In this document: positions 1 to 64,000 of the stretch, piece by piece
How the letters are laid out: each line of letters opens with the position of its first letter
Numbering within the stretch: the stretch's first letter is position 1
Assembly (NCBI GenBank): GCA_000002435.2
Contig: CM018793.1
Source of the DNA: Giardia intestinalis
Taxonomy: Eukaryota
Length of the DNA: 64,000 nt
Reading direction: 5' to 3' (one strand)
Notes under the pieces: model-generated
What the model was told of the DNA's origin: nothing
The model's database searches: none
The model's input: the letters and a program-made list of their open reading frames with translations, nothing else
Made by a program: the position numbers and the translations under genes

Positions 1-32
1 CCATTAGAGAGGAAACACTCCGGGTTGATCGA

Positions 33-1838
33 ATGATCGCAGAAGCTACCCAGAATCTTCGAGGCTGGCAAAACGTCATAGCAGTTTTAGATTTCGATTG
101 CTTCTACGCCTCCATTGAGGAGCGCGATAATCCATCTCTGCGTGGCAAGCCAGTTATAATCACAGGCGGGTCCATTGTCTGCACCAGCAACTACGCAGCT
201 CGGAAGTACGGCGTCCGGTCAGCCATGCCCACCCACGTCGCCAAGGCCCTCTGCAAAGATGTCATTGCCATCCCTGCGTCCATGGAAAAGTACATGTCTG
301 TATCGCATGCAGCAGCCGAGGTCTTTGCAGGCTACGATACACACTATTCCATGCACGGGCTGGACGAGTGTGTCTTCAACCTGACTGCATATATGAAGCA
401 GTATGCCCATGAAAGGTATGGTGTGGTAGATATGTGGAGCGCATATGCACATCTGGATAAGCAGTGTGCCGATGGCGCACTATCTACAGATGCAGACTCC
501 ATACCCCTTCCAGCTGTCCAACATACCAACACTCTGTTCAAGGAGAAGCCCGGGTTCATAGAGCTACTTGCGGCTGAAGTTGTAAGTGCTATTCGAAAGG
601 ATATTGCCTCCCGACTCGGAATCACGTGTTCTGTGGGCGTCGCCATAAACCAACAAGTGGCTAAGATACTTACTGAGTTAAATAAGCCTGACGGCCAAAC
701 TATAGGGCCGCTGCACACTGTCACGCAAGATAACTACTCAACTATTCTCCACTCTCACCTGAAAGACCTCCACATAAGGAAAATTTGGGGGGTGGGGGAC
801 GCGTCTGCACAACTGCTATCAAGAGAGCCCTTTATGATTACATCCATAGGAGACATTTTCTTAAAGCGCGGCCTTCTGTCTCTGCTTTTGACCCCAGCAC
901 AGGCCAAGTTTTATATTTTCGCTTCGGTTGGTCTATCTAGCGTACAGCAATTGATGGACCCAAATAACCCCAACCCCAAGTCTGTGGGCCAGGAGTGCAC
1001 CTTTCCAGAGACTTCCGATGAAGACGTACTTAAAAACATTCTCCGCAACCTTTGCAAGTTGATTGCGCAGAAGCTACAAGAACAGAACCTGGTGCCTACA
1101 CGCCTCAATGTGAAAGTTAGGTTCGCAGATTGGATTGAGAAGACGCACGTTGTTGATTTGAGCCGGCACTCCTGGGATCTGGATGTCCTCTACCTGGCCG
1201 CACTCGAGGCTCTGCGCTACATACAAAAGTGCAAGACAGACGAAGTTGGTTACCCCATGTCTACAGGCAACAGTAACGAGGGTGTAGGGCATGGGCGAAG
1301 CGCCCCCTACTTGACGGTAGGCTTCGGCATATACAGGCGTCTTGCTCGGTGCGTAGATATACGCCTCCTAGGAGTTGCTGCACACACATTTCGTGAATGT
1401 CAAGACAGTAATAGCGGGTCTGTGTTGTACCAGCTTAGCAAGGCAGGGGCAGCACACAGAAACTGTACCAAGAATTGTGCAAAGGCACATTCTGTTGTGC
1501 ATATAGACCATGCGCATTCAGAAGGTGTATCTGACACAGAGGTCATTATAGTTAGCTCTTCATCTCCACCTCCATCTTCTCTCGGTGAGAATGACTATTA
1601 CCCTTCAGGGGCGTTCAAAACGTTGAAGAGTGACTTTACGGTCAGGCCCACTAAACAAGGGAATAGAGCAACAAACAAGCTGAGCAACTTTAATAAGACT
1701 GTGGCCAGGCATAAAGCAACAAGAATAGAGTGTGCACAGAAGCCAAAGATCGCCACAACCATAAAAGAAAAGCGCAGCTTTGTTATTAGTTCTAAACCGT
1801 TGCACAACAAGTTTCATAGGAGTCGATCATCTACATAG
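33..1838 (+). CDS. Y-family DNA polymerase (DinB / Pol kappa-like) with ~200-aa Ser/Pro-rich C-terminal tail
   Basis: N-terminus 'VIAVLDFDCFYASIEERDNPSLRGKPVIITGG', 'TSNYAARKYGVRSAMPTHVAKALC' and 'SVGVAINQQVAKILTELNKPDGQTI' align with DinB/Pol kappa catalytic motifs. ATG at 33 verified. The reading frame is open to the window edge, so the true start could lie upstream. Confidence 0.7.
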   Translation: MIAEATQNLRGWQNVIAVLDFDCFYASIEERDNPSLRGKPVIITGGSIVCTSNYAARKYGVRSAMPTHVAKALCKDVIAIPASMEKYMSVSHAAAEVFAGYDTHYSMHGLDECVFNLTAYMKQYAHERYGVVDMWSAYAHLDKQCADGALSTDADSIPLPAVQHTNTLFKEKPGFIELLAAEVVSAIRKDIASRLGITCSVGVAINQQVAKILTELNKPDGQTIGPLHTVTQDNYSTILHSHLKDLHIRKIWGVGDASAQLLSREPFMITSIGDIFLKRGLLSLLLTPAQAKFYIFASVGLSSVQQLMDPNNPNPKSVGQECTFPETSDEDVLKNILRNLCKLIAQKLQEQNLVPTRLNVKVRFADWIEKTHVVDLSRHSWDLDVLYLAALEALRYIQKCKTDEVGYPMSTGNSNEGVGHGRSAPYLTVGFGIYRRLARCVDIRLLGVAAHTFRECQDSNSGSVLYQLSKAGAAHRNCTKNCAKAHSVVHIDHAHSEGVSDTEVIIVSSSSPPPSSLGENDYYPSGAFKTLKSDFTVRPTKQGNRATNKLSNFNKTVARHKATRIECAQKPKIATTIKEKRSFVISSKPLHNKFHRSRSST

Positions 1839-2813
1839 CTTCGATAGTGCTTCCTGGACAATGATAGCTAGGTCGTCCACCCGTCTATACACATCGCTGC
1901 GGACGTTCTCAAAGTCTTTCGCCAATCCTTCCTGGGCAGCAATATCTCCTGTCTGCAGCTTCACTACCGCCTTAGCCAACAGCTTAACCTCAGTGCGTAA
2001 AATCTCTTGATCATTGAGCAACTTGAGCACGTCGTGCTCAGTGTTTGTCGTGAGGTCATCTATGGAGTTGGTCATCTTGATCTGCTTCCGCTTGATGCCT
2101 GCAATCTCACCTCTAAGTGCCTCCAGCTCCCGTGTTGCTACCTCTATTTTGTCCTGTGTTGCCCTCTTTGCTTGCTCCAACGTGGATGCAATAGCTTCAT
2201 TTGGTCCTGTGCCAGCACTAGATAGCATATCCAGGTACAGCTTCTTGGTGGCTTTTGTGTTGTCTGCGCAGGCCGTCTGTAGGTCTTTGAACCGAGTCTC
2301 GTTTGCCTCTATTGTCCGCGAAAGGGTGTCTTGTAAGTGGAGCAGCCCCTCCTTCAGGTCATGGAGGTCTGGGTGGGTAATTAACTGATTTATTGCTTTG
2401 TTGGGTATTCCGGCGCGTTCCGACTGGATCTCCTTTAGCGAAAGCTTGAGCTCATCCACCGTCTTCTGAAGAGATGTCATGCTGTCACTTAGCTTTTTTA
2501 CCTGTGATTCTATCCGCTTCATCCGCCGGTTGCTCTCATCGCAGCGATCTTTATGCTTGGACAGTGCGTCAAGGAACATGTTTGAGAGCTCGCGTATGGC
2601 CTCTGTAAATCGTTCTTTTGTCACCAGTTTTGTTACGTCCACCACAAGGGAGGGCTTGGAGACTCCTTTTTTGTCTACAATGCGGTCAACCTTGAACGTT
2701 GGACTCGAGGGTGAGAGAGTATCGATGAGTTGCGGAGGACCGCTTTCTGGGTGCAGGCCTGTGTAGAGAAAGGCGGTAGCGGACTTGGAACGCCGCTGGT
2801 ACTCGCGGGACAT
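1827..2813 (-). CDS. coiled-coil protein (hypothetical)
   Basis: 328-aa ORF, ATG verified at 2811-2813. Heptad-rich, Lys/Glu/Leu-rich sequence. Its 3' end overlaps the convergent polymerase gene by 12 bp. Confidence 0.45.
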   Translation of the reverse strand: MSREYQRRSKSATAFLYTGLHPESGPPQLIDTLSPSSPTFKVDRIVDKKGVSKPSLVVDVTKLVTKERFTEAIRELSNMFLDALSKHKDRCDESNRRMKRIESQVKKLSDSMTSLQKTVDELKLSLKEIQSERAGIPNKAINQLITHPDLHDLKEGLLHLQDTLSRTIEANETRFKDLQTACADNTKATKKLYLDMLSSAGTGPNEAIASTLEQAKRATQDKIEVATRELEALRGEIAGIKRKQIKMTNSIDDLTTNTEHDVLKLLNDQEILRTEVKLLAKAVVKLQTGDIAAQEGLAKDFENVRSDVYRRVDDLAIIVQEALSKLCR

Positions 2814-2847
2814 AGAGGTCTTAAAATATAATATTTATCACAGTTCG
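2814..2847. promoter_or_regulatory. 34-bp AT-rich bidirectional initiator between divergent ATGs
   Basis: 'ggtcttaaaatataatatttatcacagttcg' lies between the minus-strand ATG (2813) and the plus-strand ATG (2848). This matches the Giardia-type short AT-rich promoter architecture. Confidence 0.4.
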
Positions 2848-3288
2848 ATGGTCAGAGCAGCCCTGCCACTTGCACTTAGATGTAACGCGTGTGGACAGAC
2901 CGTTGCGCGCGGGAAGAAGCTGTATATGCAAAAGAAGGGAAGTAAGCAGGGATTGATATTTATGTTCAAATGTCCGTACTGCACCACAACTCTCTCATTC
3001 ATTGCATCAATCGCTGACGGCTGCTACCTTCCTGGAGAGCACACGGTGCAGGTTGGGACAGCTGCACGAGAGCAGGCCTCCGAGCAACCGCCACCAAAGC
3101 GTCTCAGTGATGAACTGCTGCTCTCTACTGCTATAACAAAAAATCCCAGGTTGAGTGAAGAGTATGTCATGCGTGAATATGTTCGTCAGTTCAAGGTACT
3201 CCAGAGGGCAGCTAGTCAAGAAGCTCCGGAAGAGCCGACCAACCTTGATACCAGATATCGCGCACTTTCTTTTCTGGATCATGCCTAA
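2848..3288 (+). CDS. small zinc-ribbon protein, possibly YJU2/CWC16 (CCDC94)-like
   Basis: 'CNACGQTVARGKKLYMQKKGSKQGLIFMFKCPYCTTTLSF' resembles the YJU2/CWC16 N-terminal CxxC...CxxC zinc ribbon 'CxxCgxyiykGkKfNarKe...F.ikCtrC'. The ORF-track start at 2785 is TTG. The first ATG is at 2848, preceded by the AT-rich 'ttaaaatataatatttatca'. Confidence 0.35.
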   Translation: MVRAALPLALRCNACGQTVARGKKLYMQKKGSKQGLIFMFKCPYCTTTLSFIASIADGCYLPGEHTVQVGTAAREQASEQPPPKRLSDELLLSTAITKNPRLSEEYVMREYVRQFKVLQRAASQEAPEEPTNLDTRYRALSFLDHA

Positions 3289-3354
3289 AAGATTAAAAAA
3301 TGAAACTTACTTTTTGCTAATTTTTATCCTCAAGCTCATCAAAGGGACCGTCCT

Positions 3355-5853
3355 ATGTTCAACCGAAAGGTAGCCTCACAAGATGAGCAGCTCATCAAAG
3401 ACCTCCGCAAGCAACTTAAGGAACGTGATGAACGAATTCAGGCCCTGTCGTCGGCGTTAGAGGATGCACACATAACGGTGAACGACCTGGAAAGCGCCCT
3501 CAAAACCGCAGGAGCAGCGATAGGTACACCGAACCCTCAAATATGGCGTGAGACCTTCGTTCCAGACGCGATCTCCAGCTCACGCCTAGGAAGCTCCATC
3601 CTGGGCTCGCCGCCCAGACACGTAGACTCGACCTTTTCCCACAAGGACCTCTCTATGCTGACGCAGTCAGGGATACAGCCGCCCTTAGAGCTTAGCGCGA
3701 CGTTTCTAGACTCCCAACAGTATCTATCTAACTCCAACATAAACCATGATATGTATGACATTACAGAATTCAGAAACGATCTCCAAGTCATGCAGAACCA
3801 GCTAGCAGCAAAAGACAAGCAGATAGAGGAGCTGTTGGCTGAGGCTGAAGAGTTAAAGAATCACATCAAAACTGTTAATTTGGAATACAATACCTTCAGA
3901 AAAACCATTCTAGACATGTCTGTATGCAACTCAGACTTGAGAGTACAACTTGCACAGGCCCAGCAAGAGCTTGGAGAGAAAGAGCGTGCCTACAATTCTT
4001 TGATGGCCAGTATGGAGTCCCGAGACAAGGTCACGGAGCTTCTGAGCTCTGTAACCCAGAGACCTAGGTCTGCCAGGGATACATCCAACCTCTCCGCATC
4101 GAAAAAGGAGACTCTAGCCATGCACAAAACGATCAGGGATCAGGAAGCAGAGATTGTCCATCTAAGGGAGGTTTTGGCGGAGAAAGAGACAGAGATAGCA
4201 CGGCTTATTACGACGTGCGATGAGGCGGTCCAGATGAGGAACGAGATACAGTCCTTACTAGATCAATCCATACAAACAAACCAGATGCTAAAGGATAAAA
4301 TAGAGATCATGTCAGAAGAGGCCAAATTAGCATCGGTACAAGCGTATCAAGGCGAGACGTTTGGAGATAACGTGCAGGAGATTGCAATAGACAACACCAT
4401 GGTGCCATACCCCATATATCTTAACGCATCACGGAATAGCAAGGATGACATGGTGGATGCGACGATCGTGCAGCTCCAGGCGCGTGTTGCTGAGCTTGAA
4501 ACAGAGTTGGCATCGTCCCTGAACACCTCGTCTCTCGCCAAGTCCCTGGCATCCCCGGATGTCTCTACCCTCTTGACGTCAAAGGACGAAGAAATCAGCC
4601 TTCTCAAGAAGCAGGTGCTGTCTCTTGAGCGGTCTCTTCTTTCTGCCGATAACAAGCAGACTGCCTCACAAAGAGCGAGCCCTAGTGGGAGCCGCGGACC
4701 CAGTCCCGGTGTCTCCAGTCAGTGGCCTGGTTTACAGTCAAGTGGACATGCTAGGGGGTGCTTTTCTGAGGTAGGTGGTACCAACTATCTTAAGCTAATG
4801 AAGCGTACAAGACTGCTCATAGATGAAGCCTCTGACGTTTTAAGTGGGAGTGGCAGACGGACCACTGGGACTGCCATGTCGACAGTGTCCGCCTCCGGCA
4901 AAACGAGCTCTGATGACCAGATGATGTCAACGAGCATCCACCTGCAAGCCATTGCAGAGCTTAGAGAAGCAAATGCACGCATCATTAACAGCATTATTGA
5001 GAAAGACGATCAGATTGCGGATATGCTAGAGATCGTAAGCATTTCAGAGGCAGAACTAACCGACATAAAGCTTCTCATGGAGGAGAAGGACAGAAATCTC
5101 ATCCAGTTAACTGAGGACCTCCATAGAAAGGAGAAGGAGCTGGATGCATTAGTGAAGGAGGTCAAAAATGCGTTTTCAGAGGTCTTGGAGCTTACAAACA
5201 CTGTGAGGTCTCGCGACGCTCTCATCAAGGATCTTTCTGACGGGCTGACCGAGTCCCAGGACCTCATAAATCAGATAGCCGCAGAGAATACCGCTTTGGT
5301 CCAGAAGATGAACGAGAAAAACAATGATCTCGAAAAGCTGCTGAAGGAGTCCGCTGCGGCGTCTATAGAGCTATTCAAGATTAAGGAGCAGGGCAGCATC
5401 TCAAAGGACGAGCATGCTCGGTTGCTGGCATCGATTAAGGACTCTATATCCTTTATAAGGCGTTGTGCGGAAGCGACGGTGGAGGGAGGCGAGGACGCAG
5501 AAGGAAACATCATTAAGACTAAGACAATGACACCAGGGGTAACTGAGATGGTCGCATCACCAATCCACATCTCTGGCAAGTGCGATGTCATTGTCGGGGT
5601 GGTAAACTACCTAACAAGCAAGGCGGAAGAGCTCAAGATGCTTTCAGCATCCTATAATGTGAAGCACGGCCGCTTGCTGGCCTTTCTGAACGACCTAACG
5701 GCAGAGCTCGCAAGTGTTCAGACATTTGCAAGCATTCTCCCAGAGGATAGTCAGCTGCGCTCTCTGATGGTGAGACTTGGAGAAGCGATCGAAACAGACC
5801 TCCAGGAAGTGAAGGAAAGCCTCGGCTCTACAGATCAAAATGGAAAAAAGTAG
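3355..5853 (+). CDS. large coiled-coil protein (hypothetical, 832 aa)
   Basis: ATG verified. Long heptad-repeat Glu/Leu/Lys/Gln-rich sequence throughout. AGTAAAT overlaps the TAG stop at 5852-5858. Confidence 0.5.
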   Translation: MFNRKVASQDEQLIKDLRKQLKERDERIQALSSALEDAHITVNDLESALKTAGAAIGTPNPQIWRETFVPDAISSSRLGSSILGSPPRHVDSTFSHKDLSMLTQSGIQPPLELSATFLDSQQYLSNSNINHDMYDITEFRNDLQVMQNQLAAKDKQIEELLAEAEELKNHIKTVNLEYNTFRKTILDMSVCNSDLRVQLAQAQQELGEKERAYNSLMASMESRDKVTELLSSVTQRPRSARDTSNLSASKKETLAMHKTIRDQEAEIVHLREVLAEKETEIARLITTCDEAVQMRNEIQSLLDQSIQTNQMLKDKIEIMSEEAKLASVQAYQGETFGDNVQEIAIDNTMVPYPIYLNASRNSKDDMVDATIVQLQARVAELETELASSLNTSSLAKSLASPDVSTLLTSKDEEISLLKKQVLSLERSLLSADNKQTASQRASPSGSRGPSPGVSSQWPGLQSSGHARGCFSEVGGTNYLKLMKRTRLLIDEASDVLSGSGRRTTGTAMSTVSASGKTSSDDQMMSTSIHLQAIAELREANARIINSIIEKDDQIADMLEIVSISEAELTDIKLLMEEKDRNLIQLTEDLHRKEKELDALVKEVKNAFSEVLELTNTVRSRDALIKDLSDGLTESQDLINQIAAENTALVQKMNEKNNDLEKLLKESAAASIELFKIKEQGSISKDEHARLLASIKDSISFIRRCAEATVEGGEDAEGNIIKTKTMTPGVTEMVASPIHISGKCDVIVGVVNYLTSKAEELKMLSASYNVKHGRLLAFLNDLTAELASVQTFASILPEDSQLRSLMVRLGEAIETDLQEVKESLGSTDQNGKK

Positions 5854-5858
5854 TAAAT
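5852..5858 (+). promoter_or_regulatory. poly(A) signal AGTAAAT overlapping the TAG stop
   Basis: AGTRAAY match with R=A, Y=T, beginning inside the stop codon of the 3355-5853 gene. Confidence 0.4.
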
Positions 5859-5914
5859 GGCTCTGTTTATTTAGTCCATCTAGTTAGAAACCGGATGCAG
5901 GTGTGAGGTCCTGC

Positions 5915-6937
5915 TTAAGCCCCACCTGCCTTGCGAAACAGTGTGTCGTATCCCTTGATGAGGCTCCCCTGCTTGTTTAACTTATCCACACTTATGTCTA
6001 ACCGTAGAATGTCTCTGGGCTCGATGCATCCAGCTGTAATCTGGGACACCTTGGGAGCGTTCATGCGCTGGGTCATGATCTGGTGTCTATCTCTTTCGTA
6101 AGCTTCTCTGGTTCGCTGTCGCATCGCGTTGAGCTCTTCGGTTGCGTCGTGCTGCACCTTAGCGTTGTAGTCTCGTTCGTGTCTTGCGAATTTCTGTAGG
6201 ACGGCGCTTCCGACCCCAATCCGATGATTTATGACTCCTGGTTCTGGCTTGAAGTCTGTGCCCAGCCGAAAAGGCTTGGTCTGGATGCAGCCTGTTCTGT
6301 GCTCTTCTTCCAACTCGTGGGGGATAATGAAGAAGGGGTCGATTGTTGAAAAGCCCGAGGGAGGAGGTGGCTTTCTGTGTCTTTGGTCAACACGTGGGGG
6401 CTGTGTCCGTTTCGTTTGTGGGAGCCGTGGGAGGGTTTCTATGGGTAGTGTAATGGTCTTGCGTGCTGCTTCAACCAACCGTGCCTTGAACTCCCTCTCC
6501 TCTTGCTCGTTCATACCCATTACATCCTTCTGCGAGGGCTTCTTAAATCCCCGAAGATTACTATCTCCTAGTAAGCCATCCATTCTGGATTGATACTTGA
6601 CGTCGTCGAGTATCTGCTCAAGCTCAGTTTTGTGGGGTAGCGCCGGAATGTCCGTGTAGGTGGGGGTTGCGACATCTGCAAACTCCGCTCTCTCCTTAGC
6701 CTCCTTAAGAACTTTAGCCGCCCACTCTGACTTCTTCTCGTCCCTGACATAGGTGGCTGTAAATAGCTCGTCCGACGGATCTTCTTCGGGCAATTCCGCC
6801 TGATTGTAGATAACTCCGCCGTTAGTGAACTCAAAGGCATTCAGTTCCTCGTAGGTATCAGCTCGCTGCTTGTATGTCCTGGCTTCCTTGATCTGTTTGG
6901 ATCTCTGAAGCTCTCGCCGCTGAAAAAGGGTGGTCAT
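5915..6937 (-). CDS. hypothetical protein (basic, Arg/Lys/Glu-rich)
   Basis: The ORF-track start at 6973 is GTG. The first in-frame ATG is at 6937 ('MTTLFQRREL'), preceded by the AT-rich 'gtttcaaaa'. No recognisable domain. Confidence 0.4.
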   Translation of the reverse strand: MTTLFQRRELQRSKQIKEARTYKQRADTYEELNAFEFTNGGVIYNQAELPEEDPSDELFTATYVRDEKKSEWAAKVLKEAKERAEFADVATPTYTDIPALPHKTELEQILDDVKYQSRMDGLLGDSNLRGFKKPSQKDVMGMNEQEEREFKARLVEAARKTITLPIETLPRLPQTKRTQPPRVDQRHRKPPPPSGFSTIDPFFIIPHELEEEHRTGCIQTKPFRLGTDFKPEPGVINHRIGVGSAVLQKFARHERDYNAKVQHDATEELNAMRQRTREAYERDRHQIMTQRMNAPKVSQITAGCIEPRDILRLDISVDKLNKQGSLIKGYDTLFRKAGGA

Positions 6938-7028
6938 TTTTGAAACTTCCTGGAAAAAATCTCGCTTACCCACCTACAACCTTCTCAGCTTCGGGTTAGA
7001 GAGATACTGGTGGAGTCTGTAGGTAGTG

Positions 7029-7520
7029 ATGGTGACCAATATCGAGTTTGTTCCAGAGGTGAAGCCAGATAGAGAGCTGAAGGTGAAGGATATTCTCCGA
7101 TTTGTTAATCCGCCAGACAGGTTCCATAGCCCGTCACTTTTTTGTCTAAAGTTGCTGGCCGAATACGGCCCTTTACGGGATGGACAAATCTGGGGCGGGG
7201 CAAAGATGCACAGGGCCATAACTGTACATGAAATGAAGCTGATCCTAGAGCACTACAAGGCACAAACAGACAAGATAATATTTCAGCTGAGAAAGGAGGG
7301 GTGTAAGGGCGAGTTCATTCATCCCATGAATCACCAGCTTATACCGATGCTGGAGAAGTACCTTCGGTGCTTAGCGAAGGCCCGACTGGACTATCGGGAC
7401 GGACCGTTCACCGCAGAGACAACGATCGATTTCACTGACCTGTCAAATGCGATAGAGCAGTTCTATCCTCAGCTGGTAAAGATGTGCATGCGCACCAAAG
7501 ATAAGCGAATCTCCCCGTAA
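7029..7520 (+). CDS. hypothetical protein
   Basis: 164-aa ORF. Position 7026 is GTG; the first ATG is at 7029. No recognisable motif. Confidence 0.3.
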   Translation: MVTNIEFVPEVKPDRELKVKDILRFVNPPDRFHSPSLFCLKLLAEYGPLRDGQIWGGAKMHRAITVHEMKLILEHYKAQTDKIIFQLRKEGCKGEFIHPMNHQLIPMLEKYLRCLAKARLDYRDGPFTAETTIDFTDLSNAIEQFYPQLVKMCMRTKDKRISP

Positions 7521-7529
7521 AGTGTACCC

Positions 7530-9716
7530 CTAGAGGAACATGCCTTTAGCATACCTGTTCTGGACAATCTTATCCAATACTTGGACTATATAGGATGTTG
7601 CTTCATTCAGGCTGGTGTCACTTGTGAAAACGGCCACCATGTCGATAAGGTGGGCAGACTTGTAGTGTGCCTCGCACCACTTTGCTACCTCAGGCGCTTG
7701 GCTAGGACTTGGTACATCTAGTACGACGCTATTGGCCAGGGAGGGCGTTCTACGAAACGCTGATCCAAGAAGCGATCGCCTGTTTGAGCCTGCCCTGGAT
7801 TGCCCTGCGCCACCGCTATGCTGCGATGCTTTGACAGAGTTTCTGGAAGCCGACGTCGATCTCTTTGGAGTTGATTCAAACGACGCCCTTCCTGATGCTC
7901 CTGTCGCCAGTAGCTCTGACCTGTCCAGTGACTGTGTAGAGTCGCCGGAGTATCCATTAGTAACAGGATATGTACCGCTGGCGCACATGCTCTGTATGAG
8001 CGTTCTGTGAAGAGGGATCTTTAGTACGCTGAAGCACGAGGCCATCTGGGCACCTGGAATTGTGTGGTCGATAATTTCCCACGGAACACTGTCTGCCCTC
8101 GGAGCTTTTGTCTTTGTCTTACCGGTGCCTGTAACCCCGGGCATCTGATCATAAATGTGTATGTGTGTCATCCAAAACACCATCATTTTATCCTCCCTCT
8201 TCTGTACTGAGAACCGGAGTCCGGCTCCCATACAATTGTGTCTAAAGAAGAACATACTTGTGAAAGCAGCCCTAATGGCTTCCACGCCCGTCCTTAGCTG
8301 ACATATTTGCGTATCTACTAAAGAGCACTCATTTTCGCTACTCATGGAATTGTGGCTTCGTTGGGATTCAGAAGATGGTAAGAAACAGGAGGCCTCCTCC
8401 AGCAAACCATGGACGCTGTGTGTGAGAGTTTCTTTGAATGTGTGGTTGGATGCAATGAATGCTAAGCATTTATTACGCGACACTGCATGTAGATAGTGAG
8501 ATGTCATTGCCTTCAACGGATGGCATGCCTGGATGTATAACGGAGGAAACATGGCTGGAAAGAGCTTGCGTGCCCGTTGGAAGCAAGTTGAGTGTAGCGT
8601 TTCGTGAACCACTGTTGCAAATGCTTCCAAGTTGTTCTGGTACCTTTGCTCCAGCTGCTGAACCAAATTGCTCGTCATTAGCACGCAGTAGAAAAGTGTA
8701 AAAACAGGAATCCGGAGGTTCTCTGCCGTATGATCACTGTAGGAATAGGAGTCTAGCGCTTGCTGGACAACTATGCCTGTTACTTCACTTCCTTGACAAG
8801 TTAGGTTCATAATATGATAGCTTTTGCTGAAGTACTCAGATACCTCCACAGTATTCAGGTCTTGCTCTTCCAGTGATCCCATAAACTTATCGAGAATACA
8901 GCCTGCGTCCTTCTGTGAAGTAGTGGTCCTTGGGAATTCGGGATCATCTCCCCACTTGTCAGTCAGTATGCTGTGTAGCTTAGAATAGAACGTACTATGA
9001 GCAAGCATGGATATATAGTTGGAGTGAGACAAATAGTCGCGGGGAAGAAGGCCTTTGGGGGGTGGTTCGCAGGAAGTAATATCAAGTAAATGCGCATCTA
9101 AAAACGCTACCAACCGCGTAGACAGGATGATGTTTGCTCTGAGGTCCAAACAATCTGCTTTCGCGCCTGAGGTGTACGCTTGATCCATGATATCCCTATG
9201 TGCCTCGGTGAGAACTGTACTGAGAGAATTAAATAGAACGCCGGTCTGCATCAGTGTGCAGCGAATGGTGGGAAGGGCCAGAGGTAAGGGCCAGTACAGG
9301 CCGGGCTCCCACTTGAGCAAACGGCTGGCCCTCTGCATAACAGCGTTTAAAACTGGTATGGATTGGCTTAGCCGCTGCATAGGACTATGTAATCCTTCGT
9401 AGATAAAGTCATACGGGCCCAGGACAGTGCGGATGACGCCAAAAAGTATTCTGCACCTAAAGGAGGCTTCGACGGCCGGGCACGCTCTGGGGGCAACAAA
9501 AAGGACATACAGCTTATACGATTCTAGCCTTCCAACTTCCACTTGCTGAAGGCAACAGCGATACCCTTCGCTTTCCCACGACAACTCTCCAAGATTTTGC
9601 TCCTTGAGGGTCGTAAGAGAAAACGCAATGAGTGGTTGCAGATACATGCTGTAGTCTAGGGACATCGTGAGAGAGGAATACAGTAGTGTGTGGTCTTCGG
9701 TGATAATACTGATCAT
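7530..9716 (-). CDS. hypothetical protein (~728 aa)
   Basis: Long ORF. The track start at 9752 is GTG. The first ATG is at 9716 ('MISIITEDHT'). Ser-rich C-terminal region. No recognisable domain. Confidence 0.45.
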   Translation of the reverse strand: MISIITEDHTLLYSSLTMSLDYSMYLQPLIAFSLTTLKEQNLGELSWESEGYRCCLQQVEVGRLESYKLYVLFVAPRACPAVEASFRCRILFGVIRTVLGPYDFIYEGLHSPMQRLSQSIPVLNAVMQRASRLLKWEPGLYWPLPLALPTIRCTLMQTGVLFNSLSTVLTEAHRDIMDQAYTSGAKADCLDLRANIILSTRLVAFLDAHLLDITSCEPPPKGLLPRDYLSHSNYISMLAHSTFYSKLHSILTDKWGDDPEFPRTTTSQKDAGCILDKFMGSLEEQDLNTVEVSEYFSKSYHIMNLTCQGSEVTGIVVQQALDSYSYSDHTAENLRIPVFTLFYCVLMTSNLVQQLEQRYQNNLEAFATVVHETLHSTCFQRARKLFPAMFPPLYIQACHPLKAMTSHYLHAVSRNKCLAFIASNHTFKETLTHSVHGLLEEASCFLPSSESQRSHNSMSSENECSLVDTQICQLRTGVEAIRAAFTSMFFFRHNCMGAGLRFSVQKREDKMMVFWMTHIHIYDQMPGVTGTGKTKTKAPRADSVPWEIIDHTIPGAQMASCFSVLKIPLHRTLIQSMCASGTYPVTNGYSGDSTQSLDRSELLATGASGRASFESTPKRSTSASRNSVKASQHSGGAGQSRAGSNRRSLLGSAFRRTPSLANSVVLDVPSPSQAPEVAKWCEAHYKSAHLIDMVAVFTSDTSLNEATSYIVQVLDKIVQNRYAKGMFL

Positions 9717-9777
9717 AGGCTTTGTCCTCGTGGACTGTTTTAAAATTACCACGATAAGCAGCTACTTGTAGCGGTCC
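9717..9777. promoter_or_regulatory. short divergent promoter spacer with 'ttttaaaatta' AT-rich core
   Basis: 61 bp lie between the first ATGs of the divergent genes (9716 minus, 9778 plus). Confidence 0.35.
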
Positions 9778-10569
9778 ATGGGGCACACTCTTACGCGTCC
9801 AGACTGCGAAATGCTTCACAAGATCATCAACGAATTTGTCAAGTGTCTGGTCTATCGAGCCGGAAAAGCCCAAACCAGACAGACCCTTAGCCTTCGGGAG
9901 CTCCTTTCGTTTTCTCAATTGGACGTCGTGCGCTTTGACTTATCTCATTTGCCGCTACTCTATCTCCTTGATGGCGACAAGGACGGGTTGTTCTCAATCC
10001 ATGACTTGCTCAATCTGGGCTATTATTACGGCAGCATCAACCACATGACCAATTATAAGGCTCACGAGTGTGCTAGCATCATCCAGGCATACTCCACGGG
10101 GATGCTAGCTCTCTACGGGGATGCGCCCTCCTTCATCAAGTGGTTTGTCAAGCTCTTGGAAGTCATAGAGCCAACCGTCACGGTCGAGAGTGTCAGGTGT
10201 GTATCGGCCTCTGTGGTCCGGGTGATGCACACTGTGCTGAAAGTGGAGCTCATTACTCGGGAGTCATCGGAGAAGCTCCTGGACACCATGCAGCGCGCAG
10301 CCGTGCAGATGGGGCTCATCGATCAGCAGCAGCTCAAAGCATTCGATGGACTAGCACCCCTAGTGATTGTTCAGGCATTTGGAGACGAGCTGTTCAAAGC
10401 GTTCACGGCCACATACAACGACTTGGGGCTAGAGTCTGTTGAAATATTGAAGTACTACCGTCCCTTCGACGAGACCAGCTTCCCCGAGATAAACTCGCTC
10501 TTCAAGGACAAGTTGACAGAAACGCTGAACGCCATATCCGTTCACTCTGAGGACAGCAGCGATAGCTGA
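9778..10569 (+). CDS. hypothetical protein with one EF-hand-like loop
   Basis: ATG verified and preceded by 'ttttaaaatta'. 'DGDKDGLFSIHDL' fits the EF-hand loop pattern DxDxDGxIxxxE except for D at position 12. Confidence 0.4.
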   Translation: MGHTLTRPDCEMLHKIINEFVKCLVYRAGKAQTRQTLSLRELLSFSQLDVVRFDLSHLPLLYLLDGDKDGLFSIHDLLNLGYYYGSINHMTNYKAHECASIIQAYSTGMLALYGDAPSFIKWFVKLLEVIEPTVTVESVRCVSASVVRVMHTVLKVELITRESSEKLLDTMQRAAVQMGLIDQQQLKAFDGLAPLVIVQAFGDELFKAFTATYNDLGLESVEILKYYRPFDETSFPEINSLFKDKLTETLNAISVHSEDSSDS

Positions 10570-10650
10570 CGCCAAGACGCTTTCCCCTAGGGAAGATATG
10601 ATCGTAGGAGAACCTAAACGACTATGCTATGTGTATTCTATGTGGCGCTT

Positions 10651-11610
10651 CTAGGGCATCAGAGGGTCAGCAGGCCCGTCTGCCTTAACATCGCTTCCAG
10701 TGGGGCTCGAATCCATGTCTTCGAGCTCTTGAAAATCGGGTTTTCCCTCTATCTCGCTGTGCAGCTTCCGGTATCTGCTGTTGTAGTACCTTATTTGGAC
10801 CAAGATGGTAAAGTCCATCATCATGGGGAAGATTGCAGCGATTATGTACGGCGTAGTTCGCAGCAGATACTCTCGCTCCTGACTGAACGTGAATAGGGAT
10901 GTCGTCTGCGCAGCGTTGGCGGTGAATATTATTGCAAAGAAGCTTGGGCTGAGATCGTCAGTGGCCTTGGTCCTGCAGTTCTTTATTACCTGCAGAAGCC
11001 CGCTAAAGCAGTAAAGAGGAAGGGTGATGTACGCCAGGACAGACCCGACTATATACCGCGCAGAAGTGTGCGAGAGCTCTGGGGAAACAACACACTCGCT
11101 GAACATCTGCGGGACCCGCTGAATGTATGTCGTTACTGGAATCGAGTAACACAGAAAACTCGATAGGCAACCAGCGAAGAACACGGTGTAGATCACTGCC
11201 TCCGACCTGCGCATCCTCCCCATAGACTTCACGTCTATCTCTGGGAGCTGCTTGCCCTTGTGTTTCCGCTTGTAGTACAAGGTGACAGCGGTCATGGTGC
11301 TATCGAGAAACAGCCAGAGACCGCCCATTATGATCTGTGTTAACGGCTGCCGCAAGATGATGAGAGAGCTGAAGTTGCTGATGTCTCCAGACACCCAGAG
11401 GAAGAGAAGGACGCTTGAGATGCATTCGGCCCGCTTTAACAGCAAAGAGAGCCGTATCTGCGGATACGATGCCGTGAACCAGCACGCGATGGATATCCAG
11501 CCAAAAATGACCGAAACGAGTTCATGAACGCTATACACGCAGTCATCGAACACTGCCGCAGCAAAGGGGTTGGCCGGGGTGCCATCGGGCAGCGGGGCGC
11601 AGTAGCACAT
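10651..11610 (-). CDS. PQ-loop repeat multi-pass membrane protein (cystinosin/Ypq-like fold)
   Basis: Seven predicted hydrophobic helices. 'ACWFTASYPQIRLSLLLKRAECISSVLLFLWVSGDISNF' matches the PQ-loop motif. A second degenerate copy ('LLQVIKNCRTKATDDLS') sits in the C-terminal half. The track start at 11655 is TTG. The first ATG is at 11610. Confidence 0.4.
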   Translation of the reverse strand: MCYCAPLPDGTPANPFAAAVFDDCVYSVHELVSVIFGWISIACWFTASYPQIRLSLLLKRAECISSVLLFLWVSGDISNFSSLIILRQPLTQIIMGGLWLFLDSTMTAVTLYYKRKHKGKQLPEIDVKSMGRMRRSEAVIYTVFFAGCLSSFLCYSIPVTTYIQRVPQMFSECVVSPELSHTSARYIVGSVLAYITLPLYCFSGLLQVIKNCRTKATDDLSPSFFAIIFTANAAQTTSLFTFSQEREYLLRTTPYIIAAIFPMMMDFTILVQIRYYNSRYRKLHSEIEGKPDFQELEDMDSSPTGSDVKADGPADPLMP

Positions 11611-11655
11611 AAGCGACCTAGGACTCCTAGTTACACAAACTTTGTGAAATTCCAA

Positions 11656-11718
11656 TTTTTTCTATCTAAGCAGTATTTTGCGCATTGGCAACAGTTACAT
11701 TTAAAAATATATTTAAAA
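11656..11718. promoter_or_regulatory. AT-rich initiator 'catttaaaaatatatttaaaa' upstream of ATG 11719
   Basis: Strong AT tract directly abutting the ATG. Divergent gene start on the other side. Confidence 0.4.
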
Positions 11719-12348
11719 ATGTCTACTGTTAGGACGACGACGACGACCACGCGCACGACGGTCGTAACGAGCCCCGGCTCTAGTACTCCTGGGCACTATC
11801 CACAAAACGGATCTGCCCGCAGTGGTGGCAGTACTGCTGGACGACCTGCCGGCGGCAGTCATCCTGCTGGCCGTTCTGGCGGTGGACGCACGAGAAGCAG
11901 CGGAGGCAGTGGCTGCAACTGTGGCGGCGCCGGTGGTGGTGGCCTTGCTGCAGCTGCGCACTGGCTCGCCCTGGCATCTGCCATCATCATTATCGTCGCC
12001 TGGATCTTCCGCTTTATGGTCGCGGATAAAAAATACGAAAGCGCCCCTGCTTGGTTTGAGTTCTTGCTATTTCTTTTCCTCGCCCTCATGGTCATCCTCG
12101 GCGGGTTTGGGATTGGCAATCTAGATGGATTTTTAGAGGAGTATTTACAACTTACGATAAGCATGCTCGGCAAAGGTGTGCTTCTCATTCTGTTTTGCTG
12201 CCGTGTCTATGCTAATAGGTGGGGGTGGTTTGAACGTAAGGACAGTAGCTCTAGTGCTGTATTTCATACTCTTGCATCCCTCCTCTGCTGTATTGCCGCG
12301 AGTCTGGCCATCCTTGTTCTCTTAGTCGGTCTGGGCGTCGCCAAATAA
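11719..12348 (+). CDS. small membrane protein with Thr/Gly/Ser/Arg-rich low-complexity N-terminus and 4 TM helices
   Basis: The ATG at 11719 sits directly after 'ttaaaaatatatttaaaaatg' (AT-rich initiator). The track start at 11524 lies inside the upstream gene. The N-terminus reads 'MSTVRTTTTTTRTTVV...GGSGCNCGGAGGGG', followed by hydrophobic helices. Confidence 0.35.
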   Translation: MSTVRTTTTTTRTTVVTSPGSSTPGHYPQNGSARSGGSTAGRPAGGSHPAGRSGGGRTRSSGGSGCNCGGAGGGGLAAAAHWLALASAIIIIVAWIFRFMVADKKYESAPAWFEFLLFLFLALMVILGGFGIGNLDGFLEEYLQLTISMLGKGVLLILFCCRVYANRWGWFERKDSSSSAVFHTLASLLCCIAASLAILVLLVGLGVAK

Positions 12349-12415
12349 TTATGTTTAGACATCGGTTAGATTGTGTGAATTAGTGCTCATTGTGCCTGTC
12401 TGATTTATTGTCTCA

Positions 12416-14479
12416 TCACAGCTCGTCCTTGGTTGCCCGGTGGTAGACGTTTGCGGTGTACCGTGTTCTGTCGTAGGTGTGCAGAACGCCACGCTGCCAG
12501 TCCCACGGATCAAGGCCGTTGCGAAGCGCGCATTGTGTAAGACGGAAGAAAATCGTGGGTGGGCCGTCGGGTCTGTTCTCCGGGACATCGCACACCGCGT
12601 GGCGACCGTCCCAGAGGACTATAAAGTGCCCCTTGGCATCTGTCAGCTGAAAGACATTGGTGTACTCCCACGAATGATAAATGCTGATCTCGACAACAAG
12701 GGAGCGCTTTATATCGATATTGATGTCCTTGGTGGCTGTTTTAGGAAGGGCACCCTCGGCAATCAGGGTCTTGTACTTCTCACGTAAATTCTTTAGCAAG
12801 GAATTGATGTGTGACGTAGAAAGCCGTTCATTGTACACATTAGTGGCCTGTTTGATCAAGCTTGTGTAAATACTTTCTGTGGGAAAGAAGTCTGAGTTGA
12901 TCAGCTCGAAAAGGACTGTCTCCATGCACATGTCCCCAAGCTCTCCATGATTATAGATGTCCCTGAGAGATGTTTCGATGATATCATGTTCGTTTGATAG
13001 GGTTTTTGCGGGCGCTGATCCTCCTTTTGCACGCGCGCCGCCATTCTTCTTGCTTTCAAAGCGTCTGAGCTCCTCATACTCTGCAGAGTGCTCCGCCAGT
13101 ATGTACACCCTTAGCGAATATGGAGCTAGCTGAAACAGCTCTGGTGGAACGTTCGATTTGGTACCGGAGGATAACATCGGGTTGACCTTCTCACCTCTCA
13201 GGGCAGACCGAACATGCTCCATCAGATAGCGAATAGCTGCATCAGAGAAGCCCTCGGTAAAGGTGACAGGCGTTGGGAGCTTTGCCACGCGCCTCTTTTT
13301 CTTCTTAGCATCCTGCTTGACAATCTTGTGGAGAGGAGGCTCCTTAGAAAGGGCCATGCTGTAGTAGATTTGATGTCCCGTGGGATTGTCGTCGTCTGTA
13401 AAGCCCGATATGTCTACATTCGCATAGTATGTGTGATAGTAGGGCTTCAGAAGCATTTTGGATCTGTTCATTATGGGATCAAAGGACGTGTAATAGTCGA
13501 GCATGCGCCACTTCCAGTGAGGGGAGTCCGCGACGGTACTGGAGCGCTCGCTGTAGCTCGCATCATCGGAGAGACCGGCGGCAAGAGCTGCAAGCCGAAC
13601 CACAAGGATCTGGGAGGCTATTGTTTTCGAGAAGGTAGCTCCGGTAGTCCCAGACAAGTAGTAAAGCCACTGCTCGAACTCAGTCACTGAGCTCCGCATG
13701 GTAATGTCGGACAGGATGTTTTCGATGTAGACGTTCTTGAACAGGTCGACACCCGAGGATACGGAGATGGGGATGATGAGAAGGTAACGCTTTCCATCTG
13801 TGCGGCGTCCGTACGCGTCCAAGTTGTCACCTGCAGTTGTGTTCTCGTTGTGGAAGAGAAGATCATTGAGGGTTTGGGCGGCTAGCTGGACCTGGTTGCG
13901 CAGCGTTGCATACAGGATTATTGGGAGCACCTTGGTCCGTGGGTTCTTTCCTGCGGGGAAGAGGGCTCGAAGCCAGAAGAAGGGGTGGTCGAAGTAATCG
14001 GATTGCTCTACAAGATAGTTGTAATCCATTCCTGGTCTCCCCCCTGTTCTGTCCCAGAAGTCGTTACGAAGGTCTGCATCCACGGTAAAGTTGCCCAGAT
14101 GGGTGTGAACGGTCTCTCCGGTGTATGCCACTAAGGGGTACAAGGGCGTCACCTCTCCACACATCTCTGGGTAGTACCCACTAACGATAACTATTGTGTC
14201 ATAGCTCTCTATGCTGTCTCTGACCGTCTTCAGAGAAGCTGCAATCCCTCTGTCGGTTGCCATGTCGCCCTTGAAGCCAGGGATTACCAACACCGACGGG
14301 GTAGTTGTGGGGAGAGGTATGTCAGCCTTGTTGATCGCATCATTGACGTACTTGGAGGCAGCCTTGGCTGTCTGGTTAAACACAGAATAGGAGACGTGCG
14401 GTGTAAGTACCGAGTCTGCAAGACAGAGGGCGAACAGGGCCAAGAAGAAGATTCCTAGGGGCGTGCCTTTAGTCTGCAT
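12416..14479 (-). CDS. ER-luminal protein (signal peptide + C-terminal KDEL), function unknown
   Basis: ATG verified. N-terminal signal peptide 'MQTKGTPLGIFFLALFALCLADS'. The protein ends '...ATKDEL*'. 687 aa with no recognisable catalytic motif. Confidence 0.5.
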   Translation of the reverse strand: MQTKGTPLGIFFLALFALCLADSVLTPHVSYSVFNQTAKAASKYVNDAINKADIPLPTTTPSVLVIPGFKGDMATDRGIAASLKTVRDSIESYDTIVIVSGYYPEMCGEVTPLYPLVAYTGETVHTHLGNFTVDADLRNDFWDRTGGRPGMDYNYLVEQSDYFDHPFFWLRALFPAGKNPRTKVLPIILYATLRNQVQLAAQTLNDLLFHNENTTAGDNLDAYGRRTDGKRYLLIIPISVSSGVDLFKNVYIENILSDITMRSSVTEFEQWLYYLSGTTGATFSKTIASQILVVRLAALAAGLSDDASYSERSSTVADSPHWKWRMLDYYTSFDPIMNRSKMLLKPYYHTYYANVDISGFTDDDNPTGHQIYYSMALSKEPPLHKIVKQDAKKKKRRVAKLPTPVTFTEGFSDAAIRYLMEHVRSALRGEKVNPMLSSGTKSNVPPELFQLAPYSLRVYILAEHSAEYEELRRFESKKNGGARAKGGSAPAKTLSNEHDIIETSLRDIYNHGELGDMCMETVLFELINSDFFPTESIYTSLIKQATNVYNERLSTSHINSLLKNLREKYKTLIAEGALPKTATKDINIDIKRSLVVEISIYHSWEYTNVFQLTDAKGHFIVLWDGRHAVCDVPENRPDGPPTIFFRLTQCALRNGLDPWDWQRGVLHTYDRTRYTANVYHRATKDEL

Positions 14480-14623
14480 GTCTGAACGGTGGACTGAACT
14501 GTAAAGGATTTAAAACCTTCGATTTTAAGACGAACTGCAGTGGTTTAGGTTGAGTTGAGAAATGGCCTATTGAAATTCACTAACAAGCCAATTGACAGTC
14601 GTATCGGGCAGACAACTAGGTAC

Positions 14624-15997
14624 CTAAGAGTAGGTGGAGAGCACCAGGCAATATGCATGCCTGTCCGAATTCGTGGTGTAGTTGAATGTGCCTTCCTGGA
14701 ATCGGCCGTTGGCACAGCGCTTTTTGGCCTCAGCCAACACGTGAAAGACAACTCCGTTGAACTTTTCCATGGTTGCATTAAACGAGAACTTGTCGTCAAA
14801 AGTAAACAGGACGCTCGTTTTGCCGGAGTCCACGGCAGCAACCACGGCAGCGATCATCGCCTCCTGCTCCCTATCATTGAAGGAGGACAACTTGATAGAC
14901 CTGCAAACAAAGATAGAGTCGTCATATTTAAACTTGAACCCAAGGGCAGGAAAGGCGTCACGCCCGTCGGTGAAGCTGATGCTGTTAATAGCAATCTTGT
15001 GGTCTGTGTTCTGCCTGATGTAGTAGAGGATGTTGTAGCAGTTCTCCTTGATCATACTAATCGTTGCCTCGCACCTGATTCTCTTGTCAAACAGAAACTC
15101 ACACTGGCTATATCCAGCGTCAAGGTAAGTGATGCATGCAAGAGCCACGGATTCGATGAGCGCGTGGTCCGATAGACCTGCGCTGATGAAGGAGCCAGAC
15201 ATCACGTTGTAGTTGTACTTCATGGAGTTCGCCTTGGGGTATCCAAATTCGCTGCTCGGCTGATGGTTGATACTGATGTACTCGTCAGAGAGGTTCATGT
15301 ATAGATGGGAGATGAAGTGATTCTTCTCTCCGCGCTCCGGCGTCAGCGGGTCGTCCCAGGTAACATCTACGTGGTACCAGTCATCTTCCAAGCGCACCAT
15401 ATTCCAGGCATGAGGACCATTGTGGCCAAGACCGGTGATCTTGAGGGCTCTGATTCCGCAGTTGATGCACAGGTAGAGGAAGACCTCGGTATAGCACTCA
15501 CAGACGCCCAGCTGGCGGCTGAAGAATCCGTAGATGGTGTGGTCACGGTGCAGGTTGCTGCGGCCGCTCGAGTTAGCCGAGTACTCACAATAGGCGACGA
15601 TGAAATCATGAATGCAGCGCTCGACCTCATACTGGCTCATGGACGGCCTTAGCTCTGCTTTGAACTTGGCGAGTGCCTGATCAATGGTTGCATGCTTGAG
15701 CCTCACCTCTGCTTGATCGAATTCCTGGAAAGAGACACGCGTCACGATTCCATTGGTCAGGGAGTAGTTAGTCGGGCGAGTCCACCAGATCTCTGGATAG
15801 TCGAGCTCAAAGGCCTTGTTAATAACCTTCATATCCCGGTCGTAAATCTTGAGGTCGGCCGGGATAACGACGCTGGGAAGGAAGCTCTCCGCAGCAGACG
15901 CAAGGATGTCTATGACTTCTCTATAGCGGGACTCGACAACGGACCTGTGATAGCGGAACTCACAAGGAACCCCGAACTGGATCGTTTGGCCGGACAT
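14624..15997 (-). CDS. transglutaminase-like (papain-fold Cys-His-Asp) domain protein
   Basis: ATG verified. 'GVCECYTEVFLYLCINCGIRA...GPHAWNMVRLEDDWYHVDVTWDDP' shows the Cys...His...Asp arrangement and spacing of the transglutaminase-like superfamily core. Confidence 0.5.
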   Translation of the reverse strand: MSGQTIQFGVPCEFRYHRSVVESRYREVIDILASAAESFLPSVVIPADLKIYDRDMKVINKAFELDYPEIWWTRPTNYSLTNGIVTRVSFQEFDQAEVRLKHATIDQALAKFKAELRPSMSQYEVERCIHDFIVAYCEYSANSSGRSNLHRDHTIYGFFSRQLGVCECYTEVFLYLCINCGIRALKITGLGHNGPHAWNMVRLEDDWYHVDVTWDDPLTPERGEKNHFISHLYMNLSDEYISINHQPSSEFGYPKANSMKYNYNVMSGSFISAGLSDHALIESVALACITYLDAGYSQCEFLFDKRIRCEATISMIKENCYNILYYIRQNTDHKIAINSISFTDGRDAFPALGFKFKYDDSIFVCRSIKLSSFNDREQEAMIAAVVAAVDSGKTSVLFTFDDKFSFNATMEKFNGVVFHVLAEAKKRCANGRFQEGTFNYTTNSDRHAYCLVLSTYS

Positions 15998-16048
15998 TAA
16001 AATCCCATGTCACACCTTTAATTCAATGGACATAAATCTTAAATCGTG

Positions 16049-16468
16049 ATGAAAGAGAAATGCAACGCCTCAAATTCTGTGCAAACATCGCGGGGCAAGC
16101 CATGGTTCATTTACGAGCCCCCCACGACGGCCACTTCCTCTTCCCAAGTCTGGGTTGTCCCACCCCTCTTCGATGGTGAAGCCAAGCCTGTAAGAAAGGC
16201 TGTTGTGGAGGCTGCTGTTCCTCCATATTGGGGCACAGATATCTCTCGGACTGCGTTCCTAGGGTCATCCGACCGCCCTTTTCGGCATCACGGAGGCACT
16301 TCTGAGCCTAGCATTGTTCTATCAGCGAATTCTGCCATCTTGACCGCTATTGATTACAGTCGCAAGAGCCTTTCTCCCGTCGCATCTCAAGGGAAAAGCC
16401 TTTATACTAAACCGTATACCCACCCAGACCTGCAGTCGTATAGCCGCACCCCTGACACGCGTTCCTGA
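16049..16468 (+). CDS. small hypothetical ORF (139 aa) in a long divergent spacer
   Basis: ATG at 16049 preceded by 'cataaatcttaaatcgtg'. Protein-like composition but no motif. May be non-coding. Confidence 0.2.
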   Translation: MKEKCNASNSVQTSRGKPWFIYEPPTTATSSSQVWVVPPLFDGEAKPVRKAVVEAAVPPYWGTDISRTAFLGSSDRPFRHHGGTSEPSIVLSANSAILTAIDYSRKSLSPVASQGKSLYTKPYTHPDLQSYSRTPDTRS

Positions 16469-16587
16469 CAAGGTAGGCTCTTCTGCTCAAGGGGTCCTTG
16501 CACAGAGTCAGCGGGGGCATTGTATCAAGATGATATTGTGCCTTGATTTATGTAAATTTTACAAAAAAGCGAATTTCATAAGAGCAG

Positions 16588-19500
16588 ATGACACACAACC
16601 AAGGCGCTGCTGGCAGCGAGCTGGACTTTAAAGTGCTTTTTGCGACTTCTGAAGAGCCAGGTTATAAGGCAGAACGGCTTCTAGAGCACAATGTACTAGG
16701 GTCAGGTTGGCGCTCTCTGCGGAGGTGCTCCTATCCTCAGAGCATTGCAATCTCACTCGGTCAGGTTTATAAGATTCAGGCTGTTCAATTTACAACGCAC
16801 GAGTTCTTGGTTCCTTCGTTTGTGGAGCTTCTCCTATATAACCCTCAACAGCAGGCGTGGGAGACCATTGGCAAGGTGCAGATGGGGAAGGATGGGCGGC
16901 CGACAGCCGGGCGTGAACGAAAGACAGTCAAGATAGACATAAAAACAAATGCTCTACGATTCATTCTCCATCAACCCTTACCTCATCAGAATAATAATTA
17001 CAATCAAGTGAGCATCGCTGCCATTACCGTGCTTGGAAACCCAGCTCCCACAGATATCCGTCCCACAACACCGCAAATCGGTCATCCCATTGTCTCTCGT
17101 AGCAAGCGAGGAACGACTAAGCCCTTGTCAGGACCTTCACAGGACAATTCAAGACAATCGAGTAATGGATCTTCTTACGCTGGTGCAGCCAAGGCACAGG
17201 CCCAGATGGCTCCCACTCCGGGCGTCTTGCCGCAAATACTCAATCCACCGGATAGTGGCGACTCTCAGGCCAGCAGAGGGCATTCATATTTAGAGAAGGG
17301 AGAAGAGCTCCGGACGGAGATAATGATTAACAAAACTAAGGCTGCAGCTGCAGAAGACTTTCTACTGGCAGACAGATATAAGATAGCCTATGACGCGCTA
17401 GGCTCCCTACTTGTGGACTACGCATCTCTGGATGAGCGGAAGGCTGCTGCTATTGCTGCTGAAAATTACAAAGGTGCACACGAGATCAAGACAACGATGA
17501 AAGAAGTGGAAAACATCCTTCAGCTACCGTTAGAAAAGCTTGTGAGGATGCTCAACGGAGAGCCAGAGCCGCCGTCCCCCAAGGTAGCACCACCAACCTC
17601 TCTAAATAAAGGATCGAAACCTAAGCATCAAGTAAGTTATCAAACTCTAGAGCCAATGGGAGAGAACGCCGACGAAAACGAAGACGATCTCACGACCAAT
17701 GATATCGGAGGAGCTCCCCCAGATGCAGCTTCCAAGCAGGCTCGCGCTAACAGCAGGCCACGCTCAAGGATGAAGGCGTCTGGAGTGAGCGACACTGAGG
17801 ATCTCTCTAGAGCAGTGCCTACCATATCAAATAAGGATATTATTAACGAAAATGGCGAGCGAATGCTCCATAATAACAATAATGGTTATCAGCAATTCTT
17901 CCTTACCGAGGAAGAGAAGCGAGAGCTTGAACAGGAGAGGAAGGAGAACTACATGCGCCGACGAGGAACGAACCTTGCTGCGAGCATGATGACAAAGACG
18001 CGGACGTTGACAGGCAACTCTACTGGGGCTGGAGGGAGCGAGGAGCTCGGTGCATCCACTCGTATGCGTCAAGGGGTTACCAAGTCCCAAGTTACCAAGT
18101 CGCAGTTGGCCAAAACTGGAACAATGCAACAGTTTTCTTTCGATGATGAACTTAATAATATAACCAGTAACAGAGACAAAGAGACTGCACCACCTGAATT
18201 ACCAGGGAGTGTCATGAGGGGGAACAACGCAACTAAGCTGAAGGATGCTGGGTTCAATGAGATGTACATTAGACTTGCTTACTCTTCAAATAAGGGAAAC
18301 GTCATAGATGCCATAAATTTAATGATACGCGCTCTCGTTCACGATCCTGTCGCATTCTATCCTGCAGGCATTTCTCTAATAACAATCATTTCCGAGTCTA
18401 CCAATACAGCACTGATAGGCTTGATAGGCAACCTCTTCTGCCATGTCTATCTGGCCATAATGAGAAAATACAGAGGAGCACCCAATGGTGGAGAGCTTGT
18501 GGGTACCGTTACACAGACGAAGAACACTGTGGTAGACGCTGGGGATATGACCTTGACATTTCTAGATGTCACGGCACAGCTCACTCTGCAGAAGGAGAAT
18601 GCTGTGACATATGCTGAGTTGAAGTGCACATCTGAACGGACTGTGGAAAAAGCTATCGGCCAAAACATGTCCAACTTACACAATGATGTGCTTCTACTGC
18701 TGGCACCTATCATCCACAAGCTCTCAGACAGTCAGCGGAGGACAAAAATCAATTCCATTAACATGTTGGCCACTGCCTCAACGTTCCCCTTCTTTCCCAC
18801 ATTCAACTTTGTGAACGCCATTATCTCCAGGCGATCCATAGAAAAGGCCTCTGGACTGGCTCAGAATGAGCTGTCCTTTCAAAACCAAAAGCTCATATAT
18901 CTAGTAGAGACCCGCAGCTGGGCGACTGCAATATTAATAACAGGAAATCAGAGGCTTATGACAAAAGATACCATTCCTGTACTGCGAGCATATATAGAGT
19001 GGATTATTCCTCACGCTACTAAGCAAGAACAGAAAAAGCCTGCGACAGACATCCTTATCGCCATGTATGGTAGCTTATTGTCTGACATGATTGGAATCAC
19101 AAACGCCGTCGAATGTGCGAACAAGGCATGCACGACAGAAGCCATTCTCAAAACCATCTACAAGGCAATGGTAGAGTGTGATAAAAAGCTAAGCATCAAG
19201 CCGCCACGGGTAAAGCTTCTCCCTCCCTCAGCTGACGCACCTGCAGGCAAGCTGGTAATAAACATGAAGCCGTCGCTATCAAGTCGTCCATCATCTCCCG
19301 ATTATAAGCGAGACACTGCAGCTGGTCACGAGGGATACAGTGCACATAGTATGGATGGTATAGATAACGCCCGTGCTCAACAATATCAGCACCAAAGCGG
19401 AGGCAATCAGCAAGAGCTTACTGCAGTCGCAGAAACTGTTGCTGACGACGATGACCCCCAGTACGGAGATTTTCCCCCTGGGGTGTGTCAGTTTTGTTTA

Positions 19501-19920
19501 GAGGAATGCGGACAACAGGAGGACATGGCCCTCAATATGTACCGGCACCTGCTCATCAAGTGCCCGTGCTGTTGTGCTTGTCCAGCGTGTGAAGCCATAA
19601 TAGAGATACCATGTCTGCCTGAGCACATGATTTACGAGTGCACGCACAAGGGCAAGCTGCAGTACTCGTTAGACTTATGTAAGAATTGCAGATGTATCAT
19701 AGAATCGAAGTACATGGCAAGTCACATGGTGACATGCAAAACTATACTGGGAGAGGAGGAAACGATATGTCCACTTTGCGGAGAGCTCCTTCCCAATAGC
19801 GAAGCTGCGCTCACCCATTATAGCGACGGAGAGGGATGCCCTGGCAATCCTCGAACTGCTGCTAATTTACGTACCGTGGTCTCGAACAAGGTGAACTCCA
19901 TTAGGCGCGGCCCGCAGTAA
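16588..19920 (+). CDS. CEP104: CEP104-like centriolar/ciliary tip protein
   Basis: The N-terminal jelly-roll region matches CEP104: 'GWRSLRRCSYPQSIAISL' vs human 'GWRSPRFCQFPQEIVLQM', and 'LRFILHQPLPHQNNNYNQVSIAAITVLGNP' vs 'LKLIFHQNHVNKYNIYNQVALVAINIIGDP'. The C-terminus carries a Cys/His zinc-finger array as in CEP104. ATG verified. AGTAAAC overlaps the TAA stop. Confidence 0.7.
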   Translation: MTHNQGAAGSELDFKVLFATSEEPGYKAERLLEHNVLGSGWRSLRRCSYPQSIAISLGQVYKIQAVQFTTHEFLVPSFVELLLYNPQQQAWETIGKVQMGKDGRPTAGRERKTVKIDIKTNALRFILHQPLPHQNNNYNQVSIAAITVLGNPAPTDIRPTTPQIGHPIVSRSKRGTTKPLSGPSQDNSRQSSNGSSYAGAAKAQAQMAPTPGVLPQILNPPDSGDSQASRGHSYLEKGEELRTEIMINKTKAAAAEDFLLADRYKIAYDALGSLLVDYASLDERKAAAIAAENYKGAHEIKTTMKEVENILQLPLEKLVRMLNGEPEPPSPKVAPPTSLNKGSKPKHQVSYQTLEPMGENADENEDDLTTNDIGGAPPDAASKQARANSRPRSRMKASGVSDTEDLSRAVPTISNKDIINENGERMLHNNNNGYQQFFLTEEEKRELEQERKENYMRRRGTNLAASMMTKTRTLTGNSTGAGGSEELGASTRMRQGVTKSQVTKSQLAKTGTMQQFSFDDELNNITSNRDKETAPPELPGSVMRGNNATKLKDAGFNEMYIRLAYSSNKGNVIDAINLMIRALVHDPVAFYPAGISLITIISESTNTALIGLIGNLFCHVYLAIMRKYRGAPNGGELVGTVTQTKNTVVDAGDMTLTFLDVTAQLTLQKENAVTYAELKCTSERTVEKAIGQNMSNLHNDVLLLLAPIIHKLSDSQRRTKINSINMLATASTFPFFPTFNFVNAIISRRSIEKASGLAQNELSFQNQKLIYLVETRSWATAILITGNQRLMTKDTIPVLRAYIEWIIPHATKQEQKKPATDILIAMYGSLLSDMIGITNAVECANKACTTEAILKTIYKAMVECDKKLSIKPPRVKLLPPSADAPAGKLVINMKPSLSSRPSSPDYKRDTAAGHEGYSAHSMDGIDNARAQQYQHQSGGNQQELTAVAETVADDDDPQYGDFPPGVCQFCLEECGQQEDMALNMYRHLLIKCPCCCACPACEAIIEIPCLPEHMIYECTHKGKLQYSLDLCKNCRCIIESKYMASHMVTCKTILGEEETICPLCGELLPNSEAALTHYSDGEGCPGNPRTAANLRTVVSNKVNSIRRGPQ

Positions 19921-21514
19921 ACAGATATGCTACTTCTAGCGTGTTGTCCGTCCGCACCATAACATTCATAGAGAGCTGCTTCTGGGTGTGAGATGAATAT
20001 TTTATTTTTAAAATCTCACCATCGTAAATCTGAGAGGCAGATTGTAAAGTATTTTGGACGTGTTCTGTTTCATCATTCGTTCCTGGCGTGGAACTATCAT
20101 CCGTCCACCCTGAAGGCGTATCATCTTCATAAAGTAGCACACCGTCCCCGTAAATCGCAGAGATGGTAGAGGAAAATTCTTTAGTAAGATACTCGATAAC
20201 AGCATCAACGGAAAGGGGAGGTACATCCTTCACTTTCAGAATGTAGTAAGGGACACTGCATACGACACAGGCTGGATTTGAGGGTCGCAGATCATCGTTT
20301 ATCAGCAATGTCCTTCTAGAGTTCTTAATGAAGTGCTGAAGAGAAATAGCTGTGCGGTGCTGCTTGGTTATGAGGGAAGAGAAGATCATGTGGGCGAGCT
20401 TCATTGCTAGAGCAGCTACTGCAGCATTGGTGAATGTTACAGCGGGGACGATTGATCCTGCCAGAGTACTGAGCTCAAACGGAGTAAGCGTCGTAGTGAT
20501 TCCGAACGAGTGCATCCGCAACACTGAAAGGCCTGCAACGAGAGCGACCAGGTGAGGATTGTCTCTGTCATACGTGGTAAGGGTATACGCCTTACATGCA
20601 ATGGATCTTGCAAGCGCTGTAGCGCTGATGAACACTTCCTTTAAAGCCTGCTCAACGGACATATGCTCATGTAAAGTATAGCTAACCGAGAGAGATGTCT
20701 GCTTTATGCAGGGCTGAATCGCTCCGTCTTCGTGCTCTGATGCAGCCAACAAATGAGTAACAGCTTGCCTTGCCTTATTTATGTCCTCCATGTCCAGCAC
20801 TGCAGAGGCGGATGGATTGTCTAAAAGGTGAGTTTTGAAGCTATAGTAGAGGAAGCGAGCTAACTCAGATAAGAGCTTGTCAATCGAGCCACTACAGTCA
20901 ATAGGTGTGTACTCAGTGAGTTCGGAAAACGGGTCAACGTCGTACATACGCTGCACAAGAAGAATGGAATAACTGACACAGTGCTCGGGCCGCGTCGGCT
21001 TATTCTTCATGGTACATATAGGAATGTCTATACGTGTGTCCCTATTATAACAGTTATAGCACTCTACTGTCGGGTCCTCGGACAGCCAGTACAAAGCAGG
21101 AGGGTAGCCAGTCACGGAACCAGACAGGCCAGATGTCCCAGCATCTACCAAAAGTTTATTGGCGAACCAGCACATCTCACCCACATATTGCCTGGGAGCG
21201 AAGGCGTCAAGACACGTTACGGTGACATCATATTGAGAGAAAAAGGACGGACCAAAGCGCTTTGGGTTGATAACCGTCTCACTATAAGAGTTAACCCTTA
21301 GTGATGGCGCCTTTGCCCTGAGATAGTCCGCAGTGACATGTGCCTTCTCGCGACCCACGTCGTCCCTACTGTAGAGAAACTGACGATTGATATTCGAAAG
21401 CTCAATGCTGTCCATGTCTATGACTGCTACAGAGGCATAGCGAGCGGGGGCCTGGACAACCAGCTTCGCAACCTCGCACCCAATCCCGCCGCACCCGACG
21501 ATGCACAGATTCAT
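19901..21514 (-). CDS. UBA2: SUMO-activating enzyme subunit 2 (UBA2/SAE2, ThiF/E1 family)
   Basis: 'IVGCGGIGCEV...IDMDSIELSNINRQFLY...DVGREKA' is the E1 adenylation motif. 'ECYNCYNRD...ICTMKNKPTRPEHCVSYS' matches the SAE2 zinc/catalytic-Cys region 'ECYECHPKP...GCTIRNTPSEPIHCIVWA'. 'PACVVCS' matches 'PNCYVCA'. ATG verified. Confidence 0.7.
   Translation of the reverse strand: MNLCIVGCGGIGCEVAKLVVQAPARYASVAVIDMDSIELSNINRQFLYSRDDVGREKAHVTADYLRAKAPSLRVNSYSETVINPKRFGPSFFSQYDVTVTCLDAFAPRQYVGEMCWFANKLLVDAGTSGLSGSVTGYPPALYWLSEDPTVECYNCYNRDTRIDIPICTMKNKPTRPEHCVSYSILLVQRMYDVDPFSELTEYTPIDCSGSIDKLLSELARFLYYSFKTHLLDNPSASAVLDMEDINKARQAVTHLLAASEHEDGAIQPCIKQTSLSVSYTLHEHMSVEQALKEVFISATALARSIACKAYTLTTYDRDNPHLVALVAGLSVLRMHSFGITTTLTPFELSTLAGSIVPAVTFTNAAVAALAMKLAHMIFSSLITKQHRTAISLQHFIKNSRRTLLINDDLRPSNPACVVCSVPYYILKVKDVPPLSVDAVIEYLTKEFSSTISAIYGDGVLLYEDDTPSGWTDDSSTPGTNDETEHVQNTLQSASQIYDGEILKIKYSSHTQKQLSMNVMVRTDNTLEVAYLFTAGRA
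19916..19922 (+). promoter_or_regulatory. poly(A) signal AGTAAAC (AGTRAAY) overlapping the TAA stop of the CEP104-like gene
   Basis: Exact AGTRAAY match with the stop codon embedded. It lies inside the last codons of the convergent UBA2 gene. Confidence 0.5.
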
Positions 21515-21539
21515 TTATCACATTTACACTCATACTTAA

Positions 21540-21941
21540 TCAGAGACTGTTGAGCTTCGAAAGGTGCTCTTCGCATTCGTTGGATGCAGGGTGTCCAGAC
21601 CAGACCAGCTCCCCATCCTTGTTGAAGAGGAAGGCAGCAGGGATGCCCTTGCAATTGTTCTTCTCCATAAGGCTGCGGACCTCCTTGTTCGTGTCACAGG
21701 CCACGTTGTACTCCTTCATGTGGGAGATGCGAGAAGCAAACCCCTCGACGGTCGCAACATCCTCCTCGGAGACGCTCACAAGGTATACGTTGGGGTACTT
21801 GGTCGGGATCTTTGCAAGGTGCGGGATCATGCCTCGGCAAGGCGGGCACCAGGTTGCAAAGGCCTCGACCATGTAAGACATTCCGGGCCTGTACTCCTGG
21901 ACCTTATTTACGTAGGTCAACGCATTGATATCAGGCAGCAT
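21540..21941 (-). CDS. thioredoxin
   Basis: 133 aa with the 'WCPPCRGM' (WCxPC) active site and thioredoxin-fold spacing. ATG verified and preceded by 'ttcttaaaa'. Confidence 0.7.
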   Translation of the reverse strand: MLPDINALTYVNKVQEYRPGMSYMVEAFATWCPPCRGMIPHLAKIPTKYPNVYLVSVSEEDVATVEGFASRISHMKEYNVACDTNKEVRSLMEKNNCKGIPAAFLFNKDGELVWSGHPASNECEEHLSKLNSL

Positions 21942-22062
21942 TTTTAAGAAAAAACCAGAAATGATTGGTCACAGGAGAAGGTCGAATTCAAATCTTATGA
22001 ATCCACAACGTTGGCATAGGAACCACCCTGTCCTGTTCTACCCTGCATGTCCTGCTAGAGGC

Positions 22063-23061
22063 CTAAGAATACCAAGACCCTGTTTGTGGAACCTCTGTCG
22101 TGTCAGCTGCACAGATGAGGCCCACAGTAGACGAGTTTAAAGGTTGTGGTGCCATAGAGTCTAGTCCAGAAAACAGTCTTGTGGTCCCTGATAGATATGT
22201 GGGAGGTGGGGTGATAGCATGGATCTCACCGTCAACGCCACTGGTACGTGGCCGTTGTGCTTGCAGACGAGAGTGACTAGCAGATTGACAACTGAGGGAG
22301 GCCTTTAATTTGTTCTGAAGGCGATATTTTTGTAATTTAGATTGAACGTGTTTCTGCGTGAGATCAGGGTAAAAAGGGCTCATAAAGCGGAGGATCCTAA
22401 CGGGTGTAGGGACCTCCCCGATGATGCTGTTGTATGCTCGCACAAAGAGGTCATTCATTTCTGGAGTCCAAACAATGCGGCTGGATGCCTTGCATGTCCT
22501 TTCGTTGCGCTTAGAGGAAACCTCAAGGCCTCTAAGAGGTACGTTGTTTAGCTTGGAATGACTCTTTTCAGAGACGCCGTTGATGGCCTTGCTTTTGCTG
22601 ATAGGTACGGGCGAGAGTATAGATGCAGATGCAATCGTGGTGTTGGGCTCTAGGTCGGAGGCGTAAGTATAGGTCGGAGAAGATGACGTCATAACACCTC
22701 CCTTGCCATAATACTGAGGATGTCTAGTATTCTCCTCAACTGCTCCCTCCGCATGAGCAGATTGATGGTCTTCCTCCGAGGCTCTCAACTCAGCTCTAAA
22801 CGGCATCAACTCCAAATATCTAAAGGAGACAGAAGGATTTATCCCTTTACTAGCTGGTTGTGAAGAGCGCTTGAGCGACTTGCAGACTGAGAGGAAGTTC
22901 TTCTGGAATACACTCCGTGAAATGAAAAAGCAGTCTTTCGGCAGCAGCTTTCTCAGCTCCTCAGAATAAAGACTAGTTGGCATGGGTGTGGTGTGCTCCA
23001 TTAACCCCGTGCTTTGGTCATCAATGGTTGCGTCAGACTCATCGATCAATCTTCTCTCCAT
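22063..23061 (-). CDS. GARP/SHAQKYF-class Myb-like DNA-binding protein (GLP1-like)
   Basis: 'RIVWTPEMNDLFVRAYNSIIGEVPTPVRILRFMSPFYPDLTQKHVQSKLQKYRLQ' matches the GARP consensus 'R.VWT.ELH..FV.AV..LG...AtPK.IL..M.V.GLT...V.SHLQKYRL'. Three in-frame ATGs (23142, 23097, 23061). I chose 23061 because it follows an AT-rich tract and avoids overlap with the upstream gene. The longest ORF runs to 23142. Confidence 0.5.
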   Translation of the reverse strand: MERRLIDESDATIDDQSTGLMEHTTPMPTSLYSEELRKLLPKDCFFISRSVFQKNFLSVCKSLKRSSQPASKGINPSVSFRYLELMPFRAELRASEEDHQSAHAEGAVEENTRHPQYYGKGGVMTSSSPTYTYASDLEPNTTIASASILSPVPISKSKAINGVSEKSHSKLNNVPLRGLEVSSKRNERTCKASSRIVWTPEMNDLFVRAYNSIIGEVPTPVRILRFMSPFYPDLTQKHVQSKLQKYRLQNKLKASLSCQSASHSRLQAQRPRTSGVDGEIHAITPPPTYLSGTTRLFSGLDSMAPQPLNSSTVGLICAADTTEVPQTGSWYS

Positions 23062-23093
23062 TTTTTTGAATTTACAACCCAATTTCAAAAAAA

Positions 23094-24683
23094 TCATTGG
23101 GGAAACACGGTCTTGAAAGATGATGCAGCTGCCTCGCTGCATTTAGGACAACATATGTCTATAGCCTTTAAGTCCTTCCAGCACTCATTGCAAAAGACAA
23201 GGCTGTTACATTTCGTGCACAAAATAGTCTTTTTTTTGCTCTGACAATGCAGACAATTGAACTTTTTTTTGAGATCAAAGTTCCCAGCATCAGCGAGCAG
23301 CATGTTGCGCAAGTTATCGTTAGTGCGTTTGCTAGACTTTAACATGGTACTAAGAGTCTCATATTTCTGAAGTACTGCTCCGTGGGACCCCGTGTGTGCT
23401 TTAAGCTGTTGAATACGCTGCTCAAGACCACCTGCAGCACGAACATCTTGTGTCTTTTCAATGGCTTTCAGTCTAGTATACGTCTCCATCACACCCCTCA
23501 TAACCCCATTAAGCTTTGCAAAGCATTCATGAATATTGTTACATTCTGCATTCTCAAGGAGACCATTATTTTGCAATAACTCCAGCAGCTTTTTACCCTC
23601 GGCCAGTGCGTCATCAAAGATCGCAAGTTTTGCGCTAATCTGCTCATACCCTTCATTAGCCTCGTCCTTCAGTGCCCTTATTTCCTTAGCTATCTCACTG
23701 TTCTTCTGTGACAGTTGATCTCTTTTGTCAATCAATCTTGCATTCTGCAGCTTCACCGATGCCAGTTTGTTGGCCCTTGCTATTAGTAAATTCTGCAGGT
23801 GGACATTTTCTTCTTGCAGCTTGTGTACTTTGCCCATGGCCATCTGATCTACCGAGTTACTGAGGGCAGCTAGAGAGCCGTACTCCAGGTTGTCAATCTC
23901 TCTAGCTCCGCTTGCTCTCACCATAAAGTCAAGCATTTGACCAGCTCTCCATCTTTCTTTATCATCTGCAAATAGAGACCTTTCAAAGATCTGCCTGAGG
24001 TCATCTGACTGAATACCTTGGAGGCTGGCCCTGTCGACTCCATGAGTTAGATCCCTAAACGTAGCCATTTGGTAGAGAATACAACATACCTGATTAACAA
24101 TATGTGCATCGATATCCTGGTTGTTGTACTCCCGTGGCGTGCTGTTTGCTATTTCGGGAATCAGCATCCACAAACCCGCAAGCGAAAACGATGTCAGCGC
24201 GCTGTCGCAGGTTATGGTGTCAAGTGATATGTCGGTGATATTGCAGATTGGCACGTCCGGCCCTGTGCCACGCTGCTTCTTGCGTGGGTGGTATACATAC
24301 ATTAATGCCGAAAGGATCTGTGCCCCACAGGTCAAGACGTTCCTGGGAGAAAAGGGCTTACCCTCAGCTGCATGCGCCTGAACGAGTGTGGATAGCTGCG
24401 TGCGTAAAGGGCCGTGCTCCACATAAATAGAATTGCTGGCAGTGGAGATAATACATCTGGACGGGCTCTCAATATATTGGTGGTGCATGTCTACTAGGAG
24501 GCTGAGATCATAGGCTATTTGAGCCGGCGTACGGCCAGTATTGGGGTTATAAACTAATGAAGTCACTTCTTTCTGCCCAGTGTCGTTGGTGTCGTGTAGT
24601 GCATCAACCTCTGACAGAGGGAAACTGTCGAAGGGAGCATTTGGGTTGAGACTCTCTACAAGCTTAACTCGCGGAAAAAGCAT
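23094..24683 (-). CDS. degenerate kinase-like N-domain + coiled coil + C-terminal Cys-rich zinc finger protein
   Basis: ATG verified. The N-terminal ~250 aa carry remnants of kinase C-lobe motifs ('LAGLWMLIPE' ~ APE region) without a Gly loop or HRD. Central heptad repeats. C-terminus 'CLHCQSKKKTILCTKCNSLVFCNECWKDLKAIDICCPKC' is RING/B-box-like. Confidence 0.35.
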   Translation of the reverse strand: MLFPRVKLVESLNPNAPFDSFPLSEVDALHDTNDTGQKEVTSLVYNPNTGRTPAQIAYDLSLLVDMHHQYIESPSRCIISTASNSIYVEHGPLRTQLSTLVQAHAAEGKPFSPRNVLTCGAQILSALMYVYHPRKKQRGTGPDVPICNITDISLDTITCDSALTSFSLAGLWMLIPEIANSTPREYNNQDIDAHIVNQVCCILYQMATFRDLTHGVDRASLQGIQSDDLRQIFERSLFADDKERWRAGQMLDFMVRASGAREIDNLEYGSLAALSNSVDQMAMGKVHKLQEENVHLQNLLIARANKLASVKLQNARLIDKRDQLSQKNSEIAKEIRALKDEANEGYEQISAKLAIFDDALAEGKKLLELLQNNGLLENAECNNIHECFAKLNGVMRGVMETYTRLKAIEKTQDVRAAGGLEQRIQQLKAHTGSHGAVLQKYETLSTMLKSSKRTNDNLRNMLLADAGNFDLKKKFNCLHCQSKKKTILCTKCNSLVFCNECWKDLKAIDICCPKCSEAAASSFKTVFPQ

Positions 24684-25069
24684 GCAGCCCCAGTAATGCC
24701 TCAGCGATTGAAAACTATGTTATTGTAGCGAAGACTTATACTGGGCTTGTTAAAAATTAAGTTATCTCAATTAATTTATCTCTAAGCCTTGACTACCACT
24801 TGAAAGCCTTTAGTTTTTTGGTTTTGAAGTAGTAATGATTTCATGCTAAGTTCTATTGACTAGAAGCATATGACTAGGAGCATATAGGACATGTAAGGAT
24901 GCACAAGGACAATCGTGCAGATTGGACGAGTTGCATACTACAGTTGAGAGAGATTGGGAAAGATTGGTTTTTTAACGTTTAAACGCTTGAGTCAATGAGC
25001 AAAGGAATAGATCCGCTAGTGTGATTTGGCGAATCGCTGTCCTTTGGCGACTCTGGTAATTCTGCAGAA

Positions 25070-25882
25070 ATGAAAAGTCTGTTACTGGGACTTCACGAGG
25101 ACTTGCATGCCTTGCGAGAGAAGTTAGAGCACCAGTGTACGGTCCTCTCCAGACAGTTTACAGCAGTTGAGCGGCTCACAAATCCCTGCATAACGCTTTC
25201 TAACGGCTCGCTAAAGTTTCTTCCACCACCCCACGGAGACCAGCTCAAGGCTGCCGAAGACACAGTCATTGCATACTTAGATCACAGGAGTGCAGAACAG
25301 AAGGATGCGACTGTTGAGAGCCAATCGCTTATCCCCGTAGACCCTAAGCTTCCTTCACTCGTCGACCTTATTCTGCAAACATGTAGCCAGTACTTGGACC
25401 AGAAGCCGGTCCATACCTTTGATTGGAGAGACAGCGCGTTGGCCCAGATAATGGAGGCAACCCTGGGCCCCATCATAGACTCCGGTAGTAGTGAGCCTGC
25501 CTGGCTTCAGGTATCAGACAGTGAGCTGGCGTCATTGGGAGCCAGCATAGCGTCACTACAGGCCTTTGAGCATCCTCTGATGCAGAGTGGAACCGGGAAT
25601 GAAGGCTTTCTGGCAGGCTTTTTGCGTGACATGGCCCTGAAGCAAGGCGGCTTCAAATCGTTCCGCTCCCGTCTTGTGCTAAATAAGGATGAGTGGCGAG
25701 ATCTAACAAAGTGCCTAAGTGCCGAGGTCGCAGAAACAGTACTAAGTTTATACAAAGTAATAGAGAAGGCCCTCAAAGCTGCTTTGGCGCTGGATTTACC
25801 ACTGCAAGAAAAGATGCGGCTGGTGCGGCTGGCTACTGACGCCATCTCTCTCTCGCTTCATCTAACGCGCGATAAGACCTAA
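25070..25882 (+). CDS. hypothetical protein
   Basis: 270-aa ORF, ATG verified. No recognisable motif. Confidence 0.35.
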   Translation: MKSLLLGLHEDLHALREKLEHQCTVLSRQFTAVERLTNPCITLSNGSLKFLPPPHGDQLKAAEDTVIAYLDHRSAEQKDATVESQSLIPVDPKLPSLVDLILQTCSQYLDQKPVHTFDWRDSALAQIMEATLGPIIDSGSSEPAWLQVSDSELASLGASIASLQAFEHPLMQSGTGNEGFLAGFLRDMALKQGGFKSFRSRLVLNKDEWRDLTKCLSAEVAETVLSLYKVIEKALKAALALDLPLQEKMRLVRLATDAISLSLHLTRDKT

Positions 25883-25909
25883 AGGTACACCATGGAACAT
25901 GACTTATAA

Positions 25910-25929
25910 TTAATCTCTATAGAGATTAA
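25910..25929. repeat. perfect 20-bp palindrome TTAATCTCTATAGAGATTAA in a 53-bp intergenic spacer
   Basis: ttaatctcta|tagagattaa is exactly self-complementary. It lies 28 bp after the upstream TAA stop and 6 bp before the downstream ATG (25936). Confidence 0.6.
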
Positions 25930-25935
25930 ATTGGC

Positions 25936-27627
25936 ATGAGGCGTTGTCTTCTGGACGATAGGGCACATCTGGTCCTTCTCCAGCCGAGCAATGTTTCGCC
26001 TGCACGTCGGCAGCCCGTTGTCACCGGAGTAAATCTTCGGCTGGAGGACTTTTCACCGCTTTTAGATACTGAAGAAGATGAGGCAGCACTTCTTGCGGCA
26101 CGCCGTCTGGCGAACTATTTGACAGAAGCACAAGACGAGTCATCCCTGGGTATCATTGGAATGGAGCCTGAGCTCCTCACCCTTGCCCTTGAGCGATTAG
26201 AGCAGTGCGTCCCTCATCAGGCCCATTCTGAATTAGAGCGTCCTGAGGGTGTGAGGTCCACTGCACCCTCGCACCAAATACTTAGTGCCCTTTTGTCCAT
26301 TTTCACTGCTATCTGCGCTAAGCCACATACTCTGGTTCTTGCTGGGATTGTCTCTGCTGACGATACAGTTGAGAGTTCACTAGAACGACGGCTTGGTGAT
26401 AGTAACTCTACTGTGAGAAGGCTTCTCCATGCTGCACAGTCTTTCGTTGAGCACTCCACTCTCAGACACTACGAGGCGGTCACGATGGCCCTCCGTCTGA
26501 TAGGTAACTTGACAACCCATGGCCTATGCGTCGCACGTCACTTGCTCGATAGTGGCATGCTTAGCTCCATCTGCGCGCTGCTGAGCACGGAGCTCTACAC
26601 CTGCTTCACATCGATTCGGGCAGAGGTCCAATGGGTCTTTACAGCAATGGCCTCCCACTTCCCCGGTGACCAAGGAGGCGACAAGCTTGTTATCCAACTA
26701 GATCATTGCGTCTCACCGGCGCTACCATCCGAGACTTACTTAGGAGTGGCTCTGCGCTCAGCCATAGACTACATTGCTAGTTCTTTCCAGTCAATAAACA
26801 CGTACAATGACAGTAAGCGTTATGACAGATGGTACCTCTCAATTCGCTGGCTTATGTACTCCTTTATGTGTCCCTGTCTCGTGAGCCGAGATTGCATTTC
26901 TAACGCCTCCGTTTTAGAGCTAGTAATAAGAAGCATCTCCGTCCCGACACCCGATATCTCTAGCATTGCTATGGTAGCTCTGAATCAGTATTCCATGAAT
27001 GTACCAAGGGACATCAAGAATAAAACTATGTTTACAAGCCAGGCAGTTGCATTGCTCCGTCATGGCTTCACCTCAATTGCCACTACTTACATTGATGCTA
27101 ATTTATATGGAAAGGTAGAACCCTGCTATGTTTCTATTCTCAAAGAGGCTCTAGTCTTTTTAAACAACGAAAACAGTGATATTGAAATACCTGGCTTCTG
27201 GGTGCAAACAGTCGCTAATCTATATGCAAGGTTGTTGCGCGCGCACAGGGTCCCATCCGCGGACACAACTGAAGTGCTTGAACTCTTAACAGAAGCACTA
27301 GGATCCACCGTTTCCATTTGCTCCAATGAAACGATGAACGTGTTATGCAGTAGCAACGCTCGAATCTTTTCCCAATTGATCAAGCTTCTCAAATCATATA
27401 AACCGTGTGTGCAAATGAGGAAAATGATGTGGAAAAACAGCTCAATTCTACTAAATGTGTCAGAATTACTAAGAACAATGATTGACTATGTTCCAGATAC
27501 GGAGTTAGAGCTCCATAGGCACGACCTCATGGAGACTATCAACGTGCTCTTGGAAGAGAACATAGATGCGCAGACCGCAGACATACTAGAAGAAGTACAA
27601 AAGCATCTGTTCCGCAAAGATGACTAG
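25936..27627 (+). CDS. hypothetical protein (helical/ARM-like composition)
   Basis: 563-aa ORF, ATG verified 6 bp after a 20-bp palindrome. Leu-rich helical composition. No motif. Confidence 0.4.
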   Translation: MRRCLLDDRAHLVLLQPSNVSPARRQPVVTGVNLRLEDFSPLLDTEEDEAALLAARRLANYLTEAQDESSLGIIGMEPELLTLALERLEQCVPHQAHSELERPEGVRSTAPSHQILSALLSIFTAICAKPHTLVLAGIVSADDTVESSLERRLGDSNSTVRRLLHAAQSFVEHSTLRHYEAVTMALRLIGNLTTHGLCVARHLLDSGMLSSICALLSTELYTCFTSIRAEVQWVFTAMASHFPGDQGGDKLVIQLDHCVSPALPSETYLGVALRSAIDYIASSFQSINTYNDSKRYDRWYLSIRWLMYSFMCPCLVSRDCISNASVLELVIRSISVPTPDISSIAMVALNQYSMNVPRDIKNKTMFTSQAVALLRHGFTSIATTYIDANLYGKVEPCYVSILKEALVFLNNENSDIEIPGFWVQTVANLYARLLRAHRVPSADTTEVLELLTEALGSTVSICSNETMNVLCSSNARIFSQLIKLLKSYKPCVQMRKMMWKNSSILLNVSELLRTMIDYVPDTELELHRHDLMETINVLLEENIDAQTADILEEVQKHLFRKDD

Positions 27628-27667
27628 GGCACGCCAGACGAGACGTGGCATACTTCCTCTCTGATTA

Positions 27668-28435
27668 CTAAGATGTGGGTGTGCGCTTGTGCCTACTTCC
27701 TTTACCTTCGGCATGTGAACTGGTAGTGGAAGAAAGTACGCACTTGCTCATATCAATGATTGTTGACACCTCTACCAGATTGATCTTGTGTGATCGCTCC
27801 TTAGCACGCTGTTCGGCCTTCTCCATCACCTCTTCGAGTCCAGATCGCCCCATGGCGCGTTTGAATAACTTCTCATCACTTTCTCTTTTCCTGACGCGCT
27901 CACAGACAGAGATATAGCCTTTGACGAGCTCTGTGGCTGTCTTTGACCGTGGAGCCATAGGAGACACAAGTGAGTCCATCGAGTCTAAAGTCGGCGAGGT
28001 TGCGAGTCTATGGGTCCCCCTTTGCGGTGAACCGTGAACCTCATATGCAAAATCATAGTTCAATTGAGAGAACAGCTCCAGGTGATCAGGAATAACGGCC
28101 TTTTCTTTTCGCTTGAGAAGGAGGCTAGAGGGGTCTATAGCAGAGGAGCGCGATAGAAGAGATTTGCTATGTACGGGGGACGTTGCTGATCGGTGCACGG
28201 GGGATCTCTCTAAATCTGATCTGTGGGGAAACAGATCGTCTGTGTGTCGGTCGAGTACGCTCCTGTGCCTGATAGTAATGTGCTTTTGAGCTTTCCGTGC
28301 GCTATATACCCCGTTGTATACGTTGGGAACATTGGGGGAGATGGTGTACATGTAACGAATACAGTTTTCTCGCATCTCTTTCTTGTCAATGTGTCCAAAA
28401 GGGTTAAGCTCATGCTTTTTTAGTGCTGTACTCAT
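27668..28435 (-). CDS. hypothetical protein
   Basis: The track start at 28456 is TTG. The first ATG is at 28435 ('MSTALKKHEL'). Ser/Arg-rich. No motif. Confidence 0.3.
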   Translation of the reverse strand: MSTALKKHELNPFGHIDKKEMRENCIRYMYTISPNVPNVYNGVYSARKAQKHITIRHRSVLDRHTDDLFPHRSDLERSPVHRSATSPVHSKSLLSRSSAIDPSSLLLKRKEKAVIPDHLELFSQLNYDFAYEVHGSPQRGTHRLATSPTLDSMDSLVSPMAPRSKTATELVKGYISVCERVRKRESDEKLFKRAMGRSGLEEVMEKAEQRAKERSHKINLVEVSTIIDMSKCVLSSTTSSHAEGKGSRHKRTPTS

Positions 28436-28503
28436 TGGTTTGTTGTGATGGACCAAAGAAAGGACCAGTAGAAAGAAATAAACTTTTGGTTTAAGTCAAA
28501 GGG

Positions 28504-31500
28504 ATGTCACGATCGAAAAGATACAGCAATTGGCAAGAGCTCCGTGTGTCAGACTTGACCCAGGCTGCCTTAGCTGTCAGAGTGTGCGACCGGGAACGCG
28601 TGTTTGTTTATTCAGTTAATCTGCCAAAAGGGGCAACCGTTGAGCCCAGCTCCTTAAGAAAATCTATGGAATTAGTTCAGTCAGTCTCTGCATGCATGAC
28701 GTACAGCGACATGCACTATAACAAAGAAGAGAACAAACTCCTGTTGGAGAGACCTACACGACATTGCATTTCGCTCTATGAGTACGGGGCCCTTTCCACT
28801 CAATTTCTGATACCTCCACATGCTAATGAAGACGTGCAACGGTATCGTTATGCTTTCAACTGTTCTGATGGCCTTTCCGAGATATACCTTTGGAAAATCG
28901 TGAAGTACCTACTAGATACATTTGTGAGGCTGCATGATCCTTATGCTTGGCCTGACTTCCGGCCTCGGCCTCACCTACTTCTTTCACCTTCCAACATCAT
29001 CGTAGGCCCTGACGATAGTTTCCTCTTAGAAGCAGCCGGAGTTTCTCATCTTCTATCCACTCCCAACCGGCACCGACGTAGTTGGTATTGTGCAATGGAA
29101 AACACTAACCTCTCTTCCCACGTCAACGATGCACAAAATGCAAGCGACAACTTTTCCATCATAGCAGCAGAGTATGTGGAGAACTTCTTTTCACGGTTTA
29201 TAGGAGAGAGCCGGGACGCCTCCAACATCATTGCAATAGAGGGCGTATTTGGATTAGACCGTTCAACCAGAGAGAATAGACTTGATAACCTTTTCAGATT
29301 GACCCAGATACTCACTTTTGAGCTAGTATCACGTAGCTTAAATTCAGGAGATAACGATGCCGCCACAGACTCACTAGTATTCTACTCAGCGTACATTGAT
29401 GACGACCCTGATACTAGGCTCTACACTAGCGCGGGTTTTCCGCAAATCCCTCTGGATCTAGAAGATGCCAGTGATGATTTTTTCTTGGAGGCATGCGATT
29501 ACCATGATCCTGCTGCTCTGACTTTACTGACAGAAGACTTCACAACGAAGCTTGACGTGTTTCTTCTAGGAGTTACGCTCATTACACTAACTATAAGAAA
29601 CCAGTGCCGACACTCTATCGTATCTCAGATTATCAACACCGTAAAGGCTCTAGACTCTTGGAGAACACTGATAACAAATGGCATAACAAAGGAGAAGATA
29701 CTGGATCTTTTTCAGCCAGTTGTGCAGAGCATAGTCACTGCAGGCTATTCTAGCCAACTTGCCACGTTCATAGCAACGTGCCTTATCCCCAACCCGCAAC
29801 TGCGTCCTTCTATGCACGAATTAAGAACCCTGTACGACAGCCTCTCCCAGCCTGTACTGAAGAACTCGTGGTGTCTGTACTCATTGTTCCGGAGTAGATC
29901 CTATAATATGTCTAATACAGTTAAGTACGAACTTAATGCAACTGGTGTTAGATTTGCCAAAAAGGCTACAGAGCTGATGAAAGCAGTCCGCTCCTTTGAA
30001 AATGATTTAATACCGCACTACTTGGACGACCTTCTTGTGGTTGATGTCACCACAGGAAGGACTGCACTGATGGTGGCCGTAGAGAAGGACAATATTGATG
30101 CCATTCAGTATCTACTCCAAGAGGCTGGCGTTGAGCTAGTAAGAGGGGCATCTCTGGCCGCAAAAGACCGTGGACTAAGACGATTTGACCTTCAGGCTTC
30201 ACTGTATGATATGGCTATCCCAGAGTCGGTCGTTTGCGGCTTTACTGCGCTTACGTTGGCCATAAAAGCCAGAAATACTGCTGCGATAAAACTTCTTGCG
30301 CCTCTGGAGGTGGGCTTTGGGGGCTTCACAAGCTTGATGGCTGCAGCAGTTGCCAATGACTATCACGCTGTCTGTTTATATCGGAGTGATGCAGGTAAGT
30401 ATTGCGAGGGCACGACAGCGCTCATGTTGGCACTTCTTTTTGGACACGTCAAGTGTTGTGAGCTCTTGCTCTGCGAGCTCTACATGACTGACGCCCAAGG
30501 AAGAACTGTACTGTCTTATGGTGCCTCCATCGAAAATCCATCGGCAAACGTCAAAGCTGCTTTGGCATACCTTGCACGGGAATGGATCTATTCGACGTCT
30601 GTGGATCCGTTAATATCTCGAGTTATTGCAGCGCGCTTGATTGATCCTGAAAACTCACACTCATTTGTAAGTACTTATCATGGATTGGCTGCGGCCACTT
30701 CCCCGATAGAAGTACCGGTAGATGGTATGCAGGTCTCTGCCATTGTCCACGCCCTACAATTAAGGGACTTTGATGCTCTGCAGGCCCTTCTTCCGATATA
30801 CCACCATTCTACCCATCAGACGCTAAACCTGCTTGAGCTGTCACTTAAGTACAGGGATCTTCCTGCAACAGACTTGATCTCTGAGTTTCTTGTGGCTCAG
30901 GGGATCTCTATGAAGGTGTCCGGTTCAACGGGTATCAAAGTTACTCAACACACGCCCCTAATGAAAGCGGCTCTCAATAATGACGTCACTGGGGTACTCC
31001 AGCACCGGAAACAGTACGGGAGGATGATCATTTCGAGGGTTTACTTCTTCTATTTCAACTTTCACTTCACTATTTCTCCGCTTGACCCTAGCCAGCAGAT
31101 TACTGCTCTTATGATGGCAGCCAAAAAAGGGCATCTCGAATGCGTCAAGTGTTTGCTGTGCGAGCTAGGAATTAGGACCTCTCTGGGGAATACTGCATTG
31201 ATGTTTGCCATTCGTTCCAAAAGGCTGGATTGCGTGCGATATCTTCTTCCTGAGCGTAACATACATAATACCTATGGCCGCACTCCTTTGATGACGGCTG
31301 CAGAGGTGGGTTTCCCAGAAGCCGTCGAGCTGCTCTGTCCCGATACAAGAATGACTGACAACTCAGGAGAAACCGCACTGCTTATTGCCTTGGTTTGCAA
31401 AAACGCAGACTGTGTTGCTCTTTTGCAGGATCAGATAGGGTATGCTGGAGTAACTCAGCTTATGGTTTATGCAGCCCTAGGAGATGTCGAAGCAATCAAG

Positions 31501-32271
31501 GCTTGCTTGGAGACTGAGACCGATCATGGTCACCTGCTTTGCAAGAAAACTATCGGTGATTGGACCGCCCTTATGTTTGCAGTCCTGTATAACAATTTAG
31601 AATGTGCACAGCTCTTGATGAGAGAAGCAGGGATTTCAACAACGACCAAATATACAGCCCTTCTGCTAGCAGCCCACAACCGCTGTTACGGTGCAATACC
31701 GCACCTAATTGATGAATCCGATGAGGAAAACATGACGAAGCTTATGGCTTACGCAGCTATTGGCAATCTAGACGGTGTCGAAGCTAATTTACGGTATTTG
31801 AAAAAACGCAACGTGCTAGGATGGACTGCTCTAATGTATGCAGCAGCGGCTGGTCACGCAGATTGCGTTAGTGCTCTTTTAGAAGAAGTCACGCTCACAG
31901 ATACTGATGACGAGACTGCGCTCATGAAAGCCGCAGAGAATGGAAACGTAGGATGTGTGATGCTTCTTTTAACGTTAGTTTCGCAGCGGTCAAGTAAGGG
32001 CCAGACTGCACTAATGAAGGCGGCCAAAAAGGGATGCGTTGACTGCATTCCTCTTCTTTCTAACGAACTGACAATTAAGGATAATAAGAATAGAACTGTT
32101 ATGATGCATGCGGCTAGCTTTGGACAGCTCAAGTTTCTTCAAGCGCTGCCACCTGACGGGGTGCTTGATAAAGATATAAATGACCAAACAGCAAAAGAAC
32201 TTGCTAAGGAACACGGTCACGAGGATTGTGCTAATTATCTGCATGAACTGGAGGCTGCCATTATCTCTTGA
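28504..32271 (+). CDS. NEK-like pseudokinase fused to Giardia 21.1-type ankyrin repeats
   Basis: The N-terminal ~450 aa have kinase-like architecture but lack the GxGxxG loop and HRD ('RPRPHLLLSPSNIIVGPDD' in place of HRDLKPxNIL). This is followed by >20 ankyrin units of the form 'TALMMAAKKGHLECVKCLL', 'TALMFAIRSKRLDCVRYLL', 'TPLMTAAEVGFPEAVELL'. ATG verified. Confidence 0.6.
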   Translation: MSRSKRYSNWQELRVSDLTQAALAVRVCDRERVFVYSVNLPKGATVEPSSLRKSMELVQSVSACMTYSDMHYNKEENKLLLERPTRHCISLYEYGALSTQFLIPPHANEDVQRYRYAFNCSDGLSEIYLWKIVKYLLDTFVRLHDPYAWPDFRPRPHLLLSPSNIIVGPDDSFLLEAAGVSHLLSTPNRHRRSWYCAMENTNLSSHVNDAQNASDNFSIIAAEYVENFFSRFIGESRDASNIIAIEGVFGLDRSTRENRLDNLFRLTQILTFELVSRSLNSGDNDAATDSLVFYSAYIDDDPDTRLYTSAGFPQIPLDLEDASDDFFLEACDYHDPAALTLLTEDFTTKLDVFLLGVTLITLTIRNQCRHSIVSQIINTVKALDSWRTLITNGITKEKILDLFQPVVQSIVTAGYSSQLATFIATCLIPNPQLRPSMHELRTLYDSLSQPVLKNSWCLYSLFRSRSYNMSNTVKYELNATGVRFAKKATELMKAVRSFENDLIPHYLDDLLVVDVTTGRTALMVAVEKDNIDAIQYLLQEAGVELVRGASLAAKDRGLRRFDLQASLYDMAIPESVVCGFTALTLAIKARNTAAIKLLAPLEVGFGGFTSLMAAAVANDYHAVCLYRSDAGKYCEGTTALMLALLFGHVKCCELLLCELYMTDAQGRTVLSYGASIENPSANVKAALAYLAREWIYSTSVDPLISRVIAARLIDPENSHSFVSTYHGLAAATSPIEVPVDGMQVSAIVHALQLRDFDALQALLPIYHHSTHQTLNLLELSLKYRDLPATDLISEFLVAQGISMKVSGSTGIKVTQHTPLMKAALNNDVTGVLQHRKQYGRMIISRVYFFYFNFHFTISPLDPSQQITALMMAAKKGHLECVKCLLCELGIRTSLGNTALMFAIRSKRLDCVRYLLPERNIHNTYGRTPLMTAAEVGFPEAVELLCPDTRMTDNSGETALLIALVCKNADCVALLQDQIGYAGVTQLMVYAALGDVEAIKACLETETDHGHLLCKKTIGDWTALMFAVLYNNLECAQLLMREAGISTTTKYTALLLAAHNRCYGAIPHLIDESDEENMTKLMAYAAIGNLDGVEANLRYLKKRNVLGWTALMYAAAAGHADCVSALLEEVTLTDTDDETALMKAAENGNVGCVMLLLTLVSQRSSKGQTALMKAAKKGCVDCIPLLSNELTIKDNKNRTVMMHAASFGQLKFLQALPPDGVLDKDINDQTAKELAKEHGHEDCANYLHELEAAIIS

Positions 32272-32302
32272 CTGTCAAGGAGGAGCTGAGAAATGTGTGT
32301 AT

Positions 32303-32309
32303 ATTCACT
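32303..32309 (-). promoter_or_regulatory. poly(A) signal AGTGAAT overlapping the TGA stop of the ankyrin gene
   Basis: Plus-strand 'attcact' is AGTGAAT on the minus strand. Stop codon TGA (32305-32307) is embedded. Confidence 0.4.
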
Positions 32310-34665
32310 TAGACTCCTGCTCATTGAGAAATACGCTTTCAGTCATCATATTAACTACCGAATTATTTGCTGAAGCATTAGAAACAGCTAATGTTGCGAT
32401 TTGTTCTTGTAAGAGTACAATTGCTTCTTTCATCTGCTCCATATTGACCGTGATCTCCCGGAGCTCCTTATCCTTTTGTTGTAAACGCTCTCTCATGACT
32501 CCTATCTCGCTATCCTTCGCTGAGAGTATGTTTTTCAGTATCTGTATGTCTGTGTCACGCCGCTCATCGCGCTCCTTCAGCTCAGCCATTTCGCTTGTTA
32601 TGGAGGCTAAGAGCTTGGAGTCTATGTTACTCATTGGCCTAGTGTGTCCCCCATGAGTCTCCACGGCGCCAGGCAAGCCCCGAGACGCACCAGAAAGACT
32701 TCCTCCCAGTGCATAGCTTGGGCTCCGCAGCTCGACGCTCGGCCCACTATTTGTCATATGCTCATCTCTATTCATGACGTCTACATTGTCCAGTCGTAGG
32801 AGGATGGGAACAGTTAGCACTTCAACCTGGCCTTCTTCTAAAGCCACAGTTAGATAGGTCTTCCCACACTTGTTTCTTATGTGGCCTTCATAAGGGACCA
32901 AAGCCATCACACAAGAGAGATGCCCGTGCATCGCTGCATGCATGAGGGCAGTGTATCCTGATGAATCCCTGAGCTGAGATTCATGGTGAATAAGTAGGTC
33001 TACGCAGTCCAGTCTTCCTGCAGCGGCGGCCAACATAAGAGCAGTCCTTCCATATTTGTCCGTGGTTCCTTTTTCCTTGTCAAGAAGAAGCTTTGTTGCG
33101 ATAGCGCATCCAGCCTTTGCTGCATACATGAGAGCTGAAGTTCCTGTCTTGTCCTTCCGGCAGCACTCATACATCAAAAGTAACGATACTATGTCTGATT
33201 GATTAGCGTCTGCGGCATGCATGAGCGCCGTCTTTCCGTGTGCATCGGTTAGACACGCTTCTTCATCCATAAGAGTCCTGCAAATATTGAGGTATCCTCT
33301 TGATGCTGCGCGCATCAGCGCACTCTGCCCTGTCTTATCTCGTATTCCTGCCTCGACATCAAGCATGGACAAGGCCTCTTCAGCGCCCACTTGTGCAGCA
33401 AACATCAGGGCGGTCCGGCCTTGCCCGTCTGTCATGTGGCCTTCTCTGTTAACAAGAAGCGACACAATAATTGAGTGATTGCAAAGTGCAGCGTACATCA
33501 GCGCTGTGTGCCCGCATGCATTCTTTCGTCCGGCCTCTTTCTCCATCAGCATTTCAACTATCTCTCGATCGCCAGCAATAGTTGCGTACATCAAGGGAGT
33601 CCAGCCTGCAGCGTGGCTGATGTCCGCTTCGCAACTGAGCAGACACTTTGCGGCGTCTGGATGACCCGCCTCCATCGCCAACATGAGAGCTGTCTTGTCT
33701 GTTCTGTCACGTATGCTTCCTTCCCGCTGAGCAAGCAGGCGTACGATATTACAGTGGCCATTCTGTGCGGCGCACATGAGAGCCGTGCGTCCAGACTCTA
33801 ACCTCATGCAAGACTCTTTGTCAATCAGCAATTCGCATATGTCGTAGTGGCCGGCCCGTGCTGCAAACATCAAGGCAGTCCACCCAAATGAGTCTGCCAG
33901 ACCTGACTCCTTCTCGTACACCAACTTCACAATGTCTATGTGACCCGACGTGGCTGCTATCATGAGTGCAGTCGATCCGAACTTCAGTTTTTTTCCTGCT
34001 AGTCTCGGTGCAAGTGCCCTCGCAAGGTCTACGTCATTGGTAGCGGCGGCATACATAAGATCTGTCCAGCCAAACGTTGTTGATATCTCGTTCTCCGAGT
34101 CATACAAAATCTGAACTATATCGCCGTGTCCGTTGACGGCTGCATAGAGCATCGCAGTCATGTGACTCTTTGATATGTGGCATGCTTCCTTTTTATATAA
34201 AATCTTGACAATCTCTGCATGGCCATTCCTTGCGGCATGCATTGTAGCAGTCCATCCATATGAATCAACGCAACCCGCCTCCTTATCCACAAGCAGCTTT
34301 GCAATATCATAGTAGCCCTGTTCGGCCGCATGCATGAGCGCGGTGGTCTGTCCCTGCTGCTGGTGTGCTGCAGATGAATTTGTCATTGAGACATGCAGTT
34401 TAACAGTCTTTGCATCCTGATGCTTTGCTGCGTCGAGTAGCGTGCTCCCGGGGCTTATGCTCCGTGCTATCATCGACCGCGGGCTTGGCGGCCGAATGCT
34501 CAATGACATTGGACTGGTGCTCCGGATCAAGGCAGCCCCGGGGCTCGCTCCTCTCAATCCAAAGTGTCTCGGGGTTACTGGTCGGACTGAGTTGGCCCCG
34601 ATGCTTGGGGCACGTGGGACGACCGGTGCTATGCGCGAAGTCATGGCCGTACCGTCGCGGAGCAT
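32305..34665 (-). CDS. ankyrin-repeat protein (protein 21.1 family) with C-terminal coiled coil
   Basis: ATG verified. About 20 tandem ankyrin units ('TALMHAAEQGYYDIAKLLV', 'TALMFAAQVGAEEALSML'...) followed by a heptad-repeat tail. AGTGAAT poly(A) motif overlaps the TGA stop at 32303-32309. Confidence 0.7.
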   Translation of the reverse strand: MLRDGTAMTSRIAPVVPRAPSIGANSVRPVTPRHFGLRGASPGAALIRSTSPMSLSIRPPSPRSMIARSISPGSTLLDAAKHQDAKTVKLHVSMTNSSAAHQQQGQTTALMHAAEQGYYDIAKLLVDKEAGCVDSYGWTATMHAARNGHAEIVKILYKKEACHISKSHMTAMLYAAVNGHGDIVQILYDSENEISTTFGWTDLMYAAATNDVDLARALAPRLAGKKLKFGSTALMIAATSGHIDIVKLVYEKESGLADSFGWTALMFAARAGHYDICELLIDKESCMRLESGRTALMCAAQNGHCNIVRLLAQREGSIRDRTDKTALMLAMEAGHPDAAKCLLSCEADISHAAGWTPLMYATIAGDREIVEMLMEKEAGRKNACGHTALMYAALCNHSIIVSLLVNREGHMTDGQGRTALMFAAQVGAEEALSMLDVEAGIRDKTGQSALMRAASRGYLNICRTLMDEEACLTDAHGKTALMHAADANQSDIVSLLLMYECCRKDKTGTSALMYAAKAGCAIATKLLLDKEKGTTDKYGRTALMLAAAAGRLDCVDLLIHHESQLRDSSGYTALMHAAMHGHLSCVMALVPYEGHIRNKCGKTYLTVALEEGQVEVLTVPILLRLDNVDVMNRDEHMTNSGPSVELRSPSYALGGSLSGASRGLPGAVETHGGHTRPMSNIDSKLLASITSEMAELKERDERRDTDIQILKNILSAKDSEIGVMRERLQQKDKELREITVNMEQMKEAIVLLQEQIATLAVSNASANNSVVNMMTESVFLNEQESK

Positions 34666-34692
34666 GAGAAAGTTTAAGAGGTAGGGGAAAAT

Positions 34693-34699
34693 GTTTACT
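34693..34699 (-). promoter_or_regulatory. poly(A) signal AGTAAAC 20 nt downstream of the stop of the 34719-35882 gene
   Basis: Plus-strand 'gtttact' is AGTAAAC on the minus strand. It lies ~28 nt upstream of the next gene's ATG at 34665. Confidence 0.4.
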
Positions 34700-34718
34700 G
34701 AGTTTGAATTTTTGGATT

Positions 34719-35882
34719 TTATTCGGTTAAATCGAATACGATGTTCTGCATCATGGCCTTCAGGCGCTCTGCGTCTTGCTCTTGAGTCTTTAAGTTCCTT
34801 TTCTGCACCTCAAGCACTAATTTTTCGGCAGCCAACTCCTCCTGCAGCTGAGCATGAGACGAAACGTCTGTCAAAGCTCGCTGAGCAGCCTTGGTAAGTT
34901 GCTCTATCACTGTCTTTTGCTCCTGGATCACTGCCCTGAGAGAAGTAACAAGCTGATCGGAGGAGTCCTGCTCGTAGGCGTTGGTCCTTTGGGTCTTGCT
35001 GCTATCCCGTAAAGCCTTCCGTATGTCACTAGCCAAGCTCTTCGCAGTCTTAGCACAGAGCTCCGGCTTGTCAAACTGAAGGGGCGCTTTGTCATAGATA
35101 CCTCGATCTTCCAGCACCTCAAAGTGCAAGCTTCTGAGTTCCGAATCCAGCTGGCGAATTGCATTCCTATAATTCTGGATTGTGATGGTTGATTGCTCGT
35201 CTACAGATTGCTTGCCCTGTGCTTGTTGTTGGGATTGTTTGGGGTTATCTGGACACAGTAAATTGAATAGGTCGGAATTATCAGGATTATCAAGTCTCAG
35301 TCCCCCAACTCCTCCGCCCATACCGAGGTAAGATCTAAGTCTGTCAGTCAGCGCCTTGTTTTCGTAAATTACCTTTCGCTTGGCATGCTCGAGCTGCTTG
35401 TAACGCCTGGTGAGGTCGTCGTATGAGGCTGTAAGAGAGCGGAGCTCCTGCTTGAGATTTGTAATGGTCCCTCGAAGCTCGTTTTCTAAGGCCTTCGCGC
35501 CTTGAAGAGAAAAGGTTAACTCACGGAGTTGCTTATCGTGGGCGTCGTTGGTACGCTCTAGCCGCGTGTCCTTCGCTCTATTGTTACTCTGGAGCCTAGA
35601 TATTTCATCGGCCAGGACAGAGTTATCCTCCTGTACCCTTTGGAGCTGCTTAAGGACTTCGTAGACACAGTTGACGGTGGATACTACGTCATCTCCGTCC
35701 ATTTTCAAGCTCAGCTTCAACATTCCGGCCTTACCGGGTCCAAGGAGTGCACCCAACCGTGCTATCAGCTGCTGTGTGCAGGGATACACTGCAGCGGCAC
35801 TCTCACAGAACCCAGAATGCGACACCTTGTCTGGTAATGGTATTCCATCTATGTATGCGCCTAATGTCATATCGTCGTCCAT
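34719..35882 (-). CDS. coiled-coil protein (hypothetical)
   Basis: The track start at 35906 is TTG. The first ATG is at 35882 ('MDDDMTLGAY'). Heptad repeats over most of its length. AGTAAAC sits 20 nt after the stop (34693-34699, minus strand). Confidence 0.45.
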   Translation of the reverse strand: MDDDMTLGAYIDGIPLPDKVSHSGFCESAAAVYPCTQQLIARLGALLGPGKAGMLKLSLKMDGDDVVSTVNCVYEVLKQLQRVQEDNSVLADEISRLQSNNRAKDTRLERTNDAHDKQLRELTFSLQGAKALENELRGTITNLKQELRSLTASYDDLTRRYKQLEHAKRKVIYENKALTDRLRSYLGMGGGVGGLRLDNPDNSDLFNLLCPDNPKQSQQQAQGKQSVDEQSTITIQNYRNAIRQLDSELRSLHFEVLEDRGIYDKAPLQFDKPELCAKTAKSLASDIRKALRDSSKTQRTNAYEQDSSDQLVTSLRAVIQEQKTVIEQLTKAAQRALTDVSSHAQLQEELAAEKLVLEVQKRNLKTQEQDAERLKAMMQNIVFDLTE

Positions 35883-36333
35883 GAGTTTGTCGGGCTGCTC
35901 CGTCAACGATCCACAGAAACTGGTAAGGAAGTAAATTTTTGGGGTCTGTGTCTCGAATCGATGGGCCAGCGCTTCCCCTATTCCGGCAGTTCAAGCTTTT
36001 TGTGGGGACTCAGCATAATGCAATCCATCTACTTACCAAACGATGCTGTTGTTCGCTAAGTTTTTCTAATGATAAGCAAAAGCAGCGTAAAAAGTCGATA
36101 TATTTCAAAACCTTCTTCTGTAATCTGCTTCCACAGATGATATTTTAGGACCCTGTTATCTTGGCTCAATCAGAAAATATTGCCTATAAGCTCTATAAAA
36201 AACCTGATGGGCTGCGAAGATCGGGATTGAGTATCTTTTTCTAGATAAAACGCTGTACAGGTGCCCATAGAGTCTATAAATCTATTTTCTCAAAGGGGCT
36301 CGAAAACTCTCATCAAAATTTGAGAAAATCTCC

Positions 36334-38451
36334 ATGTCTATTAAATCCACTTACAGGCCTCCAATTTCACTTCAGCACTCCGCAAACAGGTATGTTATAG
36401 AAACGAACAATCCAGCTCCTCCGACCCTTTGTTTAGACGACCGATCTACCTACCCAATAAGTCAGCATGCGAGGACAACTAAGTATGCGAGTAAAACACA
36501 AAGCCACGAACAAGGGACGAACAGGTCCACTAAGCCTTCTGCATCCATGGAATCGTCTTCAATGACGTCCTTTCTGAAGGCCAAAAGCTCAAGGGAACTA
36601 GACATCAATGGACACATCTGTCCAGATTTGGAAGTTGACAAAATCTCTCTAGAGGCTGGTCACCCGCGAAAGAGAAGTAAGGTGTCTGTTGCGCTGCCCA
36701 TTGTATCCTCGGCTACTAGAATCTGCTCAAGCTTAAGTAAAGCTCAGCCACCGGAAAATCTCTTGAACACTCCAATCGAAGGTCTCACTAAGTCTCAGGA
36801 CGACTCTTCGGTTGACAGCCCACTTGACAACGATCGGCTAAATCAGGGGACAGCGTCCCTCAATAGAATCAATCAACTGCTTCCTCAATCCGAAGCATCG
36901 CAATTGTGCAGGTCATTAGAAAAAAATAATAGTTCCTTCTATCCGGTACTTATTGATAAAGCCTCAAATACAATGGTGAACCACATGCAGACAGCCTGGC
37001 AGGCATCCCTTGAGCAGAAGTATTCACAAATTGACACAGATGCGAAGGACGCCTTACTTTCTTCATCCAATCCTAACGCCTCTATTGGTAGGCGTGATAG
37101 GTATGTATTGTCAGTCGAACAATTCTTTACTCGAGAAGGAAAGGGGATTAACGGAAGGTGTAGAGTGCATGGTGACACTATTAAATCTCCAACAGGTGCA
37201 GGGTCCTGTGCACACCCGAGAGCGACAGCAGTTGATAGAGCCTTGGGAGGTACCCTTTCCCTATCTGCCCCAGGGGATTATTGCGGCCACCACAAACTTT
37301 GTAACAGTATCTATTCATCTGCACGCGAGCATAACGAGCAGCATCACCAGTCTCTGATCGAGGCACCTCTGTCTCATCTTGTTCCGCAGCGACCATATAC
37401 AGCTCTCAATAGAATCCCGCATGTTCTTAGTGATCATATGAAATTCTTGCAAGAACCTAGGAAGCGTGCTATACGTGCACTTATAAAATCTCTTCCTGCC
37501 ACTGTCAAAGCTAGTTCTATTCCTTTGAAACCCATTTCCGCAACCACACAACAACTCGGCTCCACTGACCCACCCATGCATGTACTGATCAATGGAGAAC
37601 AAGTCCCAATAACATATTCAACCGATGACTCCCCAGTTGTGTCCAAGTTGAGAAACAACTTCTCTTACACGGATTTAGAATTTACACTTGGTGCACATAC
37701 AAATTTGAATACTAGACTGAGGACAGAGACAAAGGTGGATACCAGTACACACCAATACCTGCAAAAGAGAGCCACGGAGATAGACATAGCCCAGCAATCA
37801 GAAAAGCTAGAGCAATTAGAGCAGCTAAAGCAATCACCACCCAAGCACCAACTTGATAGCAAAGATACACGAGCACAGAAGCGTAGCATATTGATTAACA
37901 ACGTTTGCTCAGTGCCATTGAGGGCATCACCAACGAAGAATCCTTTCTGTTCACCCCTTAACTTCTCAAATGTCGATAGTGACGAAGACTGCACACATAC
38001 GTGCAATTCGCTGAGTGATTTATTGGACAATTCGGTAACTAAGCAAAGAACGACGAGTAATATATTAATTTTGAAAAGACGCGAGGATGTCTTGAAAAAC
38101 GATACACTGCGCAGCATAGCCAATAGCTTAAAGAGTTTAGAAGCCATGCAACAGACACGAAAGTCTAGTAGATCCTTTGCTAAGGCCCAGCAAAACAGTG
38201 TCACCGAGATCCTCCCTAGTTACAAAGAAAACACAACGAGAGTACCCTCACCACACTCTCCGCATTCTCCAAGGAAAAGAGCGGGGGAGCACAATAGCCT
38301 TGAGAGGACACTCCATCTAAAAGACTTAGCAATGCAATCGATGGGCCTGGAGCCTACGCAAAGCTACAACAACTGTGCACCCATCAATTCTGTATCTTCA
38401 GCGTTTCCACAAACTGCAAAGAGCACGCGTTTCTTCACCTTCAATGCTTAA
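36334..38451 (+). CDS. Ser/Thr/Asn-rich hypothetical protein
   Basis: 705-aa ORF, ATG verified and preceded by 'catcaaaatttgagaaaatctcc'. Low-complexity and polar. No motif. Confidence 0.4.
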   Translation: MSIKSTYRPPISLQHSANRYVIETNNPAPPTLCLDDRSTYPISQHARTTKYASKTQSHEQGTNRSTKPSASMESSSMTSFLKAKSSRELDINGHICPDLEVDKISLEAGHPRKRSKVSVALPIVSSATRICSSLSKAQPPENLLNTPIEGLTKSQDDSSVDSPLDNDRLNQGTASLNRINQLLPQSEASQLCRSLEKNNSSFYPVLIDKASNTMVNHMQTAWQASLEQKYSQIDTDAKDALLSSSNPNASIGRRDRYVLSVEQFFTREGKGINGRCRVHGDTIKSPTGAGSCAHPRATAVDRALGGTLSLSAPGDYCGHHKLCNSIYSSAREHNEQHHQSLIEAPLSHLVPQRPYTALNRIPHVLSDHMKFLQEPRKRAIRALIKSLPATVKASSIPLKPISATTQQLGSTDPPMHVLINGEQVPITYSTDDSPVVSKLRNNFSYTDLEFTLGAHTNLNTRLRTETKVDTSTHQYLQKRATEIDIAQQSEKLEQLEQLKQSPPKHQLDSKDTRAQKRSILINNVCSVPLRASPTKNPFCSPLNFSNVDSDEDCTHTCNSLSDLLDNSVTKQRTTSNILILKRREDVLKNDTLRSIANSLKSLEAMQQTRKSSRSFAKAQQNSVTEILPSYKENTTRVPSPHSPHSPRKRAGEHNSLERTLHLKDLAMQSMGLEPTQSYNNCAPINSVSSAFPQTAKSTRFFTFNA

Positions 38452-38476
38452 ATATATTTATTCACATCGGGCTACT

Positions 38477-40006
38477 CTACGTACTGAAATTGTCAGTGTT
38501 AGTCATGCTGTAATCCCTAGAGTTTGTCACTGCATTATCATAAAAGGAGTGCTCTCCATTAAAGCTGTTGAGTGCGTCATCCTTTTTCTTAGCTTTCTTG
38601 CTCCCTGAAATTGGGCACATAAACTCAGCAAAAAGAGCACACACCAAAAGGTGATTAAAGTGCAACATGTCGTATGCTCTAAGCCTCCCTGGATGCCAAA
38701 TCACATAGACTATGCTGGTTAACAAAATTAAGCTCTCCCATATGATGCAGAAGAAAGTAAGATAGTAGACTCTCTTGGCATCTATATACACCTTAGTCCT
38801 GCGCATACAATCCATCATAAGAAACATCATAATTAATGAAACAACATACGTTACCGTAGCAATGGCAGCAAAGACGTAAGAGGACGCTGTGTAGGATTTG
38901 CCCAGAGCGGGATCAATGTGGCAAAGCGTGATAGACGCAGACCCGATTGCTGCAAAGATGGGAGTCACAATAACTGGTATTTTGCCTCTAAAGAATGAAA
39001 GGAGCCTCACTAGCTGCACAAACTCGTTAGGGATAGAAACAAGAAGATGTCTGCACGCCATTAGTAATAGAGTAAGAGATCCCACGATCGAGAGTTGCTC
39101 CAGGGCGGAGTTTGCGATGATGTATTCGAATGTGTCATCAAAGTACTGCAGTAGGGAAAGCGGCGTAAAGGAGAAGAGAGCACAGAGTGACATCCAGATG
39201 GAAAGCTTGGAGAAGAATGGAAACTCTGAGAATCTCCCAGGCCACGATAGGCGAAGCACCCAGGAGATATGAATGAATACCGCGGCCCCGATAGCCATGC
39301 CCACGCAGATGAGAACCACTGAAAGAATGCCGCTTTCTTTGGGTCCGGGAACAACTTCAAAAAAGATAGAACTTACAGCACTGGGGTTAGAGAACAATAA
39401 CGTCGAAACCTCAAGCTTGTAATAGTTCTCGTCAATCCCATCTTTTTTATAAAAGAAAACATTTGATGGCTTGGACTTCGGGCCACGGTTATTCAATTTT
39501 TTAACAAAGAATGTTCTCTTTTCTAGAAGTTCCCATGAATCAGGAGAGTCTTGAGCGTATGACCAACCCATCCATTCGTGTTCGTGCAGATCCCGGTGAG
39601 ACGGAGGAGATGACGGGTCGGTGTCATCATTAGAGGTGCCTCTACTGACCGCCCCAAGGGTTTTCGTCTTGTAGATAAAGTAGGTCATGTTGAGGCTTAT
39701 TTGTTCTGTTAAGTTTAGCTTCATTCGAAAATCAATTTCTCTACTGAACGGAGAAAAGGGGCCGAAGATCATCGAAAAGGGTTTTGCCGGGGTTGGATTG
39801 CTTCTGAAATCTTCGCCAGCACAGAGATACTCGTTGAACGGAACAACATTACGGGGACATAGATCTGGGGATACCGAGTAGAAGAATCCATGATAAAAGG
39901 AGATGGCTATCGTGCCTGCAATTGCACCCAGGCCCAGCAGCAACGCCCCGGCCACCAGGGATGCACATGCACACCGCGAAAGCTTCTCCATCCTCGAAAA
40001 AGTCAT
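38477..40006 (-). CDS. multi-pass membrane protein (N-terminal signal/anchor, ~230-aa luminal domain, ~7 C-terminal TM helices; Lung-7TM-receptor-like topology)
   Basis: ATG verified with 'aattaaaaacttcc' upstream. Hydrophobic N-terminus 'LVAGALLLGLGAIAGTIAISF' and a cluster of seven hydrophobic helices in the C-terminal 270 aa. Family assignment rests on topology only. Confidence 0.4.
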   Translation of the reverse strand: MTFSRMEKLSRCACASLVAGALLLGLGAIAGTIAISFYHGFFYSVSPDLCPRNVVPFNEYLCAGEDFRSNPTPAKPFSMIFGPFSPFSREIDFRMKLNLTEQISLNMTYFIYKTKTLGAVSRGTSNDDTDPSSPPSHRDLHEHEWMGWSYAQDSPDSWELLEKRTFFVKKLNNRGPKSKPSNVFFYKKDGIDENYYKLEVSTLLFSNPSAVSSIFFEVVPGPKESGILSVVLICVGMAIGAAVFIHISWVLRLSWPGRFSEFPFFSKLSIWMSLCALFSFTPLSLLQYFDDTFEYIIANSALEQLSIVGSLTLLLMACRHLLVSIPNEFVQLVRLLSFFRGKIPVIVTPIFAAIGSASITLCHIDPALGKSYTASSYVFAAIATVTYVVSLIMMFLMMDCMRRTKVYIDAKRVYYLTFFCIIWESLILLTSIVYVIWHPGRLRAYDMLHFNHLLVCALFAEFMCPISGSKKAKKKDDALNSFNGEHSFYDNAVTNSRDYSMTNTDNFST

Positions 40007-40085
40007 GGAAGTTTTTAATTATACTTCTGAAAAGACGTGACCCAGTCGAGACAAAAGCAAAAGACAAGACCGAAAGGTAAAGCCA

Positions 40086-41252
40086 TTACAGATTTTTACT
40101 AGTAGGGCAGTTCTTGTAGGGATAATCCACTATGTTTGGCTTGGCGATGGGAAGCTCACAGTATAGAGAGTAGAAGTACTGTGAATAGTCATGGACGACT
40201 GTGCGGTGGGAGAGGCTACGCTCCTTGGCAGTTTTGGTGAATGACGTGCTCAAGTCCAAGAAGCTATCGAACCATCCTTGTTTATCCTCTGTGAGAACAT
40301 AGTGTAACGTTTCCTCGGCCGGAAGATTGTTCGTGTACCCTACTTCTATGGCGCTTTCAGCATACTGCTTACCCACCCGTACAGCACTGTCCATAGCACT
40401 TGTTGCTAAGCTTTCAACCTGTGCCTTTGTGTTGCTGTATGCCATCATTGTTGCATGCGATGTCATATAGTAGACCACGTCACTGAATCTCTCTGCCACG
40501 CTCTGTATGTCGAGAAGCATGTCTATCTCGAGTGCCAAGTCAAATAGACTGAACGACTCTTCAATTGTCGCCAACTCTGTACGAACCCAGAGGGGCTTGA
40601 TTGCCACGGAAATGGGGAGCTTTTGACCAGCCAGGTAAAGCATGCGGATGTAATCTGTATACGCGGTTGGATTGGCCGGTTCCTGGTCAATATGGAGTGT
40701 CCCAATCAGCAGATCTGAATTGGCGTTCTTAAACAATCTGACTGCCTCAGCAATCTGTTCCATGCGCTCATAGTTTTCCAGGTTATCGGGCTCATCATTA
40801 AGATATACCATTGGGTGGGTCGTGATCTTTTTAGCCGTTAGCTTTGCAATCGCAGAGCGGACGGCCTGTGAATGTGGAATTTGCAGATTGGAAAAGTACG
40901 CATCCCATTCCCATTCTGCAGAGCCTATAAAGAGGTAGACCTCTGAGATCCCGTGCTGCTTGCAGAACGCGCAGAGATACGTAATCTCATCATGTTGGTC
41001 CTCTAGTAGAACTTGCCACGCAGGTGTACTCCCAACTTTACTGTCTGTCGTGTGGGACCAGACGTAGAGACCTTTGGAACTGGAGACGTATGTACCAAAA
41101 GACGGCACTACTGGAGGCTTTCCGTCTCCCGTAGACAGCGTGGAGAAAGTTGTCGACGAAGTAAAGATGATCCCTGCTGCTAGTGCACTTAAAACAATTG
41201 CCCCAACCGTAAACCCTATGGCAACTCCTAGGTCCTTGCTTGGTCTGTGCAT
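40086..41252 (-). CDS. type II membrane protein with luminal globular domain (hypothetical)
   Basis: ATG verified. Single N-terminal TM 'LGVAIGFTVGAIVLSALAAGIIF', then a ~340-aa domain of mixed composition. No confident family. Confidence 0.4.
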   Translation of the reverse strand: MHRPSKDLGVAIGFTVGAIVLSALAAGIIFTSSTTFSTLSTGDGKPPVVPSFGTYVSSSKGLYVWSHTTDSKVGSTPAWQVLLEDQHDEITYLCAFCKQHGISEVYLFIGSAEWEWDAYFSNLQIPHSQAVRSAIAKLTAKKITTHPMVYLNDEPDNLENYERMEQIAEAVRLFKNANSDLLIGTLHIDQEPANPTAYTDYIRMLYLAGQKLPISVAIKPLWVRTELATIEESFSLFDLALEIDMLLDIQSVAERFSDVVYYMTSHATMMAYSNTKAQVESLATSAMDSAVRVGKQYAESAIEVGYTNNLPAEETLHYVLTEDKQGWFDSFLDLSTSFTKTAKERSLSHRTVVHDYSQYFYSLYCELPIAKPNIVDYPYKNCPTSKNL

Positions 41253-41381
41253 GGTTTTTTTCGGCCCAGCTTCTCAGATTAAAACTACAGCATCCTACAG
41301 GAACACACTGTAGAGCCGACGACCCAGTTGCGTCTAAAATAAAAGCTGCTGCTTGGATGCTAAAATGTAAAAATTGAATCC

Positions 41382-44300
41382 ATGAAGGCGCTTTCGCTTT
41401 CGCCATCAAAGGTTGAGTTTTTGGGTGTAACCACCGGCCGTGTTTATACCAAAGCAGTGAAGATTATTAATGTATCAAAATCATCGATTAAGGTTCGCAT
41501 GAATGCCCCCACCACAGAGAGCTTTCGCCTTCAAGCAGACGTGGAGGCTAATCTACCTCCCGGGCTCTCTCAAACAATCCACATCTCCTTTTATACAGAG
41601 GACACTGTAGGGTCTGAGTACCACGACTCTGTAGTAATATACTCAATGCACGAACAGCTTGAACTTCCTCTGTTTGCAGAAAAGTGCAGGCCTCACTTGT
41701 TCCCGGACACTTCTCACCTCTCTTTTGGCAATCTAATTCCTGGATACCCCATTACCAAGGACTTGGTGATCACGAATAAGGGAACAGAAGACGGACAGTT
41801 TACTATTAAGATTGATGCGAGTGAAGAGGAGTTTGCCCGAGGGTCTCAGAGCGATATTCCCCCGCTGTCTAAAATCTTGTCCTTCAGCACTATGACCGGG
41901 AGAGTGCCGTGTGGGAAAGCCGTCACTGTGCGTGCGACAATAGTTTGTAACAAAACTGGCGCATACCGCGGAATTGTTCGGCTTATTGATCAGTACAAGA
42001 GCGAAGAACTCATAGATGTTTCGTGTAGCATCATAGAGCCAGGACTGGTATACTATCATTACTTAGACGATCTCTCCAAATCTGAGGCAATTACAAGCAA
42101 ATTTTCCACTACACGGCTATCTACTTTTGAGACCAAGACGTTTGACCCCGACGATCCTCGTTCTAAGCCCCGAACTCTTGTCCCTCTAGACATTTGGAAA
42201 TGCCAGGCAATCTTTCAGGAGGAGACTACCAAAAAGATAGTTGCACAAAATGTCTCACCATATGTCATGAATTATGAGTTTCAAGTGGAAGTTCGGGACA
42301 AAAAGCCACTTTGTGACATCGGGAAGAAAAAGCTTAAGGCAGGTGAAACAGAAGAAACTGTCGCTGCAGCGCAAATGTTGGAGGACATAAGCTTTATACG
42401 CATTGAGCCCTCTGCAGGTGTTCTGCAGCCCGGTGAAAAGGTAGAGATTCAACTCACGTTTGCTCCTCGACTAGACCTAAATCGCATCGAGCGTGTTTGC
42501 AGGTTCATGAGCAATACAACGCTTAGGGAATGGCGACGCATCTTCAGCTTTGTCGCAAAGCAGGGAAAAAATAAGGGAACCACCAATACAGATGATGATT
42601 CAGACCTGGACTCATTTGACACGACTCTAATTGAGAAGATGAGCGATGACGAGCTGAAGCAATTCGGTACCGAGTTCCGCTTCTTCAAGACCAATTTAGA
42701 TAACATAGCATACGTATACGAGGTCAGGACAAAGTGTTCGGCGTCCTCTCTTCATAAGACCTTCACAGATGCAACGTTCTTCAGCGTTAGCGCCATGGCT
42801 ACCCGTCCTCTGGTCTCTATCTCTGATACGGTTATGCACTTTTCGGCCGCGCAGGCCCAGAAGAACTTTTCGGTCAAGAATGTTTCTGTTGAACGCGTGA
42901 AGCTTCGTATTGTTGCACCATCACCATATCACATAGATGATCCCCTGAATCACAACGAGCTAACGACGTTCTTACTCCCTAAGGAGCAACGGATCTTCTA
43001 CTTGTTCTACAATCCAAAGTCCATGACCGCGTTTAATGATTATATGTATCTTTACTTGGGTGAAACAGACTACTATCAGGTTACAGTTTCGCTAGTAACA
43101 AATAAGGACAAGGAAATGACAACAAGGTTGAAGAATGTAAAGGCTGTACTGGACACCGGAAACAAAAGAACAGTAGAAGGCATGGCGTTGGGAGACCGGA
43201 AGCTCCTCAACGCAACAGAGCTTAAGAAATACAAGGAAGAGCAGCGGCTTGCCTGTGACAAAACCTATAATGCCAACAAGTTGAAAATTGCAGGAAAGGC
43301 CAAACAAGAAGGTCGGAGGACTCTTGCCCAAGGGGGGATGGCTGCCGAGTCCAGCAAGTTGTACAATTATAACAGGATGTATCTGGACAAGGATAGCGAT
43401 TCTAGCGAAGAAGATGACGCAAAATATAAGACTATCAGTCAGACTGGAGAGCTGAGTACCTCAGGACTAGCTGGTGCTACAACCAAGCAACCTGGGATGG
43501 AGAGGGCTATGGAGGTATCCAGCTCGGCAGCCAAACCGTCAGCTAAGCTATCTTCGTACAACGATGCACTGGATTTAGGGATGGAGCCGGAATACGGAGA
43601 TAATGACTATGACAGCAACTATTGCAACAAGCGCAAGAAGTCTAGGGTAGCTGAGGAGCTAGATCAGCTAGATAGAGACCATGGAACTACAGTTGTGCTC
43701 CAACCAAAGAAAAGAGCGACGTTGGCAAATGACACAACAGCACCAGTAAAGCTCTTTGGGCCTTCCAACTATGATAATTTAGAGCTCCTAAGAATATCTC
43801 AAGACATCAAGGAGTTATCCACTCGTGAGCTGGCGCTTATTTCAACTGGACCAATGGCCTTTGACTTGGGAACAGTCACCGTTGGAACTAAAGTCGTCAG
43901 GTACTTCAAAATTGCAAACGACTTGAAGAGCTTTATCAAGATTGAGCTCAAGACAACGCAGAGAAGCGTCAATGATGAGAAGCAACGGAAGAGGGAGGTA
44001 GAGCTTGTCGAGGATAGCTCCTCTGAAGATTTCATGCCTGGAGAAACTCTTCCTTCTGACCTCGGGTTCCAGCTAGGTGTGCCAGATATGAAAAAGCTTA
44101 AGCAGCCTCCTGCAACCGTTCCGTTGTCGAGCGCTAGGGCACAATCTGTACCGAACCTGATGGACCGACCGTCTGATGGAGGAACAGATGCTAGAAGCAC
44201 ATTTGTACACCAAATAAGTCCGCTCAAGGCTGCAAAGGTTGAGGTGCAGCCGTACATTCAATACCTTCCCCCGGGATCAATGGCTGGCTTCCCGATTAGT

Positions 44301-47300
44301 ATCAAATTTGTTAATATTACGCCGAATTATGCAGATATCATTAAAATATACATTAACGACAAGGAGTATGGCGTCATTAATCTGACGGCCTCCATAAAGA
44401 AGCCGACGCTTCGGCTCAACATAAAAGCATACACTCAACTCAAGGAGGCCAGGGACCTCATAGAAAAGTATGCCAATTTGTTAATGCGGAGTACGAGCGA
44501 CAGAGGACGCGACGAACGCGAGAGGGATGCTTCAACTCCGATTAGCGCAAGCACAACTCAATTCAAATCTCAGATGATGTCCGATATTATTTACTTTGAG
44601 CTGACACCTGCAAACATATACGACAAGGTTATTCAGAGAAACATTTCCATTATTAATACGGGCACAGCCCCAACAGCATTGGCCTTGGCTGTCGGTGCAG
44701 ACTGTGTCTTTTCACGAAACTGCGTCGCCGGAGGAGACTTCCAGGCGCAGCCACTTTCCATTTCTGGATCGTATAGCAATAGCACTGTCACCGAAGGCCT
44801 CAAGAAGAGCTCCAGCTCTGCATCCATAACTAAGGCTAGCACCGTCGTTCATTCAGCAGTTGACGTATTCGCACTGAGCGAGACTGAAGTCAAAAACTTC
44901 CAGAGCGAAAGTAACAAGTCGGTGCTCCTCACGTGGTGTCCTTCTAATGCAGAGATTACCGCAGGAATCTTAACCATTCAGGCGACTAAGGCCGATATGC
45001 TATATGTGCCAGTAATTGCACATCTTCTGCCTGGCAAGGCCTCCTTTCTCGAGAAGTTCATTGACTATGGTCTTATTAATATCGGAAAGGTCTCACGTGT
45101 CTCTTGCACTATTGCAAACAAAAGCACAGAGATAGAGTGCTACTTTGAGCTTGTAGAAGATGACATAGTCAGTGCGTCAATTACAGAGCCGGGAAGGAAT
45201 CATCTGACGGTTGACGTCACGCGGGGCCGCTTGGGTCCTGGTGAGCGGTTACAGCTCCAGGTCAGCCTTACTACCAGGGTGTTGGGGCCTGTATCGACCA
45301 AGCTTTGCTTCAGAATTATTGGGGGTGAGCAGATAGAGCTGCCTGTCAGAGCACTGGTGGAATCACCGCAAATTATTGTTAGTGAAGCCATTGAGGGCCG
45401 GTCCTCCCTCACAGTCATGCCTTCTCCAAGCATGATATCCATGACAGGAACCGTCTGCTCTTCTCCTGGGAAAAGCGTGACAAAGAGCAGGACAACCTCT
45501 CGGCAATCCAAGCAAAATCCCCATGGGTCTCCTGCAGGCTCCCTTGGTGGAACAAACAGGGTGAAAGTCAAGTGTCAAAACATTTTGCCCGAATCTGATT
45601 CTGAGTCTGAGGACCTAACATTTACGCAGCCTCTTCTTATATCTCCGTCACACATTTCATTCAATGAGGGCGTGACGCAGAGCATACCGACTCTCAAGAA
45701 GTTCAAGGTAACCAATGTAAGCCGAGTTCCGGCAGACCTATTTGTTGATTGCACTCTTTCTCAGTACATAACCCTCGTCTCTGAAATTGGAGTAAGCGAC
45801 TCAGGTGGTGATGCAGGGGTTATTAGTACATTGATTACTAAGAATGACCTATTGGAACGGTTTCGTTTATTAAGTGACACACACATTCTTCAATCTTTTC
45901 AACCGCTGAAAGCATCCCAAGACGTGGAGTACAGTCTATCAACCTACATCAATGAAAACTCTGGTCTTGGAGTCACAGAGTCTCTGTTGCGTGCTCAGAG
46001 CAAACTTGTTGATAGACTTGCACAAAAGCACAATCTTCCCGTCTTTCCTGGCACTAATGATATCGACTATCAGTCATACACTGCATCTCTACTCAACCTA
46101 AATGAGATTCCAGACATTGATGGCAGCGGAAAGCTAAAGCAGCCATCAGAACTCATGGGTGTATCATCGTCAAATGCAGATTACAACCGCGTTATGCACA
46201 TCTATATACCTCCAGGCTCCTCCACCACGCTGATCATGTCCATCCTTGCTTTGGACCAGAAGGCAGCTGTCAATGACTGCGTGTTCTTTTACTTGCTAGG
46301 ACAGACTACATGTAGTGAAATACTATCTGATCCTTCATCCATTTCTGTGCAGAAGTCGGCTCCTTCGATTGGATCCGATGTGGGGGTAAGGCGCGCGTCC
46401 CGCAAATCCTCAGAAATCAACGCGGATGTATTGAAAGAGCTTGACTCCTCCTTCCTTCCTGCCTCCCGCAAGTCTGTTAGGGAGTCTACCGGCAAATCAG
46501 AGTCTACACTGAACACACTGAAGGCTGTTGCGGGCGGTAAAGAGCTTTCAAACGTACTTATCTTGTCATACAGTATTACGCCGGCAGCTATATTCACAAG
46601 CACCTCCCTGGTGAACTTTGGCATTAAAGTCTCCGATTCGTCGTACAAGCAGAGCGTCGCAGTTTATCCCCCCATGTTTAGGGACATCTTCCAGAAGCTT
46701 CTGGCACATACCGGTTTTGGTGGCCCAACGACTGGTTCGGGCGACGAAAGTGCAGCAACATCCCTGGCGGGCACTACCGAGCTTTCTGGGGACCGGTTCC
46801 ATGCTATAGCGCGGGAGCTACCCTTTATTTCACAGATGGCTCTTTCGGGCCTTTACTATCAAGACGTTAATCTTATCAATCAGACTAATAAGGTGATTCT
46901 TTTTGTAGCGCTGGTCACAGACTATAATGATCAGCTGCTATCAACAAAGCTGTATGCCCTCAATCAGCCGTTTGGGAAGATACAACCTTATGACAATGTC
47001 AGCGTTCGTGTCTTCTTTTCTCCTACCAAGGTCGGTGTACACAATGCCAAGTTAAAGGTTTACTACATGGAAGTGGTCACCGGTGACGGTGAAGCATCAA
47101 CTCACTCAGAAGCTGCACCGGCTTCCAGTGAGCAAAAAACATTGGCATTCTCTAATGATATTAGTAATACACCTAGAAATATGAGCCCAGAGATAAGTTT
47201 CTTCTGCAATAAAGGATTTGTGCTCAGCAACTATCTGACAATTCACTTACAGAGCGTCGCGGTTTTCCGCACAATAGCATTCTCGGCCAATCCTGTTATC

Positions 47301-50300
47301 TTCCCTAACACTGCTGTTGGTGTCCCATCTCGTTGCCTATTCTATATCCGCAATCTAGGGTATAAGCATAACGTGAAGCTAACCATTACGTTCCCACCGG
47401 AGCTGTCAAAGATAGCGTTCTGTGTCATTTGGCCCCTTGGAAACATCATCAATCATATGATAAAGACCCTCCCTGTCCTGATAACATTCATAAGCAACAC
47501 TGTGATGAGCTTCTCAAGTCGGTGTGTGATTTCAGATGATACTGGCACCCCGTATAACTTGACAATTGGAGGCAACTGTGCAAATGATCCGTATCTATTA
47601 CGGGAATATCTCCGGGTCAACTCCAAGCGCTTACAGCAATCTACACCTTTGCAAGCACTTGCTCAATCTGCTGCTCTAATGGAACCAAGCGTTGATGCAT
47701 CAGCTGACGGATTTCAGAAAGAGTTCTATGACTTGGTGCCTCGCAGCGTAGACCCGTACTCATTGACAACTCCGGAATTTGGCATCTATCACAGTTATAG
47801 TCAGTTGACGGAAATCTGCAAAGCAGATGAGACAGACCCAATCTTGCGTAAGTATGGGCTAAACAAAAATGTCTTGCTGGCTTTGGAGAGTATCAACTGT
47901 AACACTCTTGTTGAGTTTAGCGAATATAGCAAGGCCCTTGGTCTCGAAGAGGTCTTCCATAACATACAGAATAAGAAAGACGCTTTTCTAGCTGTTGGCG
48001 TGTCTCCGTGGGACGATGAATCCATTGCAAGGGTAAAATCCTTTACTCTGATCAACTACACCTCAAAGAAGCCTGATGCACAGCCCCTAGGAACAGACCG
48101 CAGTGACAAGCAAAGCAGCACCAGAGCGTTGGGCTCTACCAAGGACAAGCAAAAGTCTCTCTTCCAGCACATCAGGCGGATGGTCTTCGGGCCATATGCG
48201 ACCACGGAGTACCCACGCTATTCCAACGCTAACAACCGTCTCGCATTTTACTGGCATTTTATCTTTCGTACTGTAGGGCTGAACTCCGAATCTTGCCTAA
48301 CACCCTACATTCCCTTCATCCCAGATGTTGTGGGTCTTTCTACAGAGAATAACATTACTATCAGCTTCATGATCCAAACCCTCTATTTGCTGCTCAATCT
48401 TCGACTCAATACTAACCTCCCCTTCCCTGCGCAATTCACACAGTCTACTTCAAAGACGTCGCCGTTTCTGTTATGGGCGTGTGGAATCCTGAAGAAGGAT
48501 ATTAGTATCAATCCGAAAACACTTCAGAACCTACCATCTATTAACAAGCTTCGAGTGGAGTTTCTTCATTCGTGTTATGACGACATGCTGACTGCCTTGA
48601 AAATCAATGGCGCCATGCTCAACAACATACCATGCGAGCTGCTCATGGCACGGGAAGACTTTCTCAACTGGTGCAAGTGGTCAATTGCAAAGGTGTCGAG
48701 AAACAGTTACACGAGTGCGCTTGCTGATGTAGTTAATTTAGACCAACAACCACCAGGAGACAAGGATGTTGGAAGACCGCACGAAAAAAGTGCAAAGCTT
48801 CAATCTAGCGTGCACAATAAGATGAAGCACTCAATAGCCCCTGCTGCTTCCGTCCTGCCTACAGATGAATTTGAGCCTCAACTGGTATCGCCCATGATTA
48901 CCCAAACAAGCTCTCTCGTTATTCTCGATATCCTCCGGGCTGTGCACGAGTTTTCACACCGCTCTGCCTGGTACTTTGTGCTAAGCGAGCTTGTCAGGCT
49001 TTTCATTTTGAACACAACCTCAAATGCAAAGGTTCTCGAGGCAAATATCCAAAAGCACAGGGTCTGGGTGAGCAACGAGGCAATTGAGTTTGAACTAAGC
49101 AAGGGCATATTTGACATAAAGTGCCAGAAGGAGTCTATAGCAGATTTCTTCGCCAAATTTGATGCATTTTCCAAAGCCACTAAGCTGAACGAGAACGGAT
49201 GCTTGCTTTATCTCTTCACGTACCACGCGTCCTACATGATACACGGAACCGAATTTCAGGAGATTGTAGTTAATCAAAAGTACACAGCACCAGCCAAGGC
49301 TGATATAAAGGACAAGAAGAACATTGTTACTCGGTCGCAGCTAGCCTTGCAGAAGAGCACAAAAAGAATCGTCCAAGATTCTGCTATTGATACGCTTGCT
49401 GGGACCTGCAAGGAAGAACCCCAGGGGTCATTATCTCCTCGTAGGTCTGCCAGGGGGACGCCGAACTTCTACGTGCTTAAGTCTTCACGGGCTCTGTTCT
49501 CAGGGCTTGAAGTGGGACTTACAATTCTTAGCCACTACCCTTACTGTGATGGAATCCGAAGGCGTGCAGAGGAGCTCATGAACGCCTCTGTTGCTATTGC
49601 AAAATCTTTCTTGGAGCTAGGCATCTCCAACTTCACACCGGACTACATTTTGAATCTAAAGATCAAGATCCCAGAACTCACAGACAGGATGTTTTCTGCG
49701 CTAGAATCTGCAAGATCTGCACTATGGTTGGAGATTGAGCAATTCCTTCGCCTTGAGTTTAATATCAGCCTTTTACCCTCAAGCTTGTACATGACAAGCC
49801 CCTCCTCGACATTTGACTACTCTCACAACGTTGCATACACAAACGCACTAGCGACAAATCATCAGATTCTTGCGACTCTGCTCTACCAGGTTCTGCCGTC
49901 ATATCTTCCATATAAGGCTCTTCGCGTCTTATCCAACTTAGGAGACACAGTCACACAGCCTCTAGAGGTCTCTAATGTTATGAAGTCGTCTTCAATAAAG
50001 TATAAAACCAGCATTCTTTACCCACGGAGTGACGACGTTTCTGCAGGTGGGCCTAGCTGCGAAATAAAGCTGAACACAAGCATGTTGACGATCGAGCCAC
50101 GTATGTCGTCGACTCTCTTCATCAAAATGACGCCCCGCTTCGCAAAGCCCTGTGTGGCGCTGATCGGCCTGAGACCTTCATATGAGGTTTCTTCCCAGAC
50201 CTCTTCAGGCTCCTTCTTGGCACCGTCCTTTGTTGCAGTGGTCATCGAGACAAATGACACCGTCCCTGTGAAGGTTTACGAGGTAGAGTCTAAGTGTCAG

Positions 50301-53300
50301 CAGCAAGCGAAGATTTCTATAGATGTAGACAATAAAAATGGGCTTGAAGCAAACTACAAGATCCGCATTACCGAGAAGTTCGTTGCGCTTGATTCTGCGT
50401 CTTTATCGGCAAGCGTCAAGCCCAAGAAGGTGTTTGGATACATGGAGCCCCTGACCACCCAAGCAGCAAAAACAGTCAACCCAGCTGATAAGAAGGTCCC
50501 CGATACCGTTGTGCAACCGCTCTGTGGTGTGACAGTCTCTCCCATTGCTTTCAAGACCAACGAACGGTCTCTTAACATAAAGCCCAGAGGGCGTCAGGCC
50601 ATGAACCTGTACTATATGCCGACGCATCCAGGAGCGTATATCGCTTCGGTTATATTTGAAGATGCTAATTTGGGCTCGTTTATGTACGAGTTGCGCGGGT
50701 ATAGTATCCTCCCAGATATTTCTCACACGTACAACATCAGCTCTTTGGCCACGGAATCTAGGACTTTCAATATAGATATAAACGACCTACTTGGCCACGA
50801 CCTTGTACACAAGTATGTTAACCATGAGCTAAAACAAGTTGTGGACACCAAGCAAACAGATGATGGTAAACAGGCACAAATGATCCAGCTGACGTCATCT
50901 ATAGACCCTCTTAACAAGGTTTTCACCCTTAAATATGTTAGTAGACCCAACGTTGAACCGGATGTGCACGCCTTCCGCTTTTTGATCGCTACAGACACGT
51001 TCACCAAGCAAGGCCTAATTTATCTTAACTTGCTCAAGCGTCAAGAAGAGATCCAGATGGAGATGATTGTACCGGCGAGGGAGACGGTTTCTCAGAAGTT
51101 GCCCGTTAGGAATACGATGGACAATGACTGCCTTATGAGTGTGACAATTACAAGTCAAGGCCAAAATGCGTTGCAAAGGGCAGGCCGCGGAGGAGCCCAG
51201 AAGCAACAGCTATCTAGCCTTATCAGTTACTTCTGGGTTAACGGCCAGGCAATGACTGATGGGGTGCCATTTACGATGTTGGTACGGCCTCATGACTCTC
51301 CATTCATCTTACTAGAATTCAAGCCTAAGTGGATTGCTCTGTTCAATGCTAAATTAGTGATTGAAAATAGCACTAAGGATCTGCTCGTAGACGAATACCT
51401 CTTGAAGTGCCAGGCAACAGAGCCGCTGACGTCCGGAATCATCAATCTAGAAACTGTCGCCATGGAGCCTGTTGTCTATAAGTTTACTATCAGCAGTCCT
51501 CCACTCCTTGAGACTGGTCAGGCTTCTAATTTGCAGCAGCAGCAAGCCCAGCAACTCACTAGGTATACAGTATACTTACAGGACAAGAAGGCTGTTTTTG
51601 AGCTTTCTCACTCATCTTTCGACCTGGCTCCAGGAACTTCGCAGGTTGTTGAACTTCGTGGCTTTTCTCCATGCTCTGGACAGTCGAAAAACATCCTTTT
51701 CATCCAGAACAATGGGACCAATACCTATGAGTGGTATGAGGTTGTTCTCCATGTGAAGCCACGCGAATGCAGTGGTGTCGTAGAGTTGCAAACGTCGACA
51801 AATCTCAACGCCCGTCACGAGTTCTCTATCACTAACACACGTTCAGACGTTTATGCAAACGTGAATGTTGAGGTTATGAACATTCCGTACTATTTGCTGT
51901 CTTTCAGCCCGTCTATGCAAATTGAGCCGGGAGATACCCAGTCTCTTATCCTGAATGTTAGGCCTACCTGTCGAGGGGTGCTCAAAGGCGTGGTTATCTT
52001 TAATTCTATGGAGCTGGGGGAGTTTTGGTATGAGCTTGTCGTGACTTGTAACGAACTAACTGTGAAGGAAGAGACAATATACTCTTTACTTTCTGCCCAA
52101 GTGAGTAGTAAGATCATGATTGAAAATCCAAATCCCACCACTGCACTAACTTATACAATTGAAAACTCCAACCATAATGCGTTCACCTCCCATCCCAAGT
52201 CATCCTTTATCGTCCAACACAGCAGTCAAGAAATAGTGAAGATTAACTACCGTCCAACAAAAGTCAATCTCCCCGAGATAGGAGAGTTCTATGTCTCTGG
52301 GGTGGATTCAAAGGGTGTTATCCAGAGCGAGTACAAGTACGTCTTTCGCGGAATCGGGCAGATGCCGAAGGAGCAAACAATCACTAAGATCTATGCAAAT
52401 GTGGGGTCGTCCAATGCCGGTGTGGTGACGTTCAAGAATCCCTTCCTTACAAGTTCACTTCTTCGCTTCGAGTACGAGAACTCACCCGATCTCCAATTTA
52501 ATATTCGGCCTGAAATGATTATTCAGCCATTTTGCGATGTGCAGCTTCCGTTTACTTTTACGCCCAAGTCCCTGAAGCTAGTGAAGGCGAAGTTTCTAGT
52601 ACATGTGCAGCAACTTGCCGACACTGAGGCAGGAATAGACACCGCCGAGATTCTTAAGATGGGTGAGGAAACCTTCACAACGCTGCTGAACAAGTCTGAA
52701 GTCTATACTTTTACATATCCGATTGAGGCAACTGCAGAGATAGTTCTAAACGAGACCTTTGCCTTTATGGCGTGCTCCGCCAGGAACAGTGTTTCTGTCA
52801 GTAAGCCAGTACCATTCGATTCTCTTGCGCGCTATTCTGCAGGGGATATGTCATTCTACATTGAACCTATTGATACCCGGACCCTTAAGCCAGACTCGGC
52901 TTTCTACATTGCGCAGAAGTCGATACAGTTCTTTTATCGGCCCAGCGGCTCTATGTCTCCCTCTGGGTCTACTAGGCTGCCCCAGGTTCTGGGAGGGATA
53001 GGTAGTGCGCCGCAGATTTCTCTTTCCTTTACCCCCATGAAACCTTTTGCATGCGACGTTAACATGATAATTTCCATCCGCAATAGTGGACGGTATAAGC
53101 TTCCTCTCCAGCTGGTAGCAAATACTCCAAAGCCAGAAGGGACAATAACAGTCGAGCTGGCCAACAGCAACACTGAGGGCGAATATATTCTCAAGATATG
53201 CAATATTTACAACGTGTACACAGAGTACAAGGCATCATTCAGCCCCACGTCTTCCGAGCGTTTTTCTGTTTCTCCGTCGTCGGGGATACTCGAGCCAGCA

Positions 53301-53486
53301 CAGCCAGCAAACTTAAGCAATCAGAAAATGACTCACATCCGGATTTCTTGTAGCCCAGGAAGTAGCCAAGCTAGAGGACAGCTCTTTGTAGAGACTAAAG
53401 ATGTCCTTTTCATATGGGATGTTATTAGTGGATATAAGAAGTACGTTCCGCCGGCGGGCGTTAGCAAGGTTGTGTGCCACGAGTGA
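41382..53486 (+). CDS. giant ASH/MSP-like repeat protein, candidate HYDIN-like axonemal central-pair protein (4034 aa)
   Basis: Single 12.1-kb ORF, ATG verified and preceded by 'gctaaaatgtaaaaattgaatcc'. Recurring ~100-aa units begin with ASH-domain-like signatures: 'LSFGNLIPGYPITKDLVITNKGTEDGQFTIKI', 'MAFDLGTVTVGTKVVRYFKIANDLKSFIKIEL', 'IDYGLINIGKVSRVSCTIANKSTEIECYF', 'VNFGIKVSDSSYKQSVAVY', 'IFPNTAVGVPSRCLFYIRNLG'. No P-loop, so dynein, midasin and VPS13 are excluded. Confidence 0.5.
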   Translation: MKALSLSPSKVEFLGVTTGRVYTKAVKIINVSKSSIKVRMNAPTTESFRLQADVEANLPPGLSQTIHISFYTEDTVGSEYHDSVVIYSMHEQLELPLFAEKCRPHLFPDTSHLSFGNLIPGYPITKDLVITNKGTEDGQFTIKIDASEEEFARGSQSDIPPLSKILSFSTMTGRVPCGKAVTVRATIVCNKTGAYRGIVRLIDQYKSEELIDVSCSIIEPGLVYYHYLDDLSKSEAITSKFSTTRLSTFETKTFDPDDPRSKPRTLVPLDIWKCQAIFQEETTKKIVAQNVSPYVMNYEFQVEVRDKKPLCDIGKKKLKAGETEETVAAAQMLEDISFIRIEPSAGVLQPGEKVEIQLTFAPRLDLNRIERVCRFMSNTTLREWRRIFSFVAKQGKNKGTTNTDDDSDLDSFDTTLIEKMSDDELKQFGTEFRFFKTNLDNIAYVYEVRTKCSASSLHKTFTDATFFSVSAMATRPLVSISDTVMHFSAAQAQKNFSVKNVSVERVKLRIVAPSPYHIDDPLNHNELTTFLLPKEQRIFYLFYNPKSMTAFNDYMYLYLGETDYYQVTVSLVTNKDKEMTTRLKNVKAVLDTGNKRTVEGMALGDRKLLNATELKKYKEEQRLACDKTYNANKLKIAGKAKQEGRRTLAQGGMAAESSKLYNYNRMYLDKDSDSSEEDDAKYKTISQTGELSTSGLAGATTKQPGMERAMEVSSSAAKPSAKLSSYNDALDLGMEPEYGDNDYDSNYCNKRKKSRVAEELDQLDRDHGTTVVLQPKKRATLANDTTAPVKLFGPSNYDNLELLRISQDIKELSTRELALISTGPMAFDLGTVTVGTKVVRYFKIANDLKSFIKIELKTTQRSVNDEKQRKREVELVEDSSSEDFMPGETLPSDLGFQLGVPDMKKLKQPPATVPLSSARAQSVPNLMDRPSDGGTDARSTFVHQISPLKAAKVEVQPYIQYLPPGSMAGFPISIKFVNITPNYADIIKIYINDKEYGVINLTASIKKPTLRLNIKAYTQLKEARDLIEKYANLLMRSTSDRGRDERERDASTPISASTTQFKSQMMSDIIYFELTPANIYDKVIQRNISIINTGTAPTALALAVGADCVFSRNCVAGGDFQAQPLSISGSYSNSTVTEGLKKSSSSASITKASTVVHSAVDVFALSETEVKNFQSESNKSVLLTWCPSNAEITAGILTIQATKADMLYVPVIAHLLPGKASFLEKFIDYGLINIGKVSRVSCTIANKSTEIECYFELVEDDIVSASITEPGRNHLTVDVTRGRLGPGERLQLQVSLTTRVLGPVSTKLCFRIIGGEQIELPVRALVESPQIIVSEAIEGRSSLTVMPSPSMISMTGTVCSSPGKSVTKSRTTSRQSKQNPHGSPAGSLGGTNRVKVKCQNILPESDSESEDLTFTQPLLISPSHISFNEGVTQSIPTLKKFKVTNVSRVPADLFVDCTLSQYITLVSEIGVSDSGGDAGVISTLITKNDLLERFRLLSDTHILQSFQPLKASQDVEYSLSTYINENSGLGVTESLLRAQSKLVDRLAQKHNLPVFPGTNDIDYQSYTASLLNLNEIPDIDGSGKLKQPSELMGVSSSNADYNRVMHIYIPPGSSTTLIMSILALDQKAAVNDCVFFYLLGQTTCSEILSDPSSISVQKSAPSIGSDVGVRRASRKSSEINADVLKELDSSFLPASRKSVRESTGKSESTLNTLKAVAGGKELSNVLILSYSITPAAIFTSTSLVNFGIKVSDSSYKQSVAVYPPMFRDIFQKLLAHTGFGGPTTGSGDESAATSLAGTTELSGDRFHAIARELPFISQMALSGLYYQDVNLINQTNKVILFVALVTDYNDQLLSTKLYALNQPFGKIQPYDNVSVRVFFSPTKVGVHNAKLKVYYMEVVTGDGEASTHSEAAPASSEQKTLAFSNDISNTPRNMSPEISFFCNKGFVLSNYLTIHLQSVAVFRTIAFSANPVIFPNTAVGVPSRCLFYIRNLGYKHNVKLTITFPPELSKIAFCVIWPLGNIINHMIKTLPVLITFISNTVMSFSSRCVISDDTGTPYNLTIGGNCANDPYLLREYLRVNSKRLQQSTPLQALAQSAALMEPSVDASADGFQKEFYDLVPRSVDPYSLTTPEFGIYHSYSQLTEICKADETDPILRKYGLNKNVLLALESINCNTLVEFSEYSKALGLEEVFHNIQNKKDAFLAVGVSPWDDESIARVKSFTLINYTSKKPDAQPLGTDRSDKQSSTRALGSTKDKQKSLFQHIRRMVFGPYATTEYPRYSNANNRLAFYWHFIFRTVGLNSESCLTPYIPFIPDVVGLSTENNITISFMIQTLYLLLNLRLNTNLPFPAQFTQSTSKTSPFLLWACGILKKDISINPKTLQNLPSINKLRVEFLHSCYDDMLTALKINGAMLNNIPCELLMAREDFLNWCKWSIAKVSRNSYTSALADVVNLDQQPPGDKDVGRPHEKSAKLQSSVHNKMKHSIAPAASVLPTDEFEPQLVSPMITQTSSLVILDILRAVHEFSHRSAWYFVLSELVRLFILNTTSNAKVLEANIQKHRVWVSNEAIEFELSKGIFDIKCQKESIADFFAKFDAFSKATKLNENGCLLYLFTYHASYMIHGTEFQEIVVNQKYTAPAKADIKDKKNIVTRSQLALQKSTKRIVQDSAIDTLAGTCKEEPQGSLSPRRSARGTPNFYVLKSSRALFSGLEVGLTILSHYPYCDGIRRRAEELMNASVAIAKSFLELGISNFTPDYILNLKIKIPELTDRMFSALESARSALWLEIEQFLRLEFNISLLPSSLYMTSPSSTFDYSHNVAYTNALATNHQILATLLYQVLPSYLPYKALRVLSNLGDTVTQPLEVSNVMKSSSIKYKTSILYPRSDDVSAGGPSCEIKLNTSMLTIEPRMSSTLFIKMTPRFAKPCVALIGLRPSYEVSSQTSSGSFLAPSFVAVVIETNDTVPVKVYEVESKCQQQAKISIDVDNKNGLEANYKIRITEKFVALDSASLSASVKPKKVFGYMEPLTTQAAKTVNPADKKVPDTVVQPLCGVTVSPIAFKTNERSLNIKPRGRQAMNLYYMPTHPGAYIASVIFEDANLGSFMYELRGYSILPDISHTYNISSLATESRTFNIDINDLLGHDLVHKYVNHELKQVVDTKQTDDGKQAQMIQLTSSIDPLNKVFTLKYVSRPNVEPDVHAFRFLIATDTFTKQGLIYLNLLKRQEEIQMEMIVPARETVSQKLPVRNTMDNDCLMSVTITSQGQNALQRAGRGGAQKQQLSSLISYFWVNGQAMTDGVPFTMLVRPHDSPFILLEFKPKWIALFNAKLVIENSTKDLLVDEYLLKCQATEPLTSGIINLETVAMEPVVYKFTISSPPLLETGQASNLQQQQAQQLTRYTVYLQDKKAVFELSHSSFDLAPGTSQVVELRGFSPCSGQSKNILFIQNNGTNTYEWYEVVLHVKPRECSGVVELQTSTNLNARHEFSITNTRSDVYANVNVEVMNIPYYLLSFSPSMQIEPGDTQSLILNVRPTCRGVLKGVVIFNSMELGEFWYELVVTCNELTVKEETIYSLLSAQVSSKIMIENPNPTTALTYTIENSNHNAFTSHPKSSFIVQHSSQEIVKINYRPTKVNLPEIGEFYVSGVDSKGVIQSEYKYVFRGIGQMPKEQTITKIYANVGSSNAGVVTFKNPFLTSSLLRFEYENSPDLQFNIRPEMIIQPFCDVQLPFTFTPKSLKLVKAKFLVHVQQLADTEAGIDTAEILKMGEETFTTLLNKSEVYTFTYPIEATAEIVLNETFAFMACSARNSVSVSKPVPFDSLARYSAGDMSFYIEPIDTRTLKPDSAFYIAQKSIQFFYRPSGSMSPSGSTRLPQVLGGIGSAPQISLSFTPMKPFACDVNMIISIRNSGRYKLPLQLVANTPKPEGTITVELANSNTEGEYILKICNIYNVYTEYKASFSPTSSERFSVSPSSGILEPAQPANLSNQKMTHIRISCSPGSSQARGQLFVETKDVLFIWDVISGYKKYVPPAGVSKVVCHE

Positions 53487-53493
53487 TCACGCT

Positions 53494-54948
53494 CTAGTCT
53501 GCCCCGAATAGATCGCGCACGTGGTCCTCAGGTCTTCTTCTTTCATGGACGGAACTCTGTGCAGTTCTTCCGTTATCCTTCCCTTGAATAACCCGTTTTC
53601 TGGTACCTATTGGGGTCTTTTCTAAAGCTACTTCTGGAGCAGACTGGGGAGCTGGGGTATTGAGAGATGTGTTGGCGAACTTTGCCTTGTCGTAAAGAGC
53701 CTTATCTATGTAAAACCCATGCATGTAAGGTATACAGAGAGAGGAGTCTGCCACTAAGTCCAACCCAACCCTCTCCAGATCCTCCTTGGTCACAAAGTAG
53801 AGCCCTTCGTATGAGCTTGTAAGCGCGTTTGTGGACATGTCTGCAGCAAGGTCGTCCAAGAATGCAGCAAAGACAGGAGATGGTCCGAGCTCAGGGACAT
53901 AGAAGGTATTAACGACCATGTCCTCACACGGAACCATCAGCAGGCCAGACTCAGGAAAGACGGTAAAGGAGTTAATGGTCACATCTGGTTCAATAACGCA
54001 GAACAGCTTGCTTTTGCTAGTAGTTGAAGCTGTGCTCTCGTCTGGCCTGAACATGCGTATGGAGCGACTATCGGCAGAGATAAGTGTATGCGTGGAGTAA
54101 CTTGTGTGGAAGCATATCTCTCTAATTGGAAGGTCGGAGTGATGTGTAAATTGATGAAGAGGATGGGATGAGCGTATGTCATAGAGAATAACATCAGACT
54201 CACTGGTACCGGCAGCAATCTGCAGACCGGTTTTGTCAACAGCAACCGCGGTACCTTCGTTTTCCAGCGCTATGCTAGAAACAATGCCTCCCTTTGTCCT
54301 GGCGTCATAGGTGCTCAGTGAGTGGCCATCAGCTGCAAAGGTAAGGCAAGTCTCGGGAGAGTAGACAAGTGCATTGACTCCAAATGCATCAGAAGAGATG
54401 AGCTTCCGCGAAAAAGATGGTGTGTCCCAGGATGTGCGAAAGCGGCCTTCTTGCAGGTCCACTCTGTAGATTTGTCCCCCAACTCCACCAACAATCAATT
54501 GGGGCGTGTGGCAGTCAAATGCAGAACACCTAGGGGGCCTAGGAATACGCATCTTGTACAGTTTCCCACCCTTGTTGTGAAATTCTAAGTTTCGATCTAT
54601 TTCGACAAGGGCCATGAGCTGATAATCATCGGAAAGAAAGTGGAAATCGACAATCTCCGAGTCTGTGTTCCGCTGAACCTTGAGGCCCGTGTTTCCCAAA
54701 TCGTAAAGCCGCAGCATAGGAGGATAGCATCCGCATGCAGCGAAATACTGACAATCATTGGAAAACCGAGCCTTGGTTGTTAGAGTGGGGAACGTGAGGT
54801 CTTGCAAAACATCAATCCGCTGCTTGTTCGTAGGTGCTTCTTGCATGTTCTTTCGTTCCTGCTTTGAGAGGAAGGCTGGGATGCCCTTTCCGGGCGTCAC
54901 GTTGAAGACTTTCACGTTATTGACAGTTGTTGTGACGAGGAGCGACAT
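53494..54948 (-). CDS. NOL10: nucleolar protein 10 (NOL10/Enp2) homolog
   Basis: 'FLSDDYQLMALVEIDRNLEFHNKGGKLYKMRIPRPPRCSAFDCHTPQLIVGGVGGQIYRVDLQEGRF' aligns with human NOL10 'ILSDDYSKIVFLHNDRYIEFHSQSGFYYKTRIPKFGRDFSYHYPSCDLYFVGASSEVYRLNLEQGRY'. Also 'LISADSRSIRMF'/'ILSADSRIVKMW' and 'YFVTKEDLERVGLD'/'KFVTKKDLENLGLT'. The track start at 54951 is TTG. The ATG is at 54948. Confidence 0.8.
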   Translation of the reverse strand: MSLLVTTTVNNVKVFNVTPGKGIPAFLSKQERKNMQEAPTNKQRIDVLQDLTFPTLTTKARFSNDCQYFAACGCYPPMLRLYDLGNTGLKVQRNTDSEIVDFHFLSDDYQLMALVEIDRNLEFHNKGGKLYKMRIPRPPRCSAFDCHTPQLIVGGVGGQIYRVDLQEGRFRTSWDTPSFSRKLISSDAFGVNALVYSPETCLTFAADGHSLSTYDARTKGGIVSSIALENEGTAVAVDKTGLQIAAGTSESDVILYDIRSSHPLHQFTHHSDLPIREICFHTSYSTHTLISADSRSIRMFRPDESTASTTSKSKLFCVIEPDVTINSFTVFPESGLLMVPCEDMVVNTFYVPELGPSPVFAAFLDDLAADMSTNALTSSYEGLYFVTKEDLERVGLDLVADSSLCIPYMHGFYIDKALYDKAKFANTSLNTPAPQSAPEVALEKTPIGTRKRVIQGKDNGRTAQSSVHERRRPEDHVRDLFGAD

Positions 54949-54994
54949 CAATTAATTGCATAATAGAAAGAATTCACAATGATTCCAAGAAGCG

Positions 54995-56719
54995 TCAATT
55001 GCCATAGAAACAAGCTCCGTCACGGCAGATCCCTCTTCCCTTGCATACAGTTCCATCGGCCCCAATGCACGCCGGGGTTGTGCAAACACCGTCAATGAGT
55101 TCTGCCTCTCCGTTGCAGCGGCACCGAGCAACTCCGTCCTCTGTTATGCAGTGTCCGAACCCGGCACAAACGCGCCGGACACCGTCTGCATATTCAGTAA
55201 CGCACGCATCCGGGACGCAGCCCCAGGCCAGAACTGCCGTCTCGCCTTCAGGGCATTCCCGGTTTTCACAGCGCGTACCACTGTAGCCCTCGGGACATGC
55301 ACAACCCTCGGGTCCGAGACAGAAGCCAACGCCACTACAGATGGGTTTGAAGGAAAGATCGCGATTTAGGCACTTGAAGTGGGTACATGTACTTGTTTCT
55401 AACGCAAGGTACCCATCTTCGCAGTCGCAAAGAAAGTTATAATCTTCAGGGTGTTCTGCTGAAAAGGAAACAACGCAGCCTCCATGCCCGCTGCACTCAA
55501 CAGGGTTTCCATTGGCATCATAACTTATGCAGGATAACGAGACGCACCTTTCACCGATCTGGAGTGCCTCATCGCTGCACTTCTGGCAATATGTTCCCGT
55601 AGTTATCGAGAGGCAGATGCAGCGGCGAGCCTCCATGTCGCATTGGCCCAGTCCAGAGCAGAGCTTGGGATCTCCATTTGGAAGGATGTCAGTGACACAG
55701 GAATTGGGGTAGCACTTGCCATTGTAGGGCACATACTCTGCGCGGCACACACACGTCCAGGACATACCTTCACGCTCACATGTCCCGTACGGGCACACCT
55801 CTCCGTCGACGATGCAGTTGGATGGCATGCAGACGTTCTTATCGATGAGCTCGTACCCCTCGTTGCAGGTGCATGCGTTGTTTGCGCAAACCCCGTGGTC
55901 ACCGCAGACGTGTCCGTCGGGGGAGATGCACCCATCGGTCACACACTGACCCTCAAAGTAGCGCGTACCTGCAGGGCAGTCGATAATCTTGTACTGGCAG
56001 ACGTCGCCCTCAAAGCCCTCGTCACAACGGCATGTTCTGTCTGGCTCGCAGATCCCGCGATCGCTGCAGGCCACGATCCTGTCCTCCGGCTGGGACGCAC
56101 ACGTGAATGGAACACACTTGTAGTTGTCGAGGACAGTACTCGGGTAGCAGATGCAGGAAATGATCCCGATGGGGTAGAAGAAGCAGACCCCGAAGCCCCC
56201 GCACTCGACGGTGTCGCCCTCGTGGTTCTCGCTGAGGCAACGCTGGTCGACGCAGTGGTCTTCGAAAAGGACCGCATCGGGTGCGCACTCCTCGCAGAAG
56301 GTCCCAGCGTAGAAGGGATCACAGACGCAAGCGGGCGTGCCATCCTCAGCAACACACGCTCCAGCTCCACCGCATATCTTTCCGTCGTGCACGCACTCGT
56401 CGGGAGCACACGTCGGGGAGACGCTTGTGTAGCCCTCGTCGCAAGCGCAGGAAAAGCCATCCGGGCCCCTCTTGCAGACACCGTGATCGCCGCAGACAAG
56501 CCCCATGCTATCCGTACACTCCGCAGGCGTGCACCCGGCGTTCGACAGTCTGTAGCCGTCGTCACAATAGCAATAGTTCACCATGCAGACCCCGTGGCCC
56601 GCGCAGACTGTTCCGTCGAAGACGCACGCCTCCGGGTAGCACTCCCCGTCGACCTCGATTTCGCCCTCGGGGCACGCGGAGAGGAACCCCGCTAGGAGCC
56701 CAAGAAGTACAGGAAGCAT
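54995..56719 (-). CDS. secreted cysteine-rich EGF-like repeat protein (tenascin-like / high-cysteine family)
   Basis: ATG verified. Signal peptide 'MLPVLLGLLAGFLSA'. About 13 repeats of 'C.P..C...G.VC.G.G.C......C.C..GY......C'. No C-terminal TM or CRGKA tail. The gene is locally GC-rich. Confidence 0.6.
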   Translation of the reverse strand: MLPVLLGLLAGFLSACPEGEIEVDGECYPEACVFDGTVCAGHGVCMVNYCYCDDGYRLSNAGCTPAECTDSMGLVCGDHGVCKRGPDGFSCACDEGYTSVSPTCAPDECVHDGKICGGAGACVAEDGTPACVCDPFYAGTFCEECAPDAVLFEDHCVDQRCLSENHEGDTVECGGFGVCFFYPIGIISCICYPSTVLDNYKCVPFTCASQPEDRIVACSDRGICEPDRTCRCDEGFEGDVCQYKIIDCPAGTRYFEGQCVTDGCISPDGHVCGDHGVCANNACTCNEGYELIDKNVCMPSNCIVDGEVCPYGTCEREGMSWTCVCRAEYVPYNGKCYPNSCVTDILPNGDPKLCSGLGQCDMEARRCICLSITTGTYCQKCSDEALQIGERCVSLSCISYDANGNPVECSGHGGCVVSFSAEHPEDYNFLCDCEDGYLALETSTCTHFKCLNRDLSFKPICSGVGFCLGPEGCACPEGYSGTRCENRECPEGETAVLAWGCVPDACVTEYADGVRRVCAGFGHCITEDGVARCRCNGEAELIDGVCTTPACIGADGTVCKGRGICRDGACFYGN

Positions 56720-56905
56720 TTGTTTTTGCTAGTCTGCTACAAAGTTGATCACTCGTTTTGTGTGGTCACAATTTTGTTCACGGAGGTAATAAAAATACCA
56801 GGCATAGCAGGGGCAGCTGTAACAATTAGAAGCCTAAGCGATGACATCTCTTTGTCTGCTATCAGACTTTAAATAATTCCATTTAGCTGCTTTAAGCTGT
56901 GCTGC

Positions 56906-58804
56906 ATGGATGTAAATTATACCATGAAGGTGCCAGTCCAACAGCAGGATGCCAGACGACGAAGACAGTGGCTCAACACCTCGGACAACTCTAAGCTTGT
57001 CTTTCGCAGAGAGCTCCTCGAATCTGCAGATAGCGTTGCTTTGAAGACGGAGCGTTCGGTTGCGCCAATCCGCAAACAGGATGGGGCTCTTTTTGAGAAC
57101 GGCAAGTCGTTTTCTGAGCTAGGTATTCACGAGCAGATCTGTGAGATATTGAAAAGTAAGCTCCAGGTTCATAATCCGACGTTTATTCAGCAGCAAGCAA
57201 TTCCGCGAATAATGAGTGGAGAGGACGTTATAATCAAGGCACAGACCGGGTCAGGAAAGACCCTTGCATTCCTTCTCCCTGTTTTGACCAAGCTATTTAC
57301 CGACTATCAGCAACGGGGTCCGTCCTCGTTCAAGCGGGAGGAGTGGGCTTCGAAGGTCTTGATTGTTAGCCCCACAAAGGAGCTTGCCATGCAATCGGAG
57401 CTGGTGGTTGCAAGCCTCCTCTCACGGACTGTGATGGTTTCGGGGTCCTTGATTGGTGCCGTGCCTAGAGACAAAGAGAAGGCTAGTCTCCGTAAAGGAA
57501 TTACCGTGATATCTGGAACACCGGGGAGGATCCAGGATCACCTCAATCAGACTGCCTGCTTCAAGCTGACGAATATACAGGTCGTTGTTCTGGACGAATG
57601 TGACCAGCTGATTTCTCACGGGTTCTCCTCTGCTTTGCAGGCCATTTTGTCCCATGCACGTAAAGCTAACCCAAAATTGCAAGTGATCTTGGCCTCTGCG
57701 ACGGCGGATCGTCGCGTCCTAGACTTTGTTCGAAGCAGTGTTCGCGAAGCAATCCCAATAGGAGATTTATTTTCAGCTGAACCGGTAAACCCTCAACCAG
57801 AAGCTGGGCTTGCCAAGGCGGTTACACCTGCGTCTCTTGAACAAAGGTTTTGCATAGTGCCGAGTAAGATGCGGCTTGCCCTCCTAATCTCTACCCTTGC
57901 TTTCGAGACGGTGAAGGCTAGCGAGTCCAAAACTGCTGTACGGATCCTTGTGTTTGCAGAGACCAAGGACGTGTGCTCTTTGTTGAACGAGATCTTGATG
58001 CGGCTTTCCGAGGCAGAGACATCTGAAGATCACTTCATACTAGCTAAGATCTTTCATCTTCACGGGTCTCTGGGGGTTGAAGATCGCCAGATTGTCTGGC
58101 ACAAGTTCTTGGAGTCTGGTGGGATTCTGGTGGCCACTGATGTGGCGGCGCGTGGCCTAAATCTAGGATCAGGAGCACTGTCATCGGGGCTGCACGGAGT
58201 CGACCTTGTTATTCAATTTGAAGCACCTTCATCGTGTGAGCAGTACGTGCACAGAGTTGGCCGTGCAGGTCGTATGGGACAACGTGGAAGGTCCATTCTT
58301 TTTCTCCTTGAAAATGAAGCTGGCCTCGTGCCATTGCTGGGCAGTTATGGTATTGCTCTTGCAGCTACTCCCGTTGACGCCCTTGCGGAGCGGGTCCTTG
58401 AGTACAGAAAGCCAATTCGATTGATGGAAAGGGTACAGGCTAAAGTTGAGGAGCTGATTGCGGGCGACAAGGAGCTTCGCCACATGGCCGTGCAAGCATT
58501 CTCAATGTATATCCGGGGGTACTCCATGAAGTCCTCAGATGTACGCCACATTTTCAATCTGAAGAGCTTGCACCTGGGACATATAGCGAAAGGATTTGGA
58601 CTATCCGAGCCTCCATCTAAGGTCTTGGGGGAGTTTCGGCCATCCAAGAAGCAGATCAAGGAGGCGCGGATGGAGAGGCTTGCAAAGGTGCATGGAGTTA
58701 AGATGAAGAGCAAGTGCAATCCACGCCTCAAGACGAAGTTTGACGCGTCGGAAAGAGACAACAGACCGGTCTTTAAGGAACAATACTCTTTACCGAATAA
58801 ATAG
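56906..58804 (+). CDS. DEAD/DECD-box ATP-dependent RNA helicase
   Basis: Q motif 'FIQQQAIP'; motif I 'AQTGSGKTLAF'; Ia 'PTKELA'; Ib 'TPGRI'; II 'VLDECDQL'; III 'SAT'; V 'LVATDVAARGLN'; VI 'HRVGRAGR'. ATG verified. Confidence 0.85.
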   Translation: MDVNYTMKVPVQQQDARRRRQWLNTSDNSKLVFRRELLESADSVALKTERSVAPIRKQDGALFENGKSFSELGIHEQICEILKSKLQVHNPTFIQQQAIPRIMSGEDVIIKAQTGSGKTLAFLLPVLTKLFTDYQQRGPSSFKREEWASKVLIVSPTKELAMQSELVVASLLSRTVMVSGSLIGAVPRDKEKASLRKGITVISGTPGRIQDHLNQTACFKLTNIQVVVLDECDQLISHGFSSALQAILSHARKANPKLQVILASATADRRVLDFVRSSVREAIPIGDLFSAEPVNPQPEAGLAKAVTPASLEQRFCIVPSKMRLALLISTLAFETVKASESKTAVRILVFAETKDVCSLLNEILMRLSEAETSEDHFILAKIFHLHGSLGVEDRQIVWHKFLESGGILVATDVAARGLNLGSGALSSGLHGVDLVIQFEAPSSCEQYVHRVGRAGRMGQRGRSILFLLENEAGLVPLLGSYGIALAATPVDALAERVLEYRKPIRLMERVQAKVEELIAGDKELRHMAVQAFSMYIRGYSMKSSDVRHIFNLKSLHLGHIAKGFGLSEPPSKVLGEFRPSKKQIKEARMERLAKVHGVKMKSKCNPRLKTKFDASERDNRPVFKEQYSLPNK

Positions 58805-58833
58805 TCAAATACCTTAAATATCTTAAAAACTCT

Positions 58834-61800
58834 ATGCTCATCCTGTTGCTCTTGACACTATGCTACACACTCTTTCCATTCCCTACTATTAGTCCTCCGA
58901 TAAGCGTTGCAAATCGATACAGTCAAATGCTGCAGACTATCGGCCCTTTTCAAATCGTTAGGGACCAGACCATGTACAAGTCGGAGTCGCTCAATAAGTA
59001 CAAGACTGCCTTTTCTTCAGAAGCAAAGCAATACTATGACACCTTTGATGGTGGCAGGTACGGCTGGGATGATCTAAATGATCCAACGAAGGCATCAACT
59101 TTGCAAAATATTTTGTACAGACTTATAGTTATGGCAACGGCCTATTTGACAGACGGTATGGAACTCTATCACAATGAAGATTGCAAAATTAAGATTTTAC
59201 AGGCATTTACAATATTTTCTGGTAAGTACAATCCAGCTCTATATTATTCTAATGATCATCACACATGGGATATAATCATTCCAAACACTCTTGTCAATCT
59301 ACTACCGCTGCTAGATGAGATCTACTCTAACGACCCCTCCCTCTCTGTTGGCTATCAAAATGCATTGACGCGAGTTACTGAGGCTCTCCTAACACTTCCA
59401 AAGAGGTCCCCCTTTATTAACCAATGCACAAATCTTCCATCCACATGGTATAGAGATACAGAATGCACACTAAGTTCCATTGTTATGGAACTACAGATGG
59501 CAAAGCTAACCATTTTTGGATCTATACTCATTGGCGATCTTTCTCGAATGAACGTGTATTACAACAGGATCATTGATCTATTCCAAGTTAGACACTGGAA
59601 CTATGAGCTTGCCCCCACCGATGACCTCCATGACGGCTTTCGCTCAGATGGGACGTTTGTCGAGTACTTCTCGTCTATCATACCTGGCTCCACAGGGTAC
59701 TCCATGCTTTCGCTGATCGCCTCCATCCTTGCTCCGTCTCAAAAGATCATTGAGCAGCTGACAGCTTCTGGCAACACTGATGCCGCCCAATCGATACAGA
59801 CTGCCGTGCATAGTATAGCAGGTAAGGCTGCAACTTATATCCTAGACTCTATTCTACCGTTCGTTGTCAATTGTGGAGTCCCTGACATGATGGCAGGAGC
59901 TGATGCAGCAAACGACTCCAAGCCTCCGCTGTCCAGGCTCAAGGACATTTCTATGGGCATCATGCAGTTTGCATATGCAGCTTCCCTGCAAAATAGTCTA
60001 CCCTCTAACCTCAATGAGCTACTGGGACACGTGTTCAAATACCTTAACTATCACCTTACAGACTGTCCACAAATCATCGATGAGATGACAGGGCACTACA
60101 ATTTTCCCATCATAGGCGAGTGGAATCGCTCAACGGGTCTCTTTCTCAGTGTGCCCACCTATCCTGGAGAGATCATGTATGGTCATTACTTTCTTTCATA
60201 TGGCGATAGGTATGTCTACAATGCACATGACTTTTCGGTCAACATAGCCATGAACTCGTACAAAACCCGTAATTTCCAATGTATCCGAAATCTCAACAAG
60301 CTGGGATTTTATCAAGCAGCCGGGGCTATCATGCCCAGCGTGCGCTACCATAAGGATCAGTACAATCATCATGTCCTGTTTGCGTCGGAGAAGGGGTACA
60401 TGGGGACCACTGCTTACCCAAAGTTTTCCTCTAAATGCTCGTCTCAGACCCACCTTTTTGGCTCTCTCTCAGATGGAAAGTTCGTCTCCAGTATTACAGA
60501 CGGGGAGCATGGCAGTGCATCCATGGACTACTACAATGCGCCAGAGAACGATGTTCGTTATCGTGCTCTTTACCTCATCGAATCTATCTCACAAGGGGTT
60601 CATGTGGCGCAGATGACCACTGGTGGCGCAAGACTCGGTGATCTTACGGCAAACGTGGCTGTAGTACCTTACGTAGATGGCGATACTTTTGAAATATACC
60701 TCGATGGCGCTAAAAAGACTCAGGATACAATCTCTTTCTCCAAAGCATCACGCATCCTCATCAAAATGACCCCGAAAAGCGGGAGCCAGTATGCTGTTGC
60801 TCTCTTCTTGCGCAAGAATTTATCCGGAACAATCAAGAACGTGACAATCAACAAGCCATATACTGACTTGGGTGGCAGTTCAAGCACAAAGATCAAAACC
60901 TACGGGATTCACATTTCCCTCACTCTCAAGCTAACCAGTTTTTACTACACAGATAAGATATACTGGAACGCTCGCAAAGCTATTTTCTACTCCTATTACC
61001 CGTACTTACCTTATTCAACCAATGACCAGGACTTGGCTACTATGGAACAAAAGTACAGATTGCTCTTCAAAAAGGGTCGGGTAGATGAGAATGCTTCCGT
61101 CCATAGTAACAAATACATGCTGGTATCCTTCAGTAACTCCACGCAGGATATTATCGCAATCAGCTTCTTTGAAAAGGGGAGTGCGACTCTTGCAAGCGGG
61201 ATAACCATTGCAGCAAATGACACGGTTCAAATCTTGTTTAAAGTGACTGATAATACATACTATCTCATAATGCGTGATCCTGTTATTTCCTCTCCGCGAC
61301 CAATTCGAGTTGAGGTTCAAGGCCTTATTGATATGCATAATCTTCAGCACTGGTGTCATAATGCGGGAGTAGTTGATTCTACTACACTTGTCATTGAGGA
61401 GTCGTTTCTTGGTCCATCGCTTTGCCAAGTACGAGTCGATCGACAGGTATCACAGACACCAGATGACAAGCCTATTCCACCCACCAATCCTCCTTCTCCA
61501 ACTCCCCCGCCTTATATTCCACCATTCCTGCCTACGGATGATCTGCTGTACGACAATTCAACAGATGTCATTGTGATTCCAGATAACCAGGCGATGAGGA
61601 CGGCAAAGATTGCAGCTATATCTGCCTCTATTATAATTGTGTTGGTAATTATAGTTGTGCTTCTAGTTGTGTTCCTCCTCCGATGTAAGAAAACTGCAAA
61701 AGATCTAAAGGCTGTTGAAGGAGCACTCAAAATGACACCCATACCGCCATCAGGAAGAGAGCCACCTCATGCCTTTTCCGTTCTAGATAATGATAGCACA

Positions 61801-62043
61801 GTGCTAGAATCAATCCATAGTGTGCACAGTACGTTTAGTGAAGCGTCTGCCATTAATACAACAGATCCTGACCCAAAGGAGGCTCCCCAACCTCGTAGAG
61901 TTAAAGTCCAACGGTCGCTCCCATCAAAATTCGGTAGCAAGAAGACTACTGCAGTTACTAACTACATAGATGAGGACGGTGTGGACAACGATAGCTTCGA
62001 CAGTATTTCCATTCACCATGCTGCAAAGATGTTCACACAATAA
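58834..62043 (+). CDS. type I membrane protein with large extracellular domain (hypothetical)
   Basis: ATG verified and preceded by 'cttaaatatcttaaaaactct'. Signal peptide 'MLILLLLTLCYTLFPF', an ~880-aa ectodomain, a single TM 'IAAISASIIIVLVIIVVLLVVFLL', and a ~120-aa cytoplasmic tail. Confidence 0.45.
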   Translation: MLILLLLTLCYTLFPFPTISPPISVANRYSQMLQTIGPFQIVRDQTMYKSESLNKYKTAFSSEAKQYYDTFDGGRYGWDDLNDPTKASTLQNILYRLIVMATAYLTDGMELYHNEDCKIKILQAFTIFSGKYNPALYYSNDHHTWDIIIPNTLVNLLPLLDEIYSNDPSLSVGYQNALTRVTEALLTLPKRSPFINQCTNLPSTWYRDTECTLSSIVMELQMAKLTIFGSILIGDLSRMNVYYNRIIDLFQVRHWNYELAPTDDLHDGFRSDGTFVEYFSSIIPGSTGYSMLSLIASILAPSQKIIEQLTASGNTDAAQSIQTAVHSIAGKAATYILDSILPFVVNCGVPDMMAGADAANDSKPPLSRLKDISMGIMQFAYAASLQNSLPSNLNELLGHVFKYLNYHLTDCPQIIDEMTGHYNFPIIGEWNRSTGLFLSVPTYPGEIMYGHYFLSYGDRYVYNAHDFSVNIAMNSYKTRNFQCIRNLNKLGFYQAAGAIMPSVRYHKDQYNHHVLFASEKGYMGTTAYPKFSSKCSSQTHLFGSLSDGKFVSSITDGEHGSASMDYYNAPENDVRYRALYLIESISQGVHVAQMTTGGARLGDLTANVAVVPYVDGDTFEIYLDGAKKTQDTISFSKASRILIKMTPKSGSQYAVALFLRKNLSGTIKNVTINKPYTDLGGSSSTKIKTYGIHISLTLKLTSFYYTDKIYWNARKAIFYSYYPYLPYSTNDQDLATMEQKYRLLFKKGRVDENASVHSNKYMLVSFSNSTQDIIAISFFEKGSATLASGITIAANDTVQILFKVTDNTYYLIMRDPVISSPRPIRVEVQGLIDMHNLQHWCHNAGVVDSTTLVIEESFLGPSLCQVRVDRQVSQTPDDKPIPPTNPPSPTPPPYIPPFLPTDDLLYDNSTDVIVIPDNQAMRTAKIAAISASIIIVLVIIVVLLVVFLLRCKKTAKDLKAVEGALKMTPIPPSGREPPHAFSVLDNDSTVLESIHSVHSTFSEASAINTTDPDPKEAPQPRRVKVQRSLPSKFGSKKTTAVTNYIDEDGVDNDSFDSISIHHAAKMFTQ

Positions 62044-63216
62044 ATATGAGGCTTAGTGCAGGCTGAGGGCGATGCATAGATGCGTGGTCTAACAGGTTAT
62101 CTCATACAGTCGCCGATAATCTGAAATACAGATCCCTATAAGGCTATATGCATATGTACACCGCCCGTCTACATTTCTATGCGTTGGAGATGAACTTTCT
62201 TGCTTATTGTTATCATTATGAAAACAAAGCTGCATAGTGAAGATGGATTTATCAAAGTAGAGGAATTTCACAATAGTGTTGTGATAAGAACACATGAGAT
62301 AGTGATTTTTAATCTAGATAAAGCTGGCTCACTTCCCTAACCAAACCCATAGTATAAGAATGAGCCATATTGAGCATATGCAATAGCTACCAAAACTGAT
62401 ACAACTACTATCAATATGTTCGTTATTGTATGGCGGAGGAATAGATGATCCTGTTCCCCTACTGAAGCGTCTTCTTCTAGATAAGTACCTCCCCCTTGTT
62501 AACCTGATTCTGGCCGGGACAGGAGTGGCCCTCATGAACGGGAACTTCATCGACTACGCTACCATCGACACTGTTTATCTGTGCAGCGAGGACAGAGTGC
62601 TCTTTGTTGTTGACATCGAGAAGAATCGATATTTTTCCTAAATCTTGCATCACGTATATCCTCGCACGTCGAGGGTTCAGCCTGTACCATATGAACGGCT
62701 TGACTGAACGAAAGCGTGTCTTATTAGTAACACTATTTAGTAGTAAATGTTTGTAGACCTCCCCGGCGAAACGCCTTAGGCCAGGGCTTCTGAGCATCGA
62801 CGTGCACCGTCGCACTGATGATGCACAGGAGCATGAGTCTTCTCCAATGACGAGGACAAGCGGACCGAGGAGATGCGTGTGCTCGTGAGCTCCTGGGCTG
62901 GGCTTAGCAGGGTCGGCCGATGGACGTTTGCAATCACAGACCATGACATTGAGAATGCATCTTCAGCGTGTCACAGATAAGCCCTGGTATCCCTGAGCTC
63001 TGGAACTGCAAACCGGATCCCGCGCAGACATGTGGGCGTTGAACTGTATACTGAGCCGCGGACGCTTGCTTTGTTCCTTGATCCTCGGGATTGGATACAT
63101 GGTCACTAGCGATTGACTGTGCTCCCTGCCAAATGCACCAGCTATGCGCCGTCATGGCTGCACATATCCATTCACAGTATGCGATGTGCCTACTATCCGG
63201 GTAGACACTAATCCTT

Positions 63217-63260
63217 AGTCGCAGAGGCCACTTGCAGATACGCTCAGCCACTGCGGCCTC
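63217..63260. other. GC-rich hairpin (9-bp stem GCAGAGGCC / GGCCTCTGC, 26-nt loop) within an ORF-poor region
   Basis: gcagaggcc at 63217-63225 is the reverse complement of ggcctctgc at 63252-63260. The significance is unknown. Confidence 0.25.
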
Positions 63261-64000
63261 TGCCTGTATCTGTGTACTGGGGCAGCTCCGTGCATGCCTG
63301 GGCCCTTGTCGTGCAGCTACCCTTTGCCTGCAAGCGTCCACTTGCACATGCTAGCCTGACTGCTGTCGACGCCCCGTGGTCTGGCAAGCAGTTACAATGA
63401 AGGCATAGGCTAATGACCCCTATGTAGTCGTTGACACACGAGTAACAGCTGTGCCGTGCGACTGCAGTCGATTCTCACCATCTACTAGGCACCAAGATGA
63501 AAGTGACGCACTGTGGGACCTACGCCTTTGTGTGCCTTAGATCTACGACCCTCGATCCTAGTGTTGGTTCAGAGGTCTCTTGCTTGACCACAGTGGGGGT
63601 CTTGCAATGGTGTGCACTCAGTCCCCATGGTCAGGACAGGGTGACTGGTATGAGTCGCGACGCATATCCTGCCCATGCTCCGACAAACGGACGCTCCAGA
63701 GGCTCCGAAATACACGGTGCTCTCCTGTTCTGTGGGAATCGGTATGCTCAGGGATACCCGGGACTTGGGTGTGTGTCCGGGTGGGCACCAGGCACTCCGG
63801 CAACACTGGCGGTAGAGTGGGATAGGAGACAGGTGTATTCTGTCGGGTGCTGATGGCAGTGCTCCCGGTGGCCATCCACTACACGTGCCCGTCCGTCTCA
63901 TAAGGCCAGGCTGGCCTGCACAGCCCCCCACTGTGGTCAGCTGATGGGAGACCCAGTGGAAGAGAGCCCTCGGGGACCGGAATCCATGGGAGACGGGTGG

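Follow-up and report, generated by a model that had tools for sequence, protein, structure and literature searches.

Two conserved housekeeping genes lie tail to tail at positions 16588 to 21514 of the Giardia intestinalis WB sequence analyzed here, a stretch of 64,000 nucleotides from contig CM018793.1 (assembly GCA_000002435.2) that we refer to as the 64-kb window. On the plus strand, the open reading frame (ORF) at 16588-19920 encodes a CEP104 ortholog of 1110 amino acids, which is an exact match to the public protein XP_001707535.1, and it ends in a TAA stop codon at 19918-19920. On the minus strand, the ORF at 19901-21514 encodes UBA2/SAE2, the catalytic subunit of the SUMO E1 enzyme (537 amino acids; XP_001707533.1), and it ends in a TAA stop codon at 19903-19901. 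The two coding sequences share 20 bp (19901-19920, both strands), which for each gene is six sense codons plus the stop codon, minus one base. Both genes are publicly annotated with exactly these ends.

Identity of the two genes

The initial annotation named the plus-strand gene CEP104 on the strength of an N-terminal jelly-roll domain and a C-terminal zinc-finger array, and both ends of the protein bear this out. Residues 40 to 150 match the complete Pfam profile CEP104_N (PF21038, jelly-roll; profile positions 1 to 120) with an E value of 1.8e-22 and a score of 80.2 bits (cut-off, 27.5), and residues 966 to 1073 match CEP104_ZnF (PF21039) at 1.3e-10, above the gathering score. The sole significant PDB match is the zinc-finger structure of human CEP104 (5lpi), which is found at E = 0.0011 when the query is the single sequence and at 1.6e-4 when it is a Giardia profile, and in which the Cys/His pattern is aligned. 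An exhaustive full-library HMMER search gives 573 matches at E ≤ 0.001; the best 150 of these are mostly proteins of 800 to 1100 amino acids, with two to four matched stretches at the N and C termini, and the Giardia protein is collinear over its full length with CEP104 orthologs of other eukaryotes. A word-indexed homolog search with the same protein returned Giardia proteins only. The name deposited with XP_001707535.1 is [quoted passage not shown] Since the entries from the DH and GS-B isolates in its protein cluster are tagged DHA2_16818 and GSB_16818, the WB gene is probably GL50803_16818.

The central region of the protein has no PDB match to a TOG domain with either the sequence (phmmer) or a profile, and a local phmmer search followed by iterated hmmsearch among 149 relatives converges on diplomonad relatives only. 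With hhalign, Giardia residues 548 to 890 are placed on residues 401 to 660 of a canonical CEP104, whose TOG domain spans 399 to 640 in structure 5lph, but the match is weak (E = 0.014, probability 3%). AlphaFold gives low-confidence models, with a pLDDT of 39.5 for residues 537 to 881 from a single sequence and 28.2 for the full-length protein from a four-sequence alignment.

The UBA2 assignment also stands. The minus-strand protein has a ThiF domain (Pfam, 3.6e-37) with the nucleotide-binding motif GxGxxGCE (GCGGIGCE, residues 7 to 14), and its best PDB match is human SAE2, at 1.4e-45 versus 1.8e-24 for UBA3. The corresponding phmmer scores are 159 bits for SAE2 (in two stretches, including residues 314 to 444), 115 bits for UBA1, and 90 bits for UBA3. 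The catalytic Cys167, in the sequence P-I-C167-T, aligns with PGCT of human SAE2 (motif PxCT), and the zinc-binding pairs C152/C155 and C416/C419 align with ECYEC and CYVC. The numbering of Cys152, Cys155, Cys167, Cys416, and Cys419 is identical to that published for Giardia gSAE2 (GL50803_6288), for which an HA-tagged protein has been localized and alongside which no canonical SAE1 was reported (Vranych 2012). Based on the alignments and on these coinciding cysteines, we conclude that the minus-strand gene is the published gSAE2. In UniRef, the 537-amino-acid protein is named as the NEDD8 E1 (UBA3), a name that is ruled out by the PDB scores and by the gSAE2 residue numbering; the literature places Giardia UBA3 at another gene, GL50803_4083.

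The 20-bp overlap and its conservation

The overlap of the CEP104 and UBA2 coding sequences is confirmed: the convergent ORFs do end at 19920 and 19901, as first annotated. The sequence AGTAAAC at 19916-19922 consists of the last two bases of the final CEP104 CAG codon, the TAA stop, and AC, and its opposite strand reads (CT)G-TTT-ACT in UBA2 codons, so that the earlier description of a motif built from the partner's codons is also correct. Because every mRNA has to include its own stop codon, the two mRNAs cannot avoid being sense and antisense to each other over 20 nt or more, as had been proposed. A sequencing error, which had been named as something that could undo the overlap, is excluded, since both stop codons recur 20 bp apart in seven independent assemblies or lineages. 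The seven sequences compared are WB, P15, GS, GS-B, and three further assemblies, and three NCBI genomes are among them. One short contig that was considered as a possible poly(A)-ended transcript assembly is only a fragmentary genomic contig.

Assemblages A, B, and E and two additional lineages all have an overlap of 20 bp, and UBA2 protein identity across these Giardia duodenalis lineages falls as low as 71%. The UBA2 stop codon alternates between TAA and TGA while its position is fixed, and the changes responsible are synonymous in CEP104 (ATT-AGG to ATC-AGA). The five lineages all agree at 14 of the 20 overlap positions, versus 65% invariance for CEP104 gene-wide. Giardia muris has the same convergent CEP104/UBA2 pair with a 22-bp spacer and no overlap, and in a more distant relative the two genes are not adjacent. 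Exact conservation of a 20-bp length could also stem from selection for the overlap itself.

Predicted 3' ends within the partner's codons

Giardia poly(A) signals are AGUAAA and AGUGAA, with cleavage usually 13 to 15 nt away, and in ~15% of Giardia genes the signal is combined with the stop codon in a dual-use NAG-UAA arrangement, giving a median 3' untranslated region (UTR) of 11 nt (PMC9014877). The same dual use has been reported in most G. muris genes (PMC7641422) and also in Spironucleus salmonicida. The CEP104 stop fits this class, as CAG-TAA-A at 19915-19921. Between 14807 and 20228, neither strand has any AGTRAA other than the AGTAAA hexamer of this stop (19916-19921, plus strand), which lies opposite Phe-Thr codons of UBA2. 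The sequence around the stop and hexamer, CAGTAAACA, is invariant in all seven sequences. We infer that this hexamer provides CEP104 with both its stop codon and its poly(A) signal. As the stop belongs to an AGUAAA, cleavage would be expected ~13 to 15 nt after the first A, at ~19929 to 19931. The predicted 3' UTR (19921-19931, plus strand), which is derived from the published distance between signal and cleavage site, would be about 10 nt long (9 to 11 nt) and would consist entirely of UBA2 codons. The neighboring UBA2 tail is otherwise variable, with 16 of 45 nucleotides invariant in 19921-19965, and it is ~25 amino acids longer than the tail of G. muris UBA2.

On the minus strand, there is no AGTRAA from 19900 down to 14581. 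UBA2 has no canonical hexamer downstream. Its mRNA has to continue into the CEP104 coding sequence, and it is there, 29 to 55 nt past the UBA2 stop, that we find a block of conserved synonymous sites (19846-19872; CEP104 codons -24 to -16; minus strand ACGTAAATTAGCAGCAGTTCGAGGATT). In this block, eight of nine codons are identical in five lineages, versus 19% gene-wide, which is the maximum for the whole of CEP104, and 26 of 27 nucleotides are invariant, versus 65% gene-wide. The codons kept include rare ones, namely CGA (10% of Arg codons), TTA (9% of Leu codons), and CGT (13% of Arg codons). A run test on the block, which is partly post hoc, gives p values of 0.006 to 0.03 at widths of 8 to 10 columns and 0.14 at a width of 12, and a test of constraint in a zone defined a priori gives p = 0.025. 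The peptide that these codons specify, NPRTAANLR, does not vary among the five G. duodenalis lineages compared and differs by one residue in G. muris (NPRTAPNLR).

The block contains CGTAAA on the minus strand at 19871-19866. The density of GTRAA is 6.4 per kb in 3' flanks versus 1.15 per kb in the sense strand of coding sequences, and NGTRAAT variants (TGTAAAT and TGTGAAT) follow other stop codons in the 64-kb window. On the antisense strand of coding sequences the density is 2.5 per kb, which corresponds to a ~14% chance of one GTRAA within 60 nt. This conserved CGUAAA lies 30 nt beyond the UBA2 stop and is probably the signal that UBA2 uses, which would put cleavage at ~19856 to 19858 and give a UTR of ~44 nt (43 to 45 nt). 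With the 3' ends predicted for both genes, the mature CEP104 and UBA2 mRNAs would be complementary over roughly 75 nt. A structured RNA is rejected as the cause of the conserved block, because no Rfam family matched 19500-20300 at E ≤ 1 and the predicted fold of minus-strand 19830-19935 is no more stable than shuffled sequences (z = +1.2).

Interpretation and comparison with known systems

Earlier genome-wide work on Giardia has described each of three elements: overlap between coding sequences, overlap between 3' transcript ends, and use of the stop codon as part of the poly(A) signal. In G. intestinalis WB, 892 of 1097 tail-to-tail gene pairs (81%) overlap at the transcript level (Franzen et al. 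2013, PMC3610916), and in G. muris there are 441 overlapping genes (9.5%), with a mean overlap of 21 bp (Xu et al. 2020, PMC7641422). When genes are called crudely across the 64-kb window, the gaps between the 10 convergent pairs are -12, 61, 9, 81, -20, 40, 33, 25, 7, and 433 bp; thus, two of the 10 overlap and eight are closer than 62 bp, and the CEP104/UBA2 overlap does not exceed this local background. Against this background, with 81% of such pairs overlapping (PMC3610916) and ~15% of genes using the stop as a signal (PMC9014877), the initial annotation overestimated how unusual the CEP104/UBA2 overlap is, and these are normal Giardia 3' ends. We conclude, with a probability of roughly 0.85, that the locus is a product of ordinary genome compaction, in which the two reading frames are interlocked by 20 bp, the predicted 3' signals are located in the partner's codons, and the overlap is tolerated rather than functional.

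Two other accounts of the overlap have to be weighed against compaction. The overlap might have been selected as a regulatory device, in which a duplex of ~20 to 75 nt or a collision between polymerases either couples the SUMO E1 and ciliary-tip genes in their expression or makes each limit the other, with the Giardia Dicer/Argonaute pathway as one possible route. The unvarying 20-bp length across the five G. duodenalis lineages sampled despite the divergence of UBA2, the invariance of the combined stop and signal, and the 27-nt block, which at 26 of 27 nucleotides is likewise counted as invariant, are all in keeping with such a device. However, an indel within the interlocked frames would damage both proteins, and therefore a fixed length is expected without any selection for the overlap. 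In addition, transcript-level overlap in 81% of tail-to-tail pairs means that the feature is not specific to CEP104/UBA2, G. muris keeps the genes adjacent without overlapping them, the overlap is conserved no better than the rest of CEP104, and a search of the literature turned up nothing on small RNAs arising at convergent 3' ends in Giardia. We consider a selected device improbable, and its fullest form, a conserved cis-antisense unit in which each 3' signal lies in the partner's codons and the ~75-nt duplex or a collision tunes the SUMO E1 and the ciliary-tip regulator reciprocally, less probable still. Least credible of all is that the overlap is an artefact, with a sequencing error or miscalled stop lengthening one ORF. 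We found nothing in favor of this, and the last residues of UBA2 may be functionally dispensable, as the tail is poorly conserved and longer than that of G. muris, but the identical placement of both stops in seven independent assemblies and the in-place switch of the UBA2 stop through CEP104-synonymous changes contradict an artefact.

The conserved block calls for a separate judgment. That it is a UBA2 3'-end signal written into CEP104 codons may be the case, and the evidence for this is suggestive only. The block could instead reflect a constraint internal to CEP104 (on its mRNA, its translation, or its protein) or chance, with UBA2 cleaved elsewhere, possibly without a recognizable hexamer, and we give this a substantial, though minority, share of the probability. 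It is consistent with the 46.8% of mapped Giardia poly(A) sites that have no prominent motif (Franzen et al., PMC3610916), with the difference between CGUAAA and both canonical signals (PMC9014877), with the modest statistics of constraint, and with the invariance of the peptide itself. Conservation of the protein, however, leaves the identical synonymous sites and the retained rare codons unexplained; the gene-wide maximum coincides exactly with the expected position of the partner's signal and cleavage site; and the lack of an Rfam match or a stable fold also counts against an internal constraint.

With ordinary compaction as the preferred reading, CEP104/UBA2 is a clean, well-conserved textbook case, and it has little importance beyond that. 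The partner's 3' signals appear to be measurable as a footprint at synonymous sites and in the otherwise unconstrained Phe-Thr of the UBA2 tail. If such footprints are general, comparison of assemblages could map non-canonical Giardia poly(A) signals, and they are a caution for dN/dS analyses at the gene ends of compact genomes. If the regulatory account were true, a deep-branching eukaryote would here have a conserved cis-antisense regulatory unit.

Both proteins resemble their human counterparts in part. Giardia CEP104 shares the N-terminal domain and the C-terminal zinc-finger array of vertebrate CEP104 (human zinc-finger structure 5lpi), while its central region is without a significant sequence match to the TOG domain of the vertebrate protein (5lph and 5jo8). 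Giardia UBA2 shares with human SAE2/UBA2 (1y8q and 3kyc) its adenylation domain, catalytic cysteine, and zinc-binding cysteines, although it is 537 amino acids long compared with a chain length of 640 and has a fast-evolving C-terminal tail.

The arrangement of the 3' ends is close to what is already described. Like the tail-to-tail pairs of Franzen et al. 2013 (PMC3610916), CEP104 and UBA2 are convergent genes whose mRNAs are bound to overlap, but here the overlap takes in coding sequence in addition to UTRs, which places the pair in a smaller subset (2 of 10 convergent pairs in the window). The 20-bp overlap is very close to the mean size reported for G. muris (PMC7641422), yet for this pair it occurs in the G. 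duodenalis complex, whereas the more compact G. muris genome has the 22-bp spacer. The CEP104 stop, CAG-UAA-A, is exactly of the dual-use class of Giardia lamblia (Bilodeau et al. 2022, PMC9014877), and the depletion of AGUAAA within ORFs that was reported with that class is likewise seen on the CEP104 sense strand, which has no further hexamer. There is no difference in kind from other members of the class; what distinguishes CEP104 is that the 11-nt UTR predicted by the class would be made of its partner's codons.

The convergent CEP104 and UBA2 genes

The sequence derives from Giardia intestinalis WB (assemblage A), and both predicted proteins are identical to public entries: the plus-strand CEP104 ORF (16588-19920, 1110 aa) to XP_001707535.1 and the minus-strand UBA2 ORF (19901-21514, 537 aa) to XP_001707533.1. 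The initial annotation had the two genes ending at 19920 and 19901, with a 20-bp coding overlap (19901-19920) on opposite strands, and the ORF list and the sequence (UBA2 stop TAA at 19903-19901) agree with this to the base. The AGTAAAC that it placed inside UBA2 codons is present on the plus strand at 19916-19922, where the sequence reads ...CGC GGC CCG CAG TAA ACA..., and the UBA2 codons for Phe-Thr (TTT ACT) are the complement of AGTAAA. Its overall interpretation of the 3' overlap is supported.

XP_001707535.1 is deposited as [quoted passage not shown] (GlyBP), which we take to be an old synonym of CEP104; its cluster includes entries from isolates DH and GS-B with locus tags DHA2_16818 and GSB_16818. 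The proposed CEP104 assignment is upheld by Pfam matches to CEP104_N (1.8e-22) and CEP104_ZnF (1.3e-10), both far exceeding the curated cut-offs, by a sole significant PDB match to the human CEP104 zinc-finger array (5lpi), and by an exhaustive HMMER search that found 573 relatives, mostly of 800 to 1100 aa and matched at both the N and C termini. The central TOG domain of the Giardia protein was not recovered by sequence comparison: profile searches gave matches confined to diplomonads, and hhalign aligned residues 548-890 with the TOG region of a canonical ortholog (residues 399-640, set by 5lph) only insignificantly (E = 0.014, probability 3%). Directly upstream of CEP104, a 139-aa plus-strand ORF (16049-16468) without a Pfam match may be a real small gene, since a gene of equal length is called in assemblages E and B.

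XP_001707533.1 carries the deposited name "Ubiquitin-activating enzyme E1" and contains a ThiF adenylation domain. By PDB similarity, its best match is human SAE2 (two stretches, 1.4e-45, 159 bits), followed by UBA1 (115 bits) and UBA3 (90 bits). The residues listed for gSAE2, GL50803_6288 (Vranych et al. 2012, PMC4030834), match its Cys152/155/416/419 and Cys167 exactly, and a later inventory assigns GL50803_6288 to UBA2 and a different gene to UBA3 (PMC7029713). UniRef labels the protein a NEDD8-activating enzyme, at odds with the PDB similarity and the two papers, by which it is the SUMO E1 subunit SAE2/UBA2; based on the SAE2 match, the cysteine numbering and the inventory, this label is probably a mis-transfer.

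Upstream of UBA2, the 25-bp spacer (21515-21539) between its start codon and a minus-strand thioredoxin-like gene (21540-21941) holds TGTAAA, so that the thioredoxin-like transcript is predicted to be cleaved at the ATG of UBA2 or barely within it; these bases must double as the UBA2 promoter/initiator. The longest-ATG minus-strand ORFs 22063-23142 and 23094-24683 overlap in tandem by 49 bp, and the downstream gene of this pair probably starts at a later ATG because genes called on the corresponding public contig overlap by only 4 bp.

Conservation of the overlap

One concern was that a sequencing error, or a different UBA2 stop, had created the overlap. However, both stops recur 20 bp apart in another assemblage A assembly, in P15 (assemblage E), in GS and GS-B (assemblage B), in a fragmentary contig, and in L002, L003/L004 and L005, which are assemblies from sequencing runs with UBA2 identities to WB of 86%, 75% and 71%, respectively. 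Since these independent assemblies share both stops, an artefact is excluded and the overlap is real. The UBA2 stop keeps its position but is TAA in some sequences and TGA in others, and the underlying changes are synonymous in CEP104. In G. muris the two genes are still convergent neighbors, 22 bp apart, and in a more distant relative (39% identity) an LSM gene rather than UBA2 follows CEP104. G. muris and G. intestinalis differ by a local rearrangement, with the thioredoxin-like gene upstream of CEP104 in the former (10565-10966 of the comparison contig) and upstream of UBA2 in the latter, but share the tail-to-tail junction.

Predicted signals at the two 3' ends

The Giardia poly(A) signal is AGURAA, most often 13 to 15 nt from the site of cleavage and depleted within ORFs (Bilodeau et al. 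2022, PMC9014877); across the window AGTRAA is not depleted (63 found, 71 expected). From 14807 to 20228 the two strands hold a single AGTRAA, the AGUAAA at 19916; none occurs on either strand in the 5.1 kb from 14807 to 19915, which includes the whole CEP104 sense strand before the stop. From the published distances, CEP104 cleavage would be expected at ~19929-19931, in which case the entire CEP104 3' UTR would be made of UBA2 codons. Evolution is fast in the C-terminal tail of UBA2, where 19921-19965 has 16 invariant nucleotides out of 45 (versus 55% gene-wide). The exception is the Phe-Thr pair, which is probably held constant by the stop and signal of CEP104 rather than by UBA2 function. 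The C-terminal ~60 aa of UBA2 (19904-20090), the fastest-evolving part examined, cannot be aligned with G. muris and are ~25 aa longer.

On the UBA2 strand, no AGTRAA occurs over 5.3 kb downstream, and UBA2 must therefore rely on something other than this motif inside CEP104. We compared CEP104 codon by codon in five lineages. Codons are identical in all five at 19% of 859 amino-acid-invariant degenerate columns, whereas in a block at 19846-19872 (codons -24 to -16) 8 of 9 are identical, the highest value in the whole gene; 26 of its 27 nucleotides are invariant, versus 65% across the gene, and the rare codons CGA, TTA and CGT are kept. A permutation test gives p = 0.006 for a run of 9 columns, ~0.03 for 8 or 10 and 0.14 for 12, the width having been picked after the data were seen; in a zone set beforehand, the 60 nt that directly follow the stop of UBA2, 8/20 versus 158/839 columns are identical (Fisher p = 0.025). 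The minus-strand sequence of the block is ACGTAAATTAGCAGCAGTTCGAGGATT, in which CGTAAA begins 30 nt past the UBA2 stop and predicts cleavage at ~19857, inside the block. Similar NGTRAAT variants come after other stops in the window, and 3' flanks show a 5.6-fold enrichment of GTRAA.

These sequence features are suggestive of a signal for the UBA2 3' end that lies within CEP104 codons. Neither a known structured RNA nor a stable fold explains the block, since it gave no Rfam match and no stable RNA fold. The embedded signal is only suggested, since a single GTRAA has a ~14% chance of arising in 60 nt of coding sequence read antisense and the run width was post hoc. That the block is unrelated to UBA2 is a serious rival, but to the embedded-signal reading only.

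Antisense overlap and genome compaction

If both cleavage predictions hold, the mature mRNAs would be complementary over ~75 nt. That the overlap couples the two genes through antisense regulation is an unlikely alternative: nothing marks this pair out as special, G. muris manages without the overlap, and the overlap (14 of 20 positions invariant) is no better conserved than the remainder of CEP104; its constant length is expected once two reading frames interlock.

In WB, mapped poly(A) sites show that 892 of 1,097 tail-to-tail pairs (81%) overlap at the transcript level (Franzen et al. 2013, PMC3610916), and in G. muris overlaps with a neighbor involve 9.5% of genes and average 21 bp (Xu et al. 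2020, PMC7641422). By a crude gene call, the gaps of the 10 convergent pairs in the window are -12, 61, 9, 81, -20, 40, 33, 25, 7 and 433 bp, so that in most pairs the spacing is shorter than one median UTR. The second coding overlap (12 bp, 1827-1838), just 18 kb from that of CEP104 and UBA2, joins a plus-strand Y-family DNA polymerase-like gene (33-1838; Pfam IMS 5.7e-44, IMS_C) and a minus-strand 328-aa ORF (1827-2813) with only a weak DUF713 match. Gaps of merely 9 bp (7520-7530) and 7 bp (53486-53494, between a plus-strand HYDIN/CFAP65-like flagellar gene of 4034 aa at 41382-53486 and a minus-strand NOL10 ortholog at 53494-54948) mean that transcripts of both pairs must reach the partner's coding sequence.

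The sole new element here is the footprint that the putative 3'-end signal of the partner leaves at synonymous sites. The CEP104/UBA2 overlap itself is not unusual; it is an ordinary, already annotated case of the well-described compaction of the Giardia genome, and the CEP104 stop, CAG-TAA-A, belongs to the class in which NAG-UAA is a combined stop and poly(A) signal, found in ~15% of genes, for which the median 3' UTR length is 11 nt (Bilodeau et al. 2022, PMC9014877).

Follow-up and report, generated by a model that had tools for sequence, protein, structure and literature searches.

Messenger RNAs of Giardia intestinalis are monocistronic, carry 5' untranslated regions (UTRs) of 1-14 nt, and are translated without scanning (PMC3610916). 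In the work of Xu et al. 2020, 626 start codons of isolate WB were re-annotated by means of orthologue alignment and an A-rich motif (PMC7000408). At the other end of the mRNA, AGURAA serves as the poly(A) signal, and a distance of 13-15 nt from its first A to the cleavage site was reported for AGUAAA (PMC9014877).

Among plant GARP proteins, ARR1 recognises the bases GAT through Ser283, Gln286 and Lys287 (PMC10801921), and in LUX, Gln193 and Lys194 read bases (PMC7104408); the signature His is structural in both proteins (PMC10801921 and PMC7104408, respectively). Giardia possesses GARP-like proteins as well. GLP1 was reported to bind the cwp1 and ran promoter regions, GLP4 was reported to be an encystation repressor, and the literature contains GLP3 (GL50803_9154) in addition. 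An RNA-seq study counts GLP2, which has the identifier GL50803_88945, with the factors whose induction comes late in encystation (21 h; PMC8700996). We show herein that a minus-strand gene in a 64,000-nt stretch of contig CM018793.1 (the window) is glp2 of G. intestinalis WB, and we argue that only one of its three in-frame ATG codons is credible as a translation start.

The open reading frame (ORF) at 22063..23142 (-) has 359 codons, with in-frame ATGs at 23142, 23097 and 23061. Its most likely coding form occupies 22063..23061 (-) and specifies 332 amino acids followed by a TAG stop at 22065-22063. This product is an exact match of XP_001707530.2/KAE8305884.1 ("GARP-like protein 2"), and a start at ATG 23142 instead yields 359 aa that exactly match the superseded XP_001707530.1 and AAV88045.1. 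Because both products match GLP2 records exactly, the gene is GLP2 rather than a new relative of GLP1. The earlier note had held that the motif was reported once in Giardia, in GLP1; this has to be corrected, as the gene itself is the published and annotated GLP2 (AAV88045.1, XP_001707530, GL50803_88945), and GLP3 and GLP4 are known too. Both the gene and its corrected start were already known, and the current reference annotation has the third ATG. Full-text searches of the searchable literature found no dedicated functional study of GLP2 and no direct functional data. The original deposit, AAV88045.1, dates from 2006 and reportedly goes with the GLP2 paper of Sun, Su and Gillin (Mol Biochem Parasitol 146:45).

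Identity to the P15 "GARP-like protein 2" is 85%, and the gene order (RING-like gene, GLP2, thioredoxin-like gene, ThiF/E1) is kept at all 8 orthologous loci, so that both identity to the named protein and gene order place the locus in the GLP2 orthologue group. The upstream neighbour, GL50803_006291 (GL50803_6291; 23094..24683, -), codes for a 529-aa hypothetical protein whose C-terminal part carries a RING-like Cys motif. Its product exactly matches XP_001707529.1 and scores 21.9 bits against PF13920 (zf-C3HC4_3), under the cutoff of 27, and the gene is syntenic at all loci.

GLP2 carries a plant-type GARP/SHAQKYF-class Myb-related domain (22315..22482, -; aa 194-249 of the 332-aa protein), as had been proposed from the peptide VWTPEMNDLFVRAYNSIIGEVPTPVRILRFMSPFYPDLTQKHVQSKLQKYRL, which is indeed present in the ORF translation. 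The profile TIGR01557 (myb_SHAQKYF) matched over positions 2-56 of 57, with 36.8 bits for the whole protein and 41.2 bits for the domain alone (cutoff 29.3; E = 3.6e-9). Significant sequence matches in the PDB (phmmer) were confined to PHR1, PHR2, ARR1, LUX and ARR10, all plant GARP proteins, with E about 1e-7 against PHR1 and ARR1, and the nearest named relatives in an exhaustive search of representatives came from plants and green or red algae. The AlphaFold2 model reached a pLDDT of 71-92 only in the GARP region, where three confident helices span 200-212, 220-227 and 236-261. The best 14 PDB fold matches found by Foldseek were all plant GARP domains (PHR1, ARR1, PHR2, LUX), superposing with TM 0.72-0.87 (domain-only chains) and an rmsd of 1.4-2.1 A. 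Together, the AlphaFold2 model and Foldseek recover a single Myb-like helix-turn-helix fold with three helices in about 55-60 residues. Pfam-A, on the other hand, returned neither Myb/SANT (PF00249) nor any other family for the whole protein at E<=1 or the domain alone at E<=10, and the precomputed Pfam assignment is empty for all GLP2 orthologues. We regard this miss as a failure of sensitivity, because TIGR01557, the phmmer search of the PDB and the fold search agree. Thus, of the two profile searches suggested in the earlier note, that with Myb_SHAQKYF bore the domain out and that with PF00249 did not.

The domain is nearly invariant among orthologues whose overall identity is only about 50%. 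The recognition-helix motif S241-K-L-Q-K-Y-R247 (22321..22341, -), the counterpart of plant SHLQKYR, aligns with ARR1 SHLQKYR and agrees with the signature SH(A/L)QK(Y/F) at five positions out of six. The exception is the His, for which all GLP2 orthologues have Lys (Lys242); its partner His in helix 1 is Asn203 in GLP2. The S, Q and K that contact bases are present. In a second conserved block (22870..22971, -; aa 31-64, LYSEELRKLLPKDCFFISRSVFQKNFLSVCKSLK), many columns of the orthologue alignment are invariant. Pfam gives no match to this block, and AlphaFold2 places only low-confidence helices there (34-39 and 49-60).

In WB, the TGA stop of the upstream ORF (23096-23094) forms ATGA with the ATG at 23097-23095, a start at 23142 would give a 49-nt overlap with the upstream coding sequence, and ATG 23061 directly follows the tract AAATTCAAAAAAA. 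All of this, including the ORF and its three in-frame ATGs, had been described before and can be seen in the minus strand and the ORF list. ATG1 (23140..23142, -), the start of the superseded 359-aa model, is made up from the Lys-Cys codons AAA TGC in the zinc-finger motif of the upstream gene. ATG2 (23095..23097, -) exists only because the upstream stop is a TGA with an A before it, and appears to be incidental, not a start. ATG3 (23059..23061, -) is the conserved and currently annotated start. The N-terminal peptide belonging to the extended model reads MQRGSCIIFQDRVSPMIFLKLGCKFKK. By hand arithmetic from base composition, p(ATG) is about 0.016 per codon, so that the 27 upstream codons are expected to hold about 0.43 in-frame ATGs, and the probability of at least two is about 0.07; the two extra ATGs are not beyond chance.

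Comparison with the 8 orthologous loci, from 5 other lineages, separates the three codons. ATG3 is the sole one conserved, being present in all eight. In each of these loci a stop closes the frame 15-75 nt before ATG3, and no in-frame upstream ATG occurs outside WB. ATG1 is lost in L002 (AATTGT) and L003 (AAGTGC), and elsewhere an in-frame stop precedes ATG3. ATG2 is absent in four of the five other lineages, which have ATAA or GTGA instead, and out of frame in the fifth. Two 99%-identical A-type strains, L007 and L008, have T8 where WB has T7, which throws both upstream ATGs out of frame but keeps ATGA. Hence orthologues do not conserve an overlap with a downstream start, as stop-start coupling would demand, and the in-frame state of ATG 23142 and ATG 23097 is, on this alignment, an accident of the WB lineage.

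The sequence context points in the same direction. The 15 nt upstream of ATG3 contain 9 A, which ranks in the top 1% of the 417 internal ATGs of the window; the corresponding counts are 2 for ATG2 and 4 for ATG1, the latter typical of internal ATGs. A position-specific start-context matrix, built from 28 long ORFs of the window with EM-style refinement, scored ATG3 at 3.9 versus 5.2 for ATG1 and 7.3 for ATG2. This small matrix even preferred an internal ATG at 22983, and was discarded in favour of upstream A counts because it was overfitted. Visual inspection of the 65 nt before ATG3 revealed no encystation-type Myb2 site (C[T/A]ACAG). The shortening of the reference model from 359 to 332 aa (XP_001707530.1 to.2) is consistent with the start revision of PMC7000408. 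The "three alternative starts" of the earlier note probably come down to one, ATG 23061, as both upstream ATGs are absent or out of frame in other lineages and lie inside the upstream mRNA, and the annotation has been revised. The puzzle of overlapping genes would then be a mis-start of the kind corrected in 626 WB genes, and the 27-aa extension of AAV88045.1 should be left out of GLP2 expression constructs.

Poly(A) tags provide evidence on the neighbour's 3' end. The 3' UTR of GL50803_6291 measures 26 nt in WB, 26 nt in AS175 and 100 nt in P15 (Franzen et al. 2013, Table S1); after correction for the truncated gene model of P15, its value points to the same C as the others. This C, at 23068 (-), is the published poly(A) site, and the seven A's that come next make the exact cleavage base ambiguous. 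The two ORFs do not share one mRNA, as the upstream mRNA ends before ATG3 according to the published tags from WB, AS175 and P15. A TGTAAA at 23071..23076 (-), which appears to be a one-off variant of AGURAA, probably acts as the poly(A) signal; the mapped site lies 8 nt after its first base, a distance that grows to as much as 15 nt if the transcript includes bases of the A-run. Against AGURAA, TGTAAA is non-canonical. The stop-to-start junction between the thioredoxin-like and ThiF genes contains TGTAAAT in the window and the P15 locus, AGTAAAT in an assemblage-B-like locus and one further lineage, and TGTAAAC in another (gapped alignment). Neither glp2 nor GL50803_6291 is present in the supplements of a nanopore 3'-UTR paper, and an Rfam scan of the whole window gave no match.

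Two other starts have to be weighed against ATG 23061. Were ATG 23142 the true start, the protein would have 359 aa, and its first 16 codons would share DNA with the final 49 nt of the upstream gene, read in a different frame. In WB the frame is indeed open from this codon onwards, and this start was used in the original deposit (AAV88045.1) and the 2007 genome annotation (XP_001707530.1). Nonetheless, we consider it very improbable: the triplet falls across Lys-Cys codons of the upstream gene and is lost in two lineages, the extension is shut by in-frame stops in 8/8 other loci, and a frameshift lies between it and ATG3 in 99%-identical strains. Moreover, with 4 A in the preceding 15 nt, ATG 23142 does not follow an A-rich tract, its position is inside the upstream mRNA, and RefSeq has switched to the 332-aa model. 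The alternative that the ATGA at 23097-23094 couples stop to start, with reinitiation on a shared transcript yielding a 344-aa protein, draws on the fact that the overlap exists with ATG 23097 in frame in WB, and on the automated gene callers that picked this start on 175 Logan contigs. Its probability appears close to negligible, as other lineages have ATAA or GTGA, L007 and L008 keep an ATGA that is out of frame with glp2, and an upstream mRNA polyadenylated about 26 nt past its stop in three isolates cannot encode GLP2; nor does coupling suit mRNAs that are monocistronic with very short leaders (PMC3610916). Reinitiation at the ATGA and a WB-specific long isoform were both rejected on comparative and poly(A)-site evidence.

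A further question is what the domain of a protein starting at ATG 23061 does. ARR1 S283/Q286/K287 and LUX Q193/K194/R146 align with GLP2 S241/Q244/K245/R195. By analogy with these plant proteins, GLP2 would most likely bind DNA through its three-helix Myb-like fold, with helix 3 (S241-K-L-Q-K-Y-R247) placed in the major groove, Ser241, Gln244 and Lys245 predicted to read a GAT-type core, and Arg195 of the N-terminal arm predicted to touch the minor groove. The DNA target and a regulatory role are predicted too. Specificity may differ from that of the plant proteins, because the signature His is Lys and the Pfam Myb model misses the domain. On a rival view, the GARP-like domain has diverged so far that it is perhaps no GAT-reading factor and binds, for example, chromatin or protein partners. 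The missing Pfam match, the changes of the SHLQKY His to Lys242 and of the helix 1 His to Asn203, and the fact that direct functional data on GLP2 were not found in the searchable literature lean that way. We nevertheless think it rather unlikely, since GLP2 and its orthologues all keep the Ser, Gln and Lys that read bases in plants, as well as the arm Arg, the fold matches that of plant domains in complex with DNA at 1.4-2.1 A, constraint on it is far above that on the rest of the protein, and the related GLP1 and GLP4 have been reported as DNA-binding regulators. For the DNA specificity of diplomonad GARP proteins, the His-to-Lys change is a modest lead that can be tested.

The preferred reading, with translation beginning at ATG 23061, draws attention to the junction between the two genes. 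Since only ATG3 is credible and the upstream mRNA ends at C23068, the coding regions lie 32 nt apart. Here lies the block TTGTAAATTC-A7-TGGA (23057..23077, -), which contains the neighbour's putative poly(A) signal variant and its cleavage site, the A-rich tract and the start codon of glp2. Six sequences from 5 lineages differ in this block by nothing but the length of the A-run. In the 4.9 kb of aligned locus, only five invariant runs reach 11 nt or more, AAAAAAATGGA among them. Transcription of glp2 would start in the A-rich, initiator-like tract AAATTCAAAAAAA directly before ATG 23061, and the start codon would be set by the transcription start because 5' UTRs are 1-14 nt and scanning does not occur; ATG 23142 and ATG 23097 would both lie within the GL50803_6291 mRNA. 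Because the block holds the neighbour's TGTAAA and its poly(A) site, one transcript would end where the next begins, within the same 21 nt, and the glp2 promoter would be squeezed into 32 nt shared with the neighbour's polyadenylation site. We hold this explanation as a whole (GLP2 identity, the start at ATG 23061, the shared junction block and the mode of DNA binding) with considerable confidence. The stretch for poly(A) signal and cleavage overlaps the initiator-like tract of glp2, and the block may conceivably be bifunctional, with 3'-end formation of GL50803_6291 mechanistically coupled to glp2 initiation, for example through polymerase hand-over or mutual interference. Such coupling is speculation and on balance doubtful; if true, it would account for a nucleotide conservation tighter than that of the GARP-domain codons.

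How does this locus compare with known systems? The current RefSeq model of GLP2 has the same amino acid sequence and neighbours, with no difference from the locus described here, and the sole difference of the old 359-aa model is its 27-aa N-terminal extension. The mis-assigned WB starts of Xu et al. 2020 follow the same pattern, an over-long start without the A-rich motif giving way to a downstream A-rich ATG. GLP1 (GL50803_7272) and GLP4 share the family label and the organism with GLP2, but are different genes, likened to it by label alone. With the plant GARP proteins (ARR1/ARR10, PHR1/PHR2 and LUX), GLP2 shares a single three-helix Myb-like domain at 37-46% identity, an R-x-x-W arm, and the S, Q and K of helix 3 that read bases. 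GLP2 differs in having SKLQKYR for plant SHLQKYR, EMN for ELH in helix 1, and a 2-residue insertion in the loop between helices 2 and 3; it has neither the receiver domain of ARR-B nor the coiled coil of PHR proteins, and is predicted by AlphaFold2 to be disordered outside the GARP domain.

An open reading frame (ORF) of 359 codons occupies 22063..23142 on the minus strand (ORF table, and a reading of the minus strand over 21800-23500). It contains three in-frame ATG codons, at 23142 (ATG1), 23097 (ATG2) and 23061 (ATG3), the last directly preceded by AAATTCAAAAAAA. The upstream ORF, 23094..24683 on the same strand, ends with a TGA (23096-23094) that forms an ATGA with ATG2; initiation at ATG1 would produce a 49-nt overlap with this gene. 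Minus-strand reading and ORF table confirmed all coordinates of the earlier note, and its peptide is present in the translation. By exact-sequence look-up, the 332-amino acid (aa) form from ATG3 is "GARP-like protein 2" (XP_001707530.2 / KAE8305884.1), the 359-aa form from ATG1 is AAV88045.1 and the superseded XP_001707530.1 (ATCC 50803), and the 344-aa form from ATG2 was found only among automated calls on Logan assemblies. The same look-up gave GL50803_006291, a hypothetical protein, for the upstream gene. Close relatives of the 332-aa product are confined to Giardia, and it is 85% identical to "GARP-like protein 2 [Giardia lamblia P15]". The window is therefore from G. intestinalis WB, and the gene is not new: it is glp2 (GL50803_88945), reported as induced at 21 h of encystation (PMC8700996). 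The statement that the motif had been reported once in Giardia, as GLP1, is out of date, as the gene itself is GLP2, and GLP3 and GLP4 are also found in the literature.

The junction was compared among orthologous loci of P15 (assemblage E), a human-gut metagenome contig that is assemblage-B-like, two lineages of about 50% identity (two samples each) and a strain 99% identical to WB (two samples). Gene order was unchanged in every locus, and the upstream gene of the metagenome locus encodes 528 aa, the length listed for isolate GS. In the junction alignment, ATG3 and the block TTGTAAATTC-A(7-9)-TGGA were the same in all loci. ATG2 was confined to A-type strains, the other lineages having ATAA or GTGA at this site. 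ATG1 is the A-TG of AAA-TGC (Lys-Cys) in a Cys motif of the upstream gene, and is gone where these codons read AAG-TGC or AAT-TGT. A frame check found no in-frame ATG upstream of ATG3 in any of the eight other loci, all of which have an in-frame stop 15-75 nt upstream of it. Even in the 99%-identical strain (L007/L008), a T8 run in place of T7 between ATG2 and ATG3 (window 23086-23092) puts ATG1 and ATG2 out of frame. Within lineages, the T-run after the upstream stop varies (T6/T7/T8), as does the A-run before the glp2 ATG (A7/A8/A9), and both differ between two samples of one lineage (L005 3950-4001 vs L006 490-540); the 10 nt between the runs never changed. Such variation between samples fits non-coding sequence, as expected. 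Of the 15 nt before ATG3, 9 are A, a count equalled or exceeded by only 1% of 417 internal ATGs of the window; ATG1 and ATG2, with 4 and 2, are ordinary for internal ATGs. A small PWM/EM start model was uninformative.

The 5' UTRs of Giardia mRNAs are 1-14 nt long, with no ribosome scanning (PMC3610916), so the start codon follows from where transcription begins, at A/T-rich initiator elements (PMC3280250). The 3' UTR of GL50803_6291 was reported as 26 nt in WB, 26 nt in AS175 and 100 nt in P15 (PMC3610916, Table S1). Counted from the upstream stop in the window, 26 nt leads to C23068 as the poly(A) site, with the A7 run and then ATG3 directly after it. For P15, the 100 nt run from the end of a truncated gene model (L001:3894) and lead to the same C (L001:3994), which is also 26 nt from the aligned stop. 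The poly(A) signal of Giardia is AGURAA, with cleavage mostly 13-15 nt from the first A of AGUAAA (PMC9014877); TGTAAA at 23076-23071 (minus strand), one base off this consensus and at a compatible distance, is a candidate signal.

With the poly(A) site at C23068, both ATG1 and ATG2 lie inside the upstream mRNA. The three ATGs, which the earlier note took as alternative starts, do not represent a choice of starts, and the ATGA is a coincidence specific to one lineage. Stop-start coupling at the ATGA was considered and ruled out, since the upstream mRNA ends ahead of ATG3 and cannot encode GLP2. With ATG3 as the start, the two coding regions are 32 nt apart (23093-23062), and the same 32 nt would hold the 3'-end signals of the neighbor and a putative glp2 initiator. 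In the 2020 re-annotation of WB, 626 start codons were corrected using orthologue alignment and an A-rich motif before true starts (PMC7000408), and the shortening of XP_001707530 from 359 aa (.1) to 332 aa (.2) is consistent with that revision. Our analysis independently arrived at ATG3, in agreement with the current annotation.

In a 4.9-kb alignment of the locus from five lineages, 44% of columns were invariant, and only five invariant runs reached at least 11 nt; two of these are AAAAAAATGGA at ATG3 and ATAAATGAATCT at the start of the ThiF/E1-like gene, and none fell within the GARP codons. The gap between the thioredoxin-like (Trx) gene downstream of glp2 and the ThiF/E1-like gene (window 21507-21540) is 25 nt and contains TGTAAAT followed by the invariant ATAAATGAATCT spanning the ThiF start. 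In a gapped alignment, this site between stop and start reads TGTAAAT in the window and P15, AGTAAAT in the assemblage-B-like locus and one further lineage, and TGTAAAC in another. The layout is that of glp2: a poly(A)-signal-like motif abutting the next start.

Several features of the neighborhood were also recorded. GL50803_006291 is annotated inconsistently ("hypothetical" in WB, "Variant-specific surface protein" in DH), its P15 model (504 aa, L001 2380-3894) is truncated and follows another reading frame near the 3' end, and its C-terminal CxxC-rich region gave a sub-threshold RING match (PF13920, 21.9 bits vs a cutoff of 27). The ThiF/E1-like gene (19901..21514, minus strand) and the convergent CEP104-like gene (16588..19920, plus strand) overlap tail-to-tail by exactly 20 nt (window 19901-19920), as they do in all five other lineages (L001 7145-7164, L002 4948-4967, L003 5411-5430, L005 7157-7176 and L007 7142-7161). 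The 28 ORFs of at least 200 aa in the window, mutually non-overlapping by a 30% criterion, are closely packed with several short gaps. Rfam gave no family at gathering score in window 1-64000.

The assignment to the GARP/SHAQKYF class was borne out. Of the profile searches proposed, NCBIfam TIGR01557 (myb_SHAQKYF) recovered the domain at aa 194-249 (numbered from ATG3) with 36.8 bits (cutoff 29.3), whereas Pfam-A gave no family for whole GLP2 (E<=1) or the domain alone (E<=10). A phmmer search of PDB sequences (E<=0.01) returned plant GARP domains only (PHR1, PHR2, ARR1, LUX and ARR10-B; E 1.4e-7 to 4e-4). An AlphaFold2 model from six orthologues was confident only at about aa 193-260 (pLDDT below 50 elsewhere), with three predicted helices at 200-212, 220-227 and 236-261. 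The best 14 Foldseek matches in the PDB were all PHR1, ARR1, PHR2 and LUX, and the following ones had E above 1; domain-only chains gave target-normalised TM 0.72-0.87, rmsd 1.4-2.1 A and 37-46% identity. When 1.84 billion representatives were searched exhaustively, 57 matched at E<=1e-3, and the named organisms among the best ten were land plants, one green alga and one red alga. Together, these five lines of evidence support the presence of a GARP domain in GLP2.

Several of the closest non-Giardia relatives of the domain, metagenome or Logan proteins (P0025, P0028 and P0029), carry two tandem GARP-like repeats (e.g., ...VQSHHQKYQL twice). A second strongly conserved block of GLP2, LYSEELRKLLPKDCFFISRSVFQKNFLSVCKSLK (aa 31-64; window 22870-22971, minus strand), matched no family and has low-confidence predicted helices only; it may serve in partner binding or regulation.

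In the SHLQKY motif of ARR1, Ser283, Gln286 and Lys287 read the bases G-A-T (PMC10801921), and in LUX, Gln193 and Lys194 read bases and the N-terminal arm places Arg146 in the minor groove (PMC7104408). Ser241, Gln244, Lys245 and Arg195 of GLP2 align with these contact residues, and all four are invariant in the orthologues. By analogy, we infer a GAT-type DNA target for GLP2. The loop between helices 2 and 3 is two residues longer in GLP2 than in plant GARP domains. GLP2 has Lys242 (window 22336-22338, minus strand) where the plant SHLQKY has His, and Asn203 (EMN; window 22453-22455, minus strand) in place of the helix-1 His of ARR1 (ELH). In ARR1, the helix-1 His hydrogen-bonds the signature His (PMC10801921). 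Both replacements occur in all GLP2 orthologues, and the two positions, in the domain core, seem to have changed as a pair.

What the first reader, a model, noticed from the sequence alone, without database searches (positions are those of the whole stretch)
41382..53486. 12.1-kb single-exon gene encoding a 4034-aa ASH-repeat giant (HYDIN-like candidate)
This is the largest gene in the window. It has more than 20 Ig-like units with ASH/MSP (PapD-like) signatures ('F.fG.v..g......l.l.N.g.....f.i') and no nucleotide-binding motifs. That architecture matches HYDIN/CFAP-type axonemal central-pair proteins, and a flagellate is expected to carry one. The orthology is inferred from repeat architecture only. 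Lineage-specific inserts (Ser-rich 'SDSESEDLTF', Gln-rich 'NLQQQQAQQ') could be flagellum-specialisation sites for Giardia's eight flagella.
Basis: partly seen in the sequence, partly recalled or inferred. Interest (0 to 1): 0.6.

Follow-up and report, generated by a model that had tools for sequence, protein, structure and literature searches.

The report
Giardia CFAP47, not HYDIN
The 12.1-kb gene is real and encodes Giardia's highly diverged, unannotated copy of CFAP47, the protein chain that ties the two central microtubules of a flagellum together; it is a relative of HYDIN, not HYDIN itself, so the result is a better annotation, not a new kind of thing.

Summary
The ORF at 41382..53486 (+) is real: 4034 aa, uninterrupted, and identical to Giardia intestinalis WB GL50803_0021048 ("hypothetical protein").

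It is an ASH/PapD-like Ig-repeat giant with no P-loop. I count about 20 Ig units, not more than 20.

The HYDIN label is wrong. Every test points to CFAP47/FAP47, the central-apparatus C1-C2 bridge protein:
- The best solved-structure hits are Chlamydomonas FAP47 (1.4e-32) and mouse CFAP47. The HYDIN chains in the PDB are not hit even at E<=10.
- The Pfam CFAP47 domain scores above its gathering cut-off.
- An HMM built from 45 non-Giardia CFAP47s scores 723 bits in five collinear pieces spanning the protein. A HYDIN HMM scores 41 bits.
- The layout is 10 ASH + helical module + 10 ASH, as in mouse CFAP47.
- An AlphaFold model of the C-terminal 1200 aa gives 10 beta-sandwiches, and mouse CFAP47 is its top Foldseek hit.

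Giardia departs from the family in two ways. About 900 aa of poorly conserved inserts lie in the N-terminal two-thirds, and the CH domain is degenerate.

The quoted Ser-rich and Gln-rich "inserts" are variable linker or loop sequence, not conserved sites.

Three Myb2-type motifs upstream fit published encystation-induced expression.

This is a new member of a known family, of modest interest.

The parts
41382..53486 (+). Complete single-exon CDS of Giardia CFAP47 orthologue (GL50803_0021048), 4034 aa
   Evidence: exact match to XP_001707518.1; family assignment
41285..41313 (.). Cluster of three GlMyb2-type motifs (CTACAG at 41285 and 41295, CTGTAG at 41308) in the 129-bp divergent intergenic region 41253-41381. 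Probable encystation-responsive promoter element.
   Evidence: only cluster of >=3 motifs within 129 bp in the 64-kb window. PMC9547401 lists GL50803_21048 as a confirmed GlMyb2 target that is induced in encystation. The motif consensus is from memory.
41391..43082 (+). ASH/PapD-like Ig units 1-4 (aa 4-97, 109-208, 275-379, 478-567). Inferred anchor on the C1 microtubule seam and PF16.
   Evidence: Pfam; ASH HMM; aligned to FAP47 residues 3-147 and mouse CFAP47 22-160. The role is inferred from PMC9113940 and PMC12297659.
43179..43826 (+). Charged linker between ASH4 and ASH5 (aa ~600-815) with family-wide conserved motifs (NDxxDLGM, G733 invariant; K-rich stretch)
   Evidence: invariant columns E620, A624, G733, P775; q814-856 aligned to t766-808
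43839..47579 (+). ASH units 5-10 (aa 820-998, 1079-1211, 1221-1322, 1418-1626, 1816-1900, 1950-2066), interrupted by Giardia-only inserts. ASH10 (aa 1950-2066) is the best-conserved unit: ~80% identity to G. muris and the best segment against FAP47.
   Evidence: (AF2 Ig at aa ~1950-2066, pLDDT 60-84)
45387..45644 (+). Giardia-only Ser/Thr/Pro-rich inter-domain linker (aa 1336-1421) containing 'SDSESEDLTF'
   Evidence: 34-52% identity to G. muris in this region
48513..49034 (+). CFAP47-specific helical domain (Pfam PF24529; aa ~2378-2551)
   Evidence: (35.3 bits, cut-off 27), (hmm 1471-1589; central-module profile finds 900 clusters)
49437..49928 (+). Degenerate calponin-homology (CH) remnant with inserts (aa ~2686-2849), ending in the conserved LYQxLPxYxP motif
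   Evidence: hhalign Prob 72.9%, E 3.1e-5 over template columns 43-146/146; alignments; no Pfam CH hit; AF2 low confidence
49914..53435 (+). ASH units 11-20: ten consecutive beta-sandwich domains (aa 2845-2932, 2949-3109, 3113-3218, 3224-3346, 3353-3459, 3465-3559, 3561-3660, 3668-3788, 3794-3914, 3920-4018). Inferred C2-side arm.
   Evidence: AF2 mean pLDDT 75.9; Foldseek top hit mouse CFAP47 9ijj_4A, E 1.7e-48; ASH HMM
51528..51554 (+). Gln run 'NLQQQQAQQ' (aa 3383-3391): variable, low-confidence loop inside ASH15
   Evidence: AF2 pLDDT <50 at fragment 542-555

Best explanation
The gene encodes the Giardia orthologue of CFAP47 (Chlamydomonas FAP47, human CHDC2), a structural chain of about 20 ASH-type Ig domains with a central helical module. 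[quoted passage not shown]

Shown here: family membership, end-to-end collinearity, and the 10 ASH + helical/CH + 10 ASH layout.

Inferred from the solved Chlamydomonas, trypanosome and mouse structures:
- The N-terminal ASH units sit on the C1 seam (protofilaments 13 and 1) between successive PF16/SPAG6 spirals.
- The middle units and the helical/CH module fold into a ring that contacts C2 and HYDIN.
- The C-terminal ASH array runs along C2, contacts PF20/SPAG16 and ends on C2.

The protein would therefore hold the two central microtubules in register while staying elastic during beating.

In Giardia it carries about 900 extra residues of poorly conserved linker, and its CH domain is degenerate. 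Transcription is probably driven by GlMyb2 through three upstream motifs.
For: Identity: the ORF is an exact match to GL50803_0021048.

Sequence evidence:
- PDB phmmer gives FAP47 at 1.4e-32 in nine collinear segments and mouse CFAP47 at 4.5e-16. The next hit is FAP81 at 1.3e-8, over the N-terminal ~150 aa only. The profile version gives the same ranking.
- Pfam CFAP47 domain PF24529 scores 35.3 bits against a cut-off of 27.
- All non-Giardia homologues found carry PF24529, and two are named CFAP47.
- phmmer against them is collinear from aa 5 to aa 4032.
- An HMM of 45 non-Giardia CFAP47 representatives scores 722.8 bits, with hmm positions 27-2811 of 2868 matched to aa 3-4029 in five ordered pieces. 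The HYDIN HMM scores 41 bits.
- The central non-Ig module profile finds 900 clusters, typically 2800-3200 aa with the module at residues 1300-1900.

Architecture and structure:
- 19 ASH units are found by HMM, 10 before and 9 after the helical region.
- AF2 gives 10 beta-sandwiches in the C-terminal part, against 20 ASH + CH in mouse (PMC12297659).
- The Foldseek top hit is 9ijj_4A, mouse CFAP47.

Mechanism and partner:
- Mechanism sources are PMC9113940, PMC12154619 and PMC12297659.
- Giardia has the partner PF16 on all eight axonemes, and its knockdown impairs beating (PMC3150270).
Against: - There are no localisation, interaction or knockdown data for this Giardia protein, so the bridge role is inferred by homology at about 20% identity.
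- The CH domain is not detected by Pfam or by a family CH HMM beyond its last helix.
- The AF2 model of aa 1940-2900 is unusable (mean pLDDT 40).
- Several N-terminal ASH units rest on marginal HMM scores.
- The Foldseek margin over HYDIN is modest for an Ig array (1.7e-48 against 1.2e-40).
- Encystation-induced, Myb2-dependent expression is not what one would naively expect of a constitutive axoneme component.
Confidence: 0.87

Rival explanations
1. It is the Giardia HYDIN orthologue: the C2b-projection and C1-C2 encircling chain.
For: It shares ASH-type Ig domains. Pfam HYDIN_VesB_CFA65-like_Ig hits at 63.9 bits. A CFAP47-family profile cross-hits HYDINs through repeats. Mouse HYDIN is second in Foldseek.
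Against: Named HYDINs score <=18 bits by phmmer. A HYDIN HMM scores 41 bits over one C-terminal stretch, against 2300-4500 bits for real HYDINs. The PDB HYDIN chains are not hit at E<=10. The HYDIN ADK-like domain PF17213 is missing, while it is precomputed in most of the named HYDINs. There are 20 ASH units rather than the 33 described for mouse HYDIN. The CFAP47-specific domain is present.
Confidence: 0.02
2. It descends from CFAP47 but has been repurposed in Giardia. It might stabilise the long cytoplasmic axoneme segments or internalised axonemes of cysts, or serve another microtubule organelle such as the median body, funis or ventral disc. The ~900 aa of inserts and the decayed CH domain would reflect the new role.
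For: About 940 Giardia-only residues, 603 of them in 13 runs of >=20 aa. Degenerate CH domain. GlMyb2-dependent, encystation-induced expression and a unique three-motif cluster upstream.
Against: All 20 ASH units and the CFAP47 domain keep their order. The C-terminal array has no inserts and is 60-80% identical to G. muris. The inserts are the least conserved parts of the protein, as expected for neutral linkers. Giardia axonemes are 9+2 and carry PF16.
Confidence: 0.09
3. It belongs to another ASH-repeat central-apparatus family (CFAP65/FAP65, CFAP74/FAP74, CFAP221/PCDP1, FAP81/DLEC1) or to a non-ciliary ASH protein family (Cep192/SPD-2, TMEM131, VAP/MSP).
For: Pfam models named after these proteins hit: Cep192_D4 at 86.9 bits and Ig_CFAP65_4th at 65.3 bits. 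The PDB hits to FAP81, FAP65, FAP221 and FAP74 lie at 1e-8 to 1e-3.
Against: All those hits cover single Ig units, mostly aa 4-160. They are generic ASH folds. None is collinear beyond one or two domains, and none carries the central CFAP47 module.
Confidence: 0.02

Closest known systems
Mouse/human CFAP47 (CHDC2); PDB 9ijj chain 4A; PMC12297659
   Same: Same order of modules: 10 ASH units, the CFAP47 helical domain, the CH position, then 10 ASH units. Aligned at the N-terminus (aa 4-143 to 22-160), the CFAP47 domain (2381-2439 to 1598-1656), and ASH11 onward through to the C-terminus. It is the top Foldseek hit for the C-terminal array.
   Different: About 20% identity. Giardia is ~850 aa longer, through 13 or more lineage-specific inserts that all lie before aa 2650. 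The CH domain is not recognisable by Pfam and is only 73% probable by hhalign. The gene has a single exon, whereas the mouse/human gene has more than 60.
Chlamydomonas FAP47 (PDB 7n6g_1L / 7sqc); PMC9113940
   Same: Best sequence hit among all solved structures (1.4e-32, nine collinear segments). The N-terminal ASH pair aligns residue for residue with the part of FAP47 that was modelled on the C1 seam between PF16 spirals.
   Different: FAP47 is 2939 aa. Its C-terminal part was not resolved, so the comparison there rests on sequence only.
HYDIN (PDB 9ijj_4G, 7sqc_F0, 7n6g_1J)
   Same: Also a giant chain of ASH domains in the C1-C2 connection. It is a physical partner of CFAP47 in mouse: ASH8-9 of CFAP47 bind ASH6-7 of HYDIN.
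   Different: HYDIN has ~33 ASH units, is ~5000 aa long, and carries an adenylate-kinase-like domain. There is no significant full-length similarity to the Giardia protein.
Trypanosoma brucei FAP47 (PMC12154619)
   Same: Another deep-branching flagellated parasite in which the PF16-FAP47 bridge unit on C1 is conserved at a 16-nm period. This supports the view that the bridge is ancestral to eukaryotes.
   Different: I did not compare the sequences directly.

Membership tests
CFAP47 / FAP47 | CFAP47-specific helical domain (Pfam PF24529) above the gathering score | tested here: met
   35.3 bits against a cut-off of 27, aa 2388-2544. Chunk scans give 30.8 and 33.4 bits. The domain is also precomputed for all Giardia orthologues.
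CFAP47 / FAP47 | Full-length collinear match to a family profile built without the query lineage | tested here: met
   722.8 bits, with hmm 27-2811 of 2868 matched to aa 3-4029 in five ordered pieces. Held-out CFAP47s score 2550-3150 bits, and G. muris scores 827 bits.
CFAP47 / FAP47 | Architecture of 10 ASH + helical/CH module + 10 ASH (20 ASH in mouse) | tested here: met
   The ASH HMM finds 10 units before aa 2060 and 9 after aa 2850. AF2 resolves 10 beta-sandwiches in aa 2845-4018. Some N-terminal units have marginal scores.
CFAP47 / FAP47 | Calponin-homology domain between the CFAP47 domain and ASH11 | tested here: inconclusive
   No Pfam CH hit at E<=1, whereas frog and Hondaea CFAP47 pass (29.5 and 26.2 bits). 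hhalign against 150 CFAP47 CH regions gives Prob 72.9%, E 3.1e-5, covering the last two thirds with two inserts. The AF2 model is uninformative.
CFAP47 / FAP47 | Best match among solved central-apparatus proteins is FAP47/CFAP47, by sequence and by fold | tested here: met
   sequence; Foldseek
CFAP47 / FAP47 | Located in the C1-C2 bridge; binds the C1 seam, PF16/SPAG6, PF20/SPAG16 and HYDIN | not testable with these tools
   Needs tagging or cryo-ET in Giardia. Only the partner PF16 is documented in Giardia.
HYDIN | HYDIN adenylate-kinase-like domain (PF17213) | tested here: not met
   Absent from the Pfam scan at E<=1. Present in most of the named HYDINs returned.
HYDIN | Full-length similarity to HYDIN sequences or profile | tested here: not met
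   <=18 bits by phmmer. 41 bits against the HYDIN HMM, where HYDINs score 2300-4500. No hit to the PDB HYDIN chains at E<=10.
HYDIN | About 33 ASH domains in a protein of ~5000 aa | tested here: not met
   About 20 ASH units in 4034 aa; the HYDIN description is.
CFAP65 / CFAP74 / CFAP221 / FAP81 | Collinear similarity beyond single ASH units | tested here: not met
   Hits are restricted to aa ~4-160, at E 1e-8 to 1e-3.

The most novel reading that the evidence does not exclude
Giardia's CFAP47 may be more than a passive bridge. Its GlMyb2-driven, encystation-induced expression, its decayed CH domain and its ~900 aa of lineage-specific inserts could mark a diplomonad adaptation. One possibility is a burst of central-apparatus synthesis that prepares the flagella of the excyzoite. 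Another is a role in stabilising the long non-membrane-bound cytoplasmic axoneme segments. Either would tie central-pair assembly to the encystation programme.
Probability: 0.1. Interest if true: 0.5.

Novelty: new member of a known kind. Interest (0 to 1): 0.3.

Why it matters
The gene is still "hypothetical protein" in NCBI/GiardiaDB and "MSP domain-containing/uncharacterized" in UniProt. A 2022 paper that found it as a GlMyb2 target could say nothing about its function.

Naming it CFAP47 has four consequences:
- It fills a gap in the Giardia central-apparatus parts list.
- It extends the PF16-CFAP47 bridge to diplomonads, which supports its presence in the last eukaryotic common ancestor.
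- It gives Giardia researchers a specific target for perturbing central-pair integrity and flagellar beating.
- It raises a small question: why is a central-pair bridge protein in the encystation regulon?

None of this changes what is known about CFAP47 itself.

Tried and rejected
- The third homologous-protein search, with the central-module alignment A3, returned only one Giardia fragment because the word filter was saturated. It added no depth to the MSA.
- AlphaFold of aa 1940-2900 with a 15-sequence alignment gave mean pLDDT 40. Only the ASH10 unit is usable, so I ran no fold search on it and the CH fold could not be confirmed structurally.
- The bacterial promoter/terminator scan of the upstream region found nothing and is not applicable to Giardia.
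- Literature searches for Giardia + CFAP47, Giardia + hydin + GL50803, and the bare gene number gave nothing relevant beyond PMC9547401.
- I could not determine whether Giardia has a separate HYDIN gene. No eukaryotic genome collection or Giardia proteome is searchable with these tools, and no paper I found states it.
I replaced it with profile-based counting.
- A PDB sequence search of the neighbouring lyase-like ORF gave no hit.
Full report
**Observation**

The window holds an uninterrupted ORF at 41382..53486 on the + strand: ATG start, 4034 codons, one terminal stop. It is by far the largest ORF in the 64 kb; the next is 1255 aa.

An exact-sequence look-up identifies the product as XP_001707518.1 / KAE8305895.1, "hypothetical protein GL50803_0021048" of Giardia intestinalis WB C6 (UniProt A8BDT1, "Uncharacterized protein"). 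Full-length orthologues exist in other assemblages at 82-96% identity, including GLP15_3574, and in Giardia muris (GMRT_10041, 3852 aa, 51% identity).

**Ig-repeat nature**

Pfam reports ASH (63.9 bits), Cep192_D4 (86.9), PapD-like (42.6), HYDIN_VesB_CFA65-like_Ig (63.9), Ig_CFAP65_4th (65.3) and Motile_Sperm/MSP (38.8). All are above their gathering cut-offs. A scan in ten overlapping chunks places sequence-detectable ASH units along both the N- and C-terminal thirds.

There is no Walker-A motif and no HYDIN adenylate-kinase-like domain.

It finds 19 units:
- Ten before aa 2060: 4-97, 109-208, 275-379, 478-567, 820-998, 1079-1211, 1221-1322, 1418-1626, 1816-1900, 1965-2058.
- Nine after aa 2850.
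Several of these have marginal scores.

An AlphaFold2 model of aa 2835-4034 (14-sequence alignment, mean pLDDT 75.9) is almost all beta. It resolves ten successive beta-sandwiches, including one at aa 3113-3218 that the HMM missed. The total is therefore about 20, not "more than 20".

Its core Asn is nevertheless invariant or nearly so in about 17 units across 12 sequences from Giardia to frog.

**What it is**

Sequence comparison with all PDB chains gives Chlamydomonas FAP47 (7n6g_1L) as best hit, at E 1.4e-32 with nine collinear segments from aa 3 to aa 4025. Mouse CFAP47 (9ijj_4A) follows at 4.5e-16. The next proteins (FAP81, FAP65, FAP360, FAP221) match only aa ~4-160 at 1e-8 to 1e-4. A profile of the four Giardia orthologues gives the same ranking.

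The PDB does contain HYDIN: 9ijj_4G, 7sqc_F0 and 7n6g_1J are retrieved with a fish HYDIN. None of these chains is hit by the Giardia protein or its profile even at E<=10.

Pfam's CFAP47-specific domain PF24529 is present at aa 2388-2544 (35.3 bits, cut-off 27).

In the 5.8-billion-protein collection the only non-Giardia hits all carry PF24529. They come from stramenopiles, Tritrichomonas and two frogs, and the frog proteins are named CFAP47. phmmer alignments to them are collinear from the first ASH unit to the last residue.

A profile search also brought in named HYDINs, which allowed a direct contrast:
- By phmmer, CFAP47-family proteins score 49-206 bits and cover 560-1400 query residues. 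Named HYDINs score <=18 bits.
- In a non-circular test, an HMM built from 45 non-Giardia CFAP47 representatives scores the Giardia protein at 722.8 bits. The match is five ordered pieces covering model positions 27-2811 of 2868 and residues 3-4029.
- An HMM of eight named HYDINs scores it at 41 bits over one stretch. Real HYDINs score 2300-4500 bits on that model.
- Foldseek of the C-terminal model against the PDB ranks mouse CFAP47 first (E 1.7e-48, TMq 0.37) and mouse HYDIN second (1.2e-40, TMq 0.21).

A profile of the central non-Ig module alone retrieves 900 clusters (509 at E<=1e-10). These are typically 2800-3200 aa with the module at residues ~1300-1900, which is the canonical CFAP47 layout.

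**Architecture compared with the known protein**

Mouse CFAP47 is described as 20 ASH domains plus a CH domain (PMC12297659):
- ASH1 and ASH4 sit on C1 protofilaments 13 and 1.
- ASH6-10 and the CH domain form a ring. The ring touches C2 protofilament 2 and binds HYDIN ASH6-7.
- ASH13 contacts ASH3.
- ASH18 binds SPAG16/PF20.
- ASH20 binds C2 protofilament 12.

In Chlamydomonas the FAP47 N-terminus links adjacent PF16 spirals at the C1 seam, and the rest extends to C2 (PMC9113940). The PF16-FAP47 unit is conserved in T. brucei (PMC12154619).

The Giardia protein has the same 10 + helical + 10 order. It differs in two ways.

First, about 940 residues have no counterpart in the eight non-Giardia sequences. 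Of these, 603 lie in 13 runs of >=20 aa, all between aa 223 and 2644. This accounts for the extra length. These stretches are also the least conserved between G. intestinalis and G. muris.

Second, the CH domain is degenerate:
- Frog and Hondaea CFAP47 pass Pfam CH, but Giardia gives no CH hit.
- A CH HMM from 150 CFAP47s aligns only the last helix (LYQvLPsYlP).
- hhalign gives 72.9% probability (E 3.1e-5) over the last two thirds of the domain, with two insertions (alignments).
- The AF2 model of aa 1940-2900 has mean pLDDT 40 and cannot decide the matter.

'SDSESEDLTF' (aa 1405-1414) lies in an ~86-aa Ser/Thr/Pro-rich linker (aa 1336-1421) between two ASH units. The linker is absent from all non-Giardia CFAP47s. 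Its acidic core is conserved among G. intestinalis assemblages but not in G. muris.

'NLQQQQAQQ' (aa 3383-3391) lies in a loop with pLDDT <50 inside ASH15. It is shortened in one assemblage and missing in G. muris.

Both behave as variable linker or loop sequence. Nothing supports them as specialisation sites.

**Mechanism**

Family membership and architecture are shown here. The mechanism is inferred by homology. The N-terminal ASH units would anchor on the C1 seam between PF16 spirals, the middle would form the ring at the centre of the bridge, and the C-terminal array would run onto C2. Together they would hold C1 and C2 in register elastically.

Giardia axonemes contain PF16 on all eight flagella, and its knockdown disturbs beating (PMC3150270), so the partner scaffold exists. 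In mouse, loss of CFAP47 removes the bridge density and lowers motility without abolishing the central apparatus. A similar, non-lethal beat defect is the expected Giardia phenotype.

**Regulation**

The 129-bp intergenic region shared with the divergent ORF 40086..41252 contains CTACAG at 41285 and 41295 and CTGTAG at 41308. It is the only place in the 64-kb window with three such motifs within 129 bp. The GlMyb2 consensus C[T/A]ACAG is from my memory of the Giardia literature.

PMC9547401 lists GL50803_21048 among ChIP-seq targets confirmed as GlMyb2-dependent. It notes that expression is induced in encystation and calls the function unknown.

**Comparison with the known, and novelty**

This is a previously unnamed, highly diverged member of a well-characterised family. 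It is not HYDIN, and it is not a new kind of system. Its value is a corrected annotation, an extension of the CFAP47 bridge to diplomonads, and a handle for Giardia flagellar biology.

Open points are the state of the CH domain, the meaning of the inserts, the encystation link, and whether Giardia has a separate HYDIN. I could not test the last of these.

Noticed in passing
window 41285-41313 (intergenic 41253-41381): Three GlMyb2-type motifs (CTACAG twice, CTGTAG once) lie within 29 bp, upstream of the giant gene and of the divergent ORF 40086-41252. It is the only such cluster in the 64-kb window. This fits the published GlMyb2 ChIP and encystation induction of GL50803_21048. Which of the two divergent genes it serves is not resolved here.
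   Followed up: partly
window 58834-62043 (+): A 1069-aa ORF has polysaccharide lyase family 8 N-terminal and super-sandwich domains (Pfam 34 and 43.9 bits). This is an unusual enzyme family for a protist and a possible lateral-transfer candidate. It has no PDB sequence hit.
   Followed up: partly
window 54995-56719 (-): A 574-aa ORF rich in EGF-like / teneurin-type EGF repeats, i.e. a Giardia high-cysteine membrane protein type.
   Followed up: no
window 53484-53496: The stop codon of the giant gene (53484-53486) and the end of the convergent NOL10-like ORF (53494-54951, -) are only 7 bp apart, so their 3' ends must overlap or abut.
   Followed up: no
window 36334-41252: Three consecutive ORFs (705, 509 and 388 aa) have no Pfam family at E<=1e-3.
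   Followed up: no
window 43799-44257 (-): A 152-aa antisense ORF lies inside the giant gene. It is most likely a chance ORF.
   Followed up: no
P0005 (Hondaea fermentalgiana, NCBI name 'Cilia- and flagella-associated protein 65'): The public name looks wrong. The protein has the CFAP47 domain (129 bits) and a CH domain, and it is collinear with CFAP47 proteins.
   Followed up: partly
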